Virus record (IMG/VR): IMGVR_UViG_3300025132_008118
Length of the DNA stretch: 64,000 nt
Origin: a virus
Direction: 5' to 3' (one strand)
Shown here: piece after piece, positions 1 through 64,000 of the stretch
How positions within the stretch are numbered: the stretch's first letter is position 1
Layout of the letters: every line of letters starts with the position of its first letter
Position numbers and translations under genes: made by a program
Notes under the pieces: generated by a model
What the model was told of the DNA's origin: nothing
Database searches by the model: none
The model's input: the letters and a program-made list of their open reading frames with translations, nothing else

Positions 1-7
1 TCAAGGT

Positions 8-514
8 ATGGTTGGTTGTATATTTGCAAATCAGTTTAATATTCCCGATGATACGGTTGAAGCAGATAAAGCTACAATACAAAATAATAGAGGATTTATA
101 CCTGGTTCAGTATTAAAAAATAGAGGCAATTTTGGTAATTTTAATTTAAGTTTACGTGAAACTAATACATCATTTGTAGATTTTGTTATGAGACCATGGG
201 TTATTATGTCGTCTCATTATGGGCTAGTTGCAAGAAATCCTAATGATCAAAGTGAAGTTTTAAAGAACCCAAAAACAAATTTAACCGTTGTGCAGTACAC
301 TAGAAGTAAAGAAGGCTTATCTCAAATACCTAGAAAAACATGGAGATTTTATAATTGTGTACCAACATCTATTTCTACTAGAGATTACTCTAATAGTGAA
401 GATGAAAGTGTTAAAAATTTTAACACAACTTGGACATTTGATAATTATGAAATAAGTAGTAATTTATATCTTAGTGTTTCTGAGATGTTAAAAGCTATTA
501 ATCCTATATATTAA
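8..514 (+). CDS. Tail-tube-fold baseplate protein (gp54/gp19-like), probably 5'-truncated
   Basis: Frame is open from the window edge. C-terminal TWRFYNCVPTSIS...F.TTWTFDNY resembles the gp19/gp54 tube fold. It lies in the baseplate cluster. Confidence 0.5.
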   Translation: MVGCIFANQFNIPDDTVEADKATIQNNRGFIPGSVLKNRGNFGNFNLSLRETNTSFVDFVMRPWVIMSSHYGLVARNPNDQSEVLKNPKTNLTVVQYTRSKEGLSQIPRKTWRFYNCVPTSISTRDYSNSEDESVKNFNTTWTFDNYEISSNLYLSVSEMLKAINPIY

Positions 515-1281
515 TGAATTCGTATTACTTTGATGAATATAAGATAACTGAACTAAGTTATTTTGAATATAAAAATCTGGTTAAAAAATTGATATCAGCT
601 GAAGATAATTCAATAGTTAATATATTTGAAGAGATAATAGATTTAAAAGTCGATAGTACGAAAAAATTAAATATTAGTGACAAAATAAAAATATTATTGC
701 TACTAAGAAGTATTACTTTAGGAGAGGTACTTGAAATAAGTGTAAAACAAAAAATATTTAAATACGATATAAATGATATTATCGATAGCATTCGATCAAA
801 AAATAATAAATTTAAATATGGGTCTTTAGTATTTAATGTACCGAAAAAAATTTATTATACGAGTAAATTTGAATGTTTAATTGATAATTTTTATAGTTTT
901 GTAATTAATGGTAAAACTAAAATTATAGAAGAATATAACTATAAACAGAAAGAGATTATACTGCAAAATTTAATAGGGTTTAAAACGAAAGAACTAACAA
1001 CTCAATTTGATGAATATATATCAGATTTTTATCTAAAGTATATAAATGATATTGAAATAAATTTATATGATAGTAATTTATTAAAATTTATTAAAGGTTT
1101 ATTTGAAATCGATCTTAATGAAATGTATGATATAGAATATAACATAATGAGTCATTTGAAATTTGACCCATCAGTTTTTAATATGTATGGTTTACCAGAA
1201 TTAAGAATTTTTCTTAATAAATTTGTAAAGGAAAAGGAAGAAAGTAAAAATCAAGATAGTGGTAATGCTAGTATAACTTAA
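514..1281 (+). CDS. Baseplate hub assembly protein, gp26-like N-terminus with gp51-like C-terminus
   Basis: DKIKILLLLRSITLGE resembles the gp26 motif. The end (MYDIEYNIMSHLKF...PELRIFLNKF..EKEE) resembles gp51. Confidence 0.4.
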   Translation: MNSYYFDEYKITELSYFEYKNLVKKLISAEDNSIVNIFEEIIDLKVDSTKKLNISDKIKILLLLRSITLGEVLEISVKQKIFKYDINDIIDSIRSKNNKFKYGSLVFNVPKKIYYTSKFECLIDNFYSFVINGKTKIIEEYNYKQKEIILQNLIGFKTKELTTQFDEYISDFYLKYINDIEINLYDSNLLKFIKGLFEIDLNEMYDIEYNIMSHLKFDPSVFNMYGLPELRIFLNKFVKEKEESKNQDSGNASIT

Positions 1282-1292
1282 TAAATAACGTT

Positions 1293-2042
1293 ATGGATGA
1301 TAATTTTAATTCACTATTAAAACAGATAGAGTCAAATAAGACTAATATACTTGCTTACTTACCTACTCAACAAACTGATATTGAATTGAAATCCTTAACA
1401 GTTGACCAACAAAGTGTTATTTTGGATTCAGTATCTGATATAACCTTATTACAATCAAACCCAATTTATCTTATTATTAAGTTTAATACAGGATTTAACA
1501 ATATCATCAAACAAAATTCAGATAGGGAAGTTTTTGAAAAAATGACTTCGGTAGATAGAGCAAATATTATTATTTCTTTTAGAAAAGAAATTTCAGATCA
1601 AGTTGAACAGGATGGTGAAACTATTAATTTAATGAAGATTTTAGAACGTAATAAAACTATTAATTCTATAAATTTGGAAGAAACTATTCAAAAAGATAAT
1701 TTTACATTTAAAGTATCTATACCAACATTATCAGTAGATACAATAGTTAATAAAATTTTATCTAAAAAATTAAAAGATAATCCAACATCTGGGAATTTGG
1801 TAAGCGATATTTATCTTTATGAAATTTTAAAATTTGTAGATTTTATACAATTTGAAGACGGTGAAGAAGTTGAAATTAAGAAAGATTTCAAGAACTTACA
1901 ACTTTTAAAGAAAATAAATTTATCTACCCTTAGCCCGGTTATTAAGTTTATTGAAAAGGTTAGAAGTTATGAAGAAGAATTTATAACTATACCAAATACT
2001 CAAGATAAATTATTACTGACTCCAGATTTATTTGTAATTTAG
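1293..2042 (+). CDS. Baseplate hub protein, gp26-like
   Basis: ELKSLTVDQQ and DRANIIISFR patterns; position before the tape-measure-like gene. Confidence 0.35.
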   Translation: MDDNFNSLLKQIESNKTNILAYLPTQQTDIELKSLTVDQQSVILDSVSDITLLQSNPIYLIIKFNTGFNNIIKQNSDREVFEKMTSVDRANIIISFRKEISDQVEQDGETINLMKILERNKTINSINLEETIQKDNFTFKVSIPTLSVDTIVNKILSKKLKDNPTSGNLVSDIYLYEILKFVDFIQFEDGEEVEIKKDFKNLQLLKKINLSTLSPVIKFIEKVRSYEEEFITIPNTQDKLLLTPDLFVI

Positions 2043-2062
2043 TAAATTAATTAAATATTTAC

Positions 2063-3724
2063 ATGGCCGATGTTACAGTCTTAGAAGCTATATCTTTATT
2101 AACCAAAGTATCTGCTGATAATAGCAGCATGCTGAAGAAACTATCTAAACGTGTTGATAGTATTACACCTGGTAAGGGTTTAAAAAAGGAAAAAAAAGAG
2201 TTAGTAAAAAAGGCAGACCCGGTTATAGTAACTGATTTCGGTAAAGCTGCTGAAAAAGATTTAGCGATGCTAGCCGGAGATGCTGAAAAGGAAAGACAAA
2301 AAACTGAAACTGAAAAGAATAAAAATAATAATCTTTTAAAATTATTAGGTTTGGCAGGGGCTGCTGCTTTAGCGTTAAAATTTCTTTTTGATGGTGAAGG
2401 TTTTGTCGGTCTAACTCAAGGATTTCAAAGAGTTTATGGAAAAGTTGAAAAATTTGCAAAATCAGCAAAAGGGTTAATTGATGATATAGGTAAAAGATTA
2501 GGTACATTTTCTGATGATGTTGGAGCTAAGGTCGGTACAATCGTGGATGATGTAATGGCAAAAACTAGCACCTGGGCTGCTAAAGCTAAAGATGGTATTA
2601 AAAATGCCATGGATGATATTGGTAGAAGATTGGGTACTTTCGGAGACGATATAGCAAGAGGTGTTACAAATATTATAAATAGAGCATCTAGTATGGCTGG
2701 TAGAGTATCAACTGCGATGGCAAATACACCTGGAGCTTTCAGAAACGTCATGACTGGTGGTCGATCAGCGCCGAGAAGTCCAACATCTACGCCTAAGCCC
2801 AGGGCATGGTGGCAAAAAGCGGGGGACTTTGTATCTGATTCAGTTAGTACTGTTGGTAAAGGTCTTAAAACCGTAGGAGGTGCTATATCTGATACAGGAA
2901 GGGCAGGGATAGATTTCGTTGTGGACACGGGCGTCGCGGCTAAGGATTTTGCTAAAAATCAGATATTAGATCGCATATCAGCAGCATTTAAAATAATAAA
3001 ACCTCTTTCATTATTGAAGGGTGTAGCAAAAAGCCCACTTTTAGCACCAGCACTTGAATCATTCTTTGCTGGTAAAGATATTAATAATAATATTGATAGG
3101 TATTCTGCAGGAGAAATAGATAAAAAGGAATTAGATAATTTGGTCGGTGAACGTTTAATTAAAGCTATTACAGGTGTTGTAGGGGGAGCAGGTGGAGCTA
3201 TACTCGGTGGGATGTTAGGCGCAGTTGGAGGACCATTAGCATTTGTTGGAATGCTAGCAGGTGGAGTATTAGGGGATATAAGTGGTCGATTTATTGGTGG
3301 TTTAATTTCACAAGCATTAGGTTCTAAGACTGGATCAGTAGGAGAGTTTGCTTTAAGCTCACCTTTATTTACAGTACCACCTGGTTCAGGAGCTGCACAA
3401 TTTGATAAAGTACCTGAGGAAATTGATGATGGTATTATTACTAAGGACGGTAAAGTTATAAAACCAGATTCACAAGACACATTATACGCAATGAAAGATG
3501 GTGGACCTTTAGGAGAAGCGTTAAATAAAACGCCAAAAATGTTAGGTAAATTGATAGACGTTGAATATGATAGCTTAGCATTAATGAAAGAGCAAAATTT
3601 ATTACTTAGATCTATACTTGAAAAAACAGGTGCAGTTAACCCTGTTGGGCCTAATCAACCAAATCAAATTAAAAATTATGACCAGAGTGGTGATCCATTT
3701 AGATCACTACAAATGGGATATTAA
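2063..3724 (+). CDS. Tape-measure / gp29-like hub protein
   Basis: 553 aa, Ala/Gly-rich helical repeats and glycine-zipper hydrophobic stretches (GGAGGAILGGMLGAVGG); baseplate context. Confidence 0.5.
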   Translation: MADVTVLEAISLLTKVSADNSSMLKKLSKRVDSITPGKGLKKEKKELVKKADPVIVTDFGKAAEKDLAMLAGDAEKERQKTETEKNKNNNLLKLLGLAGAAALALKFLFDGEGFVGLTQGFQRVYGKVEKFAKSAKGLIDDIGKRLGTFSDDVGAKVGTIVDDVMAKTSTWAAKAKDGIKNAMDDIGRRLGTFGDDIARGVTNIINRASSMAGRVSTAMANTPGAFRNVMTGGRSAPRSPTSTPKPRAWWQKAGDFVSDSVSTVGKGLKTVGGAISDTGRAGIDFVVDTGVAAKDFAKNQILDRISAAFKIIKPLSLLKGVAKSPLLAPALESFFAGKDINNNIDRYSAGEIDKKELDNLVGERLIKAITGVVGGAGGAILGGMLGAVGGPLAFVGMLAGGVLGDISGRFIGGLISQALGSKTGSVGEFALSSPLFTVPPGSGAAQFDKVPEEIDDGIITKDGKVIKPDSQDTLYAMKDGGPLGEALNKTPKMLGKLIDVEYDSLALMKEQNLLLRSILEKTGAVNPVGPNQPNQIKNYDQSGDPFRSLQMGY

Positions 3725-3761
3725 ATTTTACTATAATTTTTACCAGGATTAAATATTTATA

Positions 3762-4937
3762 ATGCCTGACTTATACAGTTTTACATTTGATGATGATCAA
3801 ATTTTACCGATATTAACTAGAGGTGGTTCTAATACAATAAATCCCTTTAGTTATACCGGTGATGGTAGAATATATGGTAAGATTAATAATAATTCTACCG
3901 ACCCGATCGATGTAGTAACTACTTTCCCGTGGACTAAAAGCCCAACTACATCAAGACAGGATGTACCTACAGCATATATTAAAGAAAAAAGACTATTAAC
4001 TAACTCTACTTTGGCTAATTTCTTTTATAGTGTTTTAGCTGGTGCAGATGTATTAGAAAGTGCTGCTGATAGAGTGAGTAGTGGTAATATTCAAATAGGT
4101 GCTAATGAACTTAACGTATACGATACCTTAAGTGCAGCGGGGGTATCTTTTCCTGGAGTTAAAAAAGGTATATCTGATAAAGCTGAAAAATTTAGTTCAA
4201 ATGTAGAAAAATATAAAGATATGGCCACTGGTTTTTTAAGTCAAGGTAATCAAAAAGATAATATACTTAAACCTTATAACGGATTATATTATACTGAAGA
4301 TACAGGGTTTAAATATTTTTTACCATATTTAAGTAATAGTTATCTAGGTGCTGATAATACATTTTCTGATGATTCACAGAAATTAGCAGGTCTTGATACT
4401 ATATCACAAACTTTACAACAAGGTTTTAACGCGGCAAGAGGGGTTGCTTTTATGGATAAACCCGGCGTTTATGTTGAGCAGAGCAAACAATTTCAGTTTG
4501 GTCAAGAAGGTAAAACTTTTAACTTAACTTTCCCTTTATTGAATACGGGTAGTTATGAGGATGTTAAAAGAAATTGGCAATTAATTTTCGGGTTAATATA
4601 TCAAAATAAACCAGGCCGTATTAATAGAAATTTGCTAGAATTGCCTGTTATTTATGAATTTTATATTGAAGGTATGGCATATATGCCATATAGTTATATC
4701 TCTAGAATACAGGTAGATTTTATCGGAAATAGGAGAACGATGGGAATTGATATACCTAGTTTTAACAATGTAAGTGGTAACCCAACTTTAGAAGATCGTA
4801 CTTCAATTAATACAGTTATACCTGATGCATATAACGTTAGTATAACTTTTGAAGGTTTAAATAAAGAAACGAAAAATTTCCTAATACGTAGTTTAGGGGA
4901 CCCGGTAATTAAAGTTAGAGAAAGAGGGGTTATATAA
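3762..4937 (+). CDS. Baseplate tail-tube cap protein (gp48-like)
   Basis: Tube-fold-like C-terminal half (TFNLTFPLLN...PVIYEFYIEG...ISRIQVDF); sits between the tape measure and gp53. Confidence 0.4.
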   Translation: MPDLYSFTFDDDQILPILTRGGSNTINPFSYTGDGRIYGKINNNSTDPIDVVTTFPWTKSPTTSRQDVPTAYIKEKRLLTNSTLANFFYSVLAGADVLESAADRVSSGNIQIGANELNVYDTLSAAGVSFPGVKKGISDKAEKFSSNVEKYKDMATGFLSQGNQKDNILKPYNGLYYTEDTGFKYFLPYLSNSYLGADNTFSDDSQKLAGLDTISQTLQQGFNAARGVAFMDKPGVYVEQSKQFQFGQEGKTFNLTFPLLNTGSYEDVKRNWQLIFGLIYQNKPGRINRNLLELPVIYEFYIEGMAYMPYSYISRIQVDFIGNRRTMGIDIPSFNNVSGNPTLEDRTSINTVIPDAYNVSITFEGLNKETKNFLIRSLGDPVIKVRERGVI

Positions 4938-5299
4938 TGCTTGGAAATTATCAAAATAATATTATCGATTTAAAAAATTTAGATTTAACTAGATATGAAA
5001 ATATTTTTAAAGTTTACGGTACTGGTGATAAAAATTTTTATTATTATAATATAAATAAAAAAATATCTATACCAGATAATATGGATGAAAGGTTATTTTA
5101 CCATGTCGTTTTACCTAAAGGTATACCATTAACTACTTTATCTTATAATGCATATGGTACAATTGACCTATGGTGGCTGATCTTAATTTTAAATAATATA
5201 ACCAACCCGGTGAAAAGCTTGCCAGATGGTGAAAAAATAAGACTATTAAAACCTCAATATATTGAACAAATTCTTGATTCAATCGAAACGCAATTGTAA
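4937..5299 (+). CDS. Baseplate wedge protein gp53-like (LysM-like)
   Basis: LTTLSYNAYGTIDLWWLILILNNITNP matches the gp53-type motif. Confidence 0.65.
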   Translation: MLGNYQNNIIDLKNLDLTRYENIFKVYGTGDKNFYYYNINKKISIPDNMDERLFYHVVLPKGIPLTTLSYNAYGTIDLWWLILILNNITNPVKSLPDGEKIRLLKPQYIEQILDSIETQL

Positions 5300-6879
5300 T
5301 GAGAAGTGATTATATTAAAAATAATTTAAACGGTGCAGAAGCTAAAGCAAATTCATATAAAATTGATGGTCAATTTTATTATATAAGAGCTGTTTTAGTT
5401 AATCCTGATGGTGATAGATTGGATCTATCAAAAGGTGCACTTTATAATATATCATTAGTAGATAATTTAGTTGACCCTTTTTTGAAAGCAGAAATAATGT
5501 TGTATAATGATAATCATGCTATTGAAAGAACAGTACCAACTTCTGAAAATTATCAAAAAGGATTTACATTTAGAGGAGATGGTAGAGATGTTATATTTTT
5601 AGAGATTATACCTCTTAAAAGTATAAAAGAAAGTTATAGGTTGGAAGAATCAGCGGAATATAATGTAGTTTTTTCTTTAAGGAACTTATTTACAGTCGTC
5701 GAAGATACTGATACTATTATAGAAGGAACTTTATACAAAAAATTAAAGTTGTATGATTTAGATGAAAGAAAATTACTAGAAAAGAATATATATTTTAACT
5801 CGATCAATACAATAAATTTTAATGAAAGCAATACTTTATCTGCTGTACCACTTTTTAACTTAGATAATGACGAAAGAGGAAATAATACAGGTATAATGCT
5901 TAGAGAATTATTAAAATTTACATTAAAACAAGGAGATGAGGATATATTCTACACAGAGAAACGAGGGAGACGGAATGGGTCTGAAGCAATAAGTTATGTA
6001 GATTTTGAAAACGGAGCTACGTCAGTTAATTATAGTAGTAATACATATAAAAAGGCAATTGATGATTTTAATTATCTGTATGATTTACATGTTAGTAATT
6101 TAGATACCAAGGATTATAGTATACTAAAAAAAGATTATTTTACTGGTAAATATACATTAATAAACATGAAGAGTTTTTTTGATAGAGCTAACGATGGAGA
6201 TCAAAGTGGTACATATACAATTGAAAAAATAAATATTTCCGGTGCTGGTACTAGTAAAGTTAGTAATCAAGGAGGTAAAACAGCTAAAAATACTCCAGAA
6301 TTTAATGAAAAGAGTCAAGCTTTAAACGTTAGATTTTTTAATACTAGTTTTGATATATTAAACGAACAGGTCAATACTAAATTAGTACATGAATATAATT
6401 TTGAAGATAAAACATTTAATATTTTGCAAAGTGATAGTAATATAAATAATTCTAAAGAAAAATTTACTAATAATTATGTTCAGAATATGAAAGGGGAAAA
6501 CCAACCGTACCCATCTCAAATTAACACTAACCTTAAAAAATTAAATTTTAACTATGAAAATGTTTATAATTTATACGGTGGTAATGAAAATGTACGATTA
6601 GGTAAAGGTTTAAATCGACTTTTAAAGAGTACTTTAATGTCTAATTTAGGGGTTGAAGTTACATTAAAAGGTCAAATGTTTAGGAGATCAGGAAAGTTTA
6701 TAACTATTGATAGAGCTAGTCTAGATCCAAAAAATAAATTTGATGATAAATTTCTAGGCACGTACTTTATAATTAATGTAGAACATACTTTTATAAAAGA
6801 TGATTTATATATTAATAAGTTATACGCAGTTAAAACATATTATTTTAATGACTTAAAATTTAATGAGAATCTAGATTAA
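5299..6879 (+). CDS. Baseplate hub protein (gp27-like)
   Basis: 526 aa. The C-terminus (G.F..I...DDKFLGTYFIINVEHTF) resembles gp27/gpD-type hub proteins. Confidence 0.45.
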   Translation: MRSDYIKNNLNGAEAKANSYKIDGQFYYIRAVLVNPDGDRLDLSKGALYNISLVDNLVDPFLKAEIMLYNDNHAIERTVPTSENYQKGFTFRGDGRDVIFLEIIPLKSIKESYRLEESAEYNVVFSLRNLFTVVEDTDTIIEGTLYKKLKLYDLDERKLLEKNIYFNSINTINFNESNTLSAVPLFNLDNDERGNNTGIMLRELLKFTLKQGDEDIFYTEKRGRRNGSEAISYVDFENGATSVNYSSNTYKKAIDDFNYLYDLHVSNLDTKDYSILKKDYFTGKYTLINMKSFFDRANDGDQSGTYTIEKINISGAGTSKVSNQGGKTAKNTPEFNEKSQALNVRFFNTSFDILNEQVNTKLVHEYNFEDKTFNILQSDSNINNSKEKFTNNYVQNMKGENQPYPSQINTNLKKLNFNYENVYNLYGGNENVRLGKGLNRLLKSTLMSNLGVEVTLKGQMFRRSGKFITIDRASLDPKNKFDDKFLGTYFIINVEHTFIKDDLYINKLYAVKTYYFNDLKFNENLD

Positions 6880-7754
6880 TGGCAACTAATAAAAAAAATA
6901 TTCTACCAGAACTTGCAGATACCGTGGTAAACGGTAATATTAGTTTCTATGAAAGTAGTTCAGAACTATTAAAAATTTTTAAAGATGTATCTTTAGATGT
7001 TGTTAATTTTTTTATTGAATTAGACGATACTAGGAGTTCAGATAACGTTATTAAAGATTTAACCCAAAAATATATTGATTTAAACAATAAAAAGTTACTA
7101 ATAAACAAAAGTGAATTACCAAATAATTTTAAATTATATTTAAATGAAAAATTTCAAAATTTACTATACCTATTTAAAGTTACAATACTAAAAAATGTAG
7201 ATAATATTGATGAAAGTATTTTTTCTGCATATTCAGATGATATCGGAATGACATTAGAAGTAAATCATAATTTAGGTTTAACCAATACCCCAATATTTGA
7301 TACGCTATATAATTTAGAATCAAGTGGTCCCCCTATTACTATACCGCCTATAATGTATAATAAAGTTAGTAAACAATTATTGAAAAATTTTAAAAAAATG
7401 TCTTTAAAAAACGATGCATTATTAAAAAGAAATCTTCGTAGTATAGCTGGTTATGGTCAAGAAAATATTTCTAAAACACCACACGGGGCTAATTTAGTCT
7501 ATGACAATTTTGTATCTACAACTAAAAAAGAAATTACTAATTTAAAGACAAGCAAAATATTTCAAGTTTTTGGAGAAAATCTAGGAGATCTTATTACATT
7601 TTATAAAAATTTAAATATACGAGAACAACCAGACAATAAAGCATATTTAGTTAGTTACGAAAATAATATTGAAGGGGTTCAAAATATTCTAGATATGTTT
7701 AATAATAATTTGTATACAACTACAACTATTAATACTACTTTTTCTGGGGTTTAA
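6879..7754 (+). CDS. Hypothetical protein
   Basis: 291-aa ORF translationally coupled to the upstream gene; no motif recognised. Confidence 0.6.
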   Translation: MATNKKNILPELADTVVNGNISFYESSSELLKIFKDVSLDVVNFFIELDDTRSSDNVIKDLTQKYIDLNNKKLLINKSELPNNFKLYLNEKFQNLLYLFKVTILKNVDNIDESIFSAYSDDIGMTLEVNHNLGLTNTPIFDTLYNLESSGPPITIPPIMYNKVSKQLLKNFKKMSLKNDALLKRNLRSIAGYGQENISKTPHGANLVYDNFVSTTKKEITNLKTSKIFQVFGENLGDLITFYKNLNIREQPDNKAYLVSYENNIEGVQNILDMFNNNLYTTTTINTTFSGV

Positions 7755-8209
7755 TTACCACTTACATCAGCATCAATTACTTTAGCATCATCAATTAATT
7801 GTTTGAGTAATTCTTCTCTATTTATAGTTAGACCTACCTGTTCATTACTTTTATCTTGTAATTCTTTTTTGCTTTGTATATCCATTTCTTTAACTTGTAT
7901 CTTAGCTTCGTTAGCTTTATCTTGTAATAGAATTTTATTTAAACTCTCAATGGCTGATGCAGAAGCACCAATTAGTTTACTTAAAGCATCTACATCTCTT
8001 GAATCTGGGGCTGAAGTAATAAATTGCTTGACATCCTCAACGTAATCAACACTACCTTTAATTAGTTTTCCAGAATATTGTAGTAAAAAATCTTCTAATT
8101 TTTCTTTATCAAGATTAAAATCTTGCTTTTCTAATTCTTTTTTTGCAACGTTTACACCCTTTAATTGTGAGAGTAAATCATCAACAACAATATCTACATC
8201 ATCATTCAT
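7751..8209 (-). CDS. Possible terminase small subunit (gp16-like)
   Basis: 152-aa helical protein. SRDVDALSKLIGASASAIESL...TINREELLKQL loosely parallels the gp16 PRAYEV..LIK / STAELQKLL segments. TAAATA lies upstream. Confidence 0.35.
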   Translation of the reverse strand: MNDDVDIVVDDLLSQLKGVNVAKKELEKQDFNLDKEKLEDFLLQYSGKLIKGSVDYVEDVKQFITSAPDSRDVDALSKLIGASASAIESLNKILLQDKANEAKIQVKEMDIQSKKELQDKSNEQVGLTINREELLKQLIDDAKVIDADVSGN

Positions 8210-8266
8210 TGTAAAAATATTTATTGCTGAAGTTGAATAATTAAACTAATATAGTATAATAGAGAT

Positions 8267-8731
8267 ATGGATAATGTAGTTATAAAGTTTGTTAAAACGC
8301 ATGAAGATGCTAAATTACCTACTAAAGCTCATCAAGGAGATAATTGTTTCGATTTATATGCAGTGGAAGATACTGTAATTCCTAGAGGTACTTATGGTCC
8401 GGTAGATGATATTAAAATAGGTAGTGCAATTGTACCAGTAGGTATTACAGTTGGTTATATTTCAGAAGGATACGGCTTTGTTTTGAGACCTAAGTCAGGT
8501 TTAGGTTTTAAAGCTGGGTTACAACCTCATTTAGGTGAAATTGATAATGGGTATCGTGGAGATTGCGCAGTAAAAATGTATAATTTTTCAAATAAAGATT
8601 ATACCTATAATAAAGGTGATAAAGTAGCACAAATTAAAATAGAAAAAATTTATGATACTACAATTGAGTGGTCTGATAGTATTGAAGAGGCAAAACGTGG
8701 GGATGCAGGCTTCGGGTCATCAGGTAAATAG
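8267..8731 (+). CDS. dut: Trimeric dUTPase
   Basis: Motifs RPKSGLG, GEIDNGYRGD, KVAQ and C-terminal RGDAGFGSSG. Confidence 0.95.
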   Translation: MDNVVIKFVKTHEDAKLPTKAHQGDNCFDLYAVEDTVIPRGTYGPVDDIKIGSAIVPVGITVGYISEGYGFVLRPKSGLGFKAGLQPHLGEIDNGYRGDCAVKMYNFSNKDYTYNKGDKVAQIKIEKIYDTTIEWSDSIEEAKRGDAGFGSSGK

Positions 8732-8746
8732 GAACTTTGATATAAT
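8731..8746 (+). promoter_or_regulatory. GGAAC-N5-TATAAT promoter-like element
   Basis: GGAACTTTGATATAAT-agatt-ATG, the same geometry as the copies at 53.6-63.7 kb. Confidence 0.7.
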
Positions 8747-8751
8747 AGATT

Positions 8752-8859
8752 ATGGGGAAAGTAACAAGACAAAAGATAACCGAAAGAAAAGTAGGTAATG
8801 CGAAGGTGAGAAAGACGGTAACTGTAACAGTTACAAAGCCATCAAAAAGAAAAAAATAA
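8752..8859 (+). CDS. 35-aa basic peptide (MGKVTRQKITERKVGNAKVRKTVTVTVTKPSKRKK)
   Basis: Read by hand. The ATG is 5 nt after TATAAT, and the TAA overlaps the clamp-loader ATG (TAATG). Confidence 0.55.
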   Translation: MGKVTRQKITERKVGNAKVRKTVTVTVTKPSKRKK

Positions 8860-9773
8860 TGTTTAATAACTTATACGTTGAAAAGTATAGACCTAAAACA
8901 TTATCAGATTTGGTATTATCTGATAGTAATAGAAAGTATTTTGAATCTATTACCGAAGAAATACCAAATCTGCTTTTCGTTGGTACACCTGGTTTAGGTA
9001 AGACTACATTAGCTAGAATATTAGTAAATGATATATTGGAGTGCCAATATCTGTATATCAATGCTTCAGATGAAAATGGTATAGATACCATACGCTCTAA
9101 GGTAGTTGGCTTTAGTCAGACTAAGTCTCTCGATGGGAAACATAAAGTAGTCATACTAGATGAGGCTGACGGTATTACCATTGACGGGCAACGCGCACTA
9201 CGTAATACAATGGAGGAATACAGTAGTATGACTCGATTTATACTTACAGCTAACTATAAGCATAAAATTATACCTGCCATTCAAAGTAGAACTCAATTCT
9301 TTGATCTAACTCCACCGTTTGATGATGTTGTCAAACGTGTTATCGATATTGTAAAGCAGGAAGGTATTAAGATTGAAACTGATCAGAAACCTAATTTTGT
9401 AAATCTAATAAAACAAAGTTACCCTGATATTCGTAAGGTATTAAATAGTATTCAAAAAGCTACTATAGGTAATATCTTTACAGTTGATCATAGCGTTGAT
9501 AGTAAAGAGATAGTTAACGTTATCCACAAGCATATTGTATCTAAAGATTCTTTAAAACTTAGAAAGTATCTAATTGAAAACGAGAACGAGTTTCAGGGCG
9601 ATTATCATAACTTAATGAAGCAGTACTTAAATTATGTATATACTTCTAGTTTGGATGACAATAAAAAACGTCAATATATAGTGACTATTTCAGATCACAT
9701 GTATAAAGACGTATTTGTATTAGATAAAGAGATTAATGCTTTTGCATGCTGGGTTAATCTTGAGAAAATTTAA
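8859..9773 (+). CDS. Sliding clamp loader AAA+ subunit (T4 gp44 / RFC-like)
   Basis: VEKYRP, Walker A GTPGLGKTT, INASDENGID, Walker B ILDEAD, and IQSR sensor/Arg finger. Confidence 0.93.
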   Translation: MFNNLYVEKYRPKTLSDLVLSDSNRKYFESITEEIPNLLFVGTPGLGKTTLARILVNDILECQYLYINASDENGIDTIRSKVVGFSQTKSLDGKHKVVILDEADGITIDGQRALRNTMEEYSSMTRFILTANYKHKIIPAIQSRTQFFDLTPPFDDVVKRVIDIVKQEGIKIETDQKPNFVNLIKQSYPDIRKVLNSIQKATIGNIFTVDHSVDSKEIVNVIHKHIVSKDSLKLRKYLIENENEFQGDYHNLMKQYLNYVYTSSLDDNKKRQYIVTISDHMYKDVFVLDKEINAFACWVNLEKI

Positions 9774-9784
9774 TAAATAATTAA

Positions 9785-10237
9785 ATGAAGGATGATTTAC
9801 ACCTTATCGCTGAACAATATGATATAGTTTTAAACGAAGCGGCCGAGACTGAGCGAAGAAAACGTAATGCAATTGACAATCTTCAAACAGCTCTAGATGT
9901 AATTGGTCTGGACCCCCTCTTCCAAGTCGGAACTACTGCGGATTTAGTAAATTTTGTAATATCTGGACTCAGATCAGGATTAGCTTTAGCAAAAAAAGAG
10001 AATGATATAGCTAAAGAACATGCAATTAACGCTGGTATATCCGCTATATCTTTAATACCATTTGCAGATGTAATTAAGATATTAAAATTCCGTAAATTAG
10101 GTAAACTAAAACGCCCAGCGACAAAGCTAGCTGTTCAAGGTGGTAAAGCTGCTAAAGCATATGGTGCGAAGAAAAAACTAGAAAGAATTGCTAATGCTAA
10201 ATCTGAAAAATCGGATCAAGATAGTATCGATATTTAG
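9785..10237 (+). CDS. Small protein with a pre-toxin TG (PT-TG)-like segment
   Basis: ALDVIGLDP...GTTADLVN...AINAGISAISLIPFAD resembles the PT-TG pattern; basic tail. Confidence 0.4.
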   Translation: MKDDLHLIAEQYDIVLNEAAETERRKRNAIDNLQTALDVIGLDPLFQVGTTADLVNFVISGLRSGLALAKKENDIAKEHAINAGISAISLIPFADVIKILKFRKLGKLKRPATKLAVQGGKAAKAYGAKKKLERIANAKSEKSDQDSIDI

Positions 10238-10785
10238 ATTAAAATAAAAGCTAATACCGCTAGTCCAGCTCCTGTTTTTGAATCAAGGAATGAACCGGTT
10301 TTGTCTAAAAGTTCAACCCACCAAGATGGTTCTTTAGATGGGTATTTTTCTGCTAGATCGTCCGCTAAAGTCTTTTTCAAGCGAAGAATTTCTGACTCAG
10401 GAAGATCATCTCCCTTTTCTGCTATTTCAGCTAATCTAATTTCTTTTTCGTACTTCTTTTCAAAATCTACTTCATCATTAAACTCTTCTAACCTTTCCTT
10501 ATTTTTTCCTATAATATAATTTATAGCTTTACCTAAAATTCTAGCTCCTATAAATATCGAAGCAGTTACAGCAATACCTTCAAGAACAACTCCTGTAAAT
10601 TCTTTAATCTTTCCCCAGACGAACCCGGTCGGATCACTCACCACATCGAATACTCCCTTAGCCCCTTCAACTGGCGCAGTTCCCGCAGAAGCTGGGAAAG
10701 GCATAAACGGCATATACTCTAATAAAACTTTTTGAAACTCAGCTTCTGCTTTTGCATCTTCGTGAAACTCTTGAAAAGTTTTCAT
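10234..10785 (-). CDS. Candidate internal head protein with capsid-targeting sequence and hydrophobic helices
   Basis: N-terminus MKTFQEF resembles the T4 internal-protein CTS (MKTYQEF/MKTFKEF); two hydrophobic segments. Confidence 0.5.
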   Translation of the reverse strand: MKTFQEFHEDAKAEAEFQKVLLEYMPFMPFPASAGTAPVEGAKGVFDVVSDPTGFVWGKIKEFTGVVLEGIAVTASIFIGARILGKAINYIIGKNKERLEEFNDEVDFEKKYEKEIRLAEIAEKGDDLPESEILRLKKTLADDLAEKYPSKEPSWWVELLDKTGSFLDSKTGAGLAVLAFILI

Positions 10786-11366
10786 TAACCTTCAATTGGC
10801 ATATACTGCGAAGTATAATTTTCATTAACTGCAGGTGATTTAGTCGCTGGGGATGAAGGAATCTTAGTATTTTGTGTTGGATTTGACATTTCCGTTTTCT
10901 TAAGGCTATTACCTTGCTGTGTCATAGTTTGTTGCTGCTCTTCATTTTCTTCTGGTTCTTTAGGATCAATTTGCACTTTATTATGATACTCAGTATCAGG
11001 GTCTTTCGGTGTTCTGTTAATACCAGTATCAATAGGCTCTAGCATATCACTCGTAACGGTAACTTGGCCTTGCTGGTCAGTCAAACCATTAGCTATTTCT
11101 TTTGCTACTGTAATATAGAAAAAATTACCCCTATTATCACTATTGCCTGGGGCAGAGGAAGGGTATTCGGTAGATATACTTTTTACTTTATAATTACCTT
11201 CTGAGTCAAAATAGTCATCAATATATTTTTGTTGTTCTTTATTTTGGGATTTGTAGCCTTCTTTAGATTTATAATCGCTAGCTAATTTAACTAAACCACC
11301 AGTAGTAAAGCCGCTATTCATCTTTTTTTGAATATTTTCTATTAAATTTAAGAATTTTTTTGCCAT
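10785..11366 (-). CDS. Hypothetical late protein
   Basis: 193-aa ORF; TATAAATA 4 nt upstream of the ATG; low-complexity C-terminus. Confidence 0.65.
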   Translation of the reverse strand: MAKKFLNLIENIQKKMNSGFTTGGLVKLASDYKSKEGYKSQNKEQQKYIDDYFDSEGNYKVKSISTEYPSSAPGNSDNRGNFFYITVAKEIANGLTDQQGQVTVTSDMLEPIDTGINRTPKDPDTEYHNKVQIDPKEPEENEEQQQTMTQQGNSLKKTEMSNPTQNTKIPSSPATKSPAVNENYTSQYMPIEG

Positions 11367-11459
11367 AATATATTTATATTTATGTTGTCTAATAGTTTTT
11401 TCTATCTTTTTCCGGTGAAACTATATTAGTTTAAAAAAGTATCAGGTATAAATATTCAT

Positions 11460-11783
11460 ATGGCATGGTTGTTTACAGCAAGTACTATTATTATTAATCT
11501 ATCATCAGCCGCAAGTTACGGCTCATCAGAGTTTCCTGGTAATAATCCAACTATCAATTTATCATTAAATGCAAACTATGATATAAATATACTACCCAGT
11601 ACGTTTGATACCGCTATTAGAAATGGTATAAGTGATACAAGTGTTGTAACGGGGGTATATAACAACGATCCAACTTCCGGTATTACCAACAAAACTTTAA
11701 TGTGGACGCCTAAAATAGCAGGTACCTATTATTATGTAAATACTAATAACACATCTATTAACGGTCAAATTATAGTAAGCTAA
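11460..11783 (+). CDS. Small virion-associated beta protein (degenerate cupredoxin-like)
   Basis: TATAAATA upstream; C-terminal WTPKIAGTYYYVNTNNTSINGQIIVS. Confidence 0.5.
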   Translation: MAWLFTASTIIINLSSAASYGSSEFPGNNPTINLSLNANYDINILPSTFDTAIRNGISDTSVVTGVYNNDPTSGITNKTLMWTPKIAGTYYYVNTNNTSINGQIIVS

Positions 11784-14700
11784 TGAATATTGAAGAATTA
11801 AGAGAAAAATTATCAAAGGTAGATTTACTATCAGCATACCCATTCGTAAATGGTTATGGTATTTCCGCTAAAACTAATAAAGAAACAAATAATGATGAAC
11901 TAGTAGTTCAATTTAATGTATCAAAAAAACTTGATAGTTCATTAATATCTCAAGATTATTTTTTACCGAGCACTTTATCTGCTCATGGAATAGATATTAA
12001 AACTAAGGTTACCGGTCAGTCTAAGCCTTCAACAAAATTTGAGTTCGATTATTTACCAACTGAAGAAATTGATTATATTAAAAAAATAAGTAAGGATGAT
12101 ATTGATACCTTAATTGAAGTTAATGAAATTGAACATGAATTAATGTGTGATATGGGTCAAGATTTTTACGATGCATCCAAACTATACAAGGCAACATTAG
12201 TTAGTTATTTTAATGATCAAAGCACGATAAATGAAAATCATAAGAAATCAAGACCTTTATCTGGAGGTTCCTCATCAATATGGTATGATGGAGGTGGTGA
12301 TGCCACTTTAGGTATTTTGGCGAGGGATAAACAAGATAAATCCATTGTTGCTCTTTCAAATAGCCACGTTTACTCTGATGTACTATTATTAGGTGAAGAA
12401 GCAGCTAAGTATGGAAGAAATAATAATATGTTGTCTTTATCAGCAAGGCAGCCGGGTAGAAATAATTTTGGTAATTTAGATAAAACTGTCGACCATATAG
12501 GTATACCAAAAAGAACTAGTATACTTTCTTTCGATAATTCTAAAAACAATTTTGCTGACGCAGCTATTGTAGAATTATCTTCAACTGTCTTTGATGATAG
12601 TTCTAATTCAGTTATTTATTTTGAAGAAAAAGGACCATATGAATTTGCTACAAATCAAGAAATATATTCTATGGTTGATCCTGGGGCCCCTAATTACCAA
12701 AGCCCAGTTTTTAGAAGTGGTAGAACTTTAGGTCCACTTGGTTTTCCTGGCAATTTACACAAAAAGACAATATTAACAACGTTAAACTCATACAAACATC
12801 CAATTAATTTAACCCCGTTTTTATCAACATCTGACAGTACTAATATATTTAGCCAAGGTTTAAGTTCTATAACGGTAGGAGATACCACTGCTCTTGGCAC
12901 ACGACAAAATACCGGGCATATATTTTACCAAAGCAGAGATAGGACAAAAGTTTATATTACTGGTAGAAAACAAGGTTATATGTATAGAGCTGACTACCCA
13001 AGCGGGGGTGGATATGATATTTTTCCAAATCTTGCACTTTCTGCTGGGGATCAATTAGAATTAGCCATAGAAGATAATAATAAAATTAAAATTTTCGGTA
13101 CGTATGATGGAATGGAAGGAGCTTTCTATGTAAACGATAACGATCAAGTATTTTTTGGAGGTGCAAAACCTCATAATCATCAATATAAGTATGCCGGTCG
13201 TTATACTTTTCGAGAAATAGAGGATGGTTATGGGTATTCAGGGGTTGGTTTATCAGGTAATTTTGTACAACCCTGGACAGAATTAGTTTTAAACGACTCA
13301 GATATTACTACACCTGGTATTAAAAAAGTATATTTTAGTGAAAAGGTAAGTTATATTTTAACCAACAATAATAAACTTTTTGTAAGAGGTGGAAACTTTT
13401 TATATCGACACCCAGTGGGTATTGAAGGGGATGACGCAAACATCATTTACTATAAACATAACAACACTGGTGATTATTATGCAAATAACCCGGCGTTATC
13501 TTCGATTTGGTTAGGACATCAAACAAGTTACCAGTTGTATAATGGTGGTCAAGCAACGGGATACGGCTCGCAGGGAGATTTTTACCCCACGTTTACCCAA
13601 ATCCCTGGAGAATGGTTAGATTTTGCATGTGAGGCTAAGGGGTTATATAATAGTACTAGTCTTACTTTAGCTATATCAGCGAATAATAGATTATGTGCTG
13701 CATATCATACTATCAGTTTAAATGAAGGCCCGGACTACGATATTACCCCAGTTAGACCAACCGGAAGAATAATCCAAGGTTCACGAGTCAATTTGGGAGG
13801 TAGTTATATGATAGAGGGTTTGATTAATGATTTAATCGAGAATAGTTACGATGCTGTATTTTTATCTACCACAGGCGTCGCTTTAACATCAACACATGTT
13901 GAAACTTTGTGCAGTATGGCTTCATTTAATTTTACTGATAATGTTATACCAATTGTAATAGATGGGAATGAAGTATTCGTTAAAGAGATATTAACGAAAG
14001 AAAAGGGCATTGGCAGTCTTCCACAATATGGCGATCATTATCAAAGATATTTTGAACTGCCAGATTATACTAGTGAGCCCTGGGCTCGCTCTATTGGTTC
14101 CAACTTTCCGGTATACGGTATGCCCCGGAGGAAAGATTTCTCTACCGGTGAAGGTATTAATTTAATATCTGTAAATAATGAATTGATAAATTTGCAAGGT
14201 AGACGGGCAATGTTTGATAGAACCGGGGTTTTTAATAGTAATAACTCGGCGTTTTTAAGTGCCCATGGTGAACCAGTTATATGGAACGAAACATGTAAAA
14301 AGATTGCACCTATTACAAATAATACCGGTTACAGGCGTAATCCAGTGAATCCATTTTTTATATCTGGTGGAGATATTTTTATATACGGTGAAGCTAATTA
14401 TAATTTTTCTGACGCGTCGGTCCTCTGGAGCGAGTTTTGGAGCAAAGCTAATATTTTTGGAAATGATATTCAAGCTCCTTTGAGCGCCGTCTTGGTAGAT
14501 AACTTCCCGCCCCCGACGGCCACACCGGGACGGAGTCTGGCTAATGTTCAGGTTACAAATAATAGTAGTTTTAATCTAGAAAAGTATAGCTTTAAAAACG
14601 CTTTTAAATATGATAATTTTCCAAATTTTGACTTTATATCAGGATTTTTTAATGCCACGGATAACGGATACGTTGACGGTATTTGTAAATCTTCTATAGT

Positions 14701-15085
14701 TTTTTCTGACAATAACGGGGTTTCCGCTATTGGTTATAATGTTAATGATGAAATGCATTTAGAAGATATAAGATATAATAGTGATATAATCGTAGATTCA
14801 GTCGATTTTACGCAGCGCATCACTTTTAATACCGCGGTGCTAACTGTAAATAATAATTTTTCTATAAAATCAAAATTTGAAAGATTCCCGGTGACGAAGA
14901 GCGGTGATTCTGGTACTGCAGTATTCGGTTTATTAAGTTCCACAATACCAAGTTTGAGTACATGGAAATGCCTTGGTTTGGTATATGCCGGGCCGACACC
15001 CGCGAACAATGCGCCGGGTCTTTGCTGTTCTATAGAAAACATATCAAATGAACTAGATATTGAGTCATGGCAAGGAGGCATTTAA
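11783..15085 (+). CDS. Trypsin-like (S1, Nal1-type) serine protease with a large inserted domain
   Basis: RPLSGG, ATLG..ALSNSHV (His195), QPG, DAAI (Asp259), RSGRTLG, then ~700 aa later GDSGTAV (Ser1043) and LGLVYAG. Confidence 0.7.
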   Translation: MNIEELREKLSKVDLLSAYPFVNGYGISAKTNKETNNDELVVQFNVSKKLDSSLISQDYFLPSTLSAHGIDIKTKVTGQSKPSTKFEFDYLPTEEIDYIKKISKDDIDTLIEVNEIEHELMCDMGQDFYDASKLYKATLVSYFNDQSTINENHKKSRPLSGGSSSIWYDGGGDATLGILARDKQDKSIVALSNSHVYSDVLLLGEEAAKYGRNNNMLSLSARQPGRNNFGNLDKTVDHIGIPKRTSILSFDNSKNNFADAAIVELSSTVFDDSSNSVIYFEEKGPYEFATNQEIYSMVDPGAPNYQSPVFRSGRTLGPLGFPGNLHKKTILTTLNSYKHPINLTPFLSTSDSTNIFSQGLSSITVGDTTALGTRQNTGHIFYQSRDRTKVYITGRKQGYMYRADYPSGGGYDIFPNLALSAGDQLELAIEDNNKIKIFGTYDGMEGAFYVNDNDQVFFGGAKPHNHQYKYAGRYTFREIEDGYGYSGVGLSGNFVQPWTELVLNDSDITTPGIKKVYFSEKVSYILTNNNKLFVRGGNFLYRHPVGIEGDDANIIYYKHNNTGDYYANNPALSSIWLGHQTSYQLYNGGQATGYGSQGDFYPTFTQIPGEWLDFACEAKGLYNSTSLTLAISANNRLCAAYHTISLNEGPDYDITPVRPTGRIIQGSRVNLGGSYMIEGLINDLIENSYDAVFLSTTGVALTSTHVETLCSMASFNFTDNVIPIVIDGNEVFVKEILTKEKGIGSLPQYGDHYQRYFELPDYTSEPWARSIGSNFPVYGMPRRKDFSTGEGINLISVNNELINLQGRRAMFDRTGVFNSNNSAFLSAHGEPVIWNETCKKIAPITNNTGYRRNPVNPFFISGGDIFIYGEANYNFSDASVLWSEFWSKANIFGNDIQAPLSAVLVDNFPPPTATPGRSLANVQVTNNSSFNLEKYSFKNAFKYDNFPNFDFISGFFNATDNGYVDGICKSSIVFSDNNGVSAIGYNVNDEMHLEDIRYNSDIIVDSVDFTQRITFNTAVLTVNNNFSIKSKFERFPVTKSGDSGTAVFGLLSSTIPSLSTWKCLGLVYAGPTPANNAPGLCCSIENISNELDIESWQGGI

Positions 15086-17473
15086 ATGGGGACAAGAACT
15101 GACATAATTTCTTTAGATAATCAGACATCAAATGTCTATAGAGTTACTCTCTCTGGTAGAGAATATACTGCGGTAGGTGTTTCCAATGACCATGTTATAC
15201 AAAATGTAAGTACACCTGATACGAATTATAACCCAGGCGCACCAGACCCAGTATCAGAGCAAAGTTATAGTATTATACCGTTATCAGCTTCTGTAGATGA
15301 AGGTACATCTTTATCTGTTAGTATATCAACAACTAATGTTTTTAACGGCGCTGTATTATATTGGACCGTAACAAATGGTGGGGATTTTGTTATAAATACA
15401 GACCAAGTAACTATTACCAATAATTCAGGTCAATTTAATGTTACACCTATAGCTGACTTAACAACTGAAGGTCCTGAAACTTTTTATATAAATTTAAGGA
15501 CGGGTAGTAATAGTGGTCCTATTGTCGCTGTATCTAATGCATTAACAATTAATGATACAAGTATCACACCAGATCCACCTATACCTACATATGCAATAGC
15601 TGCAGATGAAGATAATGTTGATGAAGGCTCCGCATTAAATGTAACAGTTACAACTGAAAATGTTGCAAATAGTACAACTTTATATTGGGATACTGCATTA
15701 CTTGGACAAACCTCATCAACAGCGGATATTGTTCCTGCTGAGGGGGAAGTAATTATTAATAGTAATTCAGGTAGTATTATTGTAACGCCGGATGCGGATT
15801 CTTTAACTGAAGGCCTAGAATCATTTTTTGTATTATTAAAAACAGGTAGTAGTTCTGGACCGATAGTCGCTTCAACAGGCCTTATAACAATTAATGATAC
15901 CAGTACTGATGAGCCGACACCACCACCAGGAGAGCCAGAACCAGAAAGCCCTACACCTAGTCCCCCACCGGTAGCATCAGCCCTCGTCTCATCAGATGGT
16001 GATACAAATCAAACCAGTAATAATATAATTAATATATTTGCAAATTTTGATACCACAGCAGTAACAGACCCTGAAAGAGAATATTATAACTTGCCAAGAA
16101 ATGAATTACCTGTATTAAACCAGGTTACTGCTAGTACAAGAGTAGTAATAACTGAAAATGCTCCAATAGATAAGTTAGTATTTAGTACCACTGGTATTGA
16201 CGGCTACGGGTATAACGATACTACTTTTAATTTCGATACTAATTATTTTCAGAATCAAATTATATATTTTACCGTTAGAGTTAAAACGGTGAACAATTAC
16301 CCAGCCAAATATTTAAATAATTTAAATATTGGTAATGGTTCTACTAATGATACTATAACAATTGATTTAAAAGATGAAAATAATAACTCTTTAGCTGCTT
16401 CTATATCTAGTGATTTTGGTGTATTATCAGCAGATGTTGTTGGAGGATTTTTTAAAGGAGCTTTTCAGTATAATGGTTCTGCTAATAATGTAAAATTAAA
16501 AGCTAAAGCAACGTCAAATAATGTGCCGGTATTTGGTGAAAGTAATACTTTTAATATAGTGCCTGTTAGTGGTAGTAAGGAATTTCGTAAGATAAATGAA
16601 AATAACAATCAAAAAGATAATTTTATAAGTTATTTATACCAACCTAATTTAAGAGATAATCCTAGATTTTTTACAGATATAATAGGTCAAATAGTTGGCG
16701 ATGCAAATGACCCTAGTACCCTTGGGGTAAAGGTTTATGAGAAAATATCTAACTTTTTGCTGAATTCAAATGATATAGAATATGCAAATATAGATAATTT
16801 AATTAGTAACCTAAAACTAATTGATAGCAATGTTAATAAATTCTCAGAAAGCTACCCAGCAAGTCTAAAACGTATTGTCGATTTTTTCAGCGTTAACCGT
16901 TCAAAGATAATACCTATAAAAAATAAATTCAACCAAGACTTTAATAGTAAAGGTAGATCTGATAGCGGTCTAGGTAAAAATTTAGGTAGTGAAATAAAAT
17001 TATCAGATACCCTATCTGGCGGGGATAATTTTAAACCCATAGTAGCCTATGAAAAATTCAGTCAAAGATATTATATGCTTAATACTGACCCTACAAGTGG
17101 TTTTGATTTTAGATATTTAGGAAGTAATAAAACCTATCAAATATCATCGTATAATACAAACTGGGGTTGGGGGTTAGTTTTACCTGATGGAGTTGGAGAT
17201 TTTACATATATGCTTGATATTAGTGGTAATAATCTCGTTTTAGAAAACGGTTTTAGAATTTTAAATGAAGATAGAGGTTTAGATACTAATCAAATATCAA
17301 AATATTATACTTTTTTTGAATATATTTCAACGTCTAATAACAGTAATATATTTGCATTTTATGATGATGCTAATATAAATTCAAATAGTGACCTATCATC
17401 TTTAAGTGCAATTAATAATAGTATTGATGAAATTATATTAAAAGATATCTATTCAGGTACGAAATTAATTTAA
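15086..17473 (+). CDS. Virion structural protein with two Calx-beta/Ig-like repeats and a Pro-rich linker
   Basis: Repeats SVDEGTSLSVSISTTNV..G..LYW and NVDEGSALNVTVTTENV..S..LYW; PTPPPGEPEPESPTPSPPP linker. Confidence 0.6.
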   Translation: MGTRTDIISLDNQTSNVYRVTLSGREYTAVGVSNDHVIQNVSTPDTNYNPGAPDPVSEQSYSIIPLSASVDEGTSLSVSISTTNVFNGAVLYWTVTNGGDFVINTDQVTITNNSGQFNVTPIADLTTEGPETFYINLRTGSNSGPIVAVSNALTINDTSITPDPPIPTYAIAADEDNVDEGSALNVTVTTENVANSTTLYWDTALLGQTSSTADIVPAEGEVIINSNSGSIIVTPDADSLTEGLESFFVLLKTGSSSGPIVASTGLITINDTSTDEPTPPPGEPEPESPTPSPPPVASALVSSDGDTNQTSNNIINIFANFDTTAVTDPEREYYNLPRNELPVLNQVTASTRVVITENAPIDKLVFSTTGIDGYGYNDTTFNFDTNYFQNQIIYFTVRVKTVNNYPAKYLNNLNIGNGSTNDTITIDLKDENNNSLAASISSDFGVLSADVVGGFFKGAFQYNGSANNVKLKAKATSNNVPVFGESNTFNIVPVSGSKEFRKINENNNQKDNFISYLYQPNLRDNPRFFTDIIGQIVGDANDPSTLGVKVYEKISNFLLNSNDIEYANIDNLISNLKLIDSNVNKFSESYPASLKRIVDFFSVNRSKIIPIKNKFNQDFNSKGRSDSGLGKNLGSEIKLSDTLSGGDNFKPIVAYEKFSQRYYMLNTDPTSGFDFRYLGSNKTYQISSYNTNWGWGLVLPDGVGDFTYMLDISGNNLVLENGFRILNEDRGLDTNQISKYYTFFEYISTSNNSNIFAFYDDANINSNSDLSSLSAINNSIDEIILKDIYSGTKLI

Positions 17474-17546
17474 TTGAATTTTAATACTTTAGTTTTAAAT
17501 AGATATACGAAAATTGATATATAATTTTCATTATAAATATTAATAG

Positions 17547-20500
17547 ATGTCTTTATCTCCAACATATCAAAATTTAAGTGCTTTATCACCTCTTTATTTT
17601 AAAGATTCTGATGAAAAACTAGAATTTATTAATCAAGATAAATTTACATTGCAAGGTTTAAATTTAGTTACATATAATATTAATCAAAGTGCTAATGATA
17701 GTTTTATAAAAAATTACTCAGTAAACAATCTTATTAAAGATAAATCTTCTAGTGAAATTTTTAATTTAACTAGAAAAATAGATACACAAGATTTAAATAC
17801 AAAATTACATTTTAAATCTACCCAAAATTTATTAAGTGCGACATTTTTCTTACAGGTTCTTACTACAGAAGATGATAAAGAAACAGTAGCAACGTTTAAT
17901 ATTGATTTAGAAAATCTTAACGGTTCAAAATTTTTAGTAGATTTTGTAAATAAAGATTTTTGTACAGTATCTTTTTTCGACGGTAAAATTCCTAAATTTT
18001 TATATGATGCTAGCCGGGATGCATTAATTTTTAAATTTTTAAGTACTGAAAAAATACCATTAACATCGTTTTATTATTTTAATTATTTTTATGATAGTGA
18101 AAATAAAAAATTAAGATTATATAAAGATAATAACATAGTAACAACTGTAACAACAGTTTTAACTACTAATGCAAAAGCATTATCCACAGGGTCTGATGGT
18201 TATCAGTTTTTTGTTAATACATTATTATCAGCAGAAATAGATTCTATAGGATTATTACCATCAAATGAGGAAAGATTATCAAACGGTACTATAAGTGTAG
18301 GTAATGAAATTAAATTATTGAATAATGATAATATTGATCAATTTACATATTATGATTTTCAAGATAACTATAGATTATCGAACGATACAATTAGCGGAGT
18401 TAAATATGATTTTTTAACTTATTACACTTATTCAAATGTAATAACAGGTGATAAAAATTATGCTAATTTAAAGTTTTTTAACTTAAAAAATCATATATCT
18501 AACGATAATATCGCTTATGGCGGACCATTAGAAAATAGAGATGACAATTTAGAATATAGGGGTAGAGAATATCAAAATTTTACTAATCAAAAAAGTAAAG
18601 AAAAAGATTTTGATAATATATCTTTAAATTATACTTTTTTCGATAAAGAATATAAAATAGGGTCTAAAGACTACACAGCGTTTACATTACCAGGTGATCT
18701 ATTTCCTTTCCGAAAAATTAATATTAATGATACCGGACTTGCTACTAATGGATCATTTGCAGCAACAAGTCCGTATTTCAGCGATAAAGTATTCAAGCTA
18801 ACCGATACAAATAAAAATAAATTACAAAATAGTTTTATAGAAGATCAGGAATTTTTAGTATTGCAAAATGATGTAAGTTTATTTGTGTTGCAAAGTGGAG
18901 ATCTGTTAGGTTTTCAAAGTATAAATGATACACAGTCAAATGATATTTTCGGTGATTATTTATGTACATGGTTAAAAGGAGATGGAATAACTAAAGGTGT
19001 ATGGTTTGATAGATATTATCTACCTAAAGAAAATTCATATACAGTATCATTCTCCGGTAATTCAAATATTTTTAATAATACAACCCAAGCTGCTGAATTT
19101 TTTAAAAATAATGAAACCGATTTAGTTTATTATGACTTAAAGAGTAATATGACATTCGAACCAAGTGCATCATACGGTTATCAGCGAATTAATAATAAAC
19201 AAATTAATACTTATATCGATGGTCAAAAAGATAAGTTAATAAAAGATTCATTTAATATTCAAACATCAGCTGTACAGATGCAAGATATTAATGAAGTTAA
19301 TCTTAATGACACGAAAGGTTATGATAATTTAGATATACAAGCAATACCTAATAGAGACTTTAATATAGGTTTCGAATTAGAATTAGATTCTCTCTCATCT
19401 TTAGATTCATTTCAGCTAGCTGGTAATTTATATGAAGATGGTTTTGCTTTGAAAAATAACTTTTTCTTTACACCGTTTATATTTATACCACAAGGTAATG
19501 TGGTTCATATATATGATAATAATTTAAAGTTATTGAGATCAAATACATATAAAGATACAGAAAATATTTTAGATGTGCTTTATATAGAACAAAATAATAA
19601 TATAGTTCTAATTTGCGATAATAGGGTAATAAAAACTAATTATTTCGGTGAGATACTAAATGAAAGATTTCCGGATGACGGGTTTGCTAATAGTGCCCTT
19701 TTGTTGGAAATTATTAAATCATATAAAAGTAAAACATACTATGGTTATAATAATGTATTTTTTGTCAGTAACCAATATATAACTAATGATTTTCTTATAA
19801 ATTTCGATTTAAACAATCTTATACCCCTTCGGAGCTCGATTCTACAACAACAATATTTATCTGACCCGTTATCAGCTTCGTATGATAGTTTAGTACCAAC
19901 AGCGACTGGTAGTTATAGATTTCTTAATGGGGTTGAACCGAATAAATTAAACAATAATGTTGCATGTTCATTAGATAATGTTAACAGATTTATATCTAAG
20001 CAATTAATACCAGGTGAAGCCTTTTTAACAACATCATTATCATCCGAACTAAGTGGTGGTATAATACAAGGTCAGTCTTATGATGAAAATTATTATACCG
20101 TTATTCAAACTGCAACCGGTGAACCAACTTTTAATAGTTCATTTTTAACTTATTTTGACTTTATACAAGATGGGAGAGCTAGAATTGTTTTTGATAATTT
20201 AAACGTAGTTCAAAACGAAGACCCAATTTTAGATAGTATAAACGCTCAAATTTACGATATTAATTCGGTTAATGAAAGATTATTTGTACAATATGTAAAC
20301 TTAACAGCTGGTAAAGGGTTTGTGCAAGAGTTTACCCCAGAAAGATTTAAACTTTCAGCGTATGAACTAAGTGAAACGGTAAATACTGGTTATAAGATAG
20401 ATTTTCTTGAGGAAAATAAAGAATTAAAGATAATGTCATTTGCAAGAGACTTATCATCAAATATAGTTGTAGATAAGATAAACGCGACTACCGGTCAACT

Positions 20501-21524
20501 TGAAGAAACGTATAGTTTATTATTAACTGGTCTCGATACTACCAGACGTACTATTTATGCTGCTAATCAAGAAATACCTGTATCGACATTCGGGACTAAT
20601 TCATTAACTGCTCTTTACCCGAAAGGTTTGTACAAATACAGAAGAATAGAAAATAATGCATATGAAGATATTATAGCATTCAATTCTGGACTATCTACTA
20701 AATTTGTAGAATTATCAGTTAACAGACCTCATTTTACCCCAATAAATTATCACGCAATCGATCAAAAGTATAGCTCCTATAGAGATCAGTTAGTATTTAA
20801 ATTTAATCTTAACTCCTTAATTGATGTCGAAACTATAACTGAAAAATGGAACAATGCAGGGCCGCCTTTAACAGCTACAGGTTATTCTGCATTTACTTGG
20901 TCTAACCCAGTTTCATCATTAAGTGCGTGGGATGGAGAGTTTATAATAACAAGCTCAGAAGATTTAGCTAATGTCGAAATAATATTTGTTGTACCAAACG
21001 TTTCAATTAAAAATTATTTTAATATCGATTTAGACTTAAATTTAGGTAAAATAAAATTATACAATAATGGTCTATTTTTTGGAGATATATCTTTTAATCC
21101 GAACCTAATACCAATTGAAAGAATTATCTATCCAGAATTATTTATAAATACACAAAATATTCGAAATATACCTATTGATGAAATAATAAAAGATATTTCA
21201 TATAATAGTTCGGGGGGAACTTTAAAGAACATAAAAGTGCATAACACATCATTTGATCAAAGTTTGATAAATTATTTAGAGTTACAGACTAAACAAATAG
21301 ATCCTTTATATTTTAGAGTACCATGTGGAACTAGAAATAATAATGAAGAAATTGATACGTTATTTACATACAAAATTCCTGGTAATATTAGCAATCATAT
21401 AAAAGTGAACATTAAAGATGTTGATATAAATAATGATATAAAACAAAAGTTAATTGATTATTTACAGCGTTCTGTAGAAGTTATTACACCATCTCAACAA
21501 AAATTAATTTATAACATCGATTAA
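17547..21524 (+). CDS. Large virion structural (baseplate-associated) protein
   Basis: 1325-aa beta-rich ORF with TATAAATA upstream; possible LamG-like C-terminal region. Confidence 0.55.
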   Translation: MSLSPTYQNLSALSPLYFKDSDEKLEFINQDKFTLQGLNLVTYNINQSANDSFIKNYSVNNLIKDKSSSEIFNLTRKIDTQDLNTKLHFKSTQNLLSATFFLQVLTTEDDKETVATFNIDLENLNGSKFLVDFVNKDFCTVSFFDGKIPKFLYDASRDALIFKFLSTEKIPLTSFYYFNYFYDSENKKLRLYKDNNIVTTVTTVLTTNAKALSTGSDGYQFFVNTLLSAEIDSIGLLPSNEERLSNGTISVGNEIKLLNNDNIDQFTYYDFQDNYRLSNDTISGVKYDFLTYYTYSNVITGDKNYANLKFFNLKNHISNDNIAYGGPLENRDDNLEYRGREYQNFTNQKSKEKDFDNISLNYTFFDKEYKIGSKDYTAFTLPGDLFPFRKININDTGLATNGSFAATSPYFSDKVFKLTDTNKNKLQNSFIEDQEFLVLQNDVSLFVLQSGDLLGFQSINDTQSNDIFGDYLCTWLKGDGITKGVWFDRYYLPKENSYTVSFSGNSNIFNNTTQAAEFFKNNETDLVYYDLKSNMTFEPSASYGYQRINNKQINTYIDGQKDKLIKDSFNIQTSAVQMQDINEVNLNDTKGYDNLDIQAIPNRDFNIGFELELDSLSSLDSFQLAGNLYEDGFALKNNFFFTPFIFIPQGNVVHIYDNNLKLLRSNTYKDTENILDVLYIEQNNNIVLICDNRVIKTNYFGEILNERFPDDGFANSALLLEIIKSYKSKTYYGYNNVFFVSNQYITNDFLINFDLNNLIPLRSSILQQQYLSDPLSASYDSLVPTATGSYRFLNGVEPNKLNNNVACSLDNVNRFISKQLIPGEAFLTTSLSSELSGGIIQGQSYDENYYTVIQTATGEPTFNSSFLTYFDFIQDGRARIVFDNLNVVQNEDPILDSINAQIYDINSVNERLFVQYVNLTAGKGFVQEFTPERFKLSAYELSETVNTGYKIDFLEENKELKIMSFARDLSSNIVVDKINATTGQLEETYSLLLTGLDTTRRTIYAANQEIPVSTFGTNSLTALYPKGLYKYRRIENNAYEDIIAFNSGLSTKFVELSVNRPHFTPINYHAIDQKYSSYRDQLVFKFNLNSLIDVETITEKWNNAGPPLTATGYSAFTWSNPVSSLSAWDGEFIITSSEDLANVEIIFVVPNVSIKNYFNIDLDLNLGKIKLYNNGLFFGDISFNPNLIPIERIIYPELFINTQNIRNIPIDEIIKDISYNSSGGTLKNIKVHNTSFDQSLINYLELQTKQIDPLYFRVPCGTRNNNEEIDTLFTYKIPGNISNHIKVNIKDVDINNDIKQKLIDYLQRSVEVITPSQQKLIYNID

Positions 21525-21530
21525 AAACAT

Positions 21531-23501
21531 ATGTCAGCAAATAATATAACAACAGATTTTTATGTCGGTCAAGATTTAGAAAACAACTCTAGTGATGAAT
21601 ATAAATCAATAACAACTGCAAAAAAAGTAGCATTTACAAAAGGAAATGAATTTACTTTCGATGGGGTCGATTATATCGGTTATTATAACTATGATGGTAC
21701 TAATTTTTACAAAACTAAAACCTTAAAAGATGATAAACTAGTAGTTGTCGAAAATGTAAATACAGATATTATTGATTCAAAAAAATTCTTTGATAGAACT
21801 ATTTTTACTGAATTAAACCCCTCATATGTGTTAGATGATATTTTATTCAAACCTAATGAAATAATAAATAAAAATTCAATAAATTTTAAACTTAATTTAT
21901 TATATGATAACTTTATTGATTTGTATAGATTTTCAAATATTAATAACCCTTTAATACCGACAGATTTTAATGCATATGCAGTATTATCAACCACATCAAC
22001 AAGTACTGAGTGGCAGTGGGTGTCATCCGACGTTAGATTTATTTCCGGTGGTCTTGACCCAAGCTTAATTTCTTTTTCAGCTTATAATGAACAATTTTTT
22101 GAAGTTGATAAAATGAATACCATAGCTTTGAAAAGTACAAAGGAACCTGAAGAATATACCCTATTTGTAACTACTAGTTCTTACTTATTCGCATATCAAT
22201 TAGATCGAAATGATACAATGTTTGATCTTGTATTAAGTGCTGATTCAATTGGTATCGATGGTATGCTTAAATTTGAAAATATTACTAGCATGGCAGCTGA
22301 TAAAGAAAACGATATTCTTTATTTAAATGACAGAGGCAAACAACAAATTTTTAAAGCTGAAACAAAAACAATTATTAATAAAGACCGTACCGGTGTTAGA
22401 CAGTTTAAATTATTAGAAACTATAGGGGGTAAAGGAAAAGATAATACTAATTTTAATGATAATACATATATAGAATATGGTAACGGTAATATATTTGTAT
22501 TTGATGCTGTCGATAACAGTATAAAGAAGTTTAGTGATAGATTCGTTTTTAAACTCAGATATGCTAATGTAAATTTATTTACAGAAAATGAATTTATTAG
22601 TATGACGTATAATCATACATTCGATTTACTGTACATATTAACTAAAACTTATAAAGTTGTAGTATTAAATGCTAATAACTTTGAAGAAGTTGATAGGTAT
22701 ACATTAACCAGTAACCCGTTTGAATTTTCTATACCCCTTATAGGGGCTTTTGAACTGCCAAGTAAAATAGTTTTTTCTGAGAATGATAGTAATGTTTACT
22801 ATTTACAGACAACAAAAAACGTATATAAATATTTTGTAAATACTCAAACCAAAAATATTGAAAGATTTACTATTGATATTTCATTCGATTCTGTAAATAT
22901 GTGGAATACAATATTTGCTAGATTTTCTGCTTTTGATACCAAATGGGACGAACTACCAGATTTCGACAAATTTACATTAGCATCGACCGGATTAACAATA
23001 ATAGATAGTAATGTAGAAGATACAGATAAAATATTATTATGGTCAAATAAGAGAATATTTAGTTTTAATGACGATAATAATCACGTTTCTTTATTGAATA
23101 CAACAAGACCTAACTTTTATAAGAAAAGTGAAATATTTTTAAATGATGAATATTTTAATAATATAACGTTTAATTCTACTATATTCAGGCATTTATTTAA
23201 CTTAAATTTATTAAGTTCAAATTTAAACAAACAGATACTTGCTGTATTCGATACAATAGAAACTGATGGTTATTTAAGATTTAAGGACTTCTTAGAAATA
23301 TCATATGAAGATAAAGAAATATTAGATTTAAATAATCAAAAACAATACTTCGCCGGGGTTAATGAAACATTAAATGGTAATACATTAAATAGAATAATCA
23401 CTAACCTTTTCGAATATCAAAATAATATTATACAAGCAGTCAAAACTAAAAGAATTGGTGAAAGGATACCCATTTTAAAGACAGTACTATTAGATAAATA
23501 A
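21531..23501 (+). CDS. Virion structural protein with NHL/beta-propeller-like repeats
   Basis: ITSMAAD..NDILYLND and IFVFDAVDNSIKKF segments. Confidence 0.5.
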   Translation: MSANNITTDFYVGQDLENNSSDEYKSITTAKKVAFTKGNEFTFDGVDYIGYYNYDGTNFYKTKTLKDDKLVVVENVNTDIIDSKKFFDRTIFTELNPSYVLDDILFKPNEIINKNSINFKLNLLYDNFIDLYRFSNINNPLIPTDFNAYAVLSTTSTSTEWQWVSSDVRFISGGLDPSLISFSAYNEQFFEVDKMNTIALKSTKEPEEYTLFVTTSSYLFAYQLDRNDTMFDLVLSADSIGIDGMLKFENITSMAADKENDILYLNDRGKQQIFKAETKTIINKDRTGVRQFKLLETIGGKGKDNTNFNDNTYIEYGNGNIFVFDAVDNSIKKFSDRFVFKLRYANVNLFTENEFISMTYNHTFDLLYILTKTYKVVVLNANNFEEVDRYTLTSNPFEFSIPLIGAFELPSKIVFSENDSNVYYLQTTKNVYKYFVNTQTKNIERFTIDISFDSVNMWNTIFARFSAFDTKWDELPDFDKFTLASTGLTIIDSNVEDTDKILLWSNKRIFSFNDDNNHVSLLNTTRPNFYKKSEIFLNDEYFNNITFNSTIFRHLFNLNLLSSNLNKQILAVFDTIETDGYLRFKDFLEISYEDKEILDLNNQKQYFAGVNETLNGNTLNRIITNLFEYQNNIIQAVKTKRIGERIPILKTVLLDK

Positions 23502-23505
23502 TTAT

Positions 23506-24348
23506 ATGTCAACTTCAGTAACAGGCTTAGCAGGTGAAATAGTAGCGTTCACATATCCATCACTTATAAAAGTGGCCGATAATGGTAACATGCCTCCGGT
23601 TGCTAGTGGTAATAGAAATGGGCTCGCAGTTTTTACTCACCCTAATAGATCTGCATCACCCACAGCTTTATCAAGATTATCAGACGGTAGCGGTATTGTA
23701 GGCTCATTAGCAATAGGACCACAAACCGCCGGAGCTAAAATATTTGGCCCATTACTAGTAGATGGCGGTACTGGTAGCGTCGAATCAAAAGTAGTAGAAA
23801 TTAAAAATGGAGGTCTTTGCCTTGAAAAACAAATTTGTGCAGCGGGTACAGGTACCCATACTATCAACGGTACCGCACAGCTAGGAACATTAAAAGTTAC
23901 TGATGGCTCGACTTTATGCGGTGCTATTTTAGGCTGTAATAATTTAGCAATATGCGGTACTTCTACTTTAAGCGGTTGCGTGACACTGCACGGGGGTCTC
24001 AATGTTGACAGTGGTAATCTTTTCGTTACCGGTACTATTGACGCGACTGATGATATTACAGCATTTAAAACATCAGATAAAAGACTTAAAAATAATATTA
24101 TCAAAATTGATGATTCAAATGATGTAATTAATAGTTTGAATGGCTATAAATATGAATGGGATGAAAAAGCTACACAAAACGGGGAAGATGTTGGTGTAAT
24201 AGCTCAAGAAGTTAAAGAATTTATACCTTCTGCAGTTAGAGAAAATGGAAAAGGTTATCTATCAGTAGATTATGTAAAACTTATACCATACTTAATTGAA
24301 GAGATAAAAAGCTTAAACAATAGAATTAAAATATTAGAGGAGAAATAA
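23506..24348 (+). CDS. Short tail fibre with peptidase S74 intramolecular chaperone
   Basis: DITAFKTSDKRLKNNI, YEW, DVGVIAQEV, VDYVKLIPYLIEEIK and a terminal coiled coil. Confidence 0.85.
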   Translation: MSTSVTGLAGEIVAFTYPSLIKVADNGNMPPVASGNRNGLAVFTHPNRSASPTALSRLSDGSGIVGSLAIGPQTAGAKIFGPLLVDGGTGSVESKVVEIKNGGLCLEKQICAAGTGTHTINGTAQLGTLKVTDGSTLCGAILGCNNLAICGTSTLSGCVTLHGGLNVDSGNLFVTGTIDATDDITAFKTSDKRLKNNIIKIDDSNDVINSLNGYKYEWDEKATQNGEDVGVIAQEVKEFIPSAVRENGKGYLSVDYVKLIPYLIEEIKSLNNRIKILEEK

Positions 24349-25112
24349 TGGCAACTTTATTAGGAAAAAATATAAATGAAACGTACGAAGGTTTACTAAA
24401 AACCTTTACTAATCAGTGCCTGGGTTCAAATAACACAATTTCAGATGGTTTAGGTAATCCTACTGCTTTAAATTTAGGCAGTTCTGGTAATGGTTCTTCT
24501 TTTGATAATTCATTAGTAGTCGGTACTACTTTACTCGCTTGTAATGCTCTTACCACTAATAGCAATCTGTGTGTAAAAGGTTCCGGTACATTTGATAACA
24601 ATATTAAGGTTACCGGTAATACCCTTGTAACTGGTAATCTAACAGCTTCAAACTTTTTATTTGCTGGAGCGGGTTGCTTCAATGGTGGTATTACTTTTAA
24701 CAATACAATAGGAGTTTGCGGTGTATCAAACGTAAAAGATACTAACGTTACCGGGTGCGTAGATATTACGTGTGATTTAACTGTAGGAGGTACTATTAGT
24801 GCTAGTGGTGATATTATTGCGTTTAACACATCTGATAGTAGATTAAAAGAAAATTTAATTCCAATTGATTCTGAAAATTTTGTTAGTAATTTAACTGGCT
24901 ACGAATTTGACTGGAATGAAAGGTCAAAAAGATCTGGTAAAGGAAAAGGAATTATAGCTCAAGATTTATACAATATTGATGAAAGTTTAGTTAGAGAAAA
25001 TGGCGATGGTTATCTCACTGTAGACTATACAAGTCTTATACCTGTACTAATTGAGGAAGTTAAAAGATTGAGCAAAGAAATAGATTCGTTAAAAAATTTA
25101 CAACACCATTAA
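24348..25112 (+). CDS. Second short tail fibre with peptidase S74 chaperone
   Basis: DIIAFNTSDSRLKENL, YEFDW, GIIAQD, VDYTSLIPVLIEEVK. Confidence 0.85.
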   Translation: MATLLGKNINETYEGLLKTFTNQCLGSNNTISDGLGNPTALNLGSSGNGSSFDNSLVVGTTLLACNALTTNSNLCVKGSGTFDNNIKVTGNTLVTGNLTASNFLFAGAGCFNGGITFNNTIGVCGVSNVKDTNVTGCVDITCDLTVGGTISASGDIIAFNTSDSRLKENLIPIDSENFVSNLTGYEFDWNERSKRSGKGKGIIAQDLYNIDESLVRENGDGYLTVDYTSLIPVLIEEVKRLSKEIDSLKNLQHH

Positions 25113-25879
25113 TTAAACGTAGGCTCGAAATAACGGAAACTACCAAAACCTGAAGTACCCACTAACGTACTATCATCAGCTGATAACGTGCTTAGTAAAA
25201 GCTCCCCTGAAGACAATTTACCATATATAAAAGTACTATTAGTTTTTACACCATCAATAATTTCAAATTTTTCATCTGGTGATGTAAAGAAGAAACTTTT
25301 ATTCTGATATTGGAAATTAGTATTATCTAAATAATTTTCTTCTAATTGTAAAGGTGCATTATTTCCGTCTACACTAAGATTTATCTTGTAATTATTAGCT
25401 GACAATTCTTGTGATGTTGCAATATTATTAAATCTCGTTATTAAAAACTTTACTGTACTTTCACTTTCATTTTGCGTTTCTGCATCTTGCGTTAGAAAAA
25501 TTTTATCAGGTACCGGGTCTTTAACGTTAATAACAAAACCTTCTCTAGATCTAAAAAAGTCCCCACCACTTGTAGCAACTACTAATGTAACTTGAAAATT
25601 ACCAGATGTTTTATACGTATGGAATGCTGAAAGATTATTTTCAATAATGGTACCATCACCAAAATCTATAAAAAAATTAGTATCTGAAATCATAGGATCA
25701 GCGGTTGAAAAATCAGGTACAGCATAAACCCCACCTAAGTTACCTGAATATATAGTACTACTAAGATCTGTGCTATTAGAAGTACCTCCTAATACTTTAT
25801 CAAAATTTCTATTATATATACCAAGCTGTATAACTATACCTGACAACGAACTATAATCTTTATTAAAACTGTAATTCAT
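25109..25879 (-). CDS. PKD-domain structural protein
   Basis: FFIDFGDGT...HTYKTSGNFQVTL is a PKD signature. Confidence 0.6.
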   Translation of the reverse strand: MNYSFNKDYSSLSGIVIQLGIYNRNFDKVLGGTSNSTDLSSTIYSGNLGGVYAVPDFSTADPMISDTNFFIDFGDGTIIENNLSAFHTYKTSGNFQVTLVVATSGGDFFRSREGFVINVKDPVPDKIFLTQDAETQNESESTVKFLITRFNNIATSQELSANNYKINLSVDGNNAPLQLEENYLDNTNFQYQNKSFFFTSPDEKFEIIDGVKTNSTFIYGKLSSGELLLSTLSADDSTLVGTSGFGSFRYFEPTFN

Positions 25880-25880
25880 T

Positions 25881-27710
25881 TTATGCGTTTTCTACAATAA
25901 TATTAGATAGTATGGATTTATTTGAAAGGTAAGGGTACTTAAAGAATGGTAATTTAATATCACTACCAATTATCTGTATATCATTATCAGGGTATATAGG
26001 GTTACAAACAACAAGACTAATTCCTTCGACTTCATTAACTTGGACATTATTAACAATTCGTCTTGTTCGTATATCTTCAATACCTTCAATATTAAAAATT
26101 TGATTACTTATCTCCTTTAAACTTACTAAATCACCTAAATTTAAAGAATCAAAATAATTAATAAATATATTATTAATTCTTTCTTTTATTGCTTCTGTAC
26201 TTGAATTACTTAATACGTTTCTCTTTATAACTAAAAAAGACTCATTGTTTATATCTTTAGTAATAGTTTCAGTTTGATTTTCTCCTTTTCTGGCTCCTAA
26301 ACCAAATGAAGTATATACCGGATCTACAGGTACAATATTAATATTAGCCTGTTGTTGTTCTTTAAATGAATTTATAATTGATGATTTTTGAGAGGTTGAA
26401 ACAAAATTAAGATTATCATTTTCATCGACATTGTTAAATTTAGATACTAAAAATAAATAAACATTATTAATTTGATTTATAGAATTAAAATTTACCTGGT
26501 TAAATAAAACTCTACTATCATCATTTGGTTTATTTAAACCAATATTTAAAAAATAATTTAAATACTGATCAACATAATCATCATTATTAACTACACTAAA
26601 CGATTTTAAAACTTGCGAAAAATTAGCAGAAAGAAAATCATTATAATCTTTTATGGTTATAATTCTGTTTTGTAATTGGAAATTTTTGGCAGCATTATTT
26701 CTAATAGTTTCAGTATCTTCTTTTTCTACTGGTGGTGTTGATTGAAGGCTGTTCGAAAAATTTAAATACTGAAGTTGTTGCGTAGTTAAAAAATTAAATG
26801 TATTATTGTATATATCTTGACTAATTTGATTGAATCTAGGAGTAGTATATAAAATTAATTTACTACCATCTAATACTCCCGGTGATATAACTCCTGCTTG
26901 CCCTGAACTTTGTATATAATATATAAAAATACTATCACCTTCATTAAGTTTTTTACCAAACACTCCATTACCAAATTTAAATTCGTAAAGTCCATTTTCA
27001 TTCAATCGTTTTTCGAATACAGTTGAATCTGAATTTTCTAAAAATAAACTTGACGTTTCAGTATATTCAAGAATTTTTTTAGTATCAGCGTCCTGCACAT
27101 AAATTCCAATAGAACCGCTATCTATATCAATTTTTAAATTATCATCATTACTTTTCACTGCCAAAGTTACAGATTCAAAATCTTCCCCTAACGCAGTTAT
27201 TTCTGGATACTCAAAATATTGACCCTCTCTTAAAATATTTTCACTTGAAAAATTCTTTAAATTTTGTTCACCTGGTACAGTTTTATTAAAAGTACTATCA
27301 TTAATAAATGAATAATAAAGACCGCCTACAGCAAAATAACTATACCGTTTAATTGTATATGCGTCTTGTGGTAGTAAACTTGAAACGTTTAAATTAAATG
27401 AAAGTAAAGAAGTTTGATAACCTTTTGGCTTATAATCAATCAATTTAACGATTCTATTCATATTTTCATATATACTTGTATCGGTAAACATCGACTCTGC
27501 AGACGTTTGATTAAGATAAAATAAAAGTAAATGGTAACTATAAGCAATAACGTCAATTATAGATGACATATTACTACCTTCAAAAGACTGGTCAGTGTAT
27601 ACACCACCTTGATTCAATCTTGTTTGAATGAGTTCTTTTAGTGATTTTGCATCAAAAGCAGTATAACTGTCTCTTGATAGACTAAAATCAGTTAAATTTT
27701 CCTTCGCCAT
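25881..27710 (-). CDS. Baseplate wedge subunit gp6
   Basis: FDAKSLK, D..FEGSNMS.IIDV.AY, YEFKFGNGVFG, E.TETIR.NA...QNR..T..DY. Confidence 0.85.
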   Translation of the reverse strand: MAKENLTDFSLSRDSYTAFDAKSLKELIQTRLNQGGVYTDQSFEGSNMSSIIDVIAYSYHLLLFYLNQTSAESMFTDTSIYENMNRIVKLIDYKPKGYQTSLLSFNLNVSSLLPQDAYTIKRYSYFAVGGLYYSFINDSTFNKTVPGEQNLKNFSSENILREGQYFEYPEITALGEDFESVTLAVKSNDDNLKIDIDSGSIGIYVQDADTKKILEYTETSSLFLENSDSTVFEKRLNENGLYEFKFGNGVFGKKLNEGDSIFIYYIQSSGQAGVISPGVLDGSKLILYTTPRFNQISQDIYNNTFNFLTTQQLQYLNFSNSLQSTPPVEKEDTETIRNNAAKNFQLQNRIITIKDYNDFLSANFSQVLKSFSVVNNDDYVDQYLNYFLNIGLNKPNDDSRVLFNQVNFNSINQINNVYLFLVSKFNNVDENDNLNFVSTSQKSSIINSFKEQQQANINIVPVDPVYTSFGLGARKGENQTETITKDINNESFLVIKRNVLSNSSTEAIKERINNIFINYFDSLNLGDLVSLKEISNQIFNIEGIEDIRTRRIVNNVQVNEVEGISLVVCNPIYPDNDIQIIGSDIKLPFFKYPYLSNKSILSNIIVENA

Positions 27711-27722
27711 AAATATATTTAA

Positions 27723-28196
27723 TTAATAACTATAAAAACCAGATTTGTTTAATCTACCTTTTAAATTTAAAGGATTATTATTAAATTCAGGTATATTAAT
27801 TAGTAGATTTAATTCATATTCCCCTGCTTCAATATCTGCTACAACCTCAATTTCATTTATTTGTATCCTTGGTTCAAAACCAACAAAAGTATTATTTATT
27901 GTCTCACCAATTACAGTAGCTCTTGCCTTTGATACAGGTAAGAATAAAAGATCTCCAAAGTTCATACCAAATTCCGGGTTAAGTATTTTTTGACCTGGAA
28001 AGGTAGTTATTAAATTAATTAATGAATTTTTTATAGCTTTAAAATTAACCGATGTATTTAAATCTTTTAAATTTTCCGGACTTTCTAATTGGTCTCCCTT
28101 TACTACACCCACATTTACTTTCAGATCAATATCCCTATAAAGTATATCATCAGTCTGATTTATTACAGGTTCTAAAATATTTAGTTTTATAGGCAT
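27723..28196 (-). CDS. Baseplate wedge subunit gp25
   Basis: YRDIDL, AIKNSL.NL.TT.PG.K..NPEFG, FEPRI. Confidence 0.85.
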   Translation of the reverse strand: MPIKLNILEPVINQTDDILYRDIDLKVNVGVVKGDQLESPENLKDLNTSVNFKAIKNSLINLITTFPGQKILNPEFGMNFGDLLFLPVSKARATVIGETINNTFVGFEPRIQINEIEVVADIEAGEYELNLLINIPEFNNNPLNLKGRLNKSGFYSY

Positions 28197-28217
28197 ATAG
28201 ATATTTAGTAAAAGTTA

Positions 28218-30956
28218 TTATGTACTAATAAAATTATATAAAGTATTATTTTTATCAATTAAATTAAATACAAAATTATCATTATTGGTTTTTTGGCCGT
28301 TAATAGCTTTTAACTCTAACGGTGTTAAGTCTGAAATTAATTTTATAGCAACTAAATTAATAGTAGTTATACCACCATTTTCGTAATGTAATTTTATCGA
28401 ACCAGTTGATGATATTGCATCATTAAATGATGTATAAATATGGCTAAAATTACTTAACTTAAGTGTATTATCAGATGATTGAAACTTTGAATATATTGTA
28501 TCGGTACTATTATCACCGTAATCTATTTCCGCTTTATATAAACTCATACTGGCTGATAATTGAGTCACATTTTGTAAATCAAAATTTATATCAGTTGTAC
28601 CAGAGTAAGCAAAAGTAACTGTTCTAGAGAAATCATCTTCTGGGAATGATAATGATGGTAAAGTTAAATCCCCTGAACCTGGTAAAAAATTAAAAGTGTC
28701 AGATAATTGAGCTGCATTTATAACTGCATTTCTCGTATTAGTAATAGCTGAATTATTAAAATTTGTAAAAAGGTCATTAACAATAATGGAAATTTTATTA
28801 TTAACTATTTTATAATTAAAATAATGTAATACTAGTGATTCGTTTTGATTTAAGAAAGTTGTTGTTAAAATATAAGAATCATCATAACTATTATATTTTA
28901 AATCACTATTAACTAATCTATTAATTGTTACACTAGCATCAGGTGAATTGAAATTGAATGTATTTAAAAAGTAAGTAGATGTTTCTGTGTTTCTAGTACT
29001 TATTTCATCTATAGTTTTCTTCTGTGTATCGAACTTATATAATTCATAACGAAATGTATTTGAATTACTTGAACCTGATAAACTTATATTAAATTTATAT
29101 ATCGAACCAGCATTATAACAATCTTTTGTAATGAATGCAAAACTAGGATGGGTTAGATCTTTTTCAATTATTAAAGGAGAAATTATTTGTTCTATATAAT
29201 TACCATCATATTTAAAAGTATCAACAATTGAAAATGAACTTAAATCTATACTATATGTATCTTCATAAACATTAATATCTAAGATATCAGAACTAGTGAT
29301 TTGTTGATATAGAGTACTATTATGTGTAAATTTATTATAAATAGTATTGAAGTTTGAACTAGATAACGGTTTTAACGTTTTAGTCGTTACATCTTTAACA
29401 TATATTGATTTTAAACTATTAATTTTACCACTAAAACCAGATAGTTGTTCAATAACGCCGTATCGGTTTTCGGAAATATCAATTGTATTACCTGATTCAA
29501 ATGCAGCATTTTGAACGATATCTATATCAGCTGTATTTCTTATTACACCTCTATTAGGTATTACTTGTATATATTCATTACCGTATATATCTGTTTCAAT
29601 TTTATCCACTGAACCATAATTAACTAGATCAGTAACTGAATCCGGAAATTGACCACTATTATTGATATCGATACGTCTATTTTCTAATGATTGGTATGAA
29701 TGGAAATAATGATTTCTTTCATTGGCTTTAACTGTGTTACGTGAAGAGGAAGAAGAAATATTCTTATAACTATTATTATCAAAATAGAAGTTAAAGGGGT
29801 TATCTCTTTTTGTGTTACTTAAGTTTATCACATCCCCATATTGATCGGGGTCTGGAAAAACATACACATAATTATCAATTAGTTTAGATTTTATTTTTCT
29901 TATGTATTCACCGTCTACCTTTAAAATAGAAAATTTAGTAGGGTTAAAAAATAAACCAATATCTCTTTCAAAATCACTAGGTATTTTTTCTTTAGCCATT
30001 ACTGAAGGGAAGTTAATATTAAATAAATTTTTTGCTTTATTTTTAGCCTCAAACAATTTACCAGATACAAATTCAGTACCAGTATTGCTCAAATAGTAAT
30101 AATCAGTACCTACTAAATGTTCAGATAATTCAGCTTCAAAAAGAACTCTATAAGTATCGGTATCATTAGTAATTTTATAATCTATAAAATCATCCCGACG
30201 TAATAGACTTGTATTAACTTCATTAAACTCAACTACTAATTTATATGGGTTTAATTCGGTAAGAGTAATCTTATTGTTATTTAGCACCTCTACCAATGCT
30301 TGATCAATATCTAAAAATGAATTTACATTTATATCATTAGTAATATACGTTTCGTTTGCTTCCACAGAAAGTGGGTTAACATCGAAATAATCGTTAAATG
30401 TATCGTACCCTAATTCTATATCAACCCTTAAAGATGATAATGAAACAACATCTCCGGTGTAATCAGGACTAGTAAAAAAATTAGCAATGTTATTTCTAAT
30501 TTGATCTTTAACACTTAAGTTACTACCTTTACCTTGTTTTTCTCTTAATTCTCTTTGGAATGTATTTCTTTTTTCTCTATAATAATCTAAAATTTCTACT
30601 ATTTTTGCTCTATAAAATGGTATTATCTTAGTTAGAGAATCTTTATCGAAAAAATCAACAGTATTAAAAAATCTTCTTTGTTCTTGTGTAGAATATTTTA
30701 AAGTTAAATCATTAAAGAAGTTTAAATAAATTGATCTAATATTAACTGAGTTATTTTTATTATTATCAAAATCAGTTTCTTTCCACTTTTCTAAGTATTT
30801 TTTATATTGATTGAAATTTTCCAAATCATTAGTATCGATAACTTTTACATAATTTAAATACTCGATAAAATTAAATGGGCTACCGACGTCAAATTTATCG
30901 TCAGATAAAGTATTAGTTATACTATTATTAACAACATACTCTGTGAATTTTATCAT
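28218..30956 (-). CDS. Large hypothetical structural protein
   Basis: 912-aa ORF between gp5 and gp25 with TAAATA upstream. Confidence 0.55.
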   Translation of the reverse strand: MIKFTEYVVNNSITNTLSDDKFDVGSPFNFIEYLNYVKVIDTNDLENFNQYKKYLEKWKETDFDNNKNNSVNIRSIYLNFFNDLTLKYSTQEQRRFFNTVDFFDKDSLTKIIPFYRAKIVEILDYYREKRNTFQRELREKQGKGSNLSVKDQIRNNIANFFTSPDYTGDVVSLSSLRVDIELGYDTFNDYFDVNPLSVEANETYITNDINVNSFLDIDQALVEVLNNNKITLTELNPYKLVVEFNEVNTSLLRRDDFIDYKITNDTDTYRVLFEAELSEHLVGTDYYYLSNTGTEFVSGKLFEAKNKAKNLFNINFPSVMAKEKIPSDFERDIGLFFNPTKFSILKVDGEYIRKIKSKLIDNYVYVFPDPDQYGDVINLSNTKRDNPFNFYFDNNSYKNISSSSSRNTVKANERNHYFHSYQSLENRRIDINNSGQFPDSVTDLVNYGSVDKIETDIYGNEYIQVIPNRGVIRNTADIDIVQNAAFESGNTIDISENRYGVIEQLSGFSGKINSLKSIYVKDVTTKTLKPLSSSNFNTIYNKFTHNSTLYQQITSSDILDINVYEDTYSIDLSSFSIVDTFKYDGNYIEQIISPLIIEKDLTHPSFAFITKDCYNAGSIYKFNISLSGSSNSNTFRYELYKFDTQKKTIDEISTRNTETSTYFLNTFNFNSPDASVTINRLVNSDLKYNSYDDSYILTTTFLNQNESLVLHYFNYKIVNNKISIIVNDLFTNFNNSAITNTRNAVINAAQLSDTFNFLPGSGDLTLPSLSFPEDDFSRTVTFAYSGTTDINFDLQNVTQLSASMSLYKAEIDYGDNSTDTIYSKFQSSDNTLKLSNFSHIYTSFNDAISSTGSIKLHYENGGITTINLVAIKLISDLTPLELKAINGQKTNNDNFVFNLIDKNNTLYNFIST

Positions 30957-30995
30957 ACTATAATATTTAATACAGGTTAATAACTATCAAATTAA

Positions 30996-33380
30996 CTAAA
31001 ACCCTCCAGTATAATCAGCTGAAGCTGGTCCTGAATATGTTTCAGCGTTGGTAGCTGCTCCATAGGTCGCTGCACTTGACAATGTTTTAGAATATGTTTC
31101 GTCAATAGTTATACCACTTTTTTGAGTATTAAATTGTGGTGAAGCAGGAACTCTTTGATCGCTATTGATACCATTATTTTTAGCTGAATTACGCACACTT
31201 TGATTACCATCAGTTAACGTTAAAGGTAGATTATTAAATGTATGAGTATGTGGATAAGTTGCAATTGTATCAGCTATCGGTATACCGGTCTGGGTACCAC
31301 CGAACACTGGTACAGTAGCTGAACCAGGCCCATCTGTCCAAAAATAGTCTACGTACCCGATAATAGCTCCTTGTACAGTTTGTCCTAATACTTGGGTTGT
31401 ATTTGTTACTTGCGTTTCAGCCGGTGCAGTTACATGTTGTAAATAAGTTTCTCCTTCTACTGATAAACCTCCACCAATTATTACGTTCTTATTTACCCCA
31501 AGACTACTATCTACTAAAACTTGTCTTTGTCTTTTATTACGTAGTTTTAAAATTTCTGCACTTATATTAATTACTTTAGCATCTAAATTAATTTCATTTT
31601 CCGAACCAATGTTAACTTGTTGACCAGCTACGTTAGTAATGCTACCAGATATATTAGTTGGTCCGTATGATTTTAGATTAATACCACCAGCACCTACCAT
31701 AACATTATACCTATTATTAACATTTAAATTATATGTACCACCGGGTAAATCTTGAACATCAACATATTCAAGTAACGGACCAGAATCACTATTAACATAA
31801 GTAGCTTTACTACCTACAAGAACTTCATTGTTTATTAGTTTACCAATTGGATCGAATCTAATACTACCGTAATCATTCATTACTGTTCCAATATTTTCTA
31901 ATTTATTTTTACTAATTTCAATTATTTCACTACCACCAAGACCGAAATCTCTTTCTTTAATCATTAAATCAGCTTGAACTTTTGTTATTTCTTCACTTAA
32001 ATTTTTGTCTTCTGGTTTCCAATCACCGTCTTGAGTTGATAGACTCTTACCTTTCCCATTACTGAACGTATTACCTGATTCATCAGGCCAATCATCATCA
32101 GTAGTACCTATATTTGAACCAGGTGGGGATTTAGGTTCGGTTCCTGTTGATAACACCTTAAGGTTATTATCATAATAAGGGGCTTGACCACCGTTAAAGG
32201 TTCCTGATATATTTAATTCTGGAAAACCGGAACCAGCAAATGTATTTATATTGTTTAAACCAAAATATTTTTTAGAGTTAGTAACAGGAAAATCAGCAAA
32301 CGACCCAGACCTTTTTTGGTCAATGCTATTAAGTCTTAAAATAATATCACCATTTGAGGTAACATTATTATTTTCAGTTCTTTTTATATCAAACAATTGT
32401 TTTATATCTTGTATTACACCAAAAGCTTGCTTCCACTTATCAAAGAATGCATCGTTTAAATTACCAATTTTTTTATACTTATCTCGTAAAACAATTTCAT
32501 CATAATTTTTACCAGTAAATTCATTTTTGAACCCTTTAACAGTATTGAATTCATCATTAATAACAAGCTTTTGATTATTTTTAGTAGCTAGCTCTGAATT
32601 GGTATTATTATTAAACTCTTTAAACGAACCAGAATAATGGGTTAATTTTATTTTTTCATTATGATCAGTATTGTTTATTTCAAAAGTACCTCCTTTTTGA
32701 TTTAAAACATATTTGTTCCTATAAGTTTTTACGTTATAATCTTCTTCAGTAGAACTACTATCATAATTTTCATATTTTCCAGGGTAATCTACTTCACTAT
32801 CGTATATACCCTGCCAATCATCTTTACCAAATGATGTACCTATTAAGACAGGAAACTGAGTATTACCATCTCTGAAAAATACATAAACATGGGCACCGAC
32901 GCTTGGAATACCAAATGAGCCTTTTGCTTTATTAGAGTAAGTATTAGGTTTATAGTTGAAAGAGTATGGATTTATATTATTAACATTATTACTATTATCA
33001 CTAAAAGCATCACTTAATCTAAACATACTTTGATCATATATTTCTCCAGTCGAAGCCGAACCATCTGCACTTAAATTTGCAAAAGCATTTGTATCTGATA
33101 CAGTAGCTTTATTGGTATAATTATTATATCGTTTAGATGTATTTTCACTTGTTAATGGGCAGCTAACTTCCGCCCATGGTAATATGGTCTTTAATTTAGC
33201 CATTATAGGTTGGAGTTGACCATCTATAGACTTAAAGTATTTATCAGTATTATCTTGTACCCAATTTTCATATACTGTAGGTGATAAATGAGGCACAAAT
33301 ACTTTAACCCTGCCTCTTTTTTTAGGGTCATTATTTTGGACTACTATACCCAAATATATACTATTAAATTCTTTTTCCAT
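30996..33380 (-). CDS. Baseplate central spike gp5-like (OB-fold + beta-helix)
   Basis: YLGIVVQNNDPKKRGRVKVFVP, PWAE and P.VGA.V.VFFRDG..QFPV OB-fold motifs; beta-helix-like C-terminal half. Confidence 0.85.
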   Translation of the reverse strand: MEKEFNSIYLGIVVQNNDPKKRGRVKVFVPHLSPTVYENWVQDNTDKYFKSIDGQLQPIMAKLKTILPWAEVSCPLTSENTSKRYNNYTNKATVSDTNAFANLSADGSASTGEIYDQSMFRLSDAFSDNSNNVNNINPYSFNYKPNTYSNKAKGSFGIPSVGAHVYVFFRDGNTQFPVLIGTSFGKDDWQGIYDSEVDYPGKYENYDSSSTEEDYNVKTYRNKYVLNQKGGTFEINNTDHNEKIKLTHYSGSFKEFNNNTNSELATKNNQKLVINDEFNTVKGFKNEFTGKNYDEIVLRDKYKKIGNLNDAFFDKWKQAFGVIQDIKQLFDIKRTENNNVTSNGDIILRLNSIDQKRSGSFADFPVTNSKKYFGLNNINTFAGSGFPELNISGTFNGGQAPYYDNNLKVLSTGTEPKSPPGSNIGTTDDDWPDESGNTFSNGKGKSLSTQDGDWKPEDKNLSEEITKVQADLMIKERDFGLGGSEIIEISKNKLENIGTVMNDYGSIRFDPIGKLINNEVLVGSKATYVNSDSGPLLEYVDVQDLPGGTYNLNVNNRYNVMVGAGGINLKSYGPTNISGSITNVAGQQVNIGSENEINLDAKVINISAEILKLRNKRQRQVLVDSSLGVNKNVIIGGGLSVEGETYLQHVTAPAETQVTNTTQVLGQTVQGAIIGYVDYFWTDGPGSATVPVFGGTQTGIPIADTIATYPHTHTFNNLPLTLTDGNQSVRNSAKNNGINSDQRVPASPQFNTQKSGITIDETYSKTLSSAATYGAATNAETYSGPASADYTGGF

Positions 33381-33393
33381 AATACCTTTATAT

Positions 33394-34461
33394 TTACCTA
33401 TAATTTACAAATTTTCCATTATGATCAAGTGTTACAAGCCTACGTTTTGATGGGTCATTTACACTATCCTCAGTAACTTCGATTGCGTTATATAATAATA
33501 TTTCATTAGTGTCGGGATCTCTTACAGCTGTCAAATTGGTGTAAGATATTGACCGTGTAACAGTAACTTCTGAAGCTACAAAATCATCATTAAATGTTTC
33601 TAAATAATTTAACGTTTCCTCTTCTTTATCAAATCTATTCACTATATTTACATTTCTTGCTACTGGAGGTACAACTTCAGTTATATTAGTAAGCTTAAAC
33701 TGCTGTTCAGCTATTGTATCTTTTGAAATAAAAGTTTCATCTATAAATTTGGCATCTAAAAATGAAAAATTTGGATTGAAAGTTGTACTTGTAAAACTAT
33801 CAACACTATTACTAGATATATCGGTAACCTGAGTATTATATATAGAAGTTTCAGATTTACCATTAAACGATAAATCAAAAATTTTATCTTTTTGTTGTTG
33901 CACTAAACCATTAACAAATGCTAGCTGTTTATCGGGGTTAAATGTAAAATCTCGTATTTGGGTATTCGAAAGTTTGGCAATTTCACCAATAACATTAAGT
34001 GAGCTTTTACCTGCAATTATACCTGCTTCAATTTCGCTACTAATATCATCTAATTGAGCATCTAAAGCTGCATTTAATTTAGTACCTAATGAAATATCAT
34101 CCAAACTTAACTTATTAAATTTACTGATAATGGTTTTTGAAAATTTATTTAAATTCGCTCCTATATTTTTATCAATAAGACCGTATAGGGAACTTAAATT
34201 TAATTTAGCTAAAGATGGAAATGGTAAACCTTTTAACCCGTTGGCAAAATTTATCGAACCGGTTAGTTTTGATAAATTTAAATTTAAACTCGACCCTATT
34301 AAACCTTGAATATTATTAAACAAATCACCTGTAGCTTGACTTATTAAGTTAGTTTTAACCATACTACTAAGATTCTGTATTTTAGAAGCAGCTATACTTT
34401 TCAAATTATTAGTAATATTACCAATAATACTATTGAAATTTACATTAAGTCCGAACGCCAT
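33394..34461 (-). CDS. Hypothetical late protein
   Basis: Likely start MAFGL at 34461, 5 nt after TAAATA. The ORF track start at 34485 is probably too long. Confidence 0.55.
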   Translation of the reverse strand: MAFGLNVNFNSIIGNITNNLKSIAASKIQNLSSMVKTNLISQATGDLFNNIQGLIGSSLNLNLSKLTGSINFANGLKGLPFPSLAKLNLSSLYGLIDKNIGANLNKFSKTIISKFNKLSLDDISLGTKLNAALDAQLDDISSEIEAGIIAGKSSLNVIGEIAKLSNTQIRDFTFNPDKQLAFVNGLVQQQKDKIFDLSFNGKSETSIYNTQVTDISSNSVDSFTSTTFNPNFSFLDAKFIDETFISKDTIAEQQFKLTNITEVVPPVARNVNIVNRFDKEEETLNYLETFNDDFVASEVTVTRSISYTNLTAVRDPDTNEILLYNAIEVTEDSVNDPSKRRLVTLDHNGKFVNYR

Positions 34462-34473
34462 ATATATATTTAC

Positions 34474-34501
34474 TTGATATACCATTTTCTGTCTATATAA
34501 T
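34474..34501 (+). promoter_or_regulatory. Sigma70-like promoter TTGATA-N16-TATAAT, ATG 6 nt downstream
   Basis: Read directly from the sequence; same layout at 8233-8260 (+) and upstream of 52349 (-). Confidence 0.6.
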
Positions 34502-34507
34502 TATAGT

Positions 34508-35299
34508 ATGTTAGTATCTCATGAAAGTCCGATTAGTATTTTAGATAAATCTAAGTTGTATAATGATTACGATTATGCTCTTGTACATTTATTTGAAACC
34601 CAACCCAAGTATTATGACTATTTTAAGAATAGTGTAAAAATAGGTAGAGAAGTTCTCTTAGATAATAGTATTTTTGAACTTGGTGAATCTTTTGAACCAG
34701 GTAAATTTGCTAAATATGTAAAAGAACTTAAACCTTCTTATTATATTGTACCTGATGTTTTAGAAGATGGCTATGCAACTATTAAAAGTTTTCATGAGTT
34801 TACTAATAAGTATACCAATCTACCTGGTTTAAAGATAGGAGCAGTTCAAGGTAAGACATATGATGAAATAGTAGATTGTTATAATTATATGTCAGAAAAT
34901 GCTGATTATATTGCAATTAGTTTCGACTTTAGCTATTATATTGTAACCGGTAAAGGTAAATCAAAACTAGAAAGGTGGTGCGATGGTAGACGTAGATTAA
35001 TAGAACAGTTAAAGAAAGATGGTATTTGGAATAATCAGAAACCTCATCATCTATTAGGTTGTTCATTTGCTAAAGAGTTTAAAAACTACGTAGGGGATAA
35101 AACCATTAGGTCAGTAGATACCTCTAACCCGGTGGTTGCTGGTATTAAGGAACTTAGATATACTGGTAATCTAGGATTAAATGAAAAGCCTTCAATTATG
35201 TTGGCTGATTTAATTGATCACGAAGTTACAGATACACAGATGGAAGACATAGAATATAACGTTAACTGTTTTAAAGATATTATTGACCATGGTAATTAG
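34508..35299 (+). CDS. TGT/DpdA-like TIM-barrel guanine transglycosylase
   Basis: LLDNS, IVPDV, GAVQG, YIAIS, HHLLG and RSVDTS occur in the order expected for TGT-superfamily barrel strands. No Zn-binding Cys cluster. Adjacent to queF. Confidence 0.65.
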   Translation: MLVSHESPISILDKSKLYNDYDYALVHLFETQPKYYDYFKNSVKIGREVLLDNSIFELGESFEPGKFAKYVKELKPSYYIVPDVLEDGYATIKSFHEFTNKYTNLPGLKIGAVQGKTYDEIVDCYNYMSENADYIAISFDFSYYIVTGKGKSKLERWCDGRRRLIEQLKKDGIWNNQKPHHLLGCSFAKEFKNYVGDKTIRSVDTSNPVVAGIKELRYTGNLGLNEKPSIMLADLIDHEVTDTQMEDIEYNVNCFKDIIDHGN

Positions 35300-35837
35300 T
35301 TTTACGGGAGCTCAAAGTACCGGTAAGTCTACTTTACTTACTAAATTGCAAACTGATGAAAGATTTCGTAAGTATAATTTTGTACCGGAAATAACTAGAG
35401 GTTTAAAAAAGAAATATAATCTAGATATCAATGAAGATGGTAATGAATTTACTCAATTATTAACTGTAAATAGTCACTTATATAATTATTTTGACTTTAA
35501 AGGTAAAGATGTGGTATTAGATAGATGTATTTTAGATGGATTGATATATACAACATATCAATATCATACAAAAAAAGTAAGTAAAGAAATATATAATTAT
35601 AGTGAGTATCTCTTTAAGAAATTGATTGGTGAATTGGATATTATACTATATACAGAACCTGATATCCCCTTAGTAGATGATGGAGAGCGTAGCATAGATA
35701 AAGAGTTTCGCGATATTATAGTTAACTTATTTGAAGAGGCAATTAATCATTATAATATTAATGTAATTAGGTTGAGTGGTTCAGTTGATAATCGTATGAA
35801 AACAATTTATAATATAGTAGATAATTATGGCAAATAA
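35283..35837 (+). CDS. P-loop nucleotide kinase (dNMP kinase / AAA_28-like)
   Basis: ISFTGAQSTGKSTL, VPEITR, LDRC.LD, DDGER. Confidence 0.75.
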   Translation: MTMVISFTGAQSTGKSTLLTKLQTDERFRKYNFVPEITRGLKKKYNLDINEDGNEFTQLLTVNSHLYNYFDFKGKDVVLDRCILDGLIYTTYQYHTKKVSKEIYNYSEYLFKKLIGELDIILYTEPDIPLVDDGERSIDKEFRDIIVNLFEEAINHYNINVIRLSGSVDNRMKTIYNIVDNYGK

Positions 35838-36756
35838 AGAATTAGATAATAGTAGAATTAGTAAGCATTTAGGTCAAACGTCTCAATATAAGAGTGCGTA
35901 TGATTCTGAGTTGCTTGTAAGAGAACCTCGTAGTAATAATCGAGTATATTTAAATATATTCGATGATGATTTACCTTTCGTTGGATCTGATACATGGAAT
36001 GCATATGAATGTTCATTCCTTCTAGATAATGGTCGCCCTGTAACAGGCGTTGTGAAGTGTGTATATTCATGCAGTAGTAAATATATCGTTGAAAGTAAGA
36101 GTATTAAATTATACTTTAATTCATTTAATATGACTAAAATGGCTGCTGATAAAGATAAAGCTGTAGTTGCATTCGAAGATACTGCAAGTAAAGATCTAAG
36201 TAGATTATTGCAGACTGATGTTCAGGTTAAATTTCAAGATGGTGATCGTGTTAATAAGAAATTCGATAGTCCTAATATGGAATGGGATATTGATGATTTT
36301 GATAATGTAGATTTACTACAAGATGATAAAGATTTTATATATACTCAATATACTGAGGACCCTAGCCTATTAGAAGGTGTTATTCGTGGAAGAGATTTAG
36401 AGCAAAAGTTTTATTCAGGTCTATTAAAAAGTAATTGCCGTGTTACTTCACAACCAGATTGGGGTGATGTATTTATCTATATTAAATCTAAGACTGCTAT
36501 TGATGCTCATAGTATTAAGAATTATGTTGTATCATATAGAGATGAGTGCCATTTTCATGAAGAGATATGTGAATGCTTTTATAAAAGATTAAAAGATGCT
36601 TTCGATCCTTCTGAACTATTAGTAATGTGTTTATATGCTCGTAGAGGTGGTATTGATATTAACCCTGTAAGAGCTTCAAGTAAAGATCTTATCGAAAAGT
36701 ACGCTGCTAATCTAATTGATCCTGAAGCAGTTCATATTAAAACCTCTAAGCAATAA
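35827..36756 (+). CDS. queF: NADPH-dependent preQ0 reductase QueF (bimodular type)
   Basis: DTWNAYE, VESKSIKLYFNSFN, catalytic SNCRVTSQPDWG, FHEE, YARRGGIDINP.R. Confidence 0.93.
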   Translation: MANKELDNSRISKHLGQTSQYKSAYDSELLVREPRSNNRVYLNIFDDDLPFVGSDTWNAYECSFLLDNGRPVTGVVKCVYSCSSKYIVESKSIKLYFNSFNMTKMAADKDKAVVAFEDTASKDLSRLLQTDVQVKFQDGDRVNKKFDSPNMEWDIDDFDNVDLLQDDKDFIYTQYTEDPSLLEGVIRGRDLEQKFYSGLLKSNCRVTSQPDWGDVFIYIKSKTAIDAHSIKNYVVSYRDECHFHEEICECFYKRLKDAFDPSELLVMCLYARRGGIDINPVRASSKDLIEKYAANLIDPEAVHIKTSKQ

Positions 36757-36828
36757 TGGATGTATTTATGACATGGGGTGCAGTGTTATGTATAATATTT
36801 TATGCATACTATATAGCATTTTATAATT

Positions 36829-36866
36829 AAACAAAAAGAGACCTGGCTCGTAATGAACCAGGTCTC
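36829..36866 (-). terminator. Rho-independent terminator after the major capsid gene
   Basis: Minus strand GAGACCTGG-loop-CCAGGTCTC followed by TTTTTGTTT. Confidence 0.85.
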
Positions 36867-36891
36867 AAGCTGTTTGTATCTTATATTAAGA

Positions 36892-38379
36892 TTAGCCGAA
36901 GTACACCGAGTTAGTACCTGGTGTGAACGCTTCGCCGAGTGACTTAACAATGATAACGTGGTAGTAGAGATTTGCTCCGAAGATATTGTCTACGACACCA
37001 TAACGGGTAAGCAAGCCTACACGTGGCGCGAAGTCATTAGGACCAATTGTTCTCTGAACCATAACTGGAATGTATGGGCAGTAGATGATACCAGTGTCAT
37101 AAAACTCTGGACCCTTGTAACCAAGTAATGCATATTCAGGAGCATCATTCGCAGAGGTTGTAAGACTGTTACCAATCGTTTGACCTTCTGTGCGAGTATC
37201 TCTATATACATTAAAACGACCACCAAGATTACCGATCTTTGCAACGCCTACAGGTTGTGTATTGACATTACCTTGGACTGGTACCCACTGGAATTCAGGG
37301 AGCATTTCCAAGATAGCGCAAACACGAGGTGTTGCAACGATGAAGTTAGCTGCACCACGGCGATTTCTCACTGCGATACGGTTAGCTTCTACGATTAATC
37401 TTTGATAGAAGTCGCGGTTACGTTCTACTAGCCAACGGCCATCTGCAGAAGCAGGGCTCCATGTAGAGTACCCAACTCCGGTACCTGCATTAAGAGCAAC
37501 CTGAATCATTCTCATAAGCATTTCACGGTCGATTTCGGCCTGAATTTCATACGACATAGCGTTTGTCAATTCAGTATCGATATCGATACCATTCATATTC
37601 TTAAGATCCTGTTCAAGTTCAACTGACCAACGTGCGCCTAAGCGACGTGTACCAGCTTCAACTGCTGTCTTTTCGAAAGAAACTTCCATAGTAGGGATAT
37701 TACCCGTTACTTCGAAGTTTCTAAGAAGAGCAGCTACACCATCATCTTTCGCGTTAAAAGCGAAGTCTGTGTTACCAGAAAGGTAACCAGCAGATGTACC
37801 GGTGTAATTAGTATAAAGCTCTTGGTAACCAGCTTCTGCATTCGCAGCAGTTGCTAATGCATTAACCTGGCCAGATGGAGAGTTACCAGCTGCTGACTTA
37901 CCATCGATGCCATCACCAAGTGTTTCACCTGAGTAACGATAACGAAGAGCAAATGCAAGGCCAACTGGACCCGCCATTGGTTGAACACCAACGATTTCAT
38001 TTGTAATTAACTCGGGAAAAGTACGACGAATCATTGGGATAAGAATCTTTGGAAGACGGAAGTCATTCGTAGCATATGTGTCCGAACCAGGTGTACCGCT
38101 AGCAACGGAACCAGCACCGATAGATGCAGCACCACCAAGTGATCCATCTCTACCAGCTAAGTTACCATTAATGCCTGTACTACCATAGTTAGGTCCAGCT
38201 TCTTTCAAACACCATGTTTCTTGATTTTCAAGAAGCATTGCAGTGTTTAAACGAGTATGACTATCTTCAATCGCTGCAACACTCTTTGAAGTGTAATCCA
38301 GAACTGGAGCCCACTTTTCAAGTAGTTGCGACGCACGATTCTCATCGATATAAGCCTGTGAAGGGCGTATTGAATTCAT
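36892..38379 (-). CDS. Major capsid protein gp23
   Basis: LLEKWAPVL, LLENQ, VGVQPM.GPVGL.FALR, AGTRRL.A.WS.EL.QDL, GIDIDTEL, GYKG, YCPYIP, TRYG. Confidence 0.97.
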   Translation of the reverse strand: MNSIRPSQAYIDENRASQLLEKWAPVLDYTSKSVAAIEDSHTRLNTAMLLENQETWCLKEAGPNYGSTGINGNLAGRDGSLGGAASIGAGSVASGTPGSDTYATNDFRLPKILIPMIRRTFPELITNEIVGVQPMAGPVGLAFALRYRYSGETLGDGIDGKSAAGNSPSGQVNALATAANAEAGYQELYTNYTGTSAGYLSGNTDFAFNAKDDGVAALLRNFEVTGNIPTMEVSFEKTAVEAGTRRLGARWSVELEQDLKNMNGIDIDTELTNAMSYEIQAEIDREMLMRMIQVALNAGTGVGYSTWSPASADGRWLVERNRDFYQRLIVEANRIAVRNRRGAANFIVATPRVCAILEMLPEFQWVPVQGNVNTQPVGVAKIGNLGGRFNVYRDTRTEGQTIGNSLTTSANDAPEYALLGYKGPEFYDTGIIYCPYIPVMVQRTIGPNDFAPRVGLLTRYGVVDNIFGANLYYHVIIVKSLGEAFTPGTNSVYFG

Positions 38380-38461
38380 AATTTGTATTTTTCCTTTATA
38401 TTCGACCCCAAGGTTTTAAAAAACCAGGAAACTCAGGAATACCTAAACAATATAGGAAATT

Positions 38462-39325
38462 CTAGTACTTAGATAGTTCGTCCATATATGGGCTATTTAC
38501 ACTTTCACTAACAATCTCTTGTGTAGTGTCTTCGTAAATGACCCTATCGACATCTTCTCTGGTACTTAAAGCTTCTTCTTTCAAAGTCTCGAGTCTATTG
38601 CTTTCTTTCTTTTTGAAGAGCTTCAATGTATAATCAAAGTTTTCAGCAATGAACTCAGCGTCCTTACCTTTTAATACTTTGTTTATAAATTGCTTAGATC
38701 TTTTATCAAGACCAACCGTTTTTTGTTCAAGTACTAAACCAGCTTTAACTGTATCTAATTCTTCTTTTAAAACTGCATTTTCTTCTGCAACAGACTCAAG
38801 CTTCTTTGAAGCTTCATTTATTTGATTATGACCGTCCATAACGGCCTCTTTAATGCTTTCTTTTTCTAAAGCACTATCAACTGCTAGATGGCTTCTTAAG
38901 CCTTCTAAAATTTTCTTAGCTTTTGTATTCTTTACTGCTTCTTGTACACTTTCAACTGGAACTGTTTCTTCCAGATAAACATCTAAATAATCAGAAATAC
39001 TTTCAACTAATTGTGTTTGGAAACCTTCTGCTTCTTCATTTAAAGCACTTTCATACTTCTCAATAACTATTTTTAATTTATCAGCTCTATCACTATCAAT
39101 AGCTTCTACAACTCTCTTAAGTTTATTAGAATGATCTTCATCGATTTTTACTACTAATTCGTTAAGCTTTTCAGTATATAGTTCGTCTTGTTCATTGAGA
39201 GCGTTTTCTACGTGTATCTCAACCTTGTCGTTAAGCTTTTGTTCAAAGACGTTTTCGATTTCAGATAACACTTCTTCATTAAGTGCTCCGTTAGTTGCTT
39301 CAGATAAAATTTGTTTAATGTCCAT
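38462..39325 (-). CDS. Prohead core scaffold gp22
   Basis: Acidic coiled-coil protein between gp21 and gp23; ISDYLDVYLEE, MDELSKY end. Confidence 0.85.
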   Translation of the reverse strand: MDIKQILSEATNGALNEEVLSEIENVFEQKLNDKVEIHVENALNEQDELYTEKLNELVVKIDEDHSNKLKRVVEAIDSDRADKLKIVIEKYESALNEEAEGFQTQLVESISDYLDVYLEETVPVESVQEAVKNTKAKKILEGLRSHLAVDSALEKESIKEAVMDGHNQINEASKKLESVAEENAVLKEELDTVKAGLVLEQKTVGLDKRSKQFINKVLKGKDAEFIAENFDYTLKLFKKKESNRLETLKEEALSTREDVDRVIYEDTTQEIVSESVNSPYMDELSKY

Positions 39326-39327
39326 AA

Positions 39328-39471
39328 TTAGAATATATTTATATTATTATTTAATATCTTTTGTTCCATTTTCTTGTTAATAGTGTTAGATAAATCAGTG
39401 CTAGCTTTTTTATAGTTACGATTCATTACGTTACTAATAAAATTTTTTAAATTTGTTTTAACTTCTTTCAT
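39328..39471 (-). CDS. 47-aa small prohead-region protein (position of gp67/68-like core proteins)
   Basis: Read by hand: MKEVKTNLKNFISNVMNRNYKKASTDLSNTINKKMEQKILNNNINIF; exactly fills the gp21-gp22 gap. Confidence 0.5.
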   Translation of the reverse strand: MKEVKTNLKNFISNVMNRNYKKASTDLSNTINKKMEQKILNNNINIF

Positions 39472-39476
39472 ATTTA

Positions 39477-40145
39477 TTAAAGGGTTTTTAGGAATTTAAT
39501 GATATTATCTTTTAAAAATTGATCTTTATTCTTTAAAGGCATAGTAGAAATATTATTTTCAAAGTTATCATACATTTCTTCGAACTGTCCATATTTATTT
39601 ACTACATATTGCTTACTTTCCAAGATGCCATTTACAAAAGCTTTTGGAAAAGATGGGTCTGCTACACAATCAATAGCTACTAATTTAAAATCTTTAACTC
39701 TATTAATACCATCTGAGCCTGATTCTGGTATAAGTTGACCAAGAGCTCTTGAACTCATACCAACTCTTACACCATCATTAATAAGACTCCTGACGATTAA
39801 ACCTGTTGGTGTTGATAATACTTTACTTTTACCGTAGAATACATTACCATCCTGAGACATTTCAGTTACTAAATGACAAGCTCTCTCAAGATCAACATCA
39901 GCTGTAGTAGGGTGATTTAATTCTCCCATTGCTCTACCTGTCTTAACCATTAAATTCTCATAACGTTTCGTTTCACGAACCATTTCATCTAATGGGTATA
40001 TTCTCTTGTTTCGATTAACTCCTTCGGCCATCATATATGGACCTTTAATAAAGAAATTTTGTTTGTCTTTTGAATTACCCTCTTCGACGATATACTCGAA
40101 TTCCTCCTTCGGAGCTGGGGTTTCTACTATAAGGTTTAAACTCAT
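39477..40145 (-). CDS. Prohead protease gp21
   Basis: IKGP.M.AE..NRN.RIYP, AMGELNHP, GMSSRALG, D.VADPS...AFV.GILES. Likely start MSLNL at 40145. Confidence 0.95.
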   Translation of the reverse strand: MSLNLIVETPAPKEEFEYIVEEGNSKDKQNFFIKGPYMMAEGVNRNKRIYPLDEMVRETKRYENLMVKTGRAMGELNHPTTADVDLERACHLVTEMSQDGNVFYGKSKVLSTPTGLIVRSLINDGVRVGMSSRALGQLIPESGSDGINRVKDFKLVAIDCVADPSFPKAFVNGILESKQYVVNKYGQFEEMYDNFENNISTMPLKNKDQFLKDNIIKFLKTL

Positions 40146-40173
40146 ATAATTATTTATCAAATAGTTAACATTT

Positions 40174-40482
40174 TTATACTATTATTTCTTCTCCTGGCTT
40201 TTTACCAGTTAAAAGTGTATAATATGGCCCGTAAATATCTTCTTCATAATTTTCAATATCAAGACCATAATCATTACAACAATCAGATAAACTATCAAAC
40301 CAAGTCCAGCCGCTAACTGGGTAAGTATATGATTCATGATTAGCTCTTAACAGAGTATTACCGTCTGGAAATTTTATTACTTTTTTAGCATGAAATAGCA
40401 TTATTCTCCCTGTCCTAGTACTAGGACCATCTTTCATATAAAAACCTTCAAAGGTGCTTGGACTAATAGTTTCTGTACTCAT
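40174..40482 (-). CDS. Small fibre-associated protein
   Basis: 102 aa directly after the LRR-like fibre gene; YTYPVSGWTWFDS motif. Confidence 0.5.
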   Translation of the reverse strand: MSTETISPSTFEGFYMKDGPSTRTGRIMLFHAKKVIKFPDGNTLLRANHESYTYPVSGWTWFDSLSDCCNDYGLDIENYEEDIYGPYYTLLTGKKPGEEIIV

Positions 40483-40497
40483 GACAATATATATAAA

Positions 40498-42363
40498 TTA
40501 ATGCGTTACAGTCCAGCCTTTATCCGTTGCAATAGCTTCAACTTCTGCTGGTATATTATCAGCATAATCATTGTTAGTTAAAGTTATAGTAAATGAACCT
40601 GTTTTTAAATATCTAAATACATTTTCTATATTTTGGTGATCAAGTGGAAAGTATCTTAAACTAATACTTTGACTAAAACCTGTTTCATCAGATGATAACC
40701 CTGGAAATTCAAAATTAGCAATATTATAAGCGTTACTAAACGTACCAGAATAATCACCACTATCATTTGCAGCATTAAAAGGCAACCCGGTTATTTTACT
40801 TAGCATATAATTTTGATAAAACATTTGATAGTACTCACCATTTCCAAATGTTTCGTCAACTGCAAAACCTGAAAATGTTACAGTTTTTAAACTTCTATTA
40901 GCAAAAAACATTCTATATATAGCGTTATTATTAGTCATTGTATTTGGACTAAATTTTAGTATTGGGTATTCCTTTATACAATAATTACCATTAAAGCCGT
41001 CTTGTAAATCTATTAAATTATCAAAATCAAAATAACCCTTTTCATAATATTCAGGAGCAAAAAATTGAGCTCCACGACCATGTCTCGTAAAACCAACACC
41101 ATAGCTACCACTATCTGTTTGATTATTTATTACATCTAATTCTACCCCTACATATGGTAATATTTGTTGTGTCTCGCGCATACCCTGATACATATAACCC
41201 CTACAGTTAATAGAACGTGGTTGTTTAGCAGATGAATCCATGTCTTGTAAGTTCCAATCTCCAAAACTTTCTAAACGTACAGCATTATAAAGCATCAAAT
41301 ATAATTGCTCTGAAGAAGAAGTAGTTATATTATTAGCTCTAAAATTTTTAGGAAGTCGTTTTAAATACTGGCAATCTTGAAACATTGACCTAACATGTAT
41401 ATGACTACCGGATGTCCTGCAAGGTAATTCTGGTATATAACATAATTTGTAATTATACCTAAACATAAACCTATAATCTGTCACATTGGCTAATTCTGCC
41501 TGCGTACCTTGTTTAGTAAATATACCTTCGGGTAAATACTCTAATTTATGGCAGCTATCAAAACAATAATACATGCTATTAGAATTCCAAAACCAATACC
41601 TATCCGGATCAGCAAAATCATCTGGTAAAAATCTTAGTTCACTACAATATCTAAATGCTTCAGAGTGAGATTCAGTGGTATCTACATGCATATAAGGTAC
41701 ATGTACAATTTCTTGTAATGACTGCATACCGCTCCATATTCCGTTCTGCGGGGTAGTTAATCTATTACTTGTTGTATTATATAAGGCAACTCTTTCGCAC
41801 ATCTTATGTGGTCTAGAATTACCACCGATATCATAATTTGTAGCGTTACCGCTACTTATTTCCATATCTAGAATATTAGAATTATTTCTAGCAGATTCAC
41901 TTATTATACCACCAGAAAACGGGCCGTCGATATCTGTTACAACCGCTGAAAATTTATTATTACTATCTGTAGGGTAACCTGATAGAACTACTTGTCTGTA
42001 ACCTCTAAACTCACTTGATGCAGGTAAGTTATCATAATTATAAACGTGAAAGTGGTCAGTATTTTGAGCTAAGTTTTCAATAGTACCATCACCCCAATCA
42101 ACTGTAAATGTACCGCTATTAGTGACATCACAATGTATAGCAACATTATTAATAGCAGATATGGACGGTGCACCTGTTATTTGATTTGCTAAATATGTTT
42201 GATTACCTGGATTTGGTAAAACTGCAACTAAGAATGTAAACATTTCTGTTACCCCTGGTTCAGGAATAACTGCTAAATCTAAAAACTCAGTAGGCCTCGT
42301 ATAATAAAAATTAGCAAGGTTGGATGTTGATAACGGTGCTGGTCCTAATGTTCTTCCTATCAT
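40498..42363 (-). CDS. Adhesin-like protein, PKD-like N-terminus plus BspA/DUF285-like repeats
   Basis: FTVDWGDGT; recurring MF..C..L..LP units; ends IATDKGWTV. Confidence 0.6.
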   Translation of the reverse strand: MIGRTLGPAPLSTSNLANFYYTRPTEFLDLAVIPEPGVTEMFTFLVAVLPNPGNQTYLANQITGAPSISAINNVAIHCDVTNSGTFTVDWGDGTIENLAQNTDHFHVYNYDNLPASSEFRGYRQVVLSGYPTDSNNKFSAVVTDIDGPFSGGIISESARNNSNILDMEISSGNATNYDIGGNSRPHKMCERVALYNTTSNRLTTPQNGIWSGMQSLQEIVHVPYMHVDTTESHSEAFRYCSELRFLPDDFADPDRYWFWNSNSMYYCFDSCHKLEYLPEGIFTKQGTQAELANVTDYRFMFRYNYKLCYIPELPCRTSGSHIHVRSMFQDCQYLKRLPKNFRANNITTSSSEQLYLMLYNAVRLESFGDWNLQDMDSSAKQPRSINCRGYMYQGMRETQQILPYVGVELDVINNQTDSGSYGVGFTRHGRGAQFFAPEYYEKGYFDFDNLIDLQDGFNGNYCIKEYPILKFSPNTMTNNNAIYRMFFANRSLKTVTFSGFAVDETFGNGEYYQMFYQNYMLSKITGLPFNAANDSGDYSGTFSNAYNIANFEFPGLSSDETGFSQSISLRYFPLDHQNIENVFRYLKTGSFTITLTNNDYADNIPAEVEAIATDKGWTVTH

Positions 42364-45300
42364 TGTAAATTACCTCCTAAAAATGCAATAGTTTCATTTT
42401 TATAAAAAATATCTGCTTGTGCATATATAATGCTCATTTGATTTCTATCTTGATAACTATATAACCCGCTTAAACCTGTACCTGTGCTGAATACAACCGG
42501 AGACGCTCCTGCTTCCTTGATATATCTTGCAGAATATCCAGATATCTGAGGGGTAAACGTTACGTTAATAGTACCACTAGTAGTATCTAATAATAATGTT
42601 CTACCATTATCTGATAACGACGGTGTAAATGATGCAGCACAAGTTATAATTGAACCACCACCGACTCTAACCCCATCTAAAGAAGTTATTGAACAACTAT
42701 TAATTACACCTGGAGTGCTTAAATTATTAACAAACGTTGTACAAGCGGCATTAGATGATAAACTGGTACCTATAATAAAGGAACTATTATGGTCTGAATT
42801 TATACGATTACTAGCCCCTCCTAAAATAGAACCAAATGAACTGTAATTATTATTATAACAACCACCAACTACTGATGATGTTGTACCGAATGTGCGATTA
42901 AAACAACCACCAACGATAACTGCTGCAGAGCCGGCCGCTGTATTACTAAATCCACCCCCGATAAAATCTTCTGAACTTAATGCTAAATTTTTAACACCAC
43001 CAACGATAACTGAAGCTGTACCTATAGTTCTATTACCTTTATATTGACCACCACCACCAACGATAACTGAACATGCTCCACATGCGTAATTACTTTGACC
43101 TCCGACTACAATAGCGTTATTTGCTTCAGTTCTATTTGCATTTCCATTACCTATAAAAGAAATGTGACCCCTTGCATGATTACCGACACCGCCACCTACA
43201 AATGAGTAGTCACCACATGCATAATTATAATACCCACCAACTACACTACTATGTACACACTTAGCTAAAGAAGAAGAACCGCCACCTACAAATGATTTAA
43301 CTCCGCAAGCTTGATTATTTTGACCGCTACCTATAAAAGAACGAGAACCTATAGCTCTGTTAGTATATCCGCCACCTACAAATGAATGTGTTCCACATGA
43401 TCTATTATAATACCCACCACCTACAAATGAACAAGCACCAGTAGCGCAGTTCTTCTTACCACCAACAATAGATGTATATATACCGCACGATTTATTATAA
43501 CCGCCTCCAACCATAGTTGAACAAGCAGAAAGAGCTTGATTGCATTTACCACCACCGGTAAATGCTGCGGCACAATGCGCTATATTACGGAAGCCACCAC
43601 CAACAACAGAATAAGTACCAAGAGTTTGATTTCGGTAGCCGCTACCTATATTACTATAACTACCAATAGCGCAGTTATAACGACCGCTTCCAACAAACGT
43701 ACCACCACCGCCGGCACAATTTCTATAACCTCCACCTGCTACAGAACCAAAACCAGTAGCTGAAAGGCCATTGCCAGTTATAACAGACGCACATACACCG
43801 GTGACTTTATTATTTATACCGCCGCCGATAAACGATGCTGCTCCAGTGTTTATACTATTGATACCACTTGTAATCTTTGTTGCTGATAATCCATCTACAA
43901 ATAAACTATTAGTAGTTGTATTACCTTGAGTTGTAACTTGTTGTAATGTAGGCGTTGAAGGGGTAGGTACCGATGTACATACTGCTAAGCCTCCTGAAAA
44001 TACATTATTAGCGGATAAATCTCCACTTGCTGATATATTACCTGAAACAGTTAATAGTTCAGTTGGTGATGTAGCTCCTATACCGACATTACCTGTTTCA
44101 GTTATACAAACTCTAGTTGAGTTATTAGTTAAAAGTCTTAAGGGTTGCGAGTCGCATGTACCTATATGGAATGTCTTTACAGTAGATTTCATACAAACGC
44201 CACCAGCATCTAAATCAAAATCTATATTTGACGTTCCTCTACTAATTCGTGCGTACTTTCCGGAAAAGCCAGAATAACTAATATCTAACTTAGCTTCTGG
44301 CGATGTAGTACCTATACCAACTGCATCCGCAAAATGACCTGCTGAAGAAGCAATTGTATTAGTTGCTGATATGTTACCTGAAACCGTTAATACTTCAGTA
44401 GGTGATGTAGTATTTATACCGACTTTACCAGCAGTATCTACAGTCATAGCTTCTATACTACAGTTAAAAATTCCTAATTTTGTATGGTCGCTTCCACCAC
44501 TTTGATCCATACCTTTACTATTTCCTCGTACACCTCTTAAACCTAAACTTTGACCAGCTCGAACTGATTTACCGTTAAAACAAACATCATTACTATCTAT
44601 AGTTATTATTTCATTAGCATCTGTATCTACAATATTACCACCAAGTTCTAAATTACCGGTTGAGATTATTTTAGTACCTTTTATATCTGCTGCAGATAAA
44701 TTACCACTAGCTGATATGTTACCTGCAACAGTTAATTTTTCAGTACCACCTGTCGTACCTATATTAACCTTACCTGTAGGTATTCTAAGTTCATGTGAAG
44801 CATTACCACATAACATTGTTATATGATTTGAAAGACTACCTAAAATTAAACATTGGTTACCTATTATTGGGTGAATACAAAAAGCACCACCTGTTTGTAT
44901 TAGTTGTGTTCTTTTTCCTGAACTATTACTACCATGTATTGTGATACACTGATTTTCATTTTCATTAGGAAAACCTACATCTAAATCACCAGCAATAATT
45001 ACATTATCGGTAAATTTTGCATCTATACCATCTGTAGATAAAGCAGGTGTAGTTAAACTACCACTAGATATATTACCACTAGCTGATAAATTACCTGTAA
45101 CGTTAAAACCTGATAATTCAAATCCTATATCTAAATTAGTAGCAGATAAAATATTTGTAGCAAGTATAGTATCAGCAATAATCGTATTGTTACTACTAAT
45201 TAAATTTGTAGTGGTATTACCATTATTAGTTACATCTTGTAAATTAATTGAAGTATCTGAATTAAAAATATCAATTAAGTTAGTTCCCCCAGATAATATA

Positions 45301-46517
45301 TTACCATTAACGTTTAGAGTACCGTCCATTGTACCACCAGCAGCGAATTGTTTTGCCACACTACCACCACCAGAAGACATTTCTACATATCTTTTTAAAG
45401 AAACTATATCACCTTTTAATGCACTGCTGATTTCTTCCTGTAAAGACTCTTTTATTTGGGTAAGTTCAACATCTTGTATCTTTTCTTTTAAAATTGTTTT
45501 ATACTCTACAACATCTTTATTATTAAAAGCAGCTAATAATTCATCATATTTTTTATTTTCTTCTTCAGATAAATTTTTAAACTTACTATCGATATCCTTA
45601 AATTCTTCATTAATAAATTTTTTAAGTTCTTCATTTTTTAAAACCAATTCATCCTGTTCTAATAGTTTTTCTTTTAAAGAATTTAATTCTTCAAATTTTT
45701 TATTTGTTGTGCTATTATTCTCTTTTAATTTTTCTTTTATAGAATTTAGTTCTAAAAAATTATGAGTAATTTTTTTATCACTAGATATAATTTTATTTTT
45801 ATATTCTTTAGTTATACCCTCTAAAAATAAATTTACACTACTATCAATCTCATTTATTTTCGTTTCTAAAATATTATCGATATTTTGTTTACTGAAATCT
45901 TCTACACCTTGAAGTTCTGATTGAAGCACTGTAAACTTTTCGTTTAAATCAGCAGTTATCTTTTCTAACTTTTCTTCAACTATTACTTTTTTTTTATCTT
46001 CTAACTTTTCGAAAAATAAATCTAACTTATTAGATATATCATCTTTTAAAGATACAATTTTTTCTTCAAATTGTTCCTCTAATTCATGAAGAAAAACTAA
46101 TTTGTTATTAACATGGTGTTCAATAATATTTTCATAATTAACCTCTACATTATCTGAAGTTTCATCTTCAACTTCACTCTCTTCAACTTCACTCTCTTCT
46201 ACGGTTAAATTTTCATTAGGTATGGTTCTAATAAAATATATATTTTCTTTATTCAATTCAACATATGTTGAACCGTTATCCACTAAAATAGCTTCTGCAG
46301 AATACTTTTTACCTTCAATATTAATTTCAAGTAAAACTTTTGGCCCTAATTCTGAATCTCCTACCTTTTCTAAAACTAATTTTTCGTCGTTTATTGTACA
46401 CTCGTATACATCGAAGAATAATTCCTTTTTTGTATCGATAGAAATAATATTTTCTTCTATAGTATCTGAATAAATTAAATCTATATCAATATTGTTGACT
46501 TGACATACTGCAGGCAT
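42360..46517 (-). CDS. Long fibre protein: acidic coiled-coil N-terminus, fibre modules, ~23 Gly-rich 15-aa beta-roll repeats
   Basis: LQ.VT..GNTTTN twice, GI(G/N)TTSP...LTVSGNISA modules, N.A.G..S(F/V)(V/I)GGG repeats. Confidence 0.75.
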   Translation of the reverse strand: MPAVCQVNNIDIDLIYSDTIEENIISIDTKKELFFDVYECTINDEKLVLEKVGDSELGPKVLLEINIEGKKYSAEAILVDNGSTYVELNKENIYFIRTIPNENLTVEESEVEESEVEDETSDNVEVNYENIIEHHVNNKLVFLHELEEQFEEKIVSLKDDISNKLDLFFEKLEDKKKVIVEEKLEKITADLNEKFTVLQSELQGVEDFSKQNIDNILETKINEIDSSVNLFLEGITKEYKNKIISSDKKITHNFLELNSIKEKLKENNSTTNKKFEELNSLKEKLLEQDELVLKNEELKKFINEEFKDIDSKFKNLSEEENKKYDELLAAFNNKDVVEYKTILKEKIQDVELTQIKESLQEEISSALKGDIVSLKRYVEMSSGGGSVAKQFAAGGTMDGTLNVNGNILSGGTNLIDIFNSDTSINLQDVTNNGNTTTNLISSNNTIIADTILATNILSATNLDIGFELSGFNVTGNLSASGNISSGSLTTPALSTDGIDAKFTDNVIIAGDLDVGFPNENENQCITIHGSNSSGKRTQLIQTGGAFCIHPIIGNQCLILGSLSNHITMLCGNASHELRIPTGKVNIGTTGGTEKLTVAGNISASGNLSAADIKGTKIISTGNLELGGNIVDTDANEIITIDSNDVCFNGKSVRAGQSLGLRGVRGNSKGMDQSGGSDHTKLGIFNCSIEAMTVDTAGKVGINTTSPTEVLTVSGNISATNTIASSAGHFADAVGIGTTSPEAKLDISYSGFSGKYARISRGTSNIDFDLDAGGVCMKSTVKTFHIGTCDSQPLRLLTNNSTRVCITETGNVGIGATSPTELLTVSGNISASGDLSANNVFSGGLAVCTSVPTPSTPTLQQVTTQGNTTTNSLFVDGLSATKITSGINSINTGAASFIGGGINNKVTGVCASVITGNGLSATGFGSVAGGGYRNCAGGGGTFVGSGRYNCAIGSYSNIGSGYRNQTLGTYSVVGGGFRNIAHCAAAFTGGGKCNQALSACSTMVGGGYNKSCGIYTSIVGGKKNCATGACSFVGGGYYNRSCGTHSFVGGGYTNRAIGSRSFIGSGQNNQACGVKSFVGGGSSSLAKCVHSSVVGGYYNYACGDYSFVGGGVGNHARGHISFIGNGNANRTEANNAIVVGGQSNYACGACSVIVGGGGQYKGNRTIGTASVIVGGVKNLALSSEDFIGGGFSNTAAGSAAVIVGGCFNRTFGTTSSVVGGCYNNNYSSFGSILGGASNRINSDHNSSFIIGTSLSSNAACTTFVNNLSTPGVINSCSITSLDGVRVGGGSIITCAASFTPSLSDNGRTLLLDTTSGTINVTFTPQISGYSARYIKEAGASPVVFSTGTGLSGLYSYQDRNQMSIIYAQADIFYKNETIAFLGGNLQ

Positions 46518-46551
46518 ATAGGATATTTAGGTCAAAATACGTATTATTCAA

Positions 46552-47034
46552 TTATATGTTCAATTCTTTTTCTGTTAAGATTAAAAACTTACAACCTTTT
46601 TTCTTTGACCATTCATTTGCAGCTTTCCATTTAGCTGTATTTTGGACATACATCTTTTGCTCGTATATGATAGTCTTTTGTTTTTTAAATTTAGTTTTAA
46701 CTGGTCTTAAAGTCTGTTTACTTGGTTTAATCTCTATTAGAAACTTATTTTTATTACCATTCTTATCTTTAAAGACGATATAATTATCAACAAAATATCT
46801 ATGAACTTTACCATCTAAAGGATTTAAATAAGGTATTATAATATTTTCACTACCCCAAGCTAATATATTTTCATTTAAATCTGCCCATCTAAAAAATTTT
46901 AACTCCCAGCCAGAACGATATGTAGGGTTACCTTTACCTATATATTTTTGTGAATTAATAGGTTTAAAAATGCCTTGACGAAATTTTTTATTCTTTTTAA
47001 TAAATATAGTTATGACATTTGAAGAGAAAATCAT
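46552..47034 (-). CDS. Head completion nuclease gp4-like (TnsA-like PD-(D/E)xK)
   Basis: YRSGWE..F..WAD, WGSE...PY, HRYFVD, IEIKP..QT, KW.AA..W. Start position uncertain. Confidence 0.85.
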   Translation of the reverse strand: MIFSSNVITIFIKKNKKFRQGIFKPINSQKYIGKGNPTYRSGWELKFFRWADLNENILAWGSENIIIPYLNPLDGKVHRYFVDNYIVFKDKNGNKNKFLIEIKPSKQTLRPVKTKFKKQKTIIYEQKMYVQNTAKWKAANEWSKKKGCKFLILTEKELNI

Positions 47035-47530
47035 TAAGAATAGTGAAATAAGACAAAAAAATTTAATGCGACCAGCTAAAATTGCATTTGAAAAACCAGA
47101 TACTGGTGTGACTATTAATAAAAAGGGTGCATATTTTTTAATTAAAGACTCTGCTGATATAACTGTGAAATATTTACCATTATTATCGTATGGTAGTTTT
47201 AAGAATCCCATTATAGATTTAAAAGGTAAATTTACTCAATCAGAAATTATTGATTTCGTGGGTAGAGCAAAAGAAGAAAGTTATACTAATCAATTATTAA
47301 GTGTAATTTTAACTGATATTGGTTGTACTCAACCTATAACTCAAATCGTAGATGATAATAAATCTGAAGAATTGGATTTATCTTTTAGTGATGACGAAGA
47401 TGTTTACGGTGATTATGAAACCGAAGAAGAGGTTACTATTAAAAACTCTTCATCCACCACCCAAGCAATAGATGTCGAAGATGCCAGTATAGTTATTCAA
47501 AAGCTTATAGAAGTTTTTAACGCTAAATAA
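47012..47530 (+). CDS. Hypothetical late protein
   Basis: TAAATA 5 nt upstream; acidic C-terminal region. Confidence 0.6.
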   Translation: MTFEEKIIKNSEIRQKNLMRPAKIAFEKPDTGVTINKKGAYFLIKDSADITVKYLPLLSYGSFKNPIIDLKGKFTQSEIIDFVGRAKEESYTNQLLSVILTDIGCTQPITQIVDDNKSEELDLSFSDDEDVYGDYETEEEVTIKNSSSTTQAIDVEDASIVIQKLIEVFNAK

Positions 47531-48688
47531 TTAACCAACGAAGAATAAAGAAGGATCTGCATCTCCTTGACCTGGAGCAGATCCGGTCATTAACTGCTCT
47601 TCTAGTTTTTCTTTTTCCGATAAACCTTGCGTCATAAATTCAGATGCATTTAAGCTACCACCTCCAAAGAGAGTAACATTACCATACTTACCTCTAATAT
47701 TAGCAACTGACATTTTAGTCAACGCTAAGGCATATTGATATACCCATAACTCTTTTAATATATCTCTAATAGGTCTTTCGACGTAACAAGAAACAACTCC
47801 ATAAAATCTAACGTTACTACTACTTGCGTTAGGTTGGGGGAACATTCTTAGAATTTGCGTTCTTTCATCAAACGTATATGAACGTTTTGTAGCTAATAAT
47901 TTTTCTCTAGTTTCAAGCCAATTTTTTAAAGTATACCAACTTACTAAATCAAACCCATAATTACCCATTGCATAACTAAAATATGTTTGTTGAGCTAACG
48001 TCTGTTCAATTGTAAATAATGTATTGATACCTGTACTTGAACCTTCTTCAAAATCAGTAACAGCAATTACTTTTCTGTAATCCATTACATCATAATCAAA
48101 ACTATTAATTAATTGATCAGTTTCACTAACTATAGACCCCTGCCTGGTAATATTATTTTTAACTTGAGGTATAAATAAATCGCTTATAGATGAAACTTCA
48201 CTAATAATTTCACTATAAAAATCTTCAGCAAAAATATCATTAGCCGATATTCCATCCTCTAAAGCTGATGATAGACTTGAAATTGAACTAAATAATGAAC
48301 CGGGTATGGTTGAGATAGCTGCGAATACGGTTTCTTTAGTATTAATTGACTTAGTGAAGTCTTTATTAGGAGTCTTTAATTCTTTTTGTTCGGTAAATGT
48401 CTCGCTATTCTGTAAAGTAAAAAGGTCATCTATTTTTATACCGTAATCTTTTTTATATAAATTACTATCAAATATTAGATATTCTTTTGTATAACCTGCA
48501 AACTTACTAAAATATTCAATAGCTATACTAATATTTTCATAAAGCTGATCTCTATGTATTTCAACATTAGTAAAAGGATAACCTAAAGATCTTAGTATTC
48601 TATCACCAAGTCTGTTAAAATTATCTACTCTAGAATTAAGATTGGTACTTTGAAACCCTGATATAGGAGCTATTTCACACTTCGACAT
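47531..48688 (-). CDS. Neck protein gp13-like
   Basis: ILRSLGYP..NVE....Q....I..AIEYF, WVYQYALAL.K, RGKY..V.LFGGG.LN. Confidence 0.8.
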   Translation of the reverse strand: MSKCEIAPISGFQSTNLNSRVDNFNRLGDRILRSLGYPFTNVEIHRDQLYENISIAIEYFSKFAGYTKEYLIFDSNLYKKDYGIKIDDLFTLQNSETFTEQKELKTPNKDFTKSINTKETVFAAISTIPGSLFSSISSLSSALEDGISANDIFAEDFYSEIISEVSSISDLFIPQVKNNITRQGSIVSETDQLINSFDYDVMDYRKVIAVTDFEEGSSTGINTLFTIEQTLAQQTYFSYAMGNYGFDLVSWYTLKNWLETREKLLATKRSYTFDERTQILRMFPQPNASSSNVRFYGVVSCYVERPIRDILKELWVYQYALALTKMSVANIRGKYGNVTLFGGGSLNASEFMTQGLSEKEKLEEQLMTGSAPGQGDADPSLFFVG

Positions 48689-48732
48689 ACAATTATTTAA
48701 TGAATTAGTTAACGGTTATATTAAATAATAAT

Positions 48733-48966
48733 ATGGCAGCAGGCGATATACATATTTCAGTAGTACCAGCATTATCAACAGTTAGCGAATATACGGTAGG
48801 TAATGCTTATGGAGGTACAAAAACTTTAAACACCAGAAGTATTGGTAATGACACTACACTTTTATCATTATATATAAATGAAGTGCAAGATGCATCTCCA
48901 GCAAAAACTTTATTACAAGTTTTAGATAGTGGTAACCGTCTAACTTTAGTTTTAAAAGAAGATTAA
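48733..48966 (+). CDS. Small hypothetical late protein
   Basis: 77 aa; TAAATA 5 nt upstream; fills the gp13-gp20 gap. Confidence 0.55.
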   Translation: MAAGDIHISVVPALSTVSEYTVGNAYGGTKTLNTRSIGNDTTLLSLYINEVQDASPAKTLLQVLDSGNRLTLVLKED

Positions 48967-50715
48967 TTAAACTTCAGGTTCTTCTGGAGCTGGAGCGGCT
49001 GGTTCTACACCAGGTTCAGTACCTACTTCAGCTGGCCCTCCACCAAATTCAGGTGGTGTCTCTCCGCTAATATCACCAGCTGGTGCACCTAAACCACCAG
49101 CTGCTGCATCACCCGCAGGGGCTGCTTGTAAATCATCTCTCCAGTTAGGCCCTCCAGATCCAATTTGCTGCAGCTCCCATTGTAATTCAGCATCTTTGCG
49201 TAAGAACTCTCTATTAGCTTTTACATCAACGTCATTCCAGCCTAGATAACGTTTTTGAGCATAAGTTGCTGCAACAAATTCATTAGACGCTAAAGAATTA
49301 AAGTTAGTAGCTTTTAATTCTAACTTCTGACTCTCTCTTAGTTCATAGAAATTAGTAGGTACATTAAACTCTAAATGTATATTAGGAGCTTTAAGATCAT
49401 ATTCTTCGAATAACCCCTTTAATTTTAAATGAGTTATAAATCCATTTTTTAGACCTCCTGCAAATTGTTGTTGCATTCTAATAATAAACTTAGCAAATTT
49501 TAATTCTTCTCTTAAGATTTCATTACCATCACTAAATTGACTATCAGGATTTAATCTATTAAGCGGTACTTTTAATGCTTTATATAGTTTATTAACAAAA
49601 TACATTAAGTCAGCTAACTCACCTAAATTAGCTCCCCCTTGTAACTGTGTAACAGATGTACCTTCTGAACCTGCTCTTTTAGCAAACCAGAAGCTATCGA
49701 GCATAGACTGCGGATTAAACTTCTGAACTTGACCTGATTGATTTGTATCGAAAGTCTTTTTACTCCAATATTCTTGTATTAACTTTCTTAAATATGCCTC
49801 AGCCTTAGGTGGTGCCATGTTACCCACGTCAACGTTAAATACTAAACGTTCTGGAGCTCTAACTAATCTATAAATTACAATAGCATCTTCAACCAGTGAT
49901 AACTGTCGGTATGCCCTTCTTGCATTTTCAATAAATGGTAATCTAAATGTCTTATCTTGATTCCATACACCAGAATTAATATATGACACTTGATTATCGT
50001 CCATTGGAATAAAATCAAACTTTTCTATTTTTTCTGGTTTATTAGGATCAAATATAGGTTTACGTAAAATATAACCTTTAATGATCATATTTTGTATATT
50101 ATCATATATCGGATCAATTAAATCTGAAGGTAAAGCGACAGCACCAAGAATTCCATCATCCGTATAACCTTGATGGATAATATGCTCGAAATAAAGTTCA
50201 CCTTCAATTAATAATTGTCTAAAATATTCAAAACCTTTCTTTTCAAAGTTAAAATAATCTATATATTTTTCAAATTCATCTTTAATATTTTGCTGCTTCT
50301 CATCATCTATATCAGTATTTCTAAAAATTAAATTAATAATGTTACCAAATTCATCTCTATTAATACATTCATCACATATTTCATCTAATGCATCGCTAAT
50401 CTCAGAAAATGCAGCCATTATACGATAATCTCTCATTCTACCGCCTTTATTTTCTTCTACATTAGCATATACTAAAGCATTATAATTACCATCGACTGCA
50501 ATTTGACCTGTACCGGTATTATTGAAATCATTATTATAAAAAATAGAATTTTTAGCTAACGCTTCAACTCTTCGCATACCAGTATCCTGGAAGGTATCGT
50601 ACTTAGGATTTAAATCACCTAATACTTTATTAAAGTCTACAGATTGATATGGTAATTTATTAACTAAATTTTTTAGAAATCCAGATTGCCCTGTTTGTTT
50701 TTGTTGATCGGCCAT
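48967..50715 (-). CDS. Portal protein gp20
   Basis: EISDALDEI, QL...EDA.VIYRLVRAPER.VF.VDVGNM...KAE.Y, GT.VT.L.GG.NLG, YF..KLYKALKVP. Confidence 0.96.
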   Translation of the reverse strand: MADQQKQTGQSGFLKNLVNKLPYQSVDFNKVLGDLNPKYDTFQDTGMRRVEALAKNSIFYNNDFNNTGTGQIAVDGNYNALVYANVEENKGGRMRDYRIMAAFSEISDALDEICDECINRDEFGNIINLIFRNTDIDDEKQQNIKDEFEKYIDYFNFEKKGFEYFRQLLIEGELYFEHIIHQGYTDDGILGAVALPSDLIDPIYDNIQNMIIKGYILRKPIFDPNKPEKIEKFDFIPMDDNQVSYINSGVWNQDKTFRLPFIENARRAYRQLSLVEDAIVIYRLVRAPERLVFNVDVGNMAPPKAEAYLRKLIQEYWSKKTFDTNQSGQVQKFNPQSMLDSFWFAKRAGSEGTSVTQLQGGANLGELADLMYFVNKLYKALKVPLNRLNPDSQFSDGNEILREELKFAKFIIRMQQQFAGGLKNGFITHLKLKGLFEEYDLKAPNIHLEFNVPTNFYELRESQKLELKATNFNSLASNEFVAATYAQKRYLGWNDVDVKANREFLRKDAELQWELQQIGSGGPNWRDDLQAAPAGDAAAGGLGAPAGDISGETPPEFGGGPAEVGTEPGVEPAAPAPEEPEV

Positions 50716-50731
50716 TATTATTATTTAATAC

Positions 50732-51880
50732 TTATTCTACTATAATAAACGTATTATTACTACTCAACCCTCTACCACATAAAGTATCCATATATGAAAG
50801 ATCTGAAAAATCATAACCAGCTTTATTTAAAGGTATGAATCTTATAACACCTTTTAGTATAGGAGGTGAATTAAAAATTATAGTATTGTCATTTAAAATC
50901 GTAAAAGGTATTGACTGACCTGAAACTGCTACCTGTCTACTAAAATTAGATACTGATGTAAGATTAGTATAACTAGTTTCAGTATTGGTACTAAATAGTA
51001 CTGTTTCAGTGTTTGTGAAGCCACTACCATTTAATATAATACTACCAGATGTATTAGAAGCAATAGTTAAATTTTCTTGAAGTAAAACCCCATTATAAAA
51101 AATATCAGTTATAAAAGGTGATCCAGATAACTCAAACGATTCAATTCTATCATCAATAACCGAAGAGGCAGGATATGTATATGTATTACCTGATAATGAT
51201 TCGTAGTTATCATAATATTCGAGTTTAGTTTCATTATGAAAATTATTATCTATAAAGAATATATTACCTGATGGGTTATCAGTATCTTTAAATAACCACC
51301 CTTTAATAGTAAATGATGTATCTGCGGTAACTCTTGCTTTTTGACTTGAATTGAGATCAGTAGGATAGTTCATATTAACGTCTCCGGTCCATAATACCTC
51401 ACTTCTAATTTCTTGATCAACGCTTAAATTAAATTTTTCAGGTACTTTCCATGATATAATTACATATGGATTACAAAAAGGCACAAAATTGCTTAGGATT
51501 TGATCCATATCAGTTTGGTATCTAGTTAAAACTGAAACTGATAATGTAATGTTAATTGGTACAGGTGCCTTAATATGTCTAGATACTTTTTCATCCCCTA
51601 TATTAGCTTGGTAATAAAACCCATCTAATTTATTGAAAACTCTAGATTGATCTCTAGAAATATTATTTACATTGACAGATACAACTGGTAATGTTAAAGT
51701 TTTATTTTCGTTTACTAGATCATATAATACTCTTTGTTTTGGAGCATATACATATCTAACATTAATCTTATCTTTCTCTACTCTATCTCTATTAAACCTA
51801 CCGATAACAATATCATCAAACGCAGCAACGAACTGCGTAAGCATATCTTTAATTTCAAAATAAAAGGGTCGAGCTCTCAC
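50732..51880 (-). CDS. Tail sheath stabiliser / terminator gp15-like with C-terminal Ig-like extension
   Basis: FYFEIK....FVAAFDDI, YAPKQR, LP..S, DQILSNF.PF.NP. GTG start 5 nt after TAAATA. Confidence 0.8.
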   Translation of the reverse strand: MRARPFYFEIKDMLTQFVAAFDDIVIGRFNRDRVEKDKINVRYVYAPKQRVLYDLVNENKTLTLPVVSVNVNNISRDQSRVFNKLDGFYYQANIGDEKVSRHIKAPVPINITLSVSVLTRYQTDMDQILSNFVPFCNPYVIISWKVPEKFNLSVDQEIRSEVLWTGDVNMNYPTDLNSSQKARVTADTSFTIKGWLFKDTDNPSGNIFFIDNNFHNETKLEYYDNYESLSGNTYTYPASSVIDDRIESFELSGSPFITDIFYNGVLLQENLTIASNTSGSIILNGSGFTNTETVLFSTNTETSYTNLTSVSNFSRQVAVSGQSIPFTILNDNTIIFNSPPILKGVIRFIPLNKAGYDFSDLSYMDTLCGRGLSSNNTFIIVE

Positions 51881-51884
51881 TTAA

Positions 51885-52349
51885 TTATTTATCCCAAGGA
51901 AACTGTAACCAGCGAGTAGTATATAAAGTATTACCGGAAATAATGTTATTATTGAATTCAGAACCATCTCTTTTTACTAAACTAGCATACAAAATATCAT
52001 CACTATTAACTTTATAATTGCGATTTAATATAGAATTTACTGCAGTAAAAGTTCGCCCACTATCATTAATATCATCTACAACTAATATTTTTGAGCCTTC
52101 TTTAATACTATCAGGTCGTTGATATACTATTGTATCGAGATACTTACCATTCTCTTGCCTAGTATTAATTCCGATATTATAAAGCGTCTTTATATCTAAT
52201 TTATAACTTAACATAGCTCCAGGTATTAAACCACCTCTGCCTAAGGCTGCAATGCAATCAAATTGCATATTTTTATTTTTTATTTGTTCAGCTAAACATT
52301 CAGTTAAAAAATCTATATTATTCCAAGTTAATTTTAATATATCCTCCAC
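51885..52349 (-). CDS. Type I phosphoribosyltransferase (purine PRT, gpt-like)
   Basis: ALGRGGLIPG..L, PRPP-binding ILVVDDINDSGRT, W..FPWD end. Confidence 0.85.
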   Translation of the reverse strand: MEDILKLTWNNIDFLTECLAEQIKNKNMQFDCIAALGRGGLIPGAMLSYKLDIKTLYNIGINTRQENGKYLDTIVYQRPDSIKEGSKILVVDDINDSGRTFTAVNSILNRNYKVNSDDILYASLVKRDGSEFNNNIISGNTLYTTRWLQFPWDK

Positions 52350-52371
52350 ATACTAATTATAACATATGAAC

Positions 52372-52767
52372 TTAAGAAATCAAGCCTTTTTTCTTCATCT
52401 GTTCTATAACTGTTGTATATAGATCTAGTTTGCTTTTTAATACAAAACCAGTTGCATTTTTTTCAATCAAATTATGTATATCATTTTTCACTCTTTCTAA
52501 GAATTTACTTGCTTGTTCACTGTCAATTACACCATAACCTTTAAGTTCTATTTCTTCGTCACCACTTATACCATTAGATATAAAAGGAGCTCCTTTAACT
52601 TTAGATGCATTAGTTGTAGGTACACTATATTTAGCATAAGAAGGTTTACCTTGATTAGGTGTATACTTACCATAATTTTTATCATTATTTCTTTGCTGCA
52701 TAGAAGCAATTGCTGATTGATTTAAATTACTTTCGTAAAGATTAAAAATTTTTGATTGATCACTCAT
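52372..52767 (-). CDS. Hypothetical late protein
   Basis: 131 aa; TAAATA upstream. Confidence 0.55.
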   Translation of the reverse strand: MSDQSKIFNLYESNLNQSAIASMQQRNNDKNYGKYTPNQGKPSYAKYSVPTTNASKVKGAPFISNGISGDEEIELKGYGVIDSEQASKFLERVKNDIHNLIEKNATGFVLKSKLDLYTTVIEQMKKKGLIS

Positions 52768-52808
52768 TATTATTATTTAATATAAGAAAATTTAATAAAT
52801 ATATTAAA

Positions 52809-53201
52809 ATGGAAAAGCCTATTACTTTCTTTCGCTCTTTTTTGGAAAATATTAATTTTGCTACTTTTTTCTTAGCAGCAGTAGGCGCATTAGCCGCCCT
52901 TTGGTTAAATAGTAATTATGTTTCGCAAGAAGTGTATGAGAAGGATCAACAAATAATTCAATTAAAAATTGAGAGTTTAGAAACAGAGACCCAAGCCTTA
53001 CGATTTATGGCTCAAACAAATCAAACTGAGATAAGAGAATTGTTACCATTGGTGGAAAAAATTGAAACATTAATAAGCAATTTTATAACACCAAGTGGTG
53101 ATGTTATTATAACAGAGAGTATGAAAGAGATGGAAGTTGATATTGCTGAAATAAAGAAAGATATCGAGTATATGAAAGCTCGATTATGGCCAACAGATTA
53201 A
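52809..53201 (+). CDS. Membrane-anchored coiled-coil protein
   Basis: Likely start MEKP at 52809 after TAAATA; one hydrophobic helix followed by a heptad-rich region. Confidence 0.55.
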   Translation: MEKPITFFRSFLENINFATFFLAAVGALAALWLNSNYVSQEVYEKDQQIIQLKIESLETETQALRFMAQTNQTEIRELLPLVEKIETLISNFITPSGDVIITESMKEMEVDIAEIKKDIEYMKARLWPTD

Positions 53202-53644
53202 GAATACAATTCTAAATAGATCTTAGTATATTTATCTTCAAAATCTCTTGCTTGTATTTCCATAGGATTTTTATAATACTTGTTAGTGTAATTTGCTGCA
53301 TCAGCCTCTGTATAATCTAATTTAGAGTCTTTTACTTTATCTAAGTTATCTTGAGCAAAATGACACAACTCATGAAAATAGGAACTAATATACCATTCCT
53401 TCTTCTTAGCTAAGGTACGTTTTGATGTTTTAGTTCCTATTTCCATTTCATTACATTCAAAGTAATAACCTGATGTATAACAATCTATAGTTTTAATTTG
53501 CAAATCATAGTTCCAGATCTTCCTAGTTCCTTTATATTCATTTAATATAAAATTTGTAAATCGTTCCAGTTCCTTAACCTTTACATTAACTGACTTAAAT
53601 AGTTCCTTTGCTTTCTTATTAAACTTACAGTTAACAATAATCAT
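53198..53644 (-). CDS. HExxH zincin-like protein
   Basis: YFHELCHFAQ and YYKNPMEIQAR; preceded by the GGAAC-N5-TATAAT element (53645-53666). Confidence 0.6.
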   Translation of the reverse strand: MIIVNCKFNKKAKELFKSVNVKVKELERFTNFILNEYKGTRKIWNYDLQIKTIDCYTSGYYFECNEMEIGTKTSKRTLAKKKEWYISSYFHELCHFAQDNLDKVKDSKLDYTEADAANYTNKYYKNPMEIQARDFEDKYTKIYLELYS

Positions 53645-53669
53645 ACTACTATTATATCACTGTTCCCAT

Positions 53670-53703
53670 AAAAAAAGATGCTCCCGTTTCCGGAAGCATC
53701 TTT
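53670..53703 (-). terminator. Rho-independent terminator
   Basis: Minus strand GATGCTTCCG-GAAA-CGGGAGCATC followed by TTTTTT. Confidence 0.85.
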
Positions 53704-53725
53704 ATTAAAAATATACTATTCAATC

Positions 53726-54103
53726 TTAAACGTAACCAAGTTGATATAATCTTCTAAGTGTAGGTCCAACTGAGTTATTACCCTGAGCAGAAAGTGTTTG
53801 TAGATTACTACCACCTGTAAGAGCTCTTGTAAAAGTAAATTGAGTTGCTTTTCTATCACCATTAATGACTGCTAGTTCTTTTCCGATATATGCATTATCA
53901 ATATCTAATTCATATACAATATCATCTATCTTTGCGCTAACAGTTGCTTGATGTGTCTGTAATGTATCTTCTTTGGTAAATAAAACTTTTGCAGAAGATC
54001 CATCTGATACTATCATACCTGATACACCTGTTATAGATGTTTGTTCATCTGCTAAACCAAAAGTAGTTTCGTTAAAAAATGCTATGTTGTCTCCGAGTGC
54101 CAT
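53726..54103 (-). CDS. Hypothetical late protein
   Basis: 125 aa; TAAATA 5 nt upstream. Confidence 0.6.
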   Translation of the reverse strand: MALGDNIAFFNETTFGLADEQTSITGVSGMIVSDGSSAKVLFTKEDTLQTHQATVSAKIDDIVYELDIDNAYIGKELAVINGDRKATQFTFTRALTGGSNLQTLSAQGNNSVGPTLRRLYQLGYV

Positions 54104-54119
54104 GTAATTATTTAATCAA

Positions 54120-54422
54120 TTAGATGTTAAGATTACGAAGTCTTTGTCTTCTTTGTTCATCAGTTTCTTCAACTTGCACCTCTTCAGCTGAAACCCCAAT
54201 GTCTGCTACTTGCTCTACTAGCTTTTCTTTAGTTAGTCTCTTGTCAAGCTCTACGCCATCTTCTCTTGCTAACTCTTCAAGCTGATCTTTAGATAAAGAA
54301 GAGATATGCTTTTCAAGCTGTTTAACCATTTTAGATTTTAAGAGCCTTCTATCTAACTCTACACCATACTTACGGGCAAGTTCTTCAAGCTCTTCTTTAG
54401 ATAATTTAGAATATTCACTCAT
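54120..54422 (-). CDS. Protein with two Rho-N/HeH-like helical repeats
   Basis: LSKEELEELARKYGVELDRRL.K and LSKDQLEELAREDGVELDKRL.K. Likely start MSEY at 54422 after TATAAATA. Confidence 0.65.
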   Translation of the reverse strand: MSEYSKLSKEELEELARKYGVELDRRLLKSKMVKQLEKHISSLSKDQLEELAREDGVELDKRLTKEKLVEQVADIGVSAEEVQVEETDEQRRQRLRNLNI

Positions 54423-54502
54423 ACTATTATTTATACAATCGCGCAAAATTCCCCGACACCAAACAAAGCGCGGATTTGTCGCAGATGGTCTTAAATAAAA
54501 AT

Positions 54503-54925
54503 ATGTACGAATATAAAGCAGTAGTAACTCGAGTTGTTGATGGTGATACCGTCGACGTTGATATAGATTTAGGTTTTAATGTATGGCTTAAAAAGCAGCG
54601 CATTCGCCTCTATGGTATAGATACACCAGAGAGTAGAACATCAGATAAGGTAGAGAAGGTATTTGGTAATCTAGCTAAGTCTAAAGTGTTAGAATTTTGC
54701 CCAGTAGGCTCAAATATTATACTCCAAACCAAAACCGATGATAGTAGAGGTAAGTATGGTAGAATTTTAGGTGAGCTAGTTACACTAGAAGGTACTAATG
54801 TTAATACCTTTCTTATAGAGAACAATTACGGTGTTGCTTACTTTGGTAAGTCTAAAGATGAGATAGCTGATGAGCAATTAGCTAACAGGGATATACTAAT
54901 AGAAAAAGGTGAAGTTACTCTTTAG
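54503..54925 (+). CDS. Staphylococcal-nuclease-like (SNase/thermonuclease) protein
   Basis: VTRVVDGDTVDV, RIRLYGIDTPE, GKYGRILG. Likely start MYEY at 54503. Confidence 0.88.
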   Translation: MYEYKAVVTRVVDGDTVDVDIDLGFNVWLKKQRIRLYGIDTPESRTSDKVEKVFGNLAKSKVLEFCPVGSNIILQTKTDDSRGKYGRILGELVTLEGTNVNTFLIENNYGVAYFGKSKDEIADEQLANRDILIEKGEVTL

Positions 54926-55129
54926 TATAGCACTCATAGTGTTCCTTACCTCTTGTAAGACTACCCCAGGTACCGAGCGCAATATAGATCTAGATATAAG
55001 TGTTCCAGATTCTCAGTTCCTGATTGAGTGGTAATTTATTTTATTAGAGAGAGATAACTCTCGTTCGGTTACCGGTATTTTTATTAATTTAAAGGAAAAA
55101 CTCCTTGAAATAATGATTAAATATTGGTC

Positions 55130-55357
55130 ATGAATGAATTAATATCAAACATAAAGAGCGGTCTAACCGCTATCACAGATATAGGACTCGGTGTAGTTTC
55201 TATTTCAATATTAGCAGAAATATTATTCGGTAAAGGAGCTCTATTCGGAGCAGACGTTATCGGTAATGTTACTAACATAGTTTCTACTATAGGGGGATCT
55301 AATGGTCTCATCGGACTAGTAGCGCTATTTGTCTTAGCAGTACTATTAAAGAAGTAA
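55130..55357 (+). CDS. Small two-helix membrane protein (possible holin)
   Basis: Two hydrophobic segments and a KK C-terminus; TAAATA upstream; terminator follows. Confidence 0.5.
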   Translation: MNELISNIKSGLTAITDIGLGVVSISILAEILFGKGALFGADVIGNVTNIVSTIGGSNGLIGLVALFVLAVLLKK

Positions 55358-55393
55358 AAATCTATACGAGGCTCCGCGGTAAGTATAGTAATC

Positions 55394-55428
55394 AAAAGTC
55401 GTTCCTATTACAGGGGCGGCTTTTTTTT
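55394..55428 (+). terminator. Rho-independent terminator
   Basis: AAGTCGTTCCT-attac-AGGGGCGGCTT stem with G-U pairs, then a T-run. Confidence 0.75.
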
Positions 55429-55584
55429 GGGAACGTTCCTCTTTATATATAAATTTTTCTCGCGTCAAAAATTTTAAAAGGCATGGGGCCTCCCAAGGCC
55501 CGAGACCCGCTCTCTATATAGGAATTCTCCCACGGTAACTTCTCTCAGCGGGGTGGGTTGCTGCGCAGCAAAAGCTGCCGCAGA

Positions 55585-55617
55585 CAAAAAGAGGCCGCTC
55601 TATATAGAACGACCTCT
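55585..55617 (-). terminator. Rho-independent terminator ending the small-ORF array
   Basis: Minus strand AGAGGTCGTTCT-ATAT-AGAGCGGCCTCT followed by TTTT. Confidence 0.8.
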
Positions 55618-55645
55618 CCAACAACAACACACTATCTAATTAGAC

Positions 55646-55849
55646 CTACATTGCAGGCTCTAAAATGCTATCTATATAAGCTCTGGCTTTACTACTTAAC
55701 TCTACATCTGGGTCATCCATCATCCTAATTACTTCATCGGCATCTATACGATATTCGGTACCAGAGCGCTCACTATAAAGGATAAATCTCTTCTTATCGT
55801 AGTCAGTAAGCCCGTGGTCGGGGAGGTATATACGATACTTAGGCTTCAT
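55646..55849 (-). CDS. Small hypothetical protein
   Basis: 67-aa ORF coupled to the upstream ORF. Confidence 0.6.
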   Translation of the reverse strand: MKPKYRIYLPDHGLTDYDKKRFILYSERSGTEYRIDADEVIRMMDDPDVELSSKARAYIDSILEPAM

Positions 55850-55850
55850 C

Positions 55851-56138
55851 TTACTGGTTGCAGAAGGCTACCTTCTTCTCCATTTCGTATAGCTTCTTAT
55901 CGCCTGCAGTAATGAAATCGGGCTTGATGCCGAATGCCTCGCGCATGCGCTCGAGGGTATCAGCATAGTTATCATTGACCACGCCCATCACAGAGACCAT
56001 CTCTGGGTTGAACTGCTCGGAGAGGGACTCGATGAGAGCTAGCTTAGAGCTCTCGTTAGCGGCTGCACGGCAGATGACGTCGACGGCATTATATAGCTCG
56101 CCAACGGTTACGGTATCGGTGTTGTTTAGGTTATCCAT
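55851..56138 (-). CDS. Small hypothetical protein
   Basis: 95 aa; GGAAC-N5-TATAAT element upstream. Confidence 0.7.
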   Translation of the reverse strand: MDNLNNTDTVTVGELYNAVDVICRAAANESSKLALIESLSEQFNPEMVSVMGVVNDNYADTLERMREAFGIKPDFITAGDKKLYEMEKKVAFCNQ

Positions 56139-56422
56139 ACTACTATTATATCGCAGTTCCTCTTACTGGGGGCGCCCCCTTCGGGGGCTTAGCCGCAGAG
56201 GGGGTGGATTGAAATGGGAACTCAGATATAATTTAGATATGAGACCAGAGGGTCTGGGAAGGACTACCTCGAGGAAGGGGCCTCAGCGCCTGCGTTCCTC
56301 TTTCTTCCGGATTAAGGAACTGCCGTATAATTATATAGAGTGCGGAGACCCCTCACGTGTAGGCGTTTGCAGGAGGAGGAAAAATTTTGAGGAGATACTA
56401 ACCTTTATACAAATTCTCTCTC

Positions 56423-56779
56423 TCACCCGTTAAAGCATCCTGGCTTGACATAGTCATCATCATCCTCATCGGGTACCGGTAAGTTACAAGTTGGATCAGA
56501 TGCATCATACTCTAAGTACCATCCTCTGTCTTCGTCTTTAGCATTGTACTCGGCCACTTCATTAAATGACTCTGGTAACTTATATATCTCTGATGGCTCA
56601 TTGCCTACCTCTTCTGACCTCTTTAACATATGCGAGATCTGCGCTTTTAGCTCGTCGACTACCTCTTCCGGTATTGTAACCTCTCCTTTATAGTCATGCA
56701 TGATCTTTACCTCTAGAGTATTAACCAAGCATTCTAAGTGCCCTTGCAAGCATCCATATCCTTTAGCGTAATTGTCCAT
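56423..56779 (-). CDS. Acidic hypothetical protein
   Basis: 118 aa; one of the few genes here with an SD-like GAAGGAG upstream. Confidence 0.65.
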   Translation of the reverse strand: MDNYAKGYGCLQGHLECLVNTLEVKIMHDYKGEVTIPEEVVDELKAQISHMLKRSEEVGNEPSEIYKLPESFNEVAEYNAKDEDRGWYLEYDASDPTCNLPVPDEDDDDYVKPGCFNG

Positions 56780-56833
56780 CTCTTATATCTCCTTCTCTCA
56801 GCACAACGTATAAATTCTTACCATGTTTCAATC

Positions 56834-57019
56834 TTAGGTAAGCTTTAATAGATTTAATACCTCTTCACTTACATCGACATCAACTTGATTACTATTAGCA
56901 AATGCTACATCAGCTGATACTGGCCCTGACCTCTGGGTTGCTATATCAGTAAATATAAACTGACCGTCATTAAACGTCAGGCTATATGTCTTCTCTTCTA
57001 CTTCTTCTACTATATCCAT
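56834..57019 (-). CDS. Small hypothetical protein
   Basis: 61 aa; repeated element upstream. Confidence 0.65.
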   Translation of the reverse strand: MDIVEEVEEKTYSLTFNDGQFIFTDIATQRSGPVSADVAFANSNQVDVDVSEEVLNLLKLT

Positions 57020-57040
57020 ACTACTATTATATCACTGTTC

Positions 57041-57205
57041 CTAATTAAAGATTGCACCCAATAACAATATCACTGCTGCTATTATGGCCGAGCCCACTAC
57101 AATGCATGCTGAGAAGATTACATCATTGCCTCCCTTTACCAATTCACCATCTTCTTTACTACTTTGGTATTTTGTATTTTTCTTTCGTATTTTACTGTTT
57201 GCCAT
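57041..57205 (-). CDS. 54-aa membrane peptide
   Basis: Read by hand: MANSKIRKKNTKYQSSKEDGELVKGGNDVIFSACIVVGSAIIAAVILLLGAIFN. Confidence 0.55.
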   Translation of the reverse strand: MANSKIRKKNTKYQSSKEDGELVKGGNDVIFSACIVVGSAIIAAVILLLGAIFN

Positions 57206-57301
57206 AACGCTCTTTATGTTTATAAAGGTACTGTACTATACTTTACCTCTTACTTTTATTTAAAAATTACCTCTTTTTACTTAAAATCTAACTCTTTTTG
57301 G

Positions 57302-57658
57302 TTAGTTCTCTCTCTTATAATGGTCACGAGGTCTTTCAAATTGCTTGGAAAGCTTATCCTTTTGCTCTAATCTCTTGAAGATACCGTATATATTCTCGTC
57401 CGTATAGCCATCTTTCTTTAGTGCATCGATTACTCTTCCGGCTGGTACGTATGCATATATCGGCTTATCGTACGTCGGATCATCTGCCCATTCCTTCAAT
57501 AAGTCCTCTCTTACTCGAAAGCCTCTCTTATCAAACACTGCTACCTCTACTTGAGTATAAGGTCCTTCATCGTCCTTTGGATAGCAGTAATGAAACTCGG
57601 AGGCCTGGATAGAGATCTCTCCATCTTTATAAGGTATTGGCATATTCAAATCTTTCAT
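57302..57658 (-). CDS. Hypothetical protein
   Basis: 118 aa; repeated element upstream. Confidence 0.7.
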   Translation of the reverse strand: MKDLNMPIPYKDGEISIQASEFHYCYPKDDEGPYTQVEVAVFDKRGFRVREDLLKEWADDPTYDKPIYAYVPAGRVIDALKKDGYTDENIYGIFKRLEQKDKLSKQFERPRDHYKREN

Positions 57659-57665
57659 ACTATAA

Positions 57666-57836
57666 TTATATCAAAGTTCCTAATACTTTATCGGCATCTA
57701 AGTTAACTGAAACGTATGGCTTTTTACTCCATTTGAAAGCTTCAGCATTACTTAGCGGTATCTCATTTCTAGTTCTATTGTTAACTAAAACAAAACCAAA
57801 CATCAGATTAAAACTTAAGTTGTATTCATTTTCCAT
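57666..57836 (-). CDS. 56-aa hypothetical protein
   Basis: Read by hand: MENEYNLSF...DKVLGTLI; its stop lies inside the next element's TATAAT. Confidence 0.6.
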   Translation of the reverse strand: MENEYNLSFNLMFGFVLVNNRTRNEIPLSNAEAFKWSKKPYVSVNLDADKVLGTLI

Positions 57837-57877
57837 ACTACTATTATATCTAAGTTCCGTAAAAAGGTTTGAGCATT

Positions 57878-58267
57878 TTATAGAGTGCTCACCTCTTGAC
57901 TCACCTCGGATTTATTATATTGTGTCGGGTGGTGCGAATTTTCTAGATAGGCCTTTACTGCATCAAATGCATCATAGCTAAAACCTCCTACATGCCAGTT
58001 AAAGATTCCTTTCCGGCAGATTGAAGCATCATAAGTCTTCCAATCATAAATCGTAGCAGTAACGTAAGGGTTTTCGTTATCAGTAGTCTCAAACTCTAAG
58101 GTCCACTCAGTAGTTACCTTACCATCGTCAGAGGGCTCATAGTAAGTAGGCTCACCAAAAGCCTTTACCAAGTCATCATACGTTGCTTTCAAATAGGAGC
58201 TTCCAACTAAAGAAGTTCCTGAAGTATTAATCGATTGCGAATTTCTTACGTTAATTATCTTGCTCAT
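57878..58267 (-). CDS. Conserved phage hypothetical protein
   Basis: GTSL...ATY..LV.AFGEP...DGKV..EW...TIYDWK...WHVGG, a pattern familiar from large phages. Confidence 0.7.
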   Translation of the reverse strand: MSKIINVRNSQSINTSGTSLVGSSYLKATYDDLVKAFGEPTYYEPSDDGKVTTEWTLEFETTDNENPYVTATIYDWKTYDASICRKGIFNWHVGGFSYDAFDAVKAYLENSHHPTQYNKSEVSQEVSTL

Positions 58268-58274
58268 ACTAATA

Positions 58275-58511
58275 TTATATCACAGTTCCTGTTCTGATTC
58301 TTCCGGAAGGATCATACCATCGTGCTGCTGGTTGCTTTGTAGCAGTATTTAAGTACTCTGCATTTTCCTCTTCTAAGAATGATTTATAAAACTCTGCTAC
58401 CTCATCTTCAGAAAGGTAACGTAAAAGCGATTCAAGTACATACTTATTAGTCAAGATGCCATCGTCGATAGCTTCTAGGATTTGATTAGTGGTTTTTCTT
58501 GCTGTGGTCAT
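58275..58511 (-). CDS. Small hypothetical protein
   Basis: 78 aa ending GTVI*, which is the next element translated. Confidence 0.65.
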   Translation of the reverse strand: MTTARKTTNQILEAIDDGILTNKYVLESLLRYLSEDEVAEFYKSFLEEENAEYLNTATKQPAARWYDPSGRIRTGTVI

Positions 58512-58532
58512 AGCTATATTATATCACTGTTC

Positions 58533-58712
58533 CTAAGAGGCATTGTTAAAGAATTCTCCGGAAGAAATCATAAGTTCCTTCTCGGCTGCAGCAGTAAAAT
58601 GAATACCTGCTTCATAATGCTCCTCCACATCCTCAAAAGGAATCAAATCGCCATCCTTAAACGAGATGAACTCTCCATTTTCGGTAACGTCTACTGTATC
58701 AAAAGGGCACAT
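58533..58712 (-). CDS. 59-aa acidic hypothetical protein
   Basis: Read by hand: MCPFDTVDVTENGEFISFKDGD...FFNNAS. Confidence 0.5.
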   Translation of the reverse strand: MCPFDTVDVTENGEFISFKDGDLIPFEDVEEHYEAGIHFTAAAEKELMISSGEFFNNAS

Positions 58713-58714
58713 AA

Positions 58715-58891
58715 CTAAAAGGGTAGTTCTAGAGGTTTTAGATCCAAGATTGAATCCTCGATGTTGTCTAGACGCTCTATTGATACCTGATGCTCGCCTC
58801 CGTCTTCATCCATAACGTATGCAAGCCCTCTTTCGGTATCGATTTCTAAAACCTCTACCCAATTTTGCTTATCTAATGTTGCTGTTTTCAT
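58715..58891 (-). CDS. 58-aa hypothetical protein
   Basis: Read by hand: MKTATLDKQNWVEVLEIDTERGLAYV...LELPF; repeated element upstream. Confidence 0.6.
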   Translation of the reverse strand: MKTATLDKQNWVEVLEIDTERGLAYVMDEDGGEHQVSIERLDNIEDSILDLKPLELPF

Positions 58892-58915
58892 ACTATAATT
58901 ATATAGTAGTTCCTC

Positions 58916-59299
58916 TTACATTGCAGCTGCATGATCCGGATACTCTTCATCAGAGTAATCAGTCGGGTATTTTCCGTCATAAATTTTCTCAATATCTAAA
59001 CCAAACCTCTCAAGCTCATCCTTCTTATCGTAATCATACTGAGCAGCAACAATACTTACTGCATAACTTCTTTCAGCTCCAACTTCAGCATAAGGATAAA
59101 CTTTATGAAAAAATTCAGTATCCCAATAACTTAACATCTCGAACAAAGTTTCCTTTTCAAAAGTATCCTGAATATGAATAAACCTTCTCATAGCTTTTAC
59201 ATCTTTAGTAGCTACTATGTTTATCATTCTAGAGTAACGATTAACATCCTCAAGTTTAGAGTTAATCGATTCGGTAAGTTGCATTATCAATTTATTCAT
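58916..59299 (-). CDS. Hypothetical protein
   Basis: 127 aa; repeated element upstream. Confidence 0.7.
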   Translation of the reverse strand: MNKLIMQLTESINSKLEDVNRYSRMINIVATKDVKAMRRFIHIQDTFEKETLFEMLSYWDTEFFHKVYPYAEVGAERSYAVSIVAAQYDYDKKDELERFGLDIEKIYDGKYPTDYSDEEYPDHAAAM

Positions 59300-59320
59300 A
59301 TCTATATTATATCACCGTTC

Positions 59321-59569
59321 CTAACTCCAATGAGAGTAGCTGTAAGGCTGTAAAGCGGCTCCAGGCAACGTGTAGCCTAGCGGTCGCTTGACCTCCTCTT
59401 GCGGTAAAGAATTAAGACTTACGTCTGCTTTAACTGAGAAGAACGTCGTCGAGAGCTTATAATCCTGCGCCTGCTCTCTAGTAATATCGAGGCACTCTCC
59501 AGTACGAGTATTAGTCAATTGGTAGAGATTGCCGTAGCCTTTGTAATCGATAATATATTTAATTTTCAT
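59321..59569 (-). CDS. Small hypothetical protein
   Basis: 82 aa; repeated element upstream. Confidence 0.65.
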   Translation of the reverse strand: MKIKYIIDYKGYGNLYQLTNTRTGECLDITREQAQDYKLSTTFFSVKADVSLNSLPQEEVKRPLGYTLPGAALQPYSYSHWS

Positions 59570-59601
59570 ACTACAATTATATCACAGTTCCCTTTTCCGG
59601 A

Positions 59602-59946
59602 TTAGTACAACCCAAATACGAGCTCTGCATCTACTTCATTGCAAGGAGCTTCTAACTCCTTCCAGCCGAAGGACTCACACAACCACTGCGTACCTTCCAC
59701 CTCAACTACATCCCCTACTGAAAGAGAATAGTTATCAAGAGCTCTAAACTCTTGAGCAATAGAACGTTCCCAATCTTCGAGGAGCTCCTCAGGAGCATTC
59801 AAGATATGGAACATCTGCTCTGCTCCTTCCTTTCCGGACTTTACTTCCTTAGAGGAAGTCTTATAAACTTCCGTACGAGTTCCTTTATAATCAGCACCAT
59901 CGCCGAATTGATCTCGTGTACTTGTTGGTCGAATAATTCTTATCAT
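59602..59946 (-). CDS. YodL-like domain protein
   Basis: SLSVGDVVEVEG..WLCESFGWKEL resembles the YodL C-terminal pattern. Confidence 0.45.
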   Translation of the reverse strand: MIRIIRPTSTRDQFGDGADYKGTRTEVYKTSSKEVKSGKEGAEQMFHILNAPEELLEDWERSIAQEFRALDNYSLSVGDVVEVEGTQWLCESFGWKELEAPCNEVDAELVFGLY

Positions 59947-59967
59947 ACTACTATTATATAACGGTTC

Positions 59968-60393
59968 CTAAAAATTTATAACGAGAGAATTTGCTATATC
60001 AGCAGGAGATTCAAACTCATAGTTATTCACTGCATTTTCTTCAGCTTTTTCAGCCTCGTATTGTGCATTAGCCCTTTCGATGCATTCAGATGCAAGGCGG
60101 TCCCACTCTTCAGCAGTCTCATCTGACCAATTAGTCCAACGAGGACGAATGCCATTTTCAGACTTATAGCAGTCCATATACTCTTCCCAAGCCTTAGCTT
60201 GGTCCCACTCGGCAGGAGTCAGGCAGCGCTCACCTTTGGTGTAATGCTCGCAATAGTGAAGAATATCAGCTTCATCATATGAAGCATAACCGCGAAACTC
60301 TCCTTCCGGAGCAGCTTCTGCCCAAGCTTTTGACTCGGCACATAATGCGTTAACGTGATTGCGAAGATCTTCTGTAATAGTAATGTTTTGCAT
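59968..60393 (-). CDS. Hypothetical protein
   Basis: 141 aa, YMDCYKSENGIRPRW motif; repeated element upstream. Confidence 0.7.
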   Translation of the reverse strand: MQNITITEDLRNHVNALCAESKAWAEAAPEGEFRGYASYDEADILHYCEHYTKGERCLTPAEWDQAKAWEEYMDCYKSENGIRPRWTNWSDETAEEWDRLASECIERANAQYEAEKAEENAVNNYEFESPADIANSLVINF

Positions 60394-60415
60394 ACTACTA
60401 TTATATCAAAGTTCC

Positions 60416-60511
60416 TTAAAGATTACCAATTAACCACCAAATTATAAAACATAATAGACCAGCAGATAAAGCTGCTGATACTACCATTAAAATTTCAGAT
60501 AAGTATGCCAT
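60416..60511 (-). CDS. 31-aa hydrophobic peptide
   Basis: Read by hand: MAYLSEILMVVSAALSAGLLCFIIWWLIGNL. Confidence 0.45.
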   Translation of the reverse strand: MAYLSEILMVVSAALSAGLLCFIIWWLIGNL

Positions 60512-60517
60512 GTGTTC

Positions 60518-60679
60518 CTATTTAAATGTTCTACTAAACTCAAAGACTATAACAGCTACGCAGAGAAAATGCGCAAATGTTCCGGGATCGACCATTCCTA
60601 ATCCAATATCGTTACCTGCCGCAGCAAGATTTAACAATAGTGTTGCTACTACGAATACCTTATATAAATGTTCTAACAT
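60518..60679 (-). CDS. 53-aa membrane peptide
   Basis: Read by hand: MLEHLYKVFVVATLLLNLAAAGND...VIVFEFSRTFK. Confidence 0.5.
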   Translation of the reverse strand: MLEHLYKVFVVATLLLNLAAAGNDIGLGMVDPGTFAHFLCVAVIVFEFSRTFK

Positions 60680-60685
60680 AATTTA

Positions 60686-60961
60686 TTATGAAAAGCAATC
60701 GACTGCTTCCTCAATATCGTTATCAATCTCGTTATTCAATCGAGCTCGTTTTGCTTCCATCTCCTCATTTACATCTTCGAGATACATTTTATAATCATCA
60801 ATCTTGTCGTTGATATGATCAACATCACCCATCAAGTCATCAGCCATTCTTCGAATGCGCCCATCCTTTGCAAAGGATTCAGCCCACATCAATCGATCCA
60901 AAGTTTCACTTACTATGTTTTGAAACTCAGACGCTTCCTTTATTCTCTTCTTAATCTTCAT
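60686..60961 (-). CDS. Small coiled-coil protein
   Basis: 91 aa; repeated element upstream. Confidence 0.65.
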   Translation of the reverse strand: MKIKKRIKEASEFQNIVSETLDRLMWAESFAKDGRIRRMADDLMGDVDHINDKIDDYKMYLEDVNEEMEAKRARLNNEIDNDIEEAVDCFS

Positions 60962-61007
60962 GTACTTATTATATCACTGTTCCCCTATGAGAGCCACGTT
61001 TAGTTAA

Positions 61008-61032
61008 TAAAAAAGGGTAATGTGATACCCTT
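61008..61032 (-). terminator. Rho-independent terminator
   Basis: Minus strand AAGGGTA-TCACAT-TACCCTT followed by TTTTATT. Confidence 0.65.
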
Positions 61033-61106
61033 ACGTTTAATGTACCAAATTGAAGAGCCCGAGGCTGGACCTAATCTCACCGAAATGCCTCGAGCCCTTC
61101 TTTTTG

Positions 61107-61334
61107 TTAAGCTGATACAATCTTATTGTTACGCAATGCTCGTGCCATTTCACGAGGCGCAACCTTCTCCCATGTTCCGGAGAACTGATTCTTCATTACC
61201 AGACGCTTTGCCTGATGACCTACGACGGAGAATGCTCCTGTTACTGGATTTCGCTCAAGCATTACGTTGAACAAATTCGGGTTACGAGTTGCAGTTTCTA
61301 CACCACGACGACTACTTTTACTTTTATTTTTCAT
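61107..61334 (-). CDS. Small basic protein
   Basis: 75 aa; repeated element upstream. Confidence 0.65.
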   Translation of the reverse strand: MKNKSKSSRRGVETATRNPNLFNVMLERNPVTGAFSVVGHQAKRLVMKNQFSGTWEKVAPREMARALRNNKIVSA

Positions 61335-61357
61335 AATTTAATTATATCACTGTTCCT

Positions 61358-61603
61358 TTATAAATCTTTATCTTCTAATTCTAAACCTGATTCAATAATC
61401 ATTTTGTATGCCATTTCGAAATGACGTATTAAATCTTTATCGAAATACTGCTTATATGCAACTAATTTTGTATTAGGAGATTTAACTCTCATATTATAAT
61501 AACGATAGAACTCTTTGTGCTCAATAGTTTCCTCAAAGTTAAAATGATCTATGTAAGTATGGTCTCCTCTTTTCTGAACTAACTTATAATCTCCTGCGTA
61601 CAT
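61358..61603 (-). CDS. Small hypothetical protein
   Basis: 81 aa, coupled to the upstream ORF. Confidence 0.6.
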   Translation of the reverse strand: MYAGDYKLVQKRGDHTYIDHFNFEETIEHKEFYRYYNMRVKSPNTKLVAYKQYFDKDLIRHFEMAYKMIIESGLELEDKDL

Positions 61604-61806
61604 TAGAACTGCTTCATTACACTACGACATCCTCTACGAGGTACATAATACTTTTTATTACGAGCATAGCTTTCAGCAGACATAACCTGCACACTACCAC
61701 CAGTCTTATGATCAAACGTCATAACGCCTCGTACCTTTTCAGTAATACGAGGAGGAGGATTATCTAATCCTAATATCTTTCTAACCTCTTTACTTTTAAT
61801 TTCCAT
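61603..61806 (-). CDS. Small basic hypothetical protein
   Basis: 67 aa; repeated element upstream. Confidence 0.6.
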   Translation of the reverse strand: MEIKSKEVRKILGLDNPPPRITEKVRGVMTFDHKTGGSVQVMSAESYARNKKYYVPRRGCRSVMKQF

Positions 61807-62065
61807 ACTCTTATTATATCATCGTTCCTAAAAAAGAGTTTAATTAAATCTAACAGGCCCTTCCCATTCTGCTATGGGTCTTCCTCATTTATTTCAGGAG
61901 GGGTTCGGGCTTTCTCCGCCGGAGTCCGAAGACTTTAATATTCCATTGGCATAGTATTTAATTAAACTGCAGAAAATCAAAGGTATTCGCCTGGTCGGGC
62001 TTTTTCGAAGGAATACCAGCTCCGTTTTTCTTGTTTATTTCGTGCACGCTTGATCGTCATCAAAG

Positions 62066-62191
62066 TTATGTAAAAAGAACTGCTATTAAAGCAAATAGAT
62101 AGATAATATTTATGTCTCTCCCGCTATAAAAATCTAAAACTAAGCTACCTGCTAATGCTAAAATTGTGAATGCTTTGAATAATCTCATCAT
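62066..62191 (-). CDS. 41-aa membrane peptide
   Basis: Read by hand: MMRLFKAFTILALAGSLVLDFYSGRDINIIYLFALIAVLFT; repeated element upstream. Confidence 0.55.
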   Translation of the reverse strand: MMRLFKAFTILALAGSLVLDFYSGRDINIIYLFALIAVLFT

Positions 62192-62203
62192 ACTACTATT
62201 ATA

Positions 62204-62395
62204 TCACTGTTCCTCTTTTAACCAATCTTTTTTAAACAGCTCTTTATCAATAGCTTCTACAACCTTTACTGCATCCTTCATCGTTTTCCATCTAGAGCCC
62301 CATTTCTGGCAAGATGGTCCATTATTCAAATCAGCATTTTCCTCCCATTTATCTTTACAAGCTTGTACATATTTTTCTAGAATATTGTTACTCAT
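62204..62395 (-). CDS. Small hypothetical protein
   Basis: 63 aa, coupled to the upstream ORF. Confidence 0.6.
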   Translation of the reverse strand: MSNNILEKYVQACKDKWEENADLNNGPSCQKWGSRWKTMKDAVKVVEAIDKELFKKDWLKEEQ

Positions 62396-62619
62396 TACCG
62401 TTCTAAAATTACAAAGTCGCCAAACTCTTTATCAAAAACATTCAATAGGTTTTCATAATCCCCTGACTGCATATCATTGAGAATTTTATCTATTTCAGGT
62501 TTATCATAACACAACTCTTTTGCAAAACGTTTAGCTGTACCCATTAACGCAAATGCATTACCATCAGGACCAGTTAGGTCAATTACTATTTCATGAGGTA
62601 TAGTTTTTTGTCTAATCAT
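62395..62619 (-). CDS. Conserved phage hypothetical protein
   Basis: IDLTGPDGNAFALMG...M.SGDY..LL..F..EFG, a pattern familiar from many phages. Confidence 0.75.
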   Translation of the reverse strand: MIRQKTIPHEIVIDLTGPDGNAFALMGTAKRFAKELCYDKPEIDKILNDMQSGDYENLLNVFDKEFGDFVILER

Positions 62620-62820
62620 TTACAATAAAATTAGCGTTATAATAAAACCTATCCCTATTGTTAGGAAGAGTACTGCGAATGCTAAATCTTTTACCTTCTG
62701 ATCTTCATAGCTCGCAGCTCCTAAGTATACTTTTTTCTTTTTTCTTTTCATACTATCACTATATATTCGTTCACCCTTTACGCCGTGATAAACAATTCTA
62801 TTTCTTTTATAATATCCCAT
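62620..62820 (-). CDS. Small protein with a C-terminal TM helix
   Basis: 66 aa, basic N-terminus and hydrophobic end; repeated element upstream. Confidence 0.6.
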   Translation of the reverse strand: MGYYKRNRIVYHGVKGERIYSDSMKRKKKKVYLGAASYEDQKVKDLAFAVLFLTIGIGFIITLILL

Positions 62821-62846
62821 ACTATAATTATATCTAAGTTCCTAAA

Positions 62847-62923
62847 TGGTGGGCCCGGTCGGACTTGAACCGACGACCAAACGATTATGAGTCGTTTGCT
62901 CTGACCAACTGAGCTACAGGCCC
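62847..62923 (-). tRNA. tRNA-Ile2 (anticodon CAT, lysidine type), CCA encoded
   Basis: GGGCCTG/CGGGCCC acceptor stem, discriminator A + CCA, D-arm AGCTCAGTTGGTCAGAGC, anticodon arm AACGA-CTCATAA-TCGTT, GTTCAAGTC T-loop. The arm resembles bacterial Ile2 rather than Met. Confidence 0.9.
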
Positions 62924-62933
62924 ATACATTTTA

Positions 62934-63443
62934 TTAACAAAATCTAGCAAATTCGAACTCCGATTGCTCTAGAACGTTCTTAACCTTAAGCTCAAAAACA
63001 CTTTCAACCTTACGAGTTGGTCTCCATTCTTCACCAACGTTATCAATCATCAAACCATTCTTTACAGTAAAGACATGACCTGATACTAATACCAAATAGA
63101 TGCCTTCAGCAAAGTCCTTAATGAATGACTTAACTGTCTTCTTGCGAGCAATTACTTCACCATGAAGCTTATAAGTATTCGTTACCTTATCTTCGGGAAG
63201 AACGGTAATATCAAACTCAACGTCATCAATCTTCTGAGTTTCGCCTTCAAGCTTTTTAGCAGTATAATTCATCTTCTTACAACCCTTTTTATCTTCACGT
63301 TTAAAGGTCTCTTTCAAATAACTATGAGCTGAATCATAGTCAACATCAAGTGCAGTTGTGAATGCACGTACCGAACAATCATTCGTTTCCGAACCAGATT
63401 TATCAGTCGATTTAATTACTTCTTTTGAATTTATATATTGCAT
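62934..63443 (-). CDS. Conserved phage protein with NDC..RA / H / D motifs
   Basis: ETNDCSVRAF.TAL...Y and YLVLVSGHVFTVKNG..ID. Confidence 0.65.
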   Translation of the reverse strand: MQYINSKEVIKSTDKSGSETNDCSVRAFTTALDVDYDSAHSYLKETFKREDKKGCKKMNYTAKKLEGETQKIDDVEFDITVLPEDKVTNTYKLHGEVIARKKTVKSFIKDFAEGIYLVLVSGHVFTVKNGLMIDNVGEEWRPTRKVESVFELKVKNVLEQSEFEFARFC

Positions 63444-63482
63444 TTCTTATTATATTAGGTTAATATTTCTGTTACTCTATAA

Positions 63483-63641
63483 TTATATCACTGTTCCTCT
63501 TCGGGAATTCTTCTTCTCCCATATCGATAATGCTTTCTGCACATCATTATTGGAAGACGATAAGAGACGCTTAAAGACTTCCCATGTAGGTTTAGGATCT
63601 TTAATAGACTTCCATGCTTGCATTCTTTCTTCAGGTGACAT
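63483..63641 (-). CDS. 52-aa hypothetical protein
   Basis: Read by hand: MSPEERMQAWKSIK...RRGTVI; its stop lies inside the next element. Confidence 0.55.
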   Translation of the reverse strand: MSPEERMQAWKSIKDPKPTWEVFKRLLSSSNNDVQKALSIWEKKNSRRGTVI

Positions 63642-63667
63642 GCTATAATTATAGCACTGTTCCTATT

Positions 63668-63838
63668 TTATTTTCCGGAAGGAACGCTCTTCCAAGTCAC
63701 TACAAACCATAACCACCCTGCAAAGTTATTCAAAACTGTATCACCGTACTCAGCTTTGATATCTTCATCAACTTCTGCTCTGTGCCAAGGCTTTAATTCG
63801 AAATCTGTAATGTCAATATTATAATGAAGTATGTTCAT
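63668..63838 (-). CDS. 56-aa hypothetical protein
   Basis: Read by hand: MNILHYNIDITDFELKPW...SVPSGK; TATAAATA upstream. Confidence 0.5.
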   Translation of the reverse strand: MNILHYNIDITDFELKPWHRAEVDEDIKAEYGDTVLNNFAGWLWFVVTWKSVPSGK

Positions 63839-64000
63839 TAAAAATATTTATAACATTACCAGGATATCCTACCGTTATATTGAGGTAAAGATCGAGTTGG
63901 ACGATCGTAAGGGTTATATTTCTTCCTTTCTGGTACCTCGTTAAAATTAGGAGCATAGTTACCTTTAGCAATACTCCTCATTCGTCTAGATACTACTTCA

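Follow-up and report, generated by a model that had tools for sequence, protein, structure and literature searches.

To our knowledge, phages that carry a transglycosylase of the DpdA3 subfamily are the only ones in which all guanine is replaced by a 7-deazaguanine, and nobody has yet demonstrated the mechanism. Phages CP220, phiST and immuto combine DpdA3 with complete replacement of guanine, and the authors who measured the modifications propose post-replicative insertion for DpdA3 too (Cui, Hutinet et al. 2023). In this model, DpdA3 acts with high efficiency as a transglycosylase on finished phage DNA, where it exchanges guanine for preQ1. A kinase and a phosphoribosyltransferase (PRTase) would then serve only to support supply: the PRTase would return the released guanine via GMP to GTP for FolE, and the kinase would aid general or guanine nucleotide turnover.

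We analysed a 64-kb stretch of viral DNA (the window) and found three genes that together form a cassette of the DpdA3 type for the modification of DNA with a 7-deazaguanine; they belong to a marine T4-like phage that is uncultured (Table 1). The same gene order on one strand is seen in the large myovirus immuto, with a DpdA3 that is 51% identical, an AAA_28 kinase that is 34% identical and a bimodular QueF; a guanine-type PRTase is also encoded in both genomes. In contrast to immuto, the clade of the window has no gene for the formyltransferase DpdN separating DpdA3 from the kinase and no PRA-PH/MazG-like gene beside DpdA3, it uses FolE2 in place of FolE, the cassette of the window is placed inside a block of structural genes, and the predicted base is dPreQ1 rather than fdPreQ1. 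CP220, a Campylobacter phage (Firehammervirus), is likewise a T4-like phage with AT-rich DNA and a gene for an XGPRT-like PRTase; its DpdA3 (gp056, 48% identity) is directly followed by an AAA_28 kinase (37% identity). It differs from the window in that its DpdA3 region contains no annotated QueF, in an additional HD + kinase fusion upstream of DpdA3 and in its base, dADG (Cui et al. 2023).

Table 1. Position of the cassette genes and associated features in the window
Feature	Coordinates	Strand	Basis
Candidate sigma-70-like promoter	34474..34501	+	TTGATA-16-TATAAT, 11/12 consensus match
DpdA3-subfamily TGT-fold transglycosylase, 263 aa, without Zn site	34508..35299	+	Homology, fold
P-loop nucleoside/nucleotide kinase (AAA_28), 182 aa counted from ATG	35289..35837	+	PF13521, profile, fold
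Bimodular QueF (preQ0 to preQ1 reductase), 309 aa	35827..36756	+	PF14819 + PF14489
Xanthine/guanine-type purine phosphoribosyltransferase, 154 aa, candidate module accessory	51885..52349	-	PF00156

Organization of the cassette

The three ORFs overlap and span positions 34508–36756 of the plus strand, which agrees with the arrangement described in the first-pass annotation. The DpdA3 and kinase ORFs share 17 nt (11 nt if counted from the kinase ATG), and the kinase and QueF ORFs share 11 nt. For the kinase, we place the start at ATG 35289, as in its relatives, with TTG 35283 as the alternative. The cassette forms a plus-strand island with baseplate genes on one side and the major capsid gene on the other.

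The first-pass annotation also placed all three genes under one promoter. A TTGATA-16-TATAAT site is indeed present, but promoter-like sites are not enriched in this AT-rich stretch (20 found, 17.7 expected from shuffled sequences), and the -10 element of the site stops 6 nt short of the ATG. A single promoter for the three genes is thus plausible, and the site itself is a candidate only. Since DpdA3 is homologous to the published proteins and has a TGT-family fold, since QueF is present and since relatives encode the genes of preQ0 synthesis, the identity of the module is secure.

The transglycosylase DpdA3

The first gene encodes all the TGT-type motifs listed in the first-pass annotation: D52-N-S, P82-D83-V, G111-A-V-Q-G115, H181-L-L-G184 and S202-V-D204-T-S206. 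Residues D52, P82, D83, G115, H181, L183, G184, D204 and S206 are invariant among 60 diverse homologues. The zinc motif CxCxxC...H is absent from all 263 residues, and the aligned ranges of the structures place the C-terminus where the Zn subdomain of TGT would start. The protein has no match to Pfam or NCBIfam models at an E-value of 0.01 or better, including the TGT model PF01702; it does match phrog_19058 (4.7e-63). In tblastn comparisons with the three founding DpdA3 proteins, E-values range from 3e-8 to 4e-71 with 75 to 97% of the protein covered, and the identity of 27% to phiST CGPG_00065 adds to those given above for immuto (YP_010114477) and CP220. From these similarities, we assign the protein to the DpdA3 subfamily (Cui, Hutinet et al. 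2023), which had already been named and tied to complete guanine replacement, a point missing from the first-pass annotation.

The AlphaFold model (pLDDT 97) predicts a TGT-type (beta/alpha)8 barrel. Its best structural matches are ArcTGT (Z 18.0, 233 aligned residues, rmsd 2.9) and DpdA (Z 16.8), followed by bacterial TGT (Z 15.8) and QTRT2 (Z 15.4), and Foldseek gives an E-value of 8e-9 (about 1e-8). Among generic barrels, PdxJ reaches Z 15.2 and others 13.3 or less; Cap10 reaches Z 14.8. Both the motifs and the leading structural matches thus bear out the earlier description of a TGT-type barrel without a Zn site. With bacterial DpdA (PDB 7ui4) and the tRNA-guanine transglycosylases, DpdA3 shares its (beta/alpha)8 fold of TGT type as well as the nucleophile segment HLLG...D(S/T), which a family profile aligns to 7ui4 with an E-value of 0.085. 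DpdA3 differs from them in being approximately 150 residues shorter and in having no zinc site and no Pfam TGT match; the identity is 10 to 12%. Based on the segment alignment with 7ui4 and on knowledge of the family, D52 (the first Asp, in DxS) and D204 (the nucleophile, in SxDTS after HLLG) are the predicted TGT-type catalytic aspartates.

Long DpdA3 homologues are fusions to formyltransferase (P0139, P0180), NUMOD3 or DUF3310 domains; a Rosetta-stone check found no kinase fusions among them. The DpdA3 family is mostly acidic, with a median pI of 5.5, an observation too weak to be weighed.

QueF and the supply of preQ0

The third gene encodes a full, two-domain QueF, as had been proposed, with PF14819 (QueF_N; 4e-31, 108 bits) and PF14489 (QueF; 3e-21, 75.8 bits) both above their cut-offs. 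It aligns with Vibrio cholerae QueF (PDB 3bp1) at 1e-40, including the SNC...QPDWG segment with the catalytic cysteine and the FHE motif; the score for TIGR03138 is 238 bits, which is below the cut-off of 293.

The genes for preQ0 synthesis lie outside the window, and we read the completeness of the pathway from two collinear IMG/VR relatives, G001, which is 88% complete and whose DpdA3 is 83% identical, and G002, which is 100% complete. Both contain FolE2, QueD, radical-SAM enzymes (one QueE-like) and QueC, the complement that the first-pass annotation had suggested looking for. Since QueF is part of the cassette and the rest of the pathway is present in the relatives, DpdA3 is encoded together with the genes of 7-deazaguanine synthesis. 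DpdN is absent from the near-complete relatives of the phage, and PF00551 has no match anywhere in the complete genome of G002. A formyltransferase of G001 might have been a DpdN that had moved elsewhere, but we rejected this reading, since the protein shows only 22% identity to DpdN and its gene is 21 kb away from the cluster of sugar-modification genes near FolE2 and QueD. Because the DpdN formyltransferase is absent, the predicted DNA base is dPreQ1.

The kinase and its linkage to DpdA3

The middle gene matches PF13521 (AAA_28) over model positions 2–164 of 164 (1e-16, 62.1 bits, cut-off 27). A profile of the kinase family finds the ribosylnicotinamide kinase domain of NadR (NadR-RNK) at 1.8e-5 and, over the full length, Aquifex thymidylate kinase (TMPK) at 3.1e-5; the Pfam TMPK model has no match in the ORF. 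Thus, TMPK is a superfamily relative, and thymidylate kinase is the label found in phage records. The predicted structure (pLDDT 91) matches NadR-RNK (Z 18.9 and 17.9), vaccinia TMPK (15.6), dGK (15.2) and polynucleotide kinase (9.4). By profile and modelled fold, we therefore class the enzyme as NadR-RNK/TMPK/dNK-like and not polynucleotide-kinase-like, and a small nucleoside or nucleotide is the expected substrate. The earlier designation as a P-loop dNMP-kinase-like protein holds as far as a small-molecule nucleoside/nucleotide kinase is concerned, but dNMP is just one option, since the nearest solved relatives are nucleoside kinases (NadR-RNK, dGK, dAK) no less than NMP kinases. Complex prediction for DpdA3 and the kinase gave a median score of 0.14 (mark 0.32), which counts neither way.

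The three-gene synteny is conserved in relatives, a check that the first-pass annotation had proposed. The AAA_28 kinase adjoins DpdA3 in 58 of 65 viral contigs from IMG/VR; in four others it is approximately 10 kb away, and three loci are cut off. In metagenome-assembled genomes (MAGs), it adjoins DpdA3 at 7 of the 11 informative loci; no kinase is present within 5 kb at three loci from gut MAGs and at one with the order MazG-DpdA3-DpdN. For distant DpdA3 homologues, most contigs are too short for linkage to be read. Directly upstream of DpdA3, phiST and Chryseobacterium phage MA9V-3 instead encode a kinase of the AAA_18/AAA_33 type, which is unrelated, and Bacillus phage BSTP12 encodes a P-loop protein there. 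NTP-cleaving enzymes are found beside DpdA3 elsewhere: MazG-like proteins (phiST, L087), PRA-PH (immuto) and the HD + kinase protein (CP220). Members of the HD, MazG and PRA-PH families are not found in the clade of the window (five relatives searched for these three families).

A purine phosphoribosyltransferase

The PRTase matches PF00156 (7.5e-10) and GpT-2 (PDB 4z1o; 4e-12), and NF006613 at 8e-20 but below the cut-off. Homologues occur in only 31 of 50,697 phage records; 24 of these come from the three groups of DpdA3 phages, and DpdA3 itself is present in at least 23. A purine PRTase and DpdA3 co-occur in four separate lineages. The PRTase of the window is 26% identical to that of immuto, which is itself situated inside the immuto Que cluster. 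Among the 7-deazapurine PRTases TubE/ToyH of Streptomyces nucleoside antibiotics, the purine-type enzyme TubE has been shown to join a 7-deazaguanine base (CDG) to PRPP (PMC6112128), a precedent for the formation of a 7-deazaguanine ribonucleotide by the PRTase of the window. The candidate PRTase of the window is closest to xanthine/guanine PRTases. The enzyme could provide a second route into nucleotides.

How the modified base may reach DNA

The position of the kinase between DpdA3 and QueF hints at entry via free nucleotides, in contrast to the published editing of finished DNA. Judging from the functions of the respective families, preQ0 would be made by FolE2, QueD, a QueE-like radical-SAM enzyme and QueC, encoded elsewhere in the genome, and QueF would convert it to preQ1. 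DpdA3, apparently a bare TGT barrel with two catalytic aspartates and guanine-recognition motifs, would exchange guanine for preQ1 on a deoxyguanosine-bearing substrate. Exchange on dGMP, or on a nucleotide or nucleoside related to it, is one conceivable entry, which we consider doubtful; coupling of the base to PRPP by the guanine-type PRTase, followed by ribonucleotide reduction, is another and seems improbable to us. With either entry, the adjacent kinase would phosphorylate the nucleoside or nucleotide of the 7-deazaguanine, which may be a poor substrate for host kinases, and the resulting triphosphate would be incorporated by the polymerase of the phage, giving dPreQ1 as the predicted DNA base. 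That the base reaches DNA at least partly in this manner is plausible though unproven, and we put the chance not far below even. The full version of the proposal, with DpdA3 as the first TGT-fold enzyme to act on free nucleotides, the kinase carrying its product toward the triphosphate and every genomic guanine replaced by dPreQ1 in this abundant marine T4-like lineage, is rather unlikely.

A route through free nucleotides is supported by the small-substrate class of the kinase, its adjacency to DpdA3, its non-homologous replacement, the NTP-cleaving neighbours, the co-occurrence of the PRTase and the TubE precedent. Furthermore, all cases of complete base replacement that we know to have been characterised in phages (hmC in T4, hmU in SPO1, U in PBS and Z in S-2L) take place at the nucleotide level. 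We know of no TGT or DpdA enzyme tested so far that does not act on a polynucleotide, which counts against such a route, as does the fact that kinase adjacency is not universal. The exclusion of dGTP would also be left without explanation, since none of the HD, MazG or PRA-PH enzymes was found and a ribonucleotide reductase is encoded by these phages as well. A formal parallel may be drawn with the pre-replicative hmC system of T4 (dCMP hydroxymethylase, dNMP kinase and dCTPase), since the window, too, has a base-altering enzyme beside a dedicated kinase for nucleotides, in a phage that is T4-like and whose relatives fully replace one base. We infer this likeness in logic only: there is no homology, and an enzyme destroying the canonical dNTP was not found here among the HD, MazG and PRA-PH families. 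The first-pass annotation took the position of the kinase to mean that the base is exchanged on dGMP or a related nucleotide. A free-nucleotide step is partly supported, since it fits a kinase whose sequence and fold both point to small-molecule nucleosides or nucleotides as substrates; exchange on dGMP specifically is weakened by the alternative PRTase entry and by the lack of a dGTP-clearing enzyme among the families searched in the lineage. Our literature searches found no paper that gives DpdA3 a nucleotide substrate or treats the neighbouring kinase. Free ADG nucleoside in CP220-infected cells, according to the passage of Cui et al. (2023) that cites it, may be counted for the nucleotide route, and we also count for it the failure of DpdA3 to modify DNA in E. 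coli reported there.

Exchange on finished DNA, the model of Cui et al. (2023), is nevertheless a strong rival and has a considerable chance of being right. Among the nearest solved relatives of DpdA3 are DpdA, which inserts preQ0 into DNA (Z 16.8), and tRNA transglycosylases, the catalytic motifs are kept, no dGTP-excluding enzyme was found in the lineage (HD, MazG and PRA-PH searched), and recycling of guanine by an XGPRT-like enzyme would make stoichiometric sense. However, we know of no characterised post-replicative enzyme that gives complete base replacement. Compared with DpdA and TGT, DpdA3 is also missing the Zn subdomain together with insertions of about 150 residues, and a dedicated small-substrate kinase is kept beside it across lineages, even via non-homologous replacement; the median pI of 5.5 points the same way, if weakly. 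Attempts to obtain DpdA3 activity on DNA in E. coli were unsuccessful (Cui et al. 2023).

The kinase itself could have an unrelated function. Its best sequence and structure matches are the RNK domains of NadR, and QueF consumes NADPH, so a ribosylnicotinamide kinase that boosts NAD(P) for QueF, unconnected with deazaguanine nucleotides, might be envisaged. This is very unlikely, since the ORF reaches just 38 of the 341 bits required by the NadR equivalog TIGR01526, with only the kinase part aligned, has no NMN adenylyltransferase (NMNAT) partner domain and matches TMPK almost as well as NadR. Moreover, Campylobacter phages keep the same kinase family beside DpdA3 although their 12.7-kb DpdA3 region is without an annotated QueF, and their deazaguanine synthesis stops at CDG (Cui et al. 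2023). A kinase that acts on DNA ends like polynucleotide kinase, mending nicks left by failed base exchange, would suit the label ‘polynucleotide kinase’ on these genes in some database records and the weak match (2e-4) of the neighbouring kinase of phiST to bacterial Pnkp. With a Z-score of 9.4 to polynucleotide kinase, against 15 to 19 to nucleoside and nucleotide kinases, and with no phosphatase or ligase partner within the cassette, we regard this role as most improbable.

Implications

If DpdA3 acts on free nucleotides, the published rule that every 7-deazaguanine modification of DNA is post-replicative would be wrong for the DpdA3 class. Such a route would represent new chemistry for the TGT superfamily, a fourth nucleotide pathway to an alternative base beside those for hmC, hmU and Z, and an enzymatic source of 7-deaza-dGTP analogues. 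The window adds a compact, DpdN-less form of the system, for which plain dPreQ1 is predicted. The DpdA3 family comprises approximately 4,000 homologues, many of them of marine metagenome origin, so that genomes with full substitution of guanine may be frequent in marine waters, with a bearing on the evasion of restriction and CRISPR and on the quality with which such DNA is sequenced.

The cassette and its surroundings

The window is AT-rich (G+C ~30%) and encodes T4-like structural proteins, among them gp23, a prohead protease, a portal, a gp15-like protein and a baseplate spike. Its capsid protein is only ~33% identical to the best cultured-phage match, those matches being cyanophages, and the phage therefore belongs to an uncultured, deep-branching T4-like lineage. 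The cassette forms a three-gene plus-strand island flanked by baseplate genes on one side and gp23 on the other, all of these flanking genes lying on the minus strand. The first-pass annotation had placed its genes under one promoter. A well-matching -35/-10 pair is indeed present, but such pairs are no commoner than the AT-rich background would lead one to expect and this one nearly abuts the start codon, so that the single promoter is a candidate only.

Features of the window
Feature	Position	Strand	Remarks
-35/-10 pair	34474-34501
Cassette gene 1 (DpdA3)	34508-35299	+	ORF, overlaps gene 2
Cassette gene 2 (kinase)	35283/35289-35837	+	ORF, overlaps genes 1 and 3
Cassette gene 3 (QueF)	35827-36756	+	ORF, overlaps gene 2
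Hairpin, 12 bp	36838-36866	-	T-run on this strand
gp23 major capsid protein	36892-38379	-
Xanthine/guanine-type purine phosphoribosyltransferase	51885-52349	-	sequence matches
TnsA-like ORF	46552-47211	-	N-terminal endonuclease domain, 5.6e-18
Very large ORF	11783-15085		1100 aa
Very large ORF	17547-21524		1325 aa
Very large ORF	42360-46517		1385 aa
G+C-raised stretch	54000-62000		ORFs ≤152 aa only
tRNA-Met (CAT)	62847-62923	-	ARAGORN and Rfam

Between gp23 and QueF, immediately past the former, the strong hairpin could act as a terminator for transcription from either direction. The TnsA-like ORF within the head and tail gene block is probably a homing-type selfish element; relative L007 carries a similar gene (15681-16136). 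The three very large ORFs presumably encode tail-fibre or other structural proteins. G+C rises to 0.39-0.40 in the raised stretch, compared with ~0.28 on either side, and no Rfam family was found there, the sole match being the single tRNA gene beyond it.

DpdA3

The ORF 34508 protein is 51% identical to the Flavobacterium phage immuto protein annotated DpdA, 48% to CP220 gp056 and 27% to phiST CGPG_00065, which are founding members of a subfamily to which Cui, Hutinet et al. (NAR 2023, PMC10516641) gave the name DpdA3. It has no Pfam or NCBIfam match; metagenomes hold ~4,000 homologues, with 1,629 cluster representatives at E ≤0.001. All the TGT-type motifs quoted in the first-pass annotation are found in the protein and, as claimed there, the zinc-binding cysteine cluster is absent. 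When 60 diverse homologues are aligned, every one keeps the HLLG motif and the aspartates within DNS, PDV and VDTS. A profile of the family also places the HLLG...D(S/T) segment in alignment with DpdA.

AlphaFold models the protein with very high confidence (pLDDT 97), and the model's top matches are members of the TGT family: archaeosine TGT (Z 18.0), the bacterial DNA preQ0 insertase DpdA (16.8), bacterial TGT (15.8) and QTRT2 (15.4), in agreement with Foldseek (E ~1e-8). The generic barrel PdxJ scores 15.2 and other unrelated barrels ≤13.3. Cap10 of a CBASS system (PDB 9ntn; Z 14.8), a TGT-like protein that joins deazaguanine to protein, illustrates that substrates of this fold extend beyond nucleic acids.

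Guanine is completely replaced in CP220 (dADG), phiST (dDG) and immuto (fdPreQ1), and DpdA3 tests in E. coli were unsuccessful (PMC10516641). The word 'kinase' does not occur in the text of Cui et al., who set aside phiST CGPG_00066 because homologues are missing from other phages (PMC10516641).

The kinase

The middle gene encodes an AAA_28 P-loop kinase (Pfam), much as first read, and its relatives begin at ATG 35289. With the family profile, thymidylate kinase (3.1e-5) is hit nearly as well as NadR ribosylnicotinamide kinase (1.8e-5). The model (pLDDT 91) matches NadR-RNK (Z 18.9 and 17.9), Vaccinia TMPK (15.6), human deoxyguanosine kinase (15.2), deoxyadenosine kinases (~15) and polynucleotide kinase (9.4). 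Profile scores and Z values together point to a small-substrate kinase, acting on either a nucleoside or a nucleotide. Despite the NadR matches we consider an NAD-salvage kinase very improbable, and a DNA-end kinase scarcely credible.

The order DpdA3-kinase-QueF recurs in long metagenomic contigs at the same site between baseplate genes and gp23. The kinase lies directly downstream of DpdA3 in 58 of 65 IMG/VR loci; in four an AAA_28 kinase is ~10 kb away, and three are cut off. Among 15 MAG contigs, 11 are informative and seven of these have the kinase within ~2 kb; the other four are one MazG-DpdA3-DpdN contig and three from the gut. DpdN is absent from the window's clade (DpdA3 identity at least 65%); more distant clades have it after DpdA3 and ahead of the kinase, and it is also found fused to DpdA3. 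CP220 has an AAA_28-family kinase immediately after DpdA3 and an HD-kinase fusion before it. An unrelated AAA_18/AAA_33 kinase immediately precedes DpdA3 in phiST and Chryseobacterium phage MA9V-3, as does a P-loop protein the DpdA3-like gene of Bacillus phage BSTP12 (L083 3896-6692). The BSTP12 gene, wrongly labelled NadR, and the start of PolA (DNA polymerase I) overlap by 8 nt, and immuto has a family A polymerase just downstream of QueF; a tie between DpdA3 and a dedicated polymerase is possible. NTP-cleaving enzymes adjoin DpdA3 in phiST, immuto, CP220 and metagenomic locus L087; searches of the window's near-complete relatives, G001 and G002 included, turned up no enzyme of the HD, MazG or PRA-PH families.

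The cassette is also a hot spot for mobile endonucleases. In the 209-kb relative L004, a NUMOD3-type homing endonuclease separates DpdA3 from the kinase, with a GIY-YIG endonuclease located after QueF (10850-11614, 13049-13756).

QueF and the preQ pathway

Gene 3 encodes the full QueF proposed earlier, with two QueF domains and the catalytic cysteine segment. The window is collinear with G001, a 185-kb IMG/VR contig. Both G001 (88% complete) and G002 (100% complete) carry QueC, QueD, FolE2 and radical-SAM enzymes; given these genes, the window phage should make preQ0 and, via QueF, preQ1. No formyltransferase was found in G002, and G001 has only a distant one, 21 kb away from the block of sugar genes that adjoins FolE2 and QueD. 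On this basis the predicted DNA base is dPreQ1. The sugar-modifying run in G001 (L076 11369-14965) comprises a glycosyltransferase, a PIG-L deacetylase, a polysaccharide deacetylase and an epimerase.

A phosphoribosyltransferase

The purine phosphoribosyltransferase (PRTase) escaped the first-pass annotation. Homologues occur in only 31 of 50,697 phage records, and 24 of the 31 come from the three phage groups with DpdA3 (15 Campylobacter, 5 Cellulophaga and 4 Flavobacterium); DpdA3 itself occurs in 30 records. The immuto gene lies within the Que cluster, and a PRTase also turned up in each of the four large relatives searched. TubE, a purine PRTase, has been demonstrated to join 7-carboxy-7-deazaguanine to PRPP (PMC6112128). 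By analogy, the window enzyme could build a 7-deazaguanine ribonucleotide, a second entry to the nucleotide pool; alternatively, it could recycle guanine freed by DpdA3.

Discussion

The complete base replacements characterised in phages are, to our knowledge, all pre-replicative. This rule argues for some nucleotide-level route to DNA, as do the type of kinase and the persistence with which a kinase, in some phages a non-homologous one, accompanies DpdA3. So do the NTPases that neighbour DpdA3 in other lineages, the presence of the PRTase and the pared-down barrel without its zinc subdomain. Free ADG nucleoside in infected cells, cited in a passage of Cui et al. (PMC10516641), points the same way. 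However, every assayed TGT/DpdA enzyme uses polynucleotides, the experimentalists themselves propose post-replicative insertion (PMC10516641), and no means of excluding dGTP is seen in the window's lineage, although ribonucleotide reductase is encoded. We therefore hold a nucleotide-level route only tentatively, at slightly less than an even chance, and regard purely post-replicative exchange as a strong rival, only somewhat less probable. As to the form of a nucleotide-level route, DpdA3 acting on dGMP-type substrates, as originally proposed, is rather unlikely, and entry through the PRTase is decidedly doubtful.

Linkage of the kinase or the PRTase to DpdA3 is not discussed in the literature searched. 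The cassette belongs to a known, named class, DpdA3, and its clade-specific form, with FolE2, without DpdN and inside the structural block, is new.

Follow-up and report, generated by a model that had tools for sequence, protein, structure and literature searches.

Results

A block of small early genes with a common promoter element

The window, i.e., the whole 64-kb stretch of DNA that was analyzed, is from a distant T4-like phage, uncultured and marine, and the array described here is its block of small early genes. An exact search recovered 22 GGAAC-N5-TATAAT sites in the window, whereas shuffled sequence gave 0.07 on average and never more than 1; the perfect TATAAT in 22/22 follows from how the search was defined. 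The minus strand carries 18 sites between 56145 and 63663 and one more at 53651-53666, and the three plus-strand sites are at 8731, 56217 and 56316. These are the copies listed in an earlier note on this DNA (18 minus-strand copies in 7.5 kb, with others at 53645-53666, 8731, 56217 and 56316), and the fixed 5-nt gap between GGAAC and TATAAT that it described was found in 22/22 sites, with zero sites at any other spacing from 0 to 12. Its distance of 5 to 6 nt from TATAAT to the ATG applies to 20 sites: 6 nt in 19/22 and 5 nt in one (8731), the ATG being missing at the expected place in 63497(-) and 56316(+). About twenty early gene starts in this phage have a GGAAC promoter directly abutting the start codon.

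With +1 placed at the A of the ATG, GGAAC occupies -22 to -18 and TATAAT -12 to -7, and the window sites have T at -1 and A at +1. TG is found at -15/-14 in 15/22 sites and G-14 in 19/22. As noted earlier, there is neither a consistent -35 element nor a Shine-Dalgarno sequence: upstream of the box only the directly adjoining 5' A is conserved, and none of GGAG, GAGG or AGGA is present 4 to 14 nt ahead of these ATGs. The hallmark of leaderless genes, a Pribnow box 6 to 8 nt from the start codon and no Shine-Dalgarno sequence, is thus seen at the N6 sites. The information content of the 5-bp box is roughly 10 bits.

Individual cassettes

Following the minus strand from the right-hand end of the array, the first promoter and start codon (63639..63663; GGAAC-N5-TATAAT-N6-ATG) belong to ORF 63483-63641 (52 aa). 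The promoter at 63473..63497 has no ATG at +1; after it lies a second TATAAT-N5-ATG, which belongs to ORF 62934-63443 (169 aa, phrog_3754), and tRNA(CAU) comes next at 62847-62923. The promoter and start at 62818..62842 head ORF 62620-62820 (66 aa); ORFs 62395-62619 and 62204-62395 come next and are regarded as translationally coupled because the gaps are 0 and -1 nt. The promoter and start at 62189..62213 serve ORF 62066-62191 (41 aa), followed by a 259-nt GC-rich non-coding stretch, and those at 61804..61828 serve ORF 61603-61806 (67 aa), the most widely conserved early ORF, to which ORF 61358-61603 is coupled. Next are the promoters and starts at 61332..61356 (ORF 61107-61334, 75 aa) and 60959..60983, the latter with a terminator-like hairpin just upstream (61013-61032) and heading ORF 60686-60961 (91 aa), after which ORFs 60518-60679 and 60416-60511 follow with 6-nt gaps.

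Further promoters and starts on the minus strand are at 60391..60415 (ORF 59968-60393, 141 aa) and 59944..59968 (ORF 59602-59946, 114 aa), where the first G of GGAAC is overlapped by the TAG stop codon of the upstream ORF. They continue at 59567..59591 (ORF 59321-59569, 82 aa), 59297..59321 (ORF 58916-59299, 127 aa), 58889..58913 (ORF 58715-58891, 58 aa, with ORF 58533-58712 after a 2-nt gap), 58509..58533 (ORF 58275-58511, 78 aa) and 58265..58289 (ORF 57878-58267, 129 aa), where the upstream ORF stops within TATAAT, 7 nt ahead of the ATG. The units at 57834..57858 (ORF 57666-57836, 56 aa), 57656..57680 (ORF 57302-57658, 118 aa) and 57017..57041 (ORF 56834-57019, 61 aa) follow. The next ORF, 56423-56779, is without its own promoter and has an AAGGAG Shine-Dalgarno sequence. 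The last unit of the array, at 56136..56160, heads ORF 55851-56138 (95 aa), with ORF 55646-55849 after a 1-nt gap. There are only about three terminator-like hairpins for 19 minus-strand units.

The isolated minus-strand copy (53642..53666) starts ORF 53198-53644 (148 aa, HExxH motif, phrog_10499) and is preceded by a strong terminator hairpin at 53674-53703. On the plus strand, the copy with N5 to the ATG (8731..8754) starts a basic ORF of 35 aa (8752-8859); the stop codon of this ORF overlaps the start codon (ATG) of gp44, the clamp-loader gene (8859-9773). The opposite-strand copy within the array at 56217..56241(+) is followed by a GC-rich, hairpin-rich stretch that is probably non-coding, its core being conserved in the related genomes G003 and G001, and the second opposite-strand copy, which lacks an ATG (56316..56331, +), is followed by a GC-rich non-coding stretch partly conserved in G003. 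The earlier description of the copies as heads of single-gene cassettes is corrected only for the plus strand, where 56316(+), and probably 56217(+), head non-coding stretches; the GGAAC element is therefore not a translation signal.

Conservation and distribution of the element

The N5 spacing recurs in related uncultured phages, with 55/58 GGAAC boxes so spaced in G001, 23/25 in G002 and 31/33 in G003. The inverted box is not enriched, and in the window and these three genomes no one-mismatch variant of the box is found in a real promoter context. In a wider sample of 118 related contigs, 348/464 TATAAT-N6-ATG sites carry the box, and GGAAA, at about 8% of sites, is the only variant. The 348 sites have T at -1 in 91%, T-15 in 74% and G-14 in 71%, and a flat base composition upstream of the box.

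Among the 23 window ORFs tested, 13 have homologues in G003, in a mostly collinear order apart from two displacements; the others are lineage-specific. Orthologous cassettes of the window and G003 share 45-80% amino acid identity, with GGAAC, TATAAT, their spacing and the start codon retained and one ortholog having GTG at +1; the upstream flank is unalignable and the TG is sometimes lost. The 5 bases between box and hexamer and the 6 after the hexamer drift by lineage (AGTGA, TCTGA, CCTGA), and GGAAC and TATAAT are fixed.

The box is absent (0 copies) from the complete sister phages G004 and G005, compared with 55 in G001, and the promoters of these two phages are instead of the form TTGAC-N16-TATAAT-N6-ATG. 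Box-bearing phages form two separate clades on the capsid tree, and few ORFs are common only to GGAAC-bearing genomes. No bacterial genome exceeded chance for the composite motif: a scan over 185,579 species gave 22 scattered matches, and two phage-like contigs were matched as well. Four Verrucomicrobiota genomes have a clear TGnTATAAT-N6-ATG leaderless signature with no GGAAC, C at -18 being present in 6/80 sites.

Two promoter classes sorted by gene function

The genes behind the GGAAC box are small ORFans without known domains, with a median length of 89 aa in G001. Polymerase, SSB, helicases, UvsX and gp55 are headed by promoters of a separate class, TTG-N16-TATAAT, and the two classes are mutually exclusive in architecture. 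Orthologs can swap class: gp44 follows a GGAAC promoter in the window and a TTGAAC-N16 promoter in G001. One G001 promoter consists of TTGATT, 6 nt and GGAAC-N5-TATAAT; the spacer from TTGATT to TATAAT is 16 nt, and the GGAAC box therefore fits inside a sigma70 spacer.

Late genes have TAAATA-N5-ATG, one base nearer the ATG than TATAAT-N6-ATG, and both arrangements give sharp spacing spikes in four genomes; the same analysis of Thermus phage phiYS40 gave no TAAATA-N5-ATG spike. The T4 late box spans -13 to -6 (PMC2988020), so that the one-base difference between N6 and N5 fits the geometry of sigma70 (-12 to -7) versus the gp55 late box and therefore supports a start at the ATG. Both sigma70-type and gp55-type promoters appear to be positioned for leaderless starts.

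Search for a protein that reads GGAAC

The unusual sigma factor or phage activator proposed in the earlier note found no supporting gene: the only phage sigma-like genes detected were gp55, the late factor, and an RpoD-like sigma that a single relative, G002, carries; its DNA-reading residues are canonical, and G001 lacks it. There was no match to MotA or AsiA (PF09158, PF09010) in G001-G004, with the T4 control scoring 7e-71 and 2e-43, which agrees with the contrast drawn earlier between GGAAC and the T4 MotA box, the two differing in sequence and position. No ECF-type region 4 was above the cut-off in the related genomes, and the G001 TTG-class ORFs without homologues in GGAAC-less phages contained no DNA-binding domain.

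Several known promoter classes do not fit the sites. A T4 middle (MotA) promoter replaces the -35 element with another upstream box beside a sigma70 -10 element, as here; however, the MotA box has another sequence centered near -30, and positions -30 to -24 of the GGAAC sites are at background frequencies. The box agrees in sequence with the GGAAC-type -35 of an ECF sigma promoter, but it stands 5 rather than 16-17 bp upstream of the -10 element, which is TATAAT rather than CGT-type. The GGAAC-N5 arrangement resembles the GGCAC-N5 of sigma54 (-24/-12) promoters, but TATAAT stands in place of the -12 GC. The array also differs from PeSL cassettes, which have a strong sigma70-like promoter with -35 and -10 and a stem-loop terminator, in its lack of a -35 element and its scarcity of hairpins.

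Discussion

The explanation that we favor, while giving it about as much doubt as belief, is that the GGAAC sites are pre-replicative promoters read by the host primary-sigma (sigma70) holoenzyme, with GGAAC replacing the -35 element. Sigma region 2 would read the perfect TATAAT at -12 to -7 and sigma region 3 the TG at -15/-14, and the invariant GGAAC at -22 to -18 would supply the contact usually provided by the -35 hexamer. The likeliest route to GGAAC would be the polymerase itself, by a holoenzyme surface lying opposite the spacer; a general host factor would be the alternative. The temporal class is most likely immediate-early. Transcription would start at the A of the ATG, and the earlier suggestion of an extended -10 promoter starting at or next to the ATG gains in silico support from the geometry, the prevalence of T at -1 (91%) and ortholog conservation. 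An mRNA starting there would therefore be leaderless and translated from its 5'-terminal AUG, and we propose that the need of each gene for a 5'-terminal AUG is why nearly every gene has its own promoter. Genes lacking a promoter would be reached either by being joined to the preceding stop codon or by a Shine-Dalgarno sequence.

The closest precedent for an element at -22 to -18 is the Z-element of the T7 A1 and A2 promoters, whose reader is the RNA polymerase core: the element acts through the beta' zipper and can replace the -35 element given a strong -10 (Yuzenkova et al. 2011, PMC3173786), and a natural promoter class relying on it has been proposed (PMC3173786). Host polymerase might contact GGAAC in a similar manner. 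Both are 5-bp spacer elements of phage early promoters with a strong -10. In T7 A1, 4 bp separate the element from the hexamer, versus 5 bp for GGAAC, and the Z-element sequences AACCT and AACAT have only AAC in common with GGAAC, offset by 1-2 bp. GGAAC is also far more invariant than the degenerate Z-element, for which only modest effects and a loose consensus are seen and for which PMC3173786 states no consensus; this is a counterpoint to a Z-like reading. The extended -10 (TGnTATAAT) promoters of sigma70 likewise have a perfect -10 and no -35, with TG at -15/-14 as in most GGAAC copies, but the GGAAC promoters add an invariant upstream box, and their TG is less conserved than GGAAC and is lost in some orthologs.

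The middle and late genes of phiYS40 are reportedly leaderless, with the -10 element abutting the ORF. Leaderless -10 elements abutting ORFs are found in Deinococcus-Thermus and Actinobacteria (PMC12340547, PMC6028130). The GGAAC promoters resemble these systems in having the -10 element 6-8 nt ahead of the start codon, no Shine-Dalgarno sequence, and the TG of -35-less phage promoters; they differ in belonging to a T4-like phage and to an early class with a GGAAC box.

Some observations are counterpoints to reading by the host holoenzyme. The distribution of the box among phages is patchy, the composite motif is above chance in no bacterial genome, the four Verrucomicrobiota genomes have leaderless TGnTATAAT-N6-ATG promoters without GGAAC, and the two function-sorted pre-replicative classes hint at a class-specific regulator.

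A phage-encoded protein that binds GGAAC and activates transcription, docking beside RNA polymerase at -20 and substituting for the sigma region 4/-35 contact, is possible, although we consider it doubtful. Such a protein would be either delivered from the capsid with the DNA or made from the TTG-N16-TATAAT promoters, and would act in a manner like sigma appropriation but with no relation to MotA/AsiA; on this view the GGAAC promoters would form a temporal class of their own. Region 4 of ECF sigma factors classically recognizes GGAAC, and this favors a dedicated reader, as do the rigid spacing and roughly 10 bits of the invariant box, the two mutually exclusive, function-sorted classes, the tracking of the box with phage lineage and its lack of enrichment in any bacterial genome searched. 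However, no candidate protein was found in the related genomes: MotA, AsiA and ECF-type region 4 are all below cut-off, the RpoD-like sigma of G002 reads canonically and is missing from G001, the relevant TTG-class ORFs of G001 show no DNA-binding domain, and few ORFs are exclusive to GGAAC-bearing genomes. Small ORFan arrays are, moreover, normally expressed first, before any phage protein exists. Stated more generally, we tentatively entertain a novel protein, either of the phage (possibly injected with its DNA) or a general factor of the host, that docks on RNA polymerase beside sigma region 3 and takes the place of the -35 contact. If this were true, it would represent a new bipartite promoter type, a box at -20 plus a -10, and an entire clade of abundant marine T4-like phages would have a private early-transcription channel, coupled to leaderless translation across the genome.

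It is improbable that GGAAC is an operator within plain extended -10 promoters, to which a later phage or host protein binds to shut off the early genes together. The box does lie between -35 and -10, classic repressor territory, one common box would permit coordinated shut-off, and the TG and perfect TATAAT of most window copies could suffice for activity; yet many copies in G001 and G003 without TG or a -35 element keep GGAAC (GGAAC-ACATT-TATAAT, GGAAC-GGTCT-TATAAT), and there a bare -10 would be weak. The mutual exclusivity of GGAAC and -35 classes suggests that GGAAC does the work of the -35, and here too no candidate binding protein was found.

Conservation of the box mainly as a 27-bp recombination or homogenization module, a PeSL-like junction in which GGAAC has no transcription role of its own, is very improbable, even though the window and G003 differ by whole units in partly rearranged order and PeSL repeats mediate shuffling in T4-type phages (PMC2839356), because neighboring bases should then be conserved too, yet these drift while GGAAC and TATAAT are fixed in hundreds of sites, and because the copy at 8731, away from the array, stands ahead of a replication gene. 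The PeSL (promoter-early stem-loop) units of the T4-type phages RB49 and phi1 (Arbiol et al. 2010, PMC2839356) are similar in placing an early-promoter unit before each ORFan of a hyperplastic region that differs by whole cassettes. Each PeSL is about 100 bp and combines a -35 element and AT-rich upstream DNA with a stem-loop terminator and a Shine-Dalgarno sequence, whereas the GGAAC unit, at about 27 bp, lacks both a -35 and a Shine-Dalgarno sequence and in most cases has no stem-loop. On the favored reading, the repeated 27-bp unit may also mark the junctions between which whole cassettes vary from one related phage to another.

Results

An exact search found 22 GGAAC-N5-TATAAT sites in the 64-kb window, for which dinucleotide-preserving shuffles gave a mean expectation of 0.07 and a maximum of 1. 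Eighteen of these sites lie on the minus strand at 56145-63663, another minus-strand site is at 53651-53666, and three are on the plus strand at 8731, 56217, and 56316. When box-to-hexamer spacings of 0-12 were scanned in the window, none but 5 was found. The gap from TATAAT to the ATG is 6 nt in 19/22 sites and 5 nt in one, and the ATG is missing after two copies, 63497 (-) and 56316 (+). Alignment of the window sites yielded the consensus a-GGAAC-wGTGA-TATAAT-AGTAGT-ATG, with TG at -15/-14 in 15 of the 22 and G at -14 in 19. On the 5' side of the box only the adjoining A is conserved in this alignment and there is no -35 element; no Shine-Dalgarno-like tetramer was found before the ATGs of the window sites. 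The earlier note had reported the counts, coordinates, 5-nt spacing, ATG distance of 5-6 nt, and lack of a -35 element and Shine-Dalgarno sequence, and this observation is confirmed as written. GGAAC is neither avoided nor enriched in the remainder of the genomes.

The hexamer is a perfect sigma70 -10 element, with the TG exactly at the extended -10 position. Because the ATG follows TATAAT by six nucleotides and the sigma70 -10 element occupies -12 to -7, the A of the ATG would be +1. Start sites prefer a pyrimidine at -1 and a purine at +1, and the T directly 5' of the ATG, present in 91% of 348 sites from 118 related contigs, fits that preference. The late and structural genes of the window carry (A/T)TTAAATA 5-6 nt before the ATG, without a Shine-Dalgarno sequence; examples are at 11447 (+), 17532 (+), 54435 (-), 39343 (-), and 11378 (-), and late-type starts are at 2063, 3762, 23506, 27710, 28196, 46517, 48688, 48733, 50715, 52767, and 54103. 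These sites resemble the gp55-type late promoters of T4, in positions suited to leaderless starts. Since the T4 late box occupies -13 to -6 (PMC2988020), the form (A/T)TTAAATA-N5-ATG that precedes these genes would again put the A of the ATG at +1, and the one-base offset between the early and late classes is what the two polymerase geometries would predict. Sharp spacing spikes for TATAAT-N6-ATG and TAAATA-N5-ATG are found across the window and three complete relatives, the latter spike occurring in G001 as well as in the sister phages G004 and G005, which are devoid of the box.

The element is not a translation signal, because two copies have no ATG and the plus-strand copies head GC-rich, probably non-coding stretches. 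Orthologous cassettes of the window and the related phage G003 share 45-80% amino acid identity and have retained GGAAC and TATAAT along with the two spacings and the start codon, with the flank 5' of the box unalignable and the TG lost in some; one ortholog has GTG in place of the ATG at an unchanged position. The promoter and leaderless reading of the array is well supported in silico, and so is the earlier proposal of an extended -10 promoter starting transcription at or next to the ATG, given the geometry, the T at -1, and the ortholog conservation. By these predictions, the phage lineage appears to use leaderless messages for nearly every gene, whether early or late.

Three phages have in common, within the minus-strand array, two GGAAC promoters on the opposite strand that are separated by approximately 100-150 bp (plus strand, 56217-56430 in the window; L255 of G003, 9043-9385; L209 of G001, 3133-3460). 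The stretches behind the pair have a common core, AGCCCnAGGGGTTGGnGAGnACT, in all three phages, and a second block, GGAGGAG-A5-TTTT...ATACAAATTCTC. An Rfam search of these stretches returned no family, and their consensus folds, from three sequences only, are weak. Other GC-rich, hairpin-rich non-coding stretches lie within the AT-rich early region at 55400-55650 (-) and 61829-62065 (-); they may represent small RNAs or terminators.

Between 53.2 and 63.7 kb, 19 of 28 minus-strand ORFs have their own GGAAC-N5-TATAAT-N6-ATG unit. Most of those without one begin -1 to 6 nt from the preceding stop codon, suggesting translational coupling, and a clear AAGGAG Shine-Dalgarno sequence is present at one. 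ORF 57041-57205 (-) has no unit and begins 96 nt from the preceding stop; ORF 62934-63443 (-) begins 39 nt from it and has its own TATAAT-N5-ATG. Upstream ORFs often have stop codons that run into the box (TAG|GAAC) or even into TATAAT, and there are only approximately three terminator-like hairpins in the array. A leaderless design would place each AUG at a 5' end, and we infer that one promoter per gene would be needed because each AUG must be 5'-terminal.

Small ORFs without known domains are the usual content of the hyperplastic early region of T4-type phages. The array ORFs encode 41-169 aa, no Pfam domains were found in them, and their PHROG matches are all of "unknown function". The early ORF 53198-53644 (-) (phrog_10499) contains an HExxH motif (FHELCHF), suggesting a small metallopeptidase, and the first 200 bp of its coding strand hold six GGAAC pentamers, far above expectation. 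The array also contains a tRNA with anticodon CAT at 62847-62923 (-), which may be a tRNA-Ile2 (lysidine); an initiator-type tRNA(CAU) was rejected on the basis of its G1:C72 pair and an anticodon stem without a run of three G:C pairs.

A second, canonical pre-replicative class, TTGA-N16-TATAAT-N6-ATG, lacking both TG and GGAAC, is shared by the window and G001, a complete relative of 221 kb. In G001 it precedes the genes for DNA polymerase, SSB, two helicases, UvsX, an exonuclease, gp55, gp44, QueE, and others (median ORF 214 aa), and the GGAAC class precedes small ORFans and two tRNA enzymes (median ORF 89 aa). On orthologs, the two predicted classes can be interchanged. The window gp44 gene lies behind the 8731 GGAAC promoter via a coupled 35-aa ORF, and its dUTPase neighbor has TTGAAT-N16; gp44 of G001 has TTGAAC-N16. 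The intervening ORF, 8752-8859 (+), is very basic (MGKVTRQK...KPSKRKK) and ends in a TAATG overlap with the start of gp44. In one promoter of G001, TTGATT is followed after 6 nt by GGAAC-N5-TATAAT, and because the spacer is then 16 nt the box is compatible with a sigma70 spacer.

Judged from its genes, the window is an uncultured, distant T4-like phage. It encodes a T4-type major head protein (phrog_138, 1e-86), a portal, a baseplate hub, and a gp44 clamp-loader homolog; the capsid shares 33% identity with cyanomyovirus capsids, the range over capsid and portal being approximately 30-33%. No megablast match to the window was found among phages that would indicate a close cultured relative. The capsid has more than 599 relatives in IMG/VR, where at least 118 stretches contain the motif followed by ATG. 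There are 55 box copies in G001, 23 in G002 (80 kb), and 31 in G003 (19 kb), with 0 for the reversed-pattern control in each, and 0 copies in the complete sisters G004 and G005, whose capsids are 73-75% identical. The small-ORF arrays of G004 and G005 use TTGAC-N16-TATAAT-N6-ATG, likewise placed for leaderless starts, with a conserved aaCTTCCc often directly before the -10 element. The conserved aaCCCaACTTCCCn block, immediately 5' of TATAAT, is found together with TTGAC and a 16-nt spacer at 218-229 kb in G005 and at 692 and 216905 in G004 (loci L232-L233, L211, and L221); in arrays of this kind, aaCCCaACTTCCCn is thus a putative spacer element distinct from GGAAC. Among 464 TATAAT-N6-ATG sites of related loci, the exact box position holds GGAAC in 348, GGAAA in 35, and AGAAC in 5; the few one-mismatch boxes of the window and G001 are all outside promoter contexts. 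The capsid tree places the GGAAC-bearing contigs in two clades with strong support (100/100 and 100/99), the first of which has as its sister a likewise well-supported clade (97/95) of GGAAC-less genomes. A link to 7-deazaguanine DNA modification was rejected, since DpdA-kinase-QueF occurs in GGAAC-bearing and GGAAC-less phages alike.

Discussion

Our best reading is that the host holoenzyme would recognize the GGAAC promoters, because in phages that carry no polymerase in the virion the unmodified host holoenzyme normally transcribes the early ORFan arrays, and because the box matches the Z-element in position. Counted from the A of the ATG as +1, the box occupies -22 to -18, matching the Z-element of the T7 promoters A1 (AACCT) and A2 (AACAT), which works via the beta' zipper of the core polymerase and can replace the -35 element given a strong -10 (PMC3173786). 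Such -10/Z promoters, using a spacer element and not a -35, were proposed as a natural class in 2011 from engineered T7 promoters (PMC3173786). Against this reading, however, the box is far more invariant than the loose Z-element and is lineage-specific, the two promoter classes are sorted by function, and the composite motif was above chance in no bacterial genome searched.

The alternative raised in that note, an unusual sigma factor or a phage activator acting on GGAAC, gained no support from the gene search. Profiles of sigma70 regions 2 and 4 detected only gp55 in the related genomes and, in G002 alone, an RpoD-like sigma of 300 aa, encoded inside its GGAAC array (L254, 17823-18725 (+)). 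This protein has no region 1.1 but has canonical regions 2-4, with canonical residues for -35, TG, and -10, and is absent from G001, G004, and G005. No activator emerged, neither AsiA nor MotA being detected in G001-G004 by searches in which the T4 control scored. Few ORFs are confined to GGAAC-bearing genomes, and no DNA-binding domain was found among the candidate lineage-specific genes or in the G001 TTG-class ORFs without homologs in GGAAC-less phages. Recognition by sigma54 or by an ECF sigma was rejected, since the geometry fails for both.

Expression of nearly all genes from leaderless messages is unusual among T4-type phages. Several features of the array have precedents: extended -10 early promoters are a known element, the spacer element sits in the Z position, and the predicted leaderless expression has counterparts in Deinococcus-Thermus, Actinobacteria, and Thermus phages. 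The cassette organization resembles that of the promoter-early stem-loop (PeSL) of T4-type phages (PMC2839356), but the unit has shrunk to approximately 27 bp and has neither stem-loop nor Shine-Dalgarno sequence. What appears to be new, besides this shortened unit, is the invariant GGAAC box in place of the -35 element, and leaderless placement that, as predicted here, reaches even the late promoters, of gp55 type, in a T4-like lineage. Neither the GGAAC box nor a leaderless T4-type lineage was described in any paper that our literature search found. In publications on related marine myophages, early promoters were predicted by BPROM only, and there is no mention of the box or of leaderless starts (PMC7029224, PMC9004378); a pelagimyophage survey reported failure to find middle and late promoters (PMC7029224). 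The hundreds of natural sites with an invariant box at the Z position and the -35 gone are a ready test set for reading of the spacer by RNA polymerase or a partner protein. With the start codon taken as +1, gene starts can be corrected and small genes uncovered in these phages, which are abundant in the ocean.

If the phage lineage is leaderless, the ribosomes of its host should be proficient with leaderless mRNA, and this gives a usable clue to the host. Weak hints converge on Verrucomicrobiota. The best named relatives of the G002 RpoD-like sigma are verrucomicrobial RpoD proteins (72-76% identity), and phage-like contigs are assigned to Terrimicrobiaceae and Opitutae MAGs. Contigs resembling the array were also seen in MAGs of Flavobacteriaceae as well as Opitutae. 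The capsid gene is found in MAGs of Bacteriovoracaceae, Terrimicrobiaceae, a proteobacterium, and an archaeon, an inconsistent binning. Within the phylum of the Terrimicrobiaceae MAG, 4/81 genomes (G056, G062, G077, and G083; loci L278-L357) have a strong TATAAT-N6-ATG signature, as tTGnTATAAT-N5-C-ATG, with counts of 23:0, 23:1, 40:0, and 37:0 versus control; T-17, T-15, and G-14 are present at 75-82% of sites and C-1 at 91%, and there is no GGAAC signal in the four. A subset of this phylum thus seems to use extended -10 promoters abutting start codons. The SAR11 phage HTVC008M (Pelagibacter phage, NC_020484; loci L238-L245) has no GGAAC and no TATAAT-N6 spike. It does have a modest TAAATA-N5-ATG spike, 14 sites versus approximately 3 at other spacings, often occurring as TAAATAGTAnTATG, and some of its late genes may also be leaderless.
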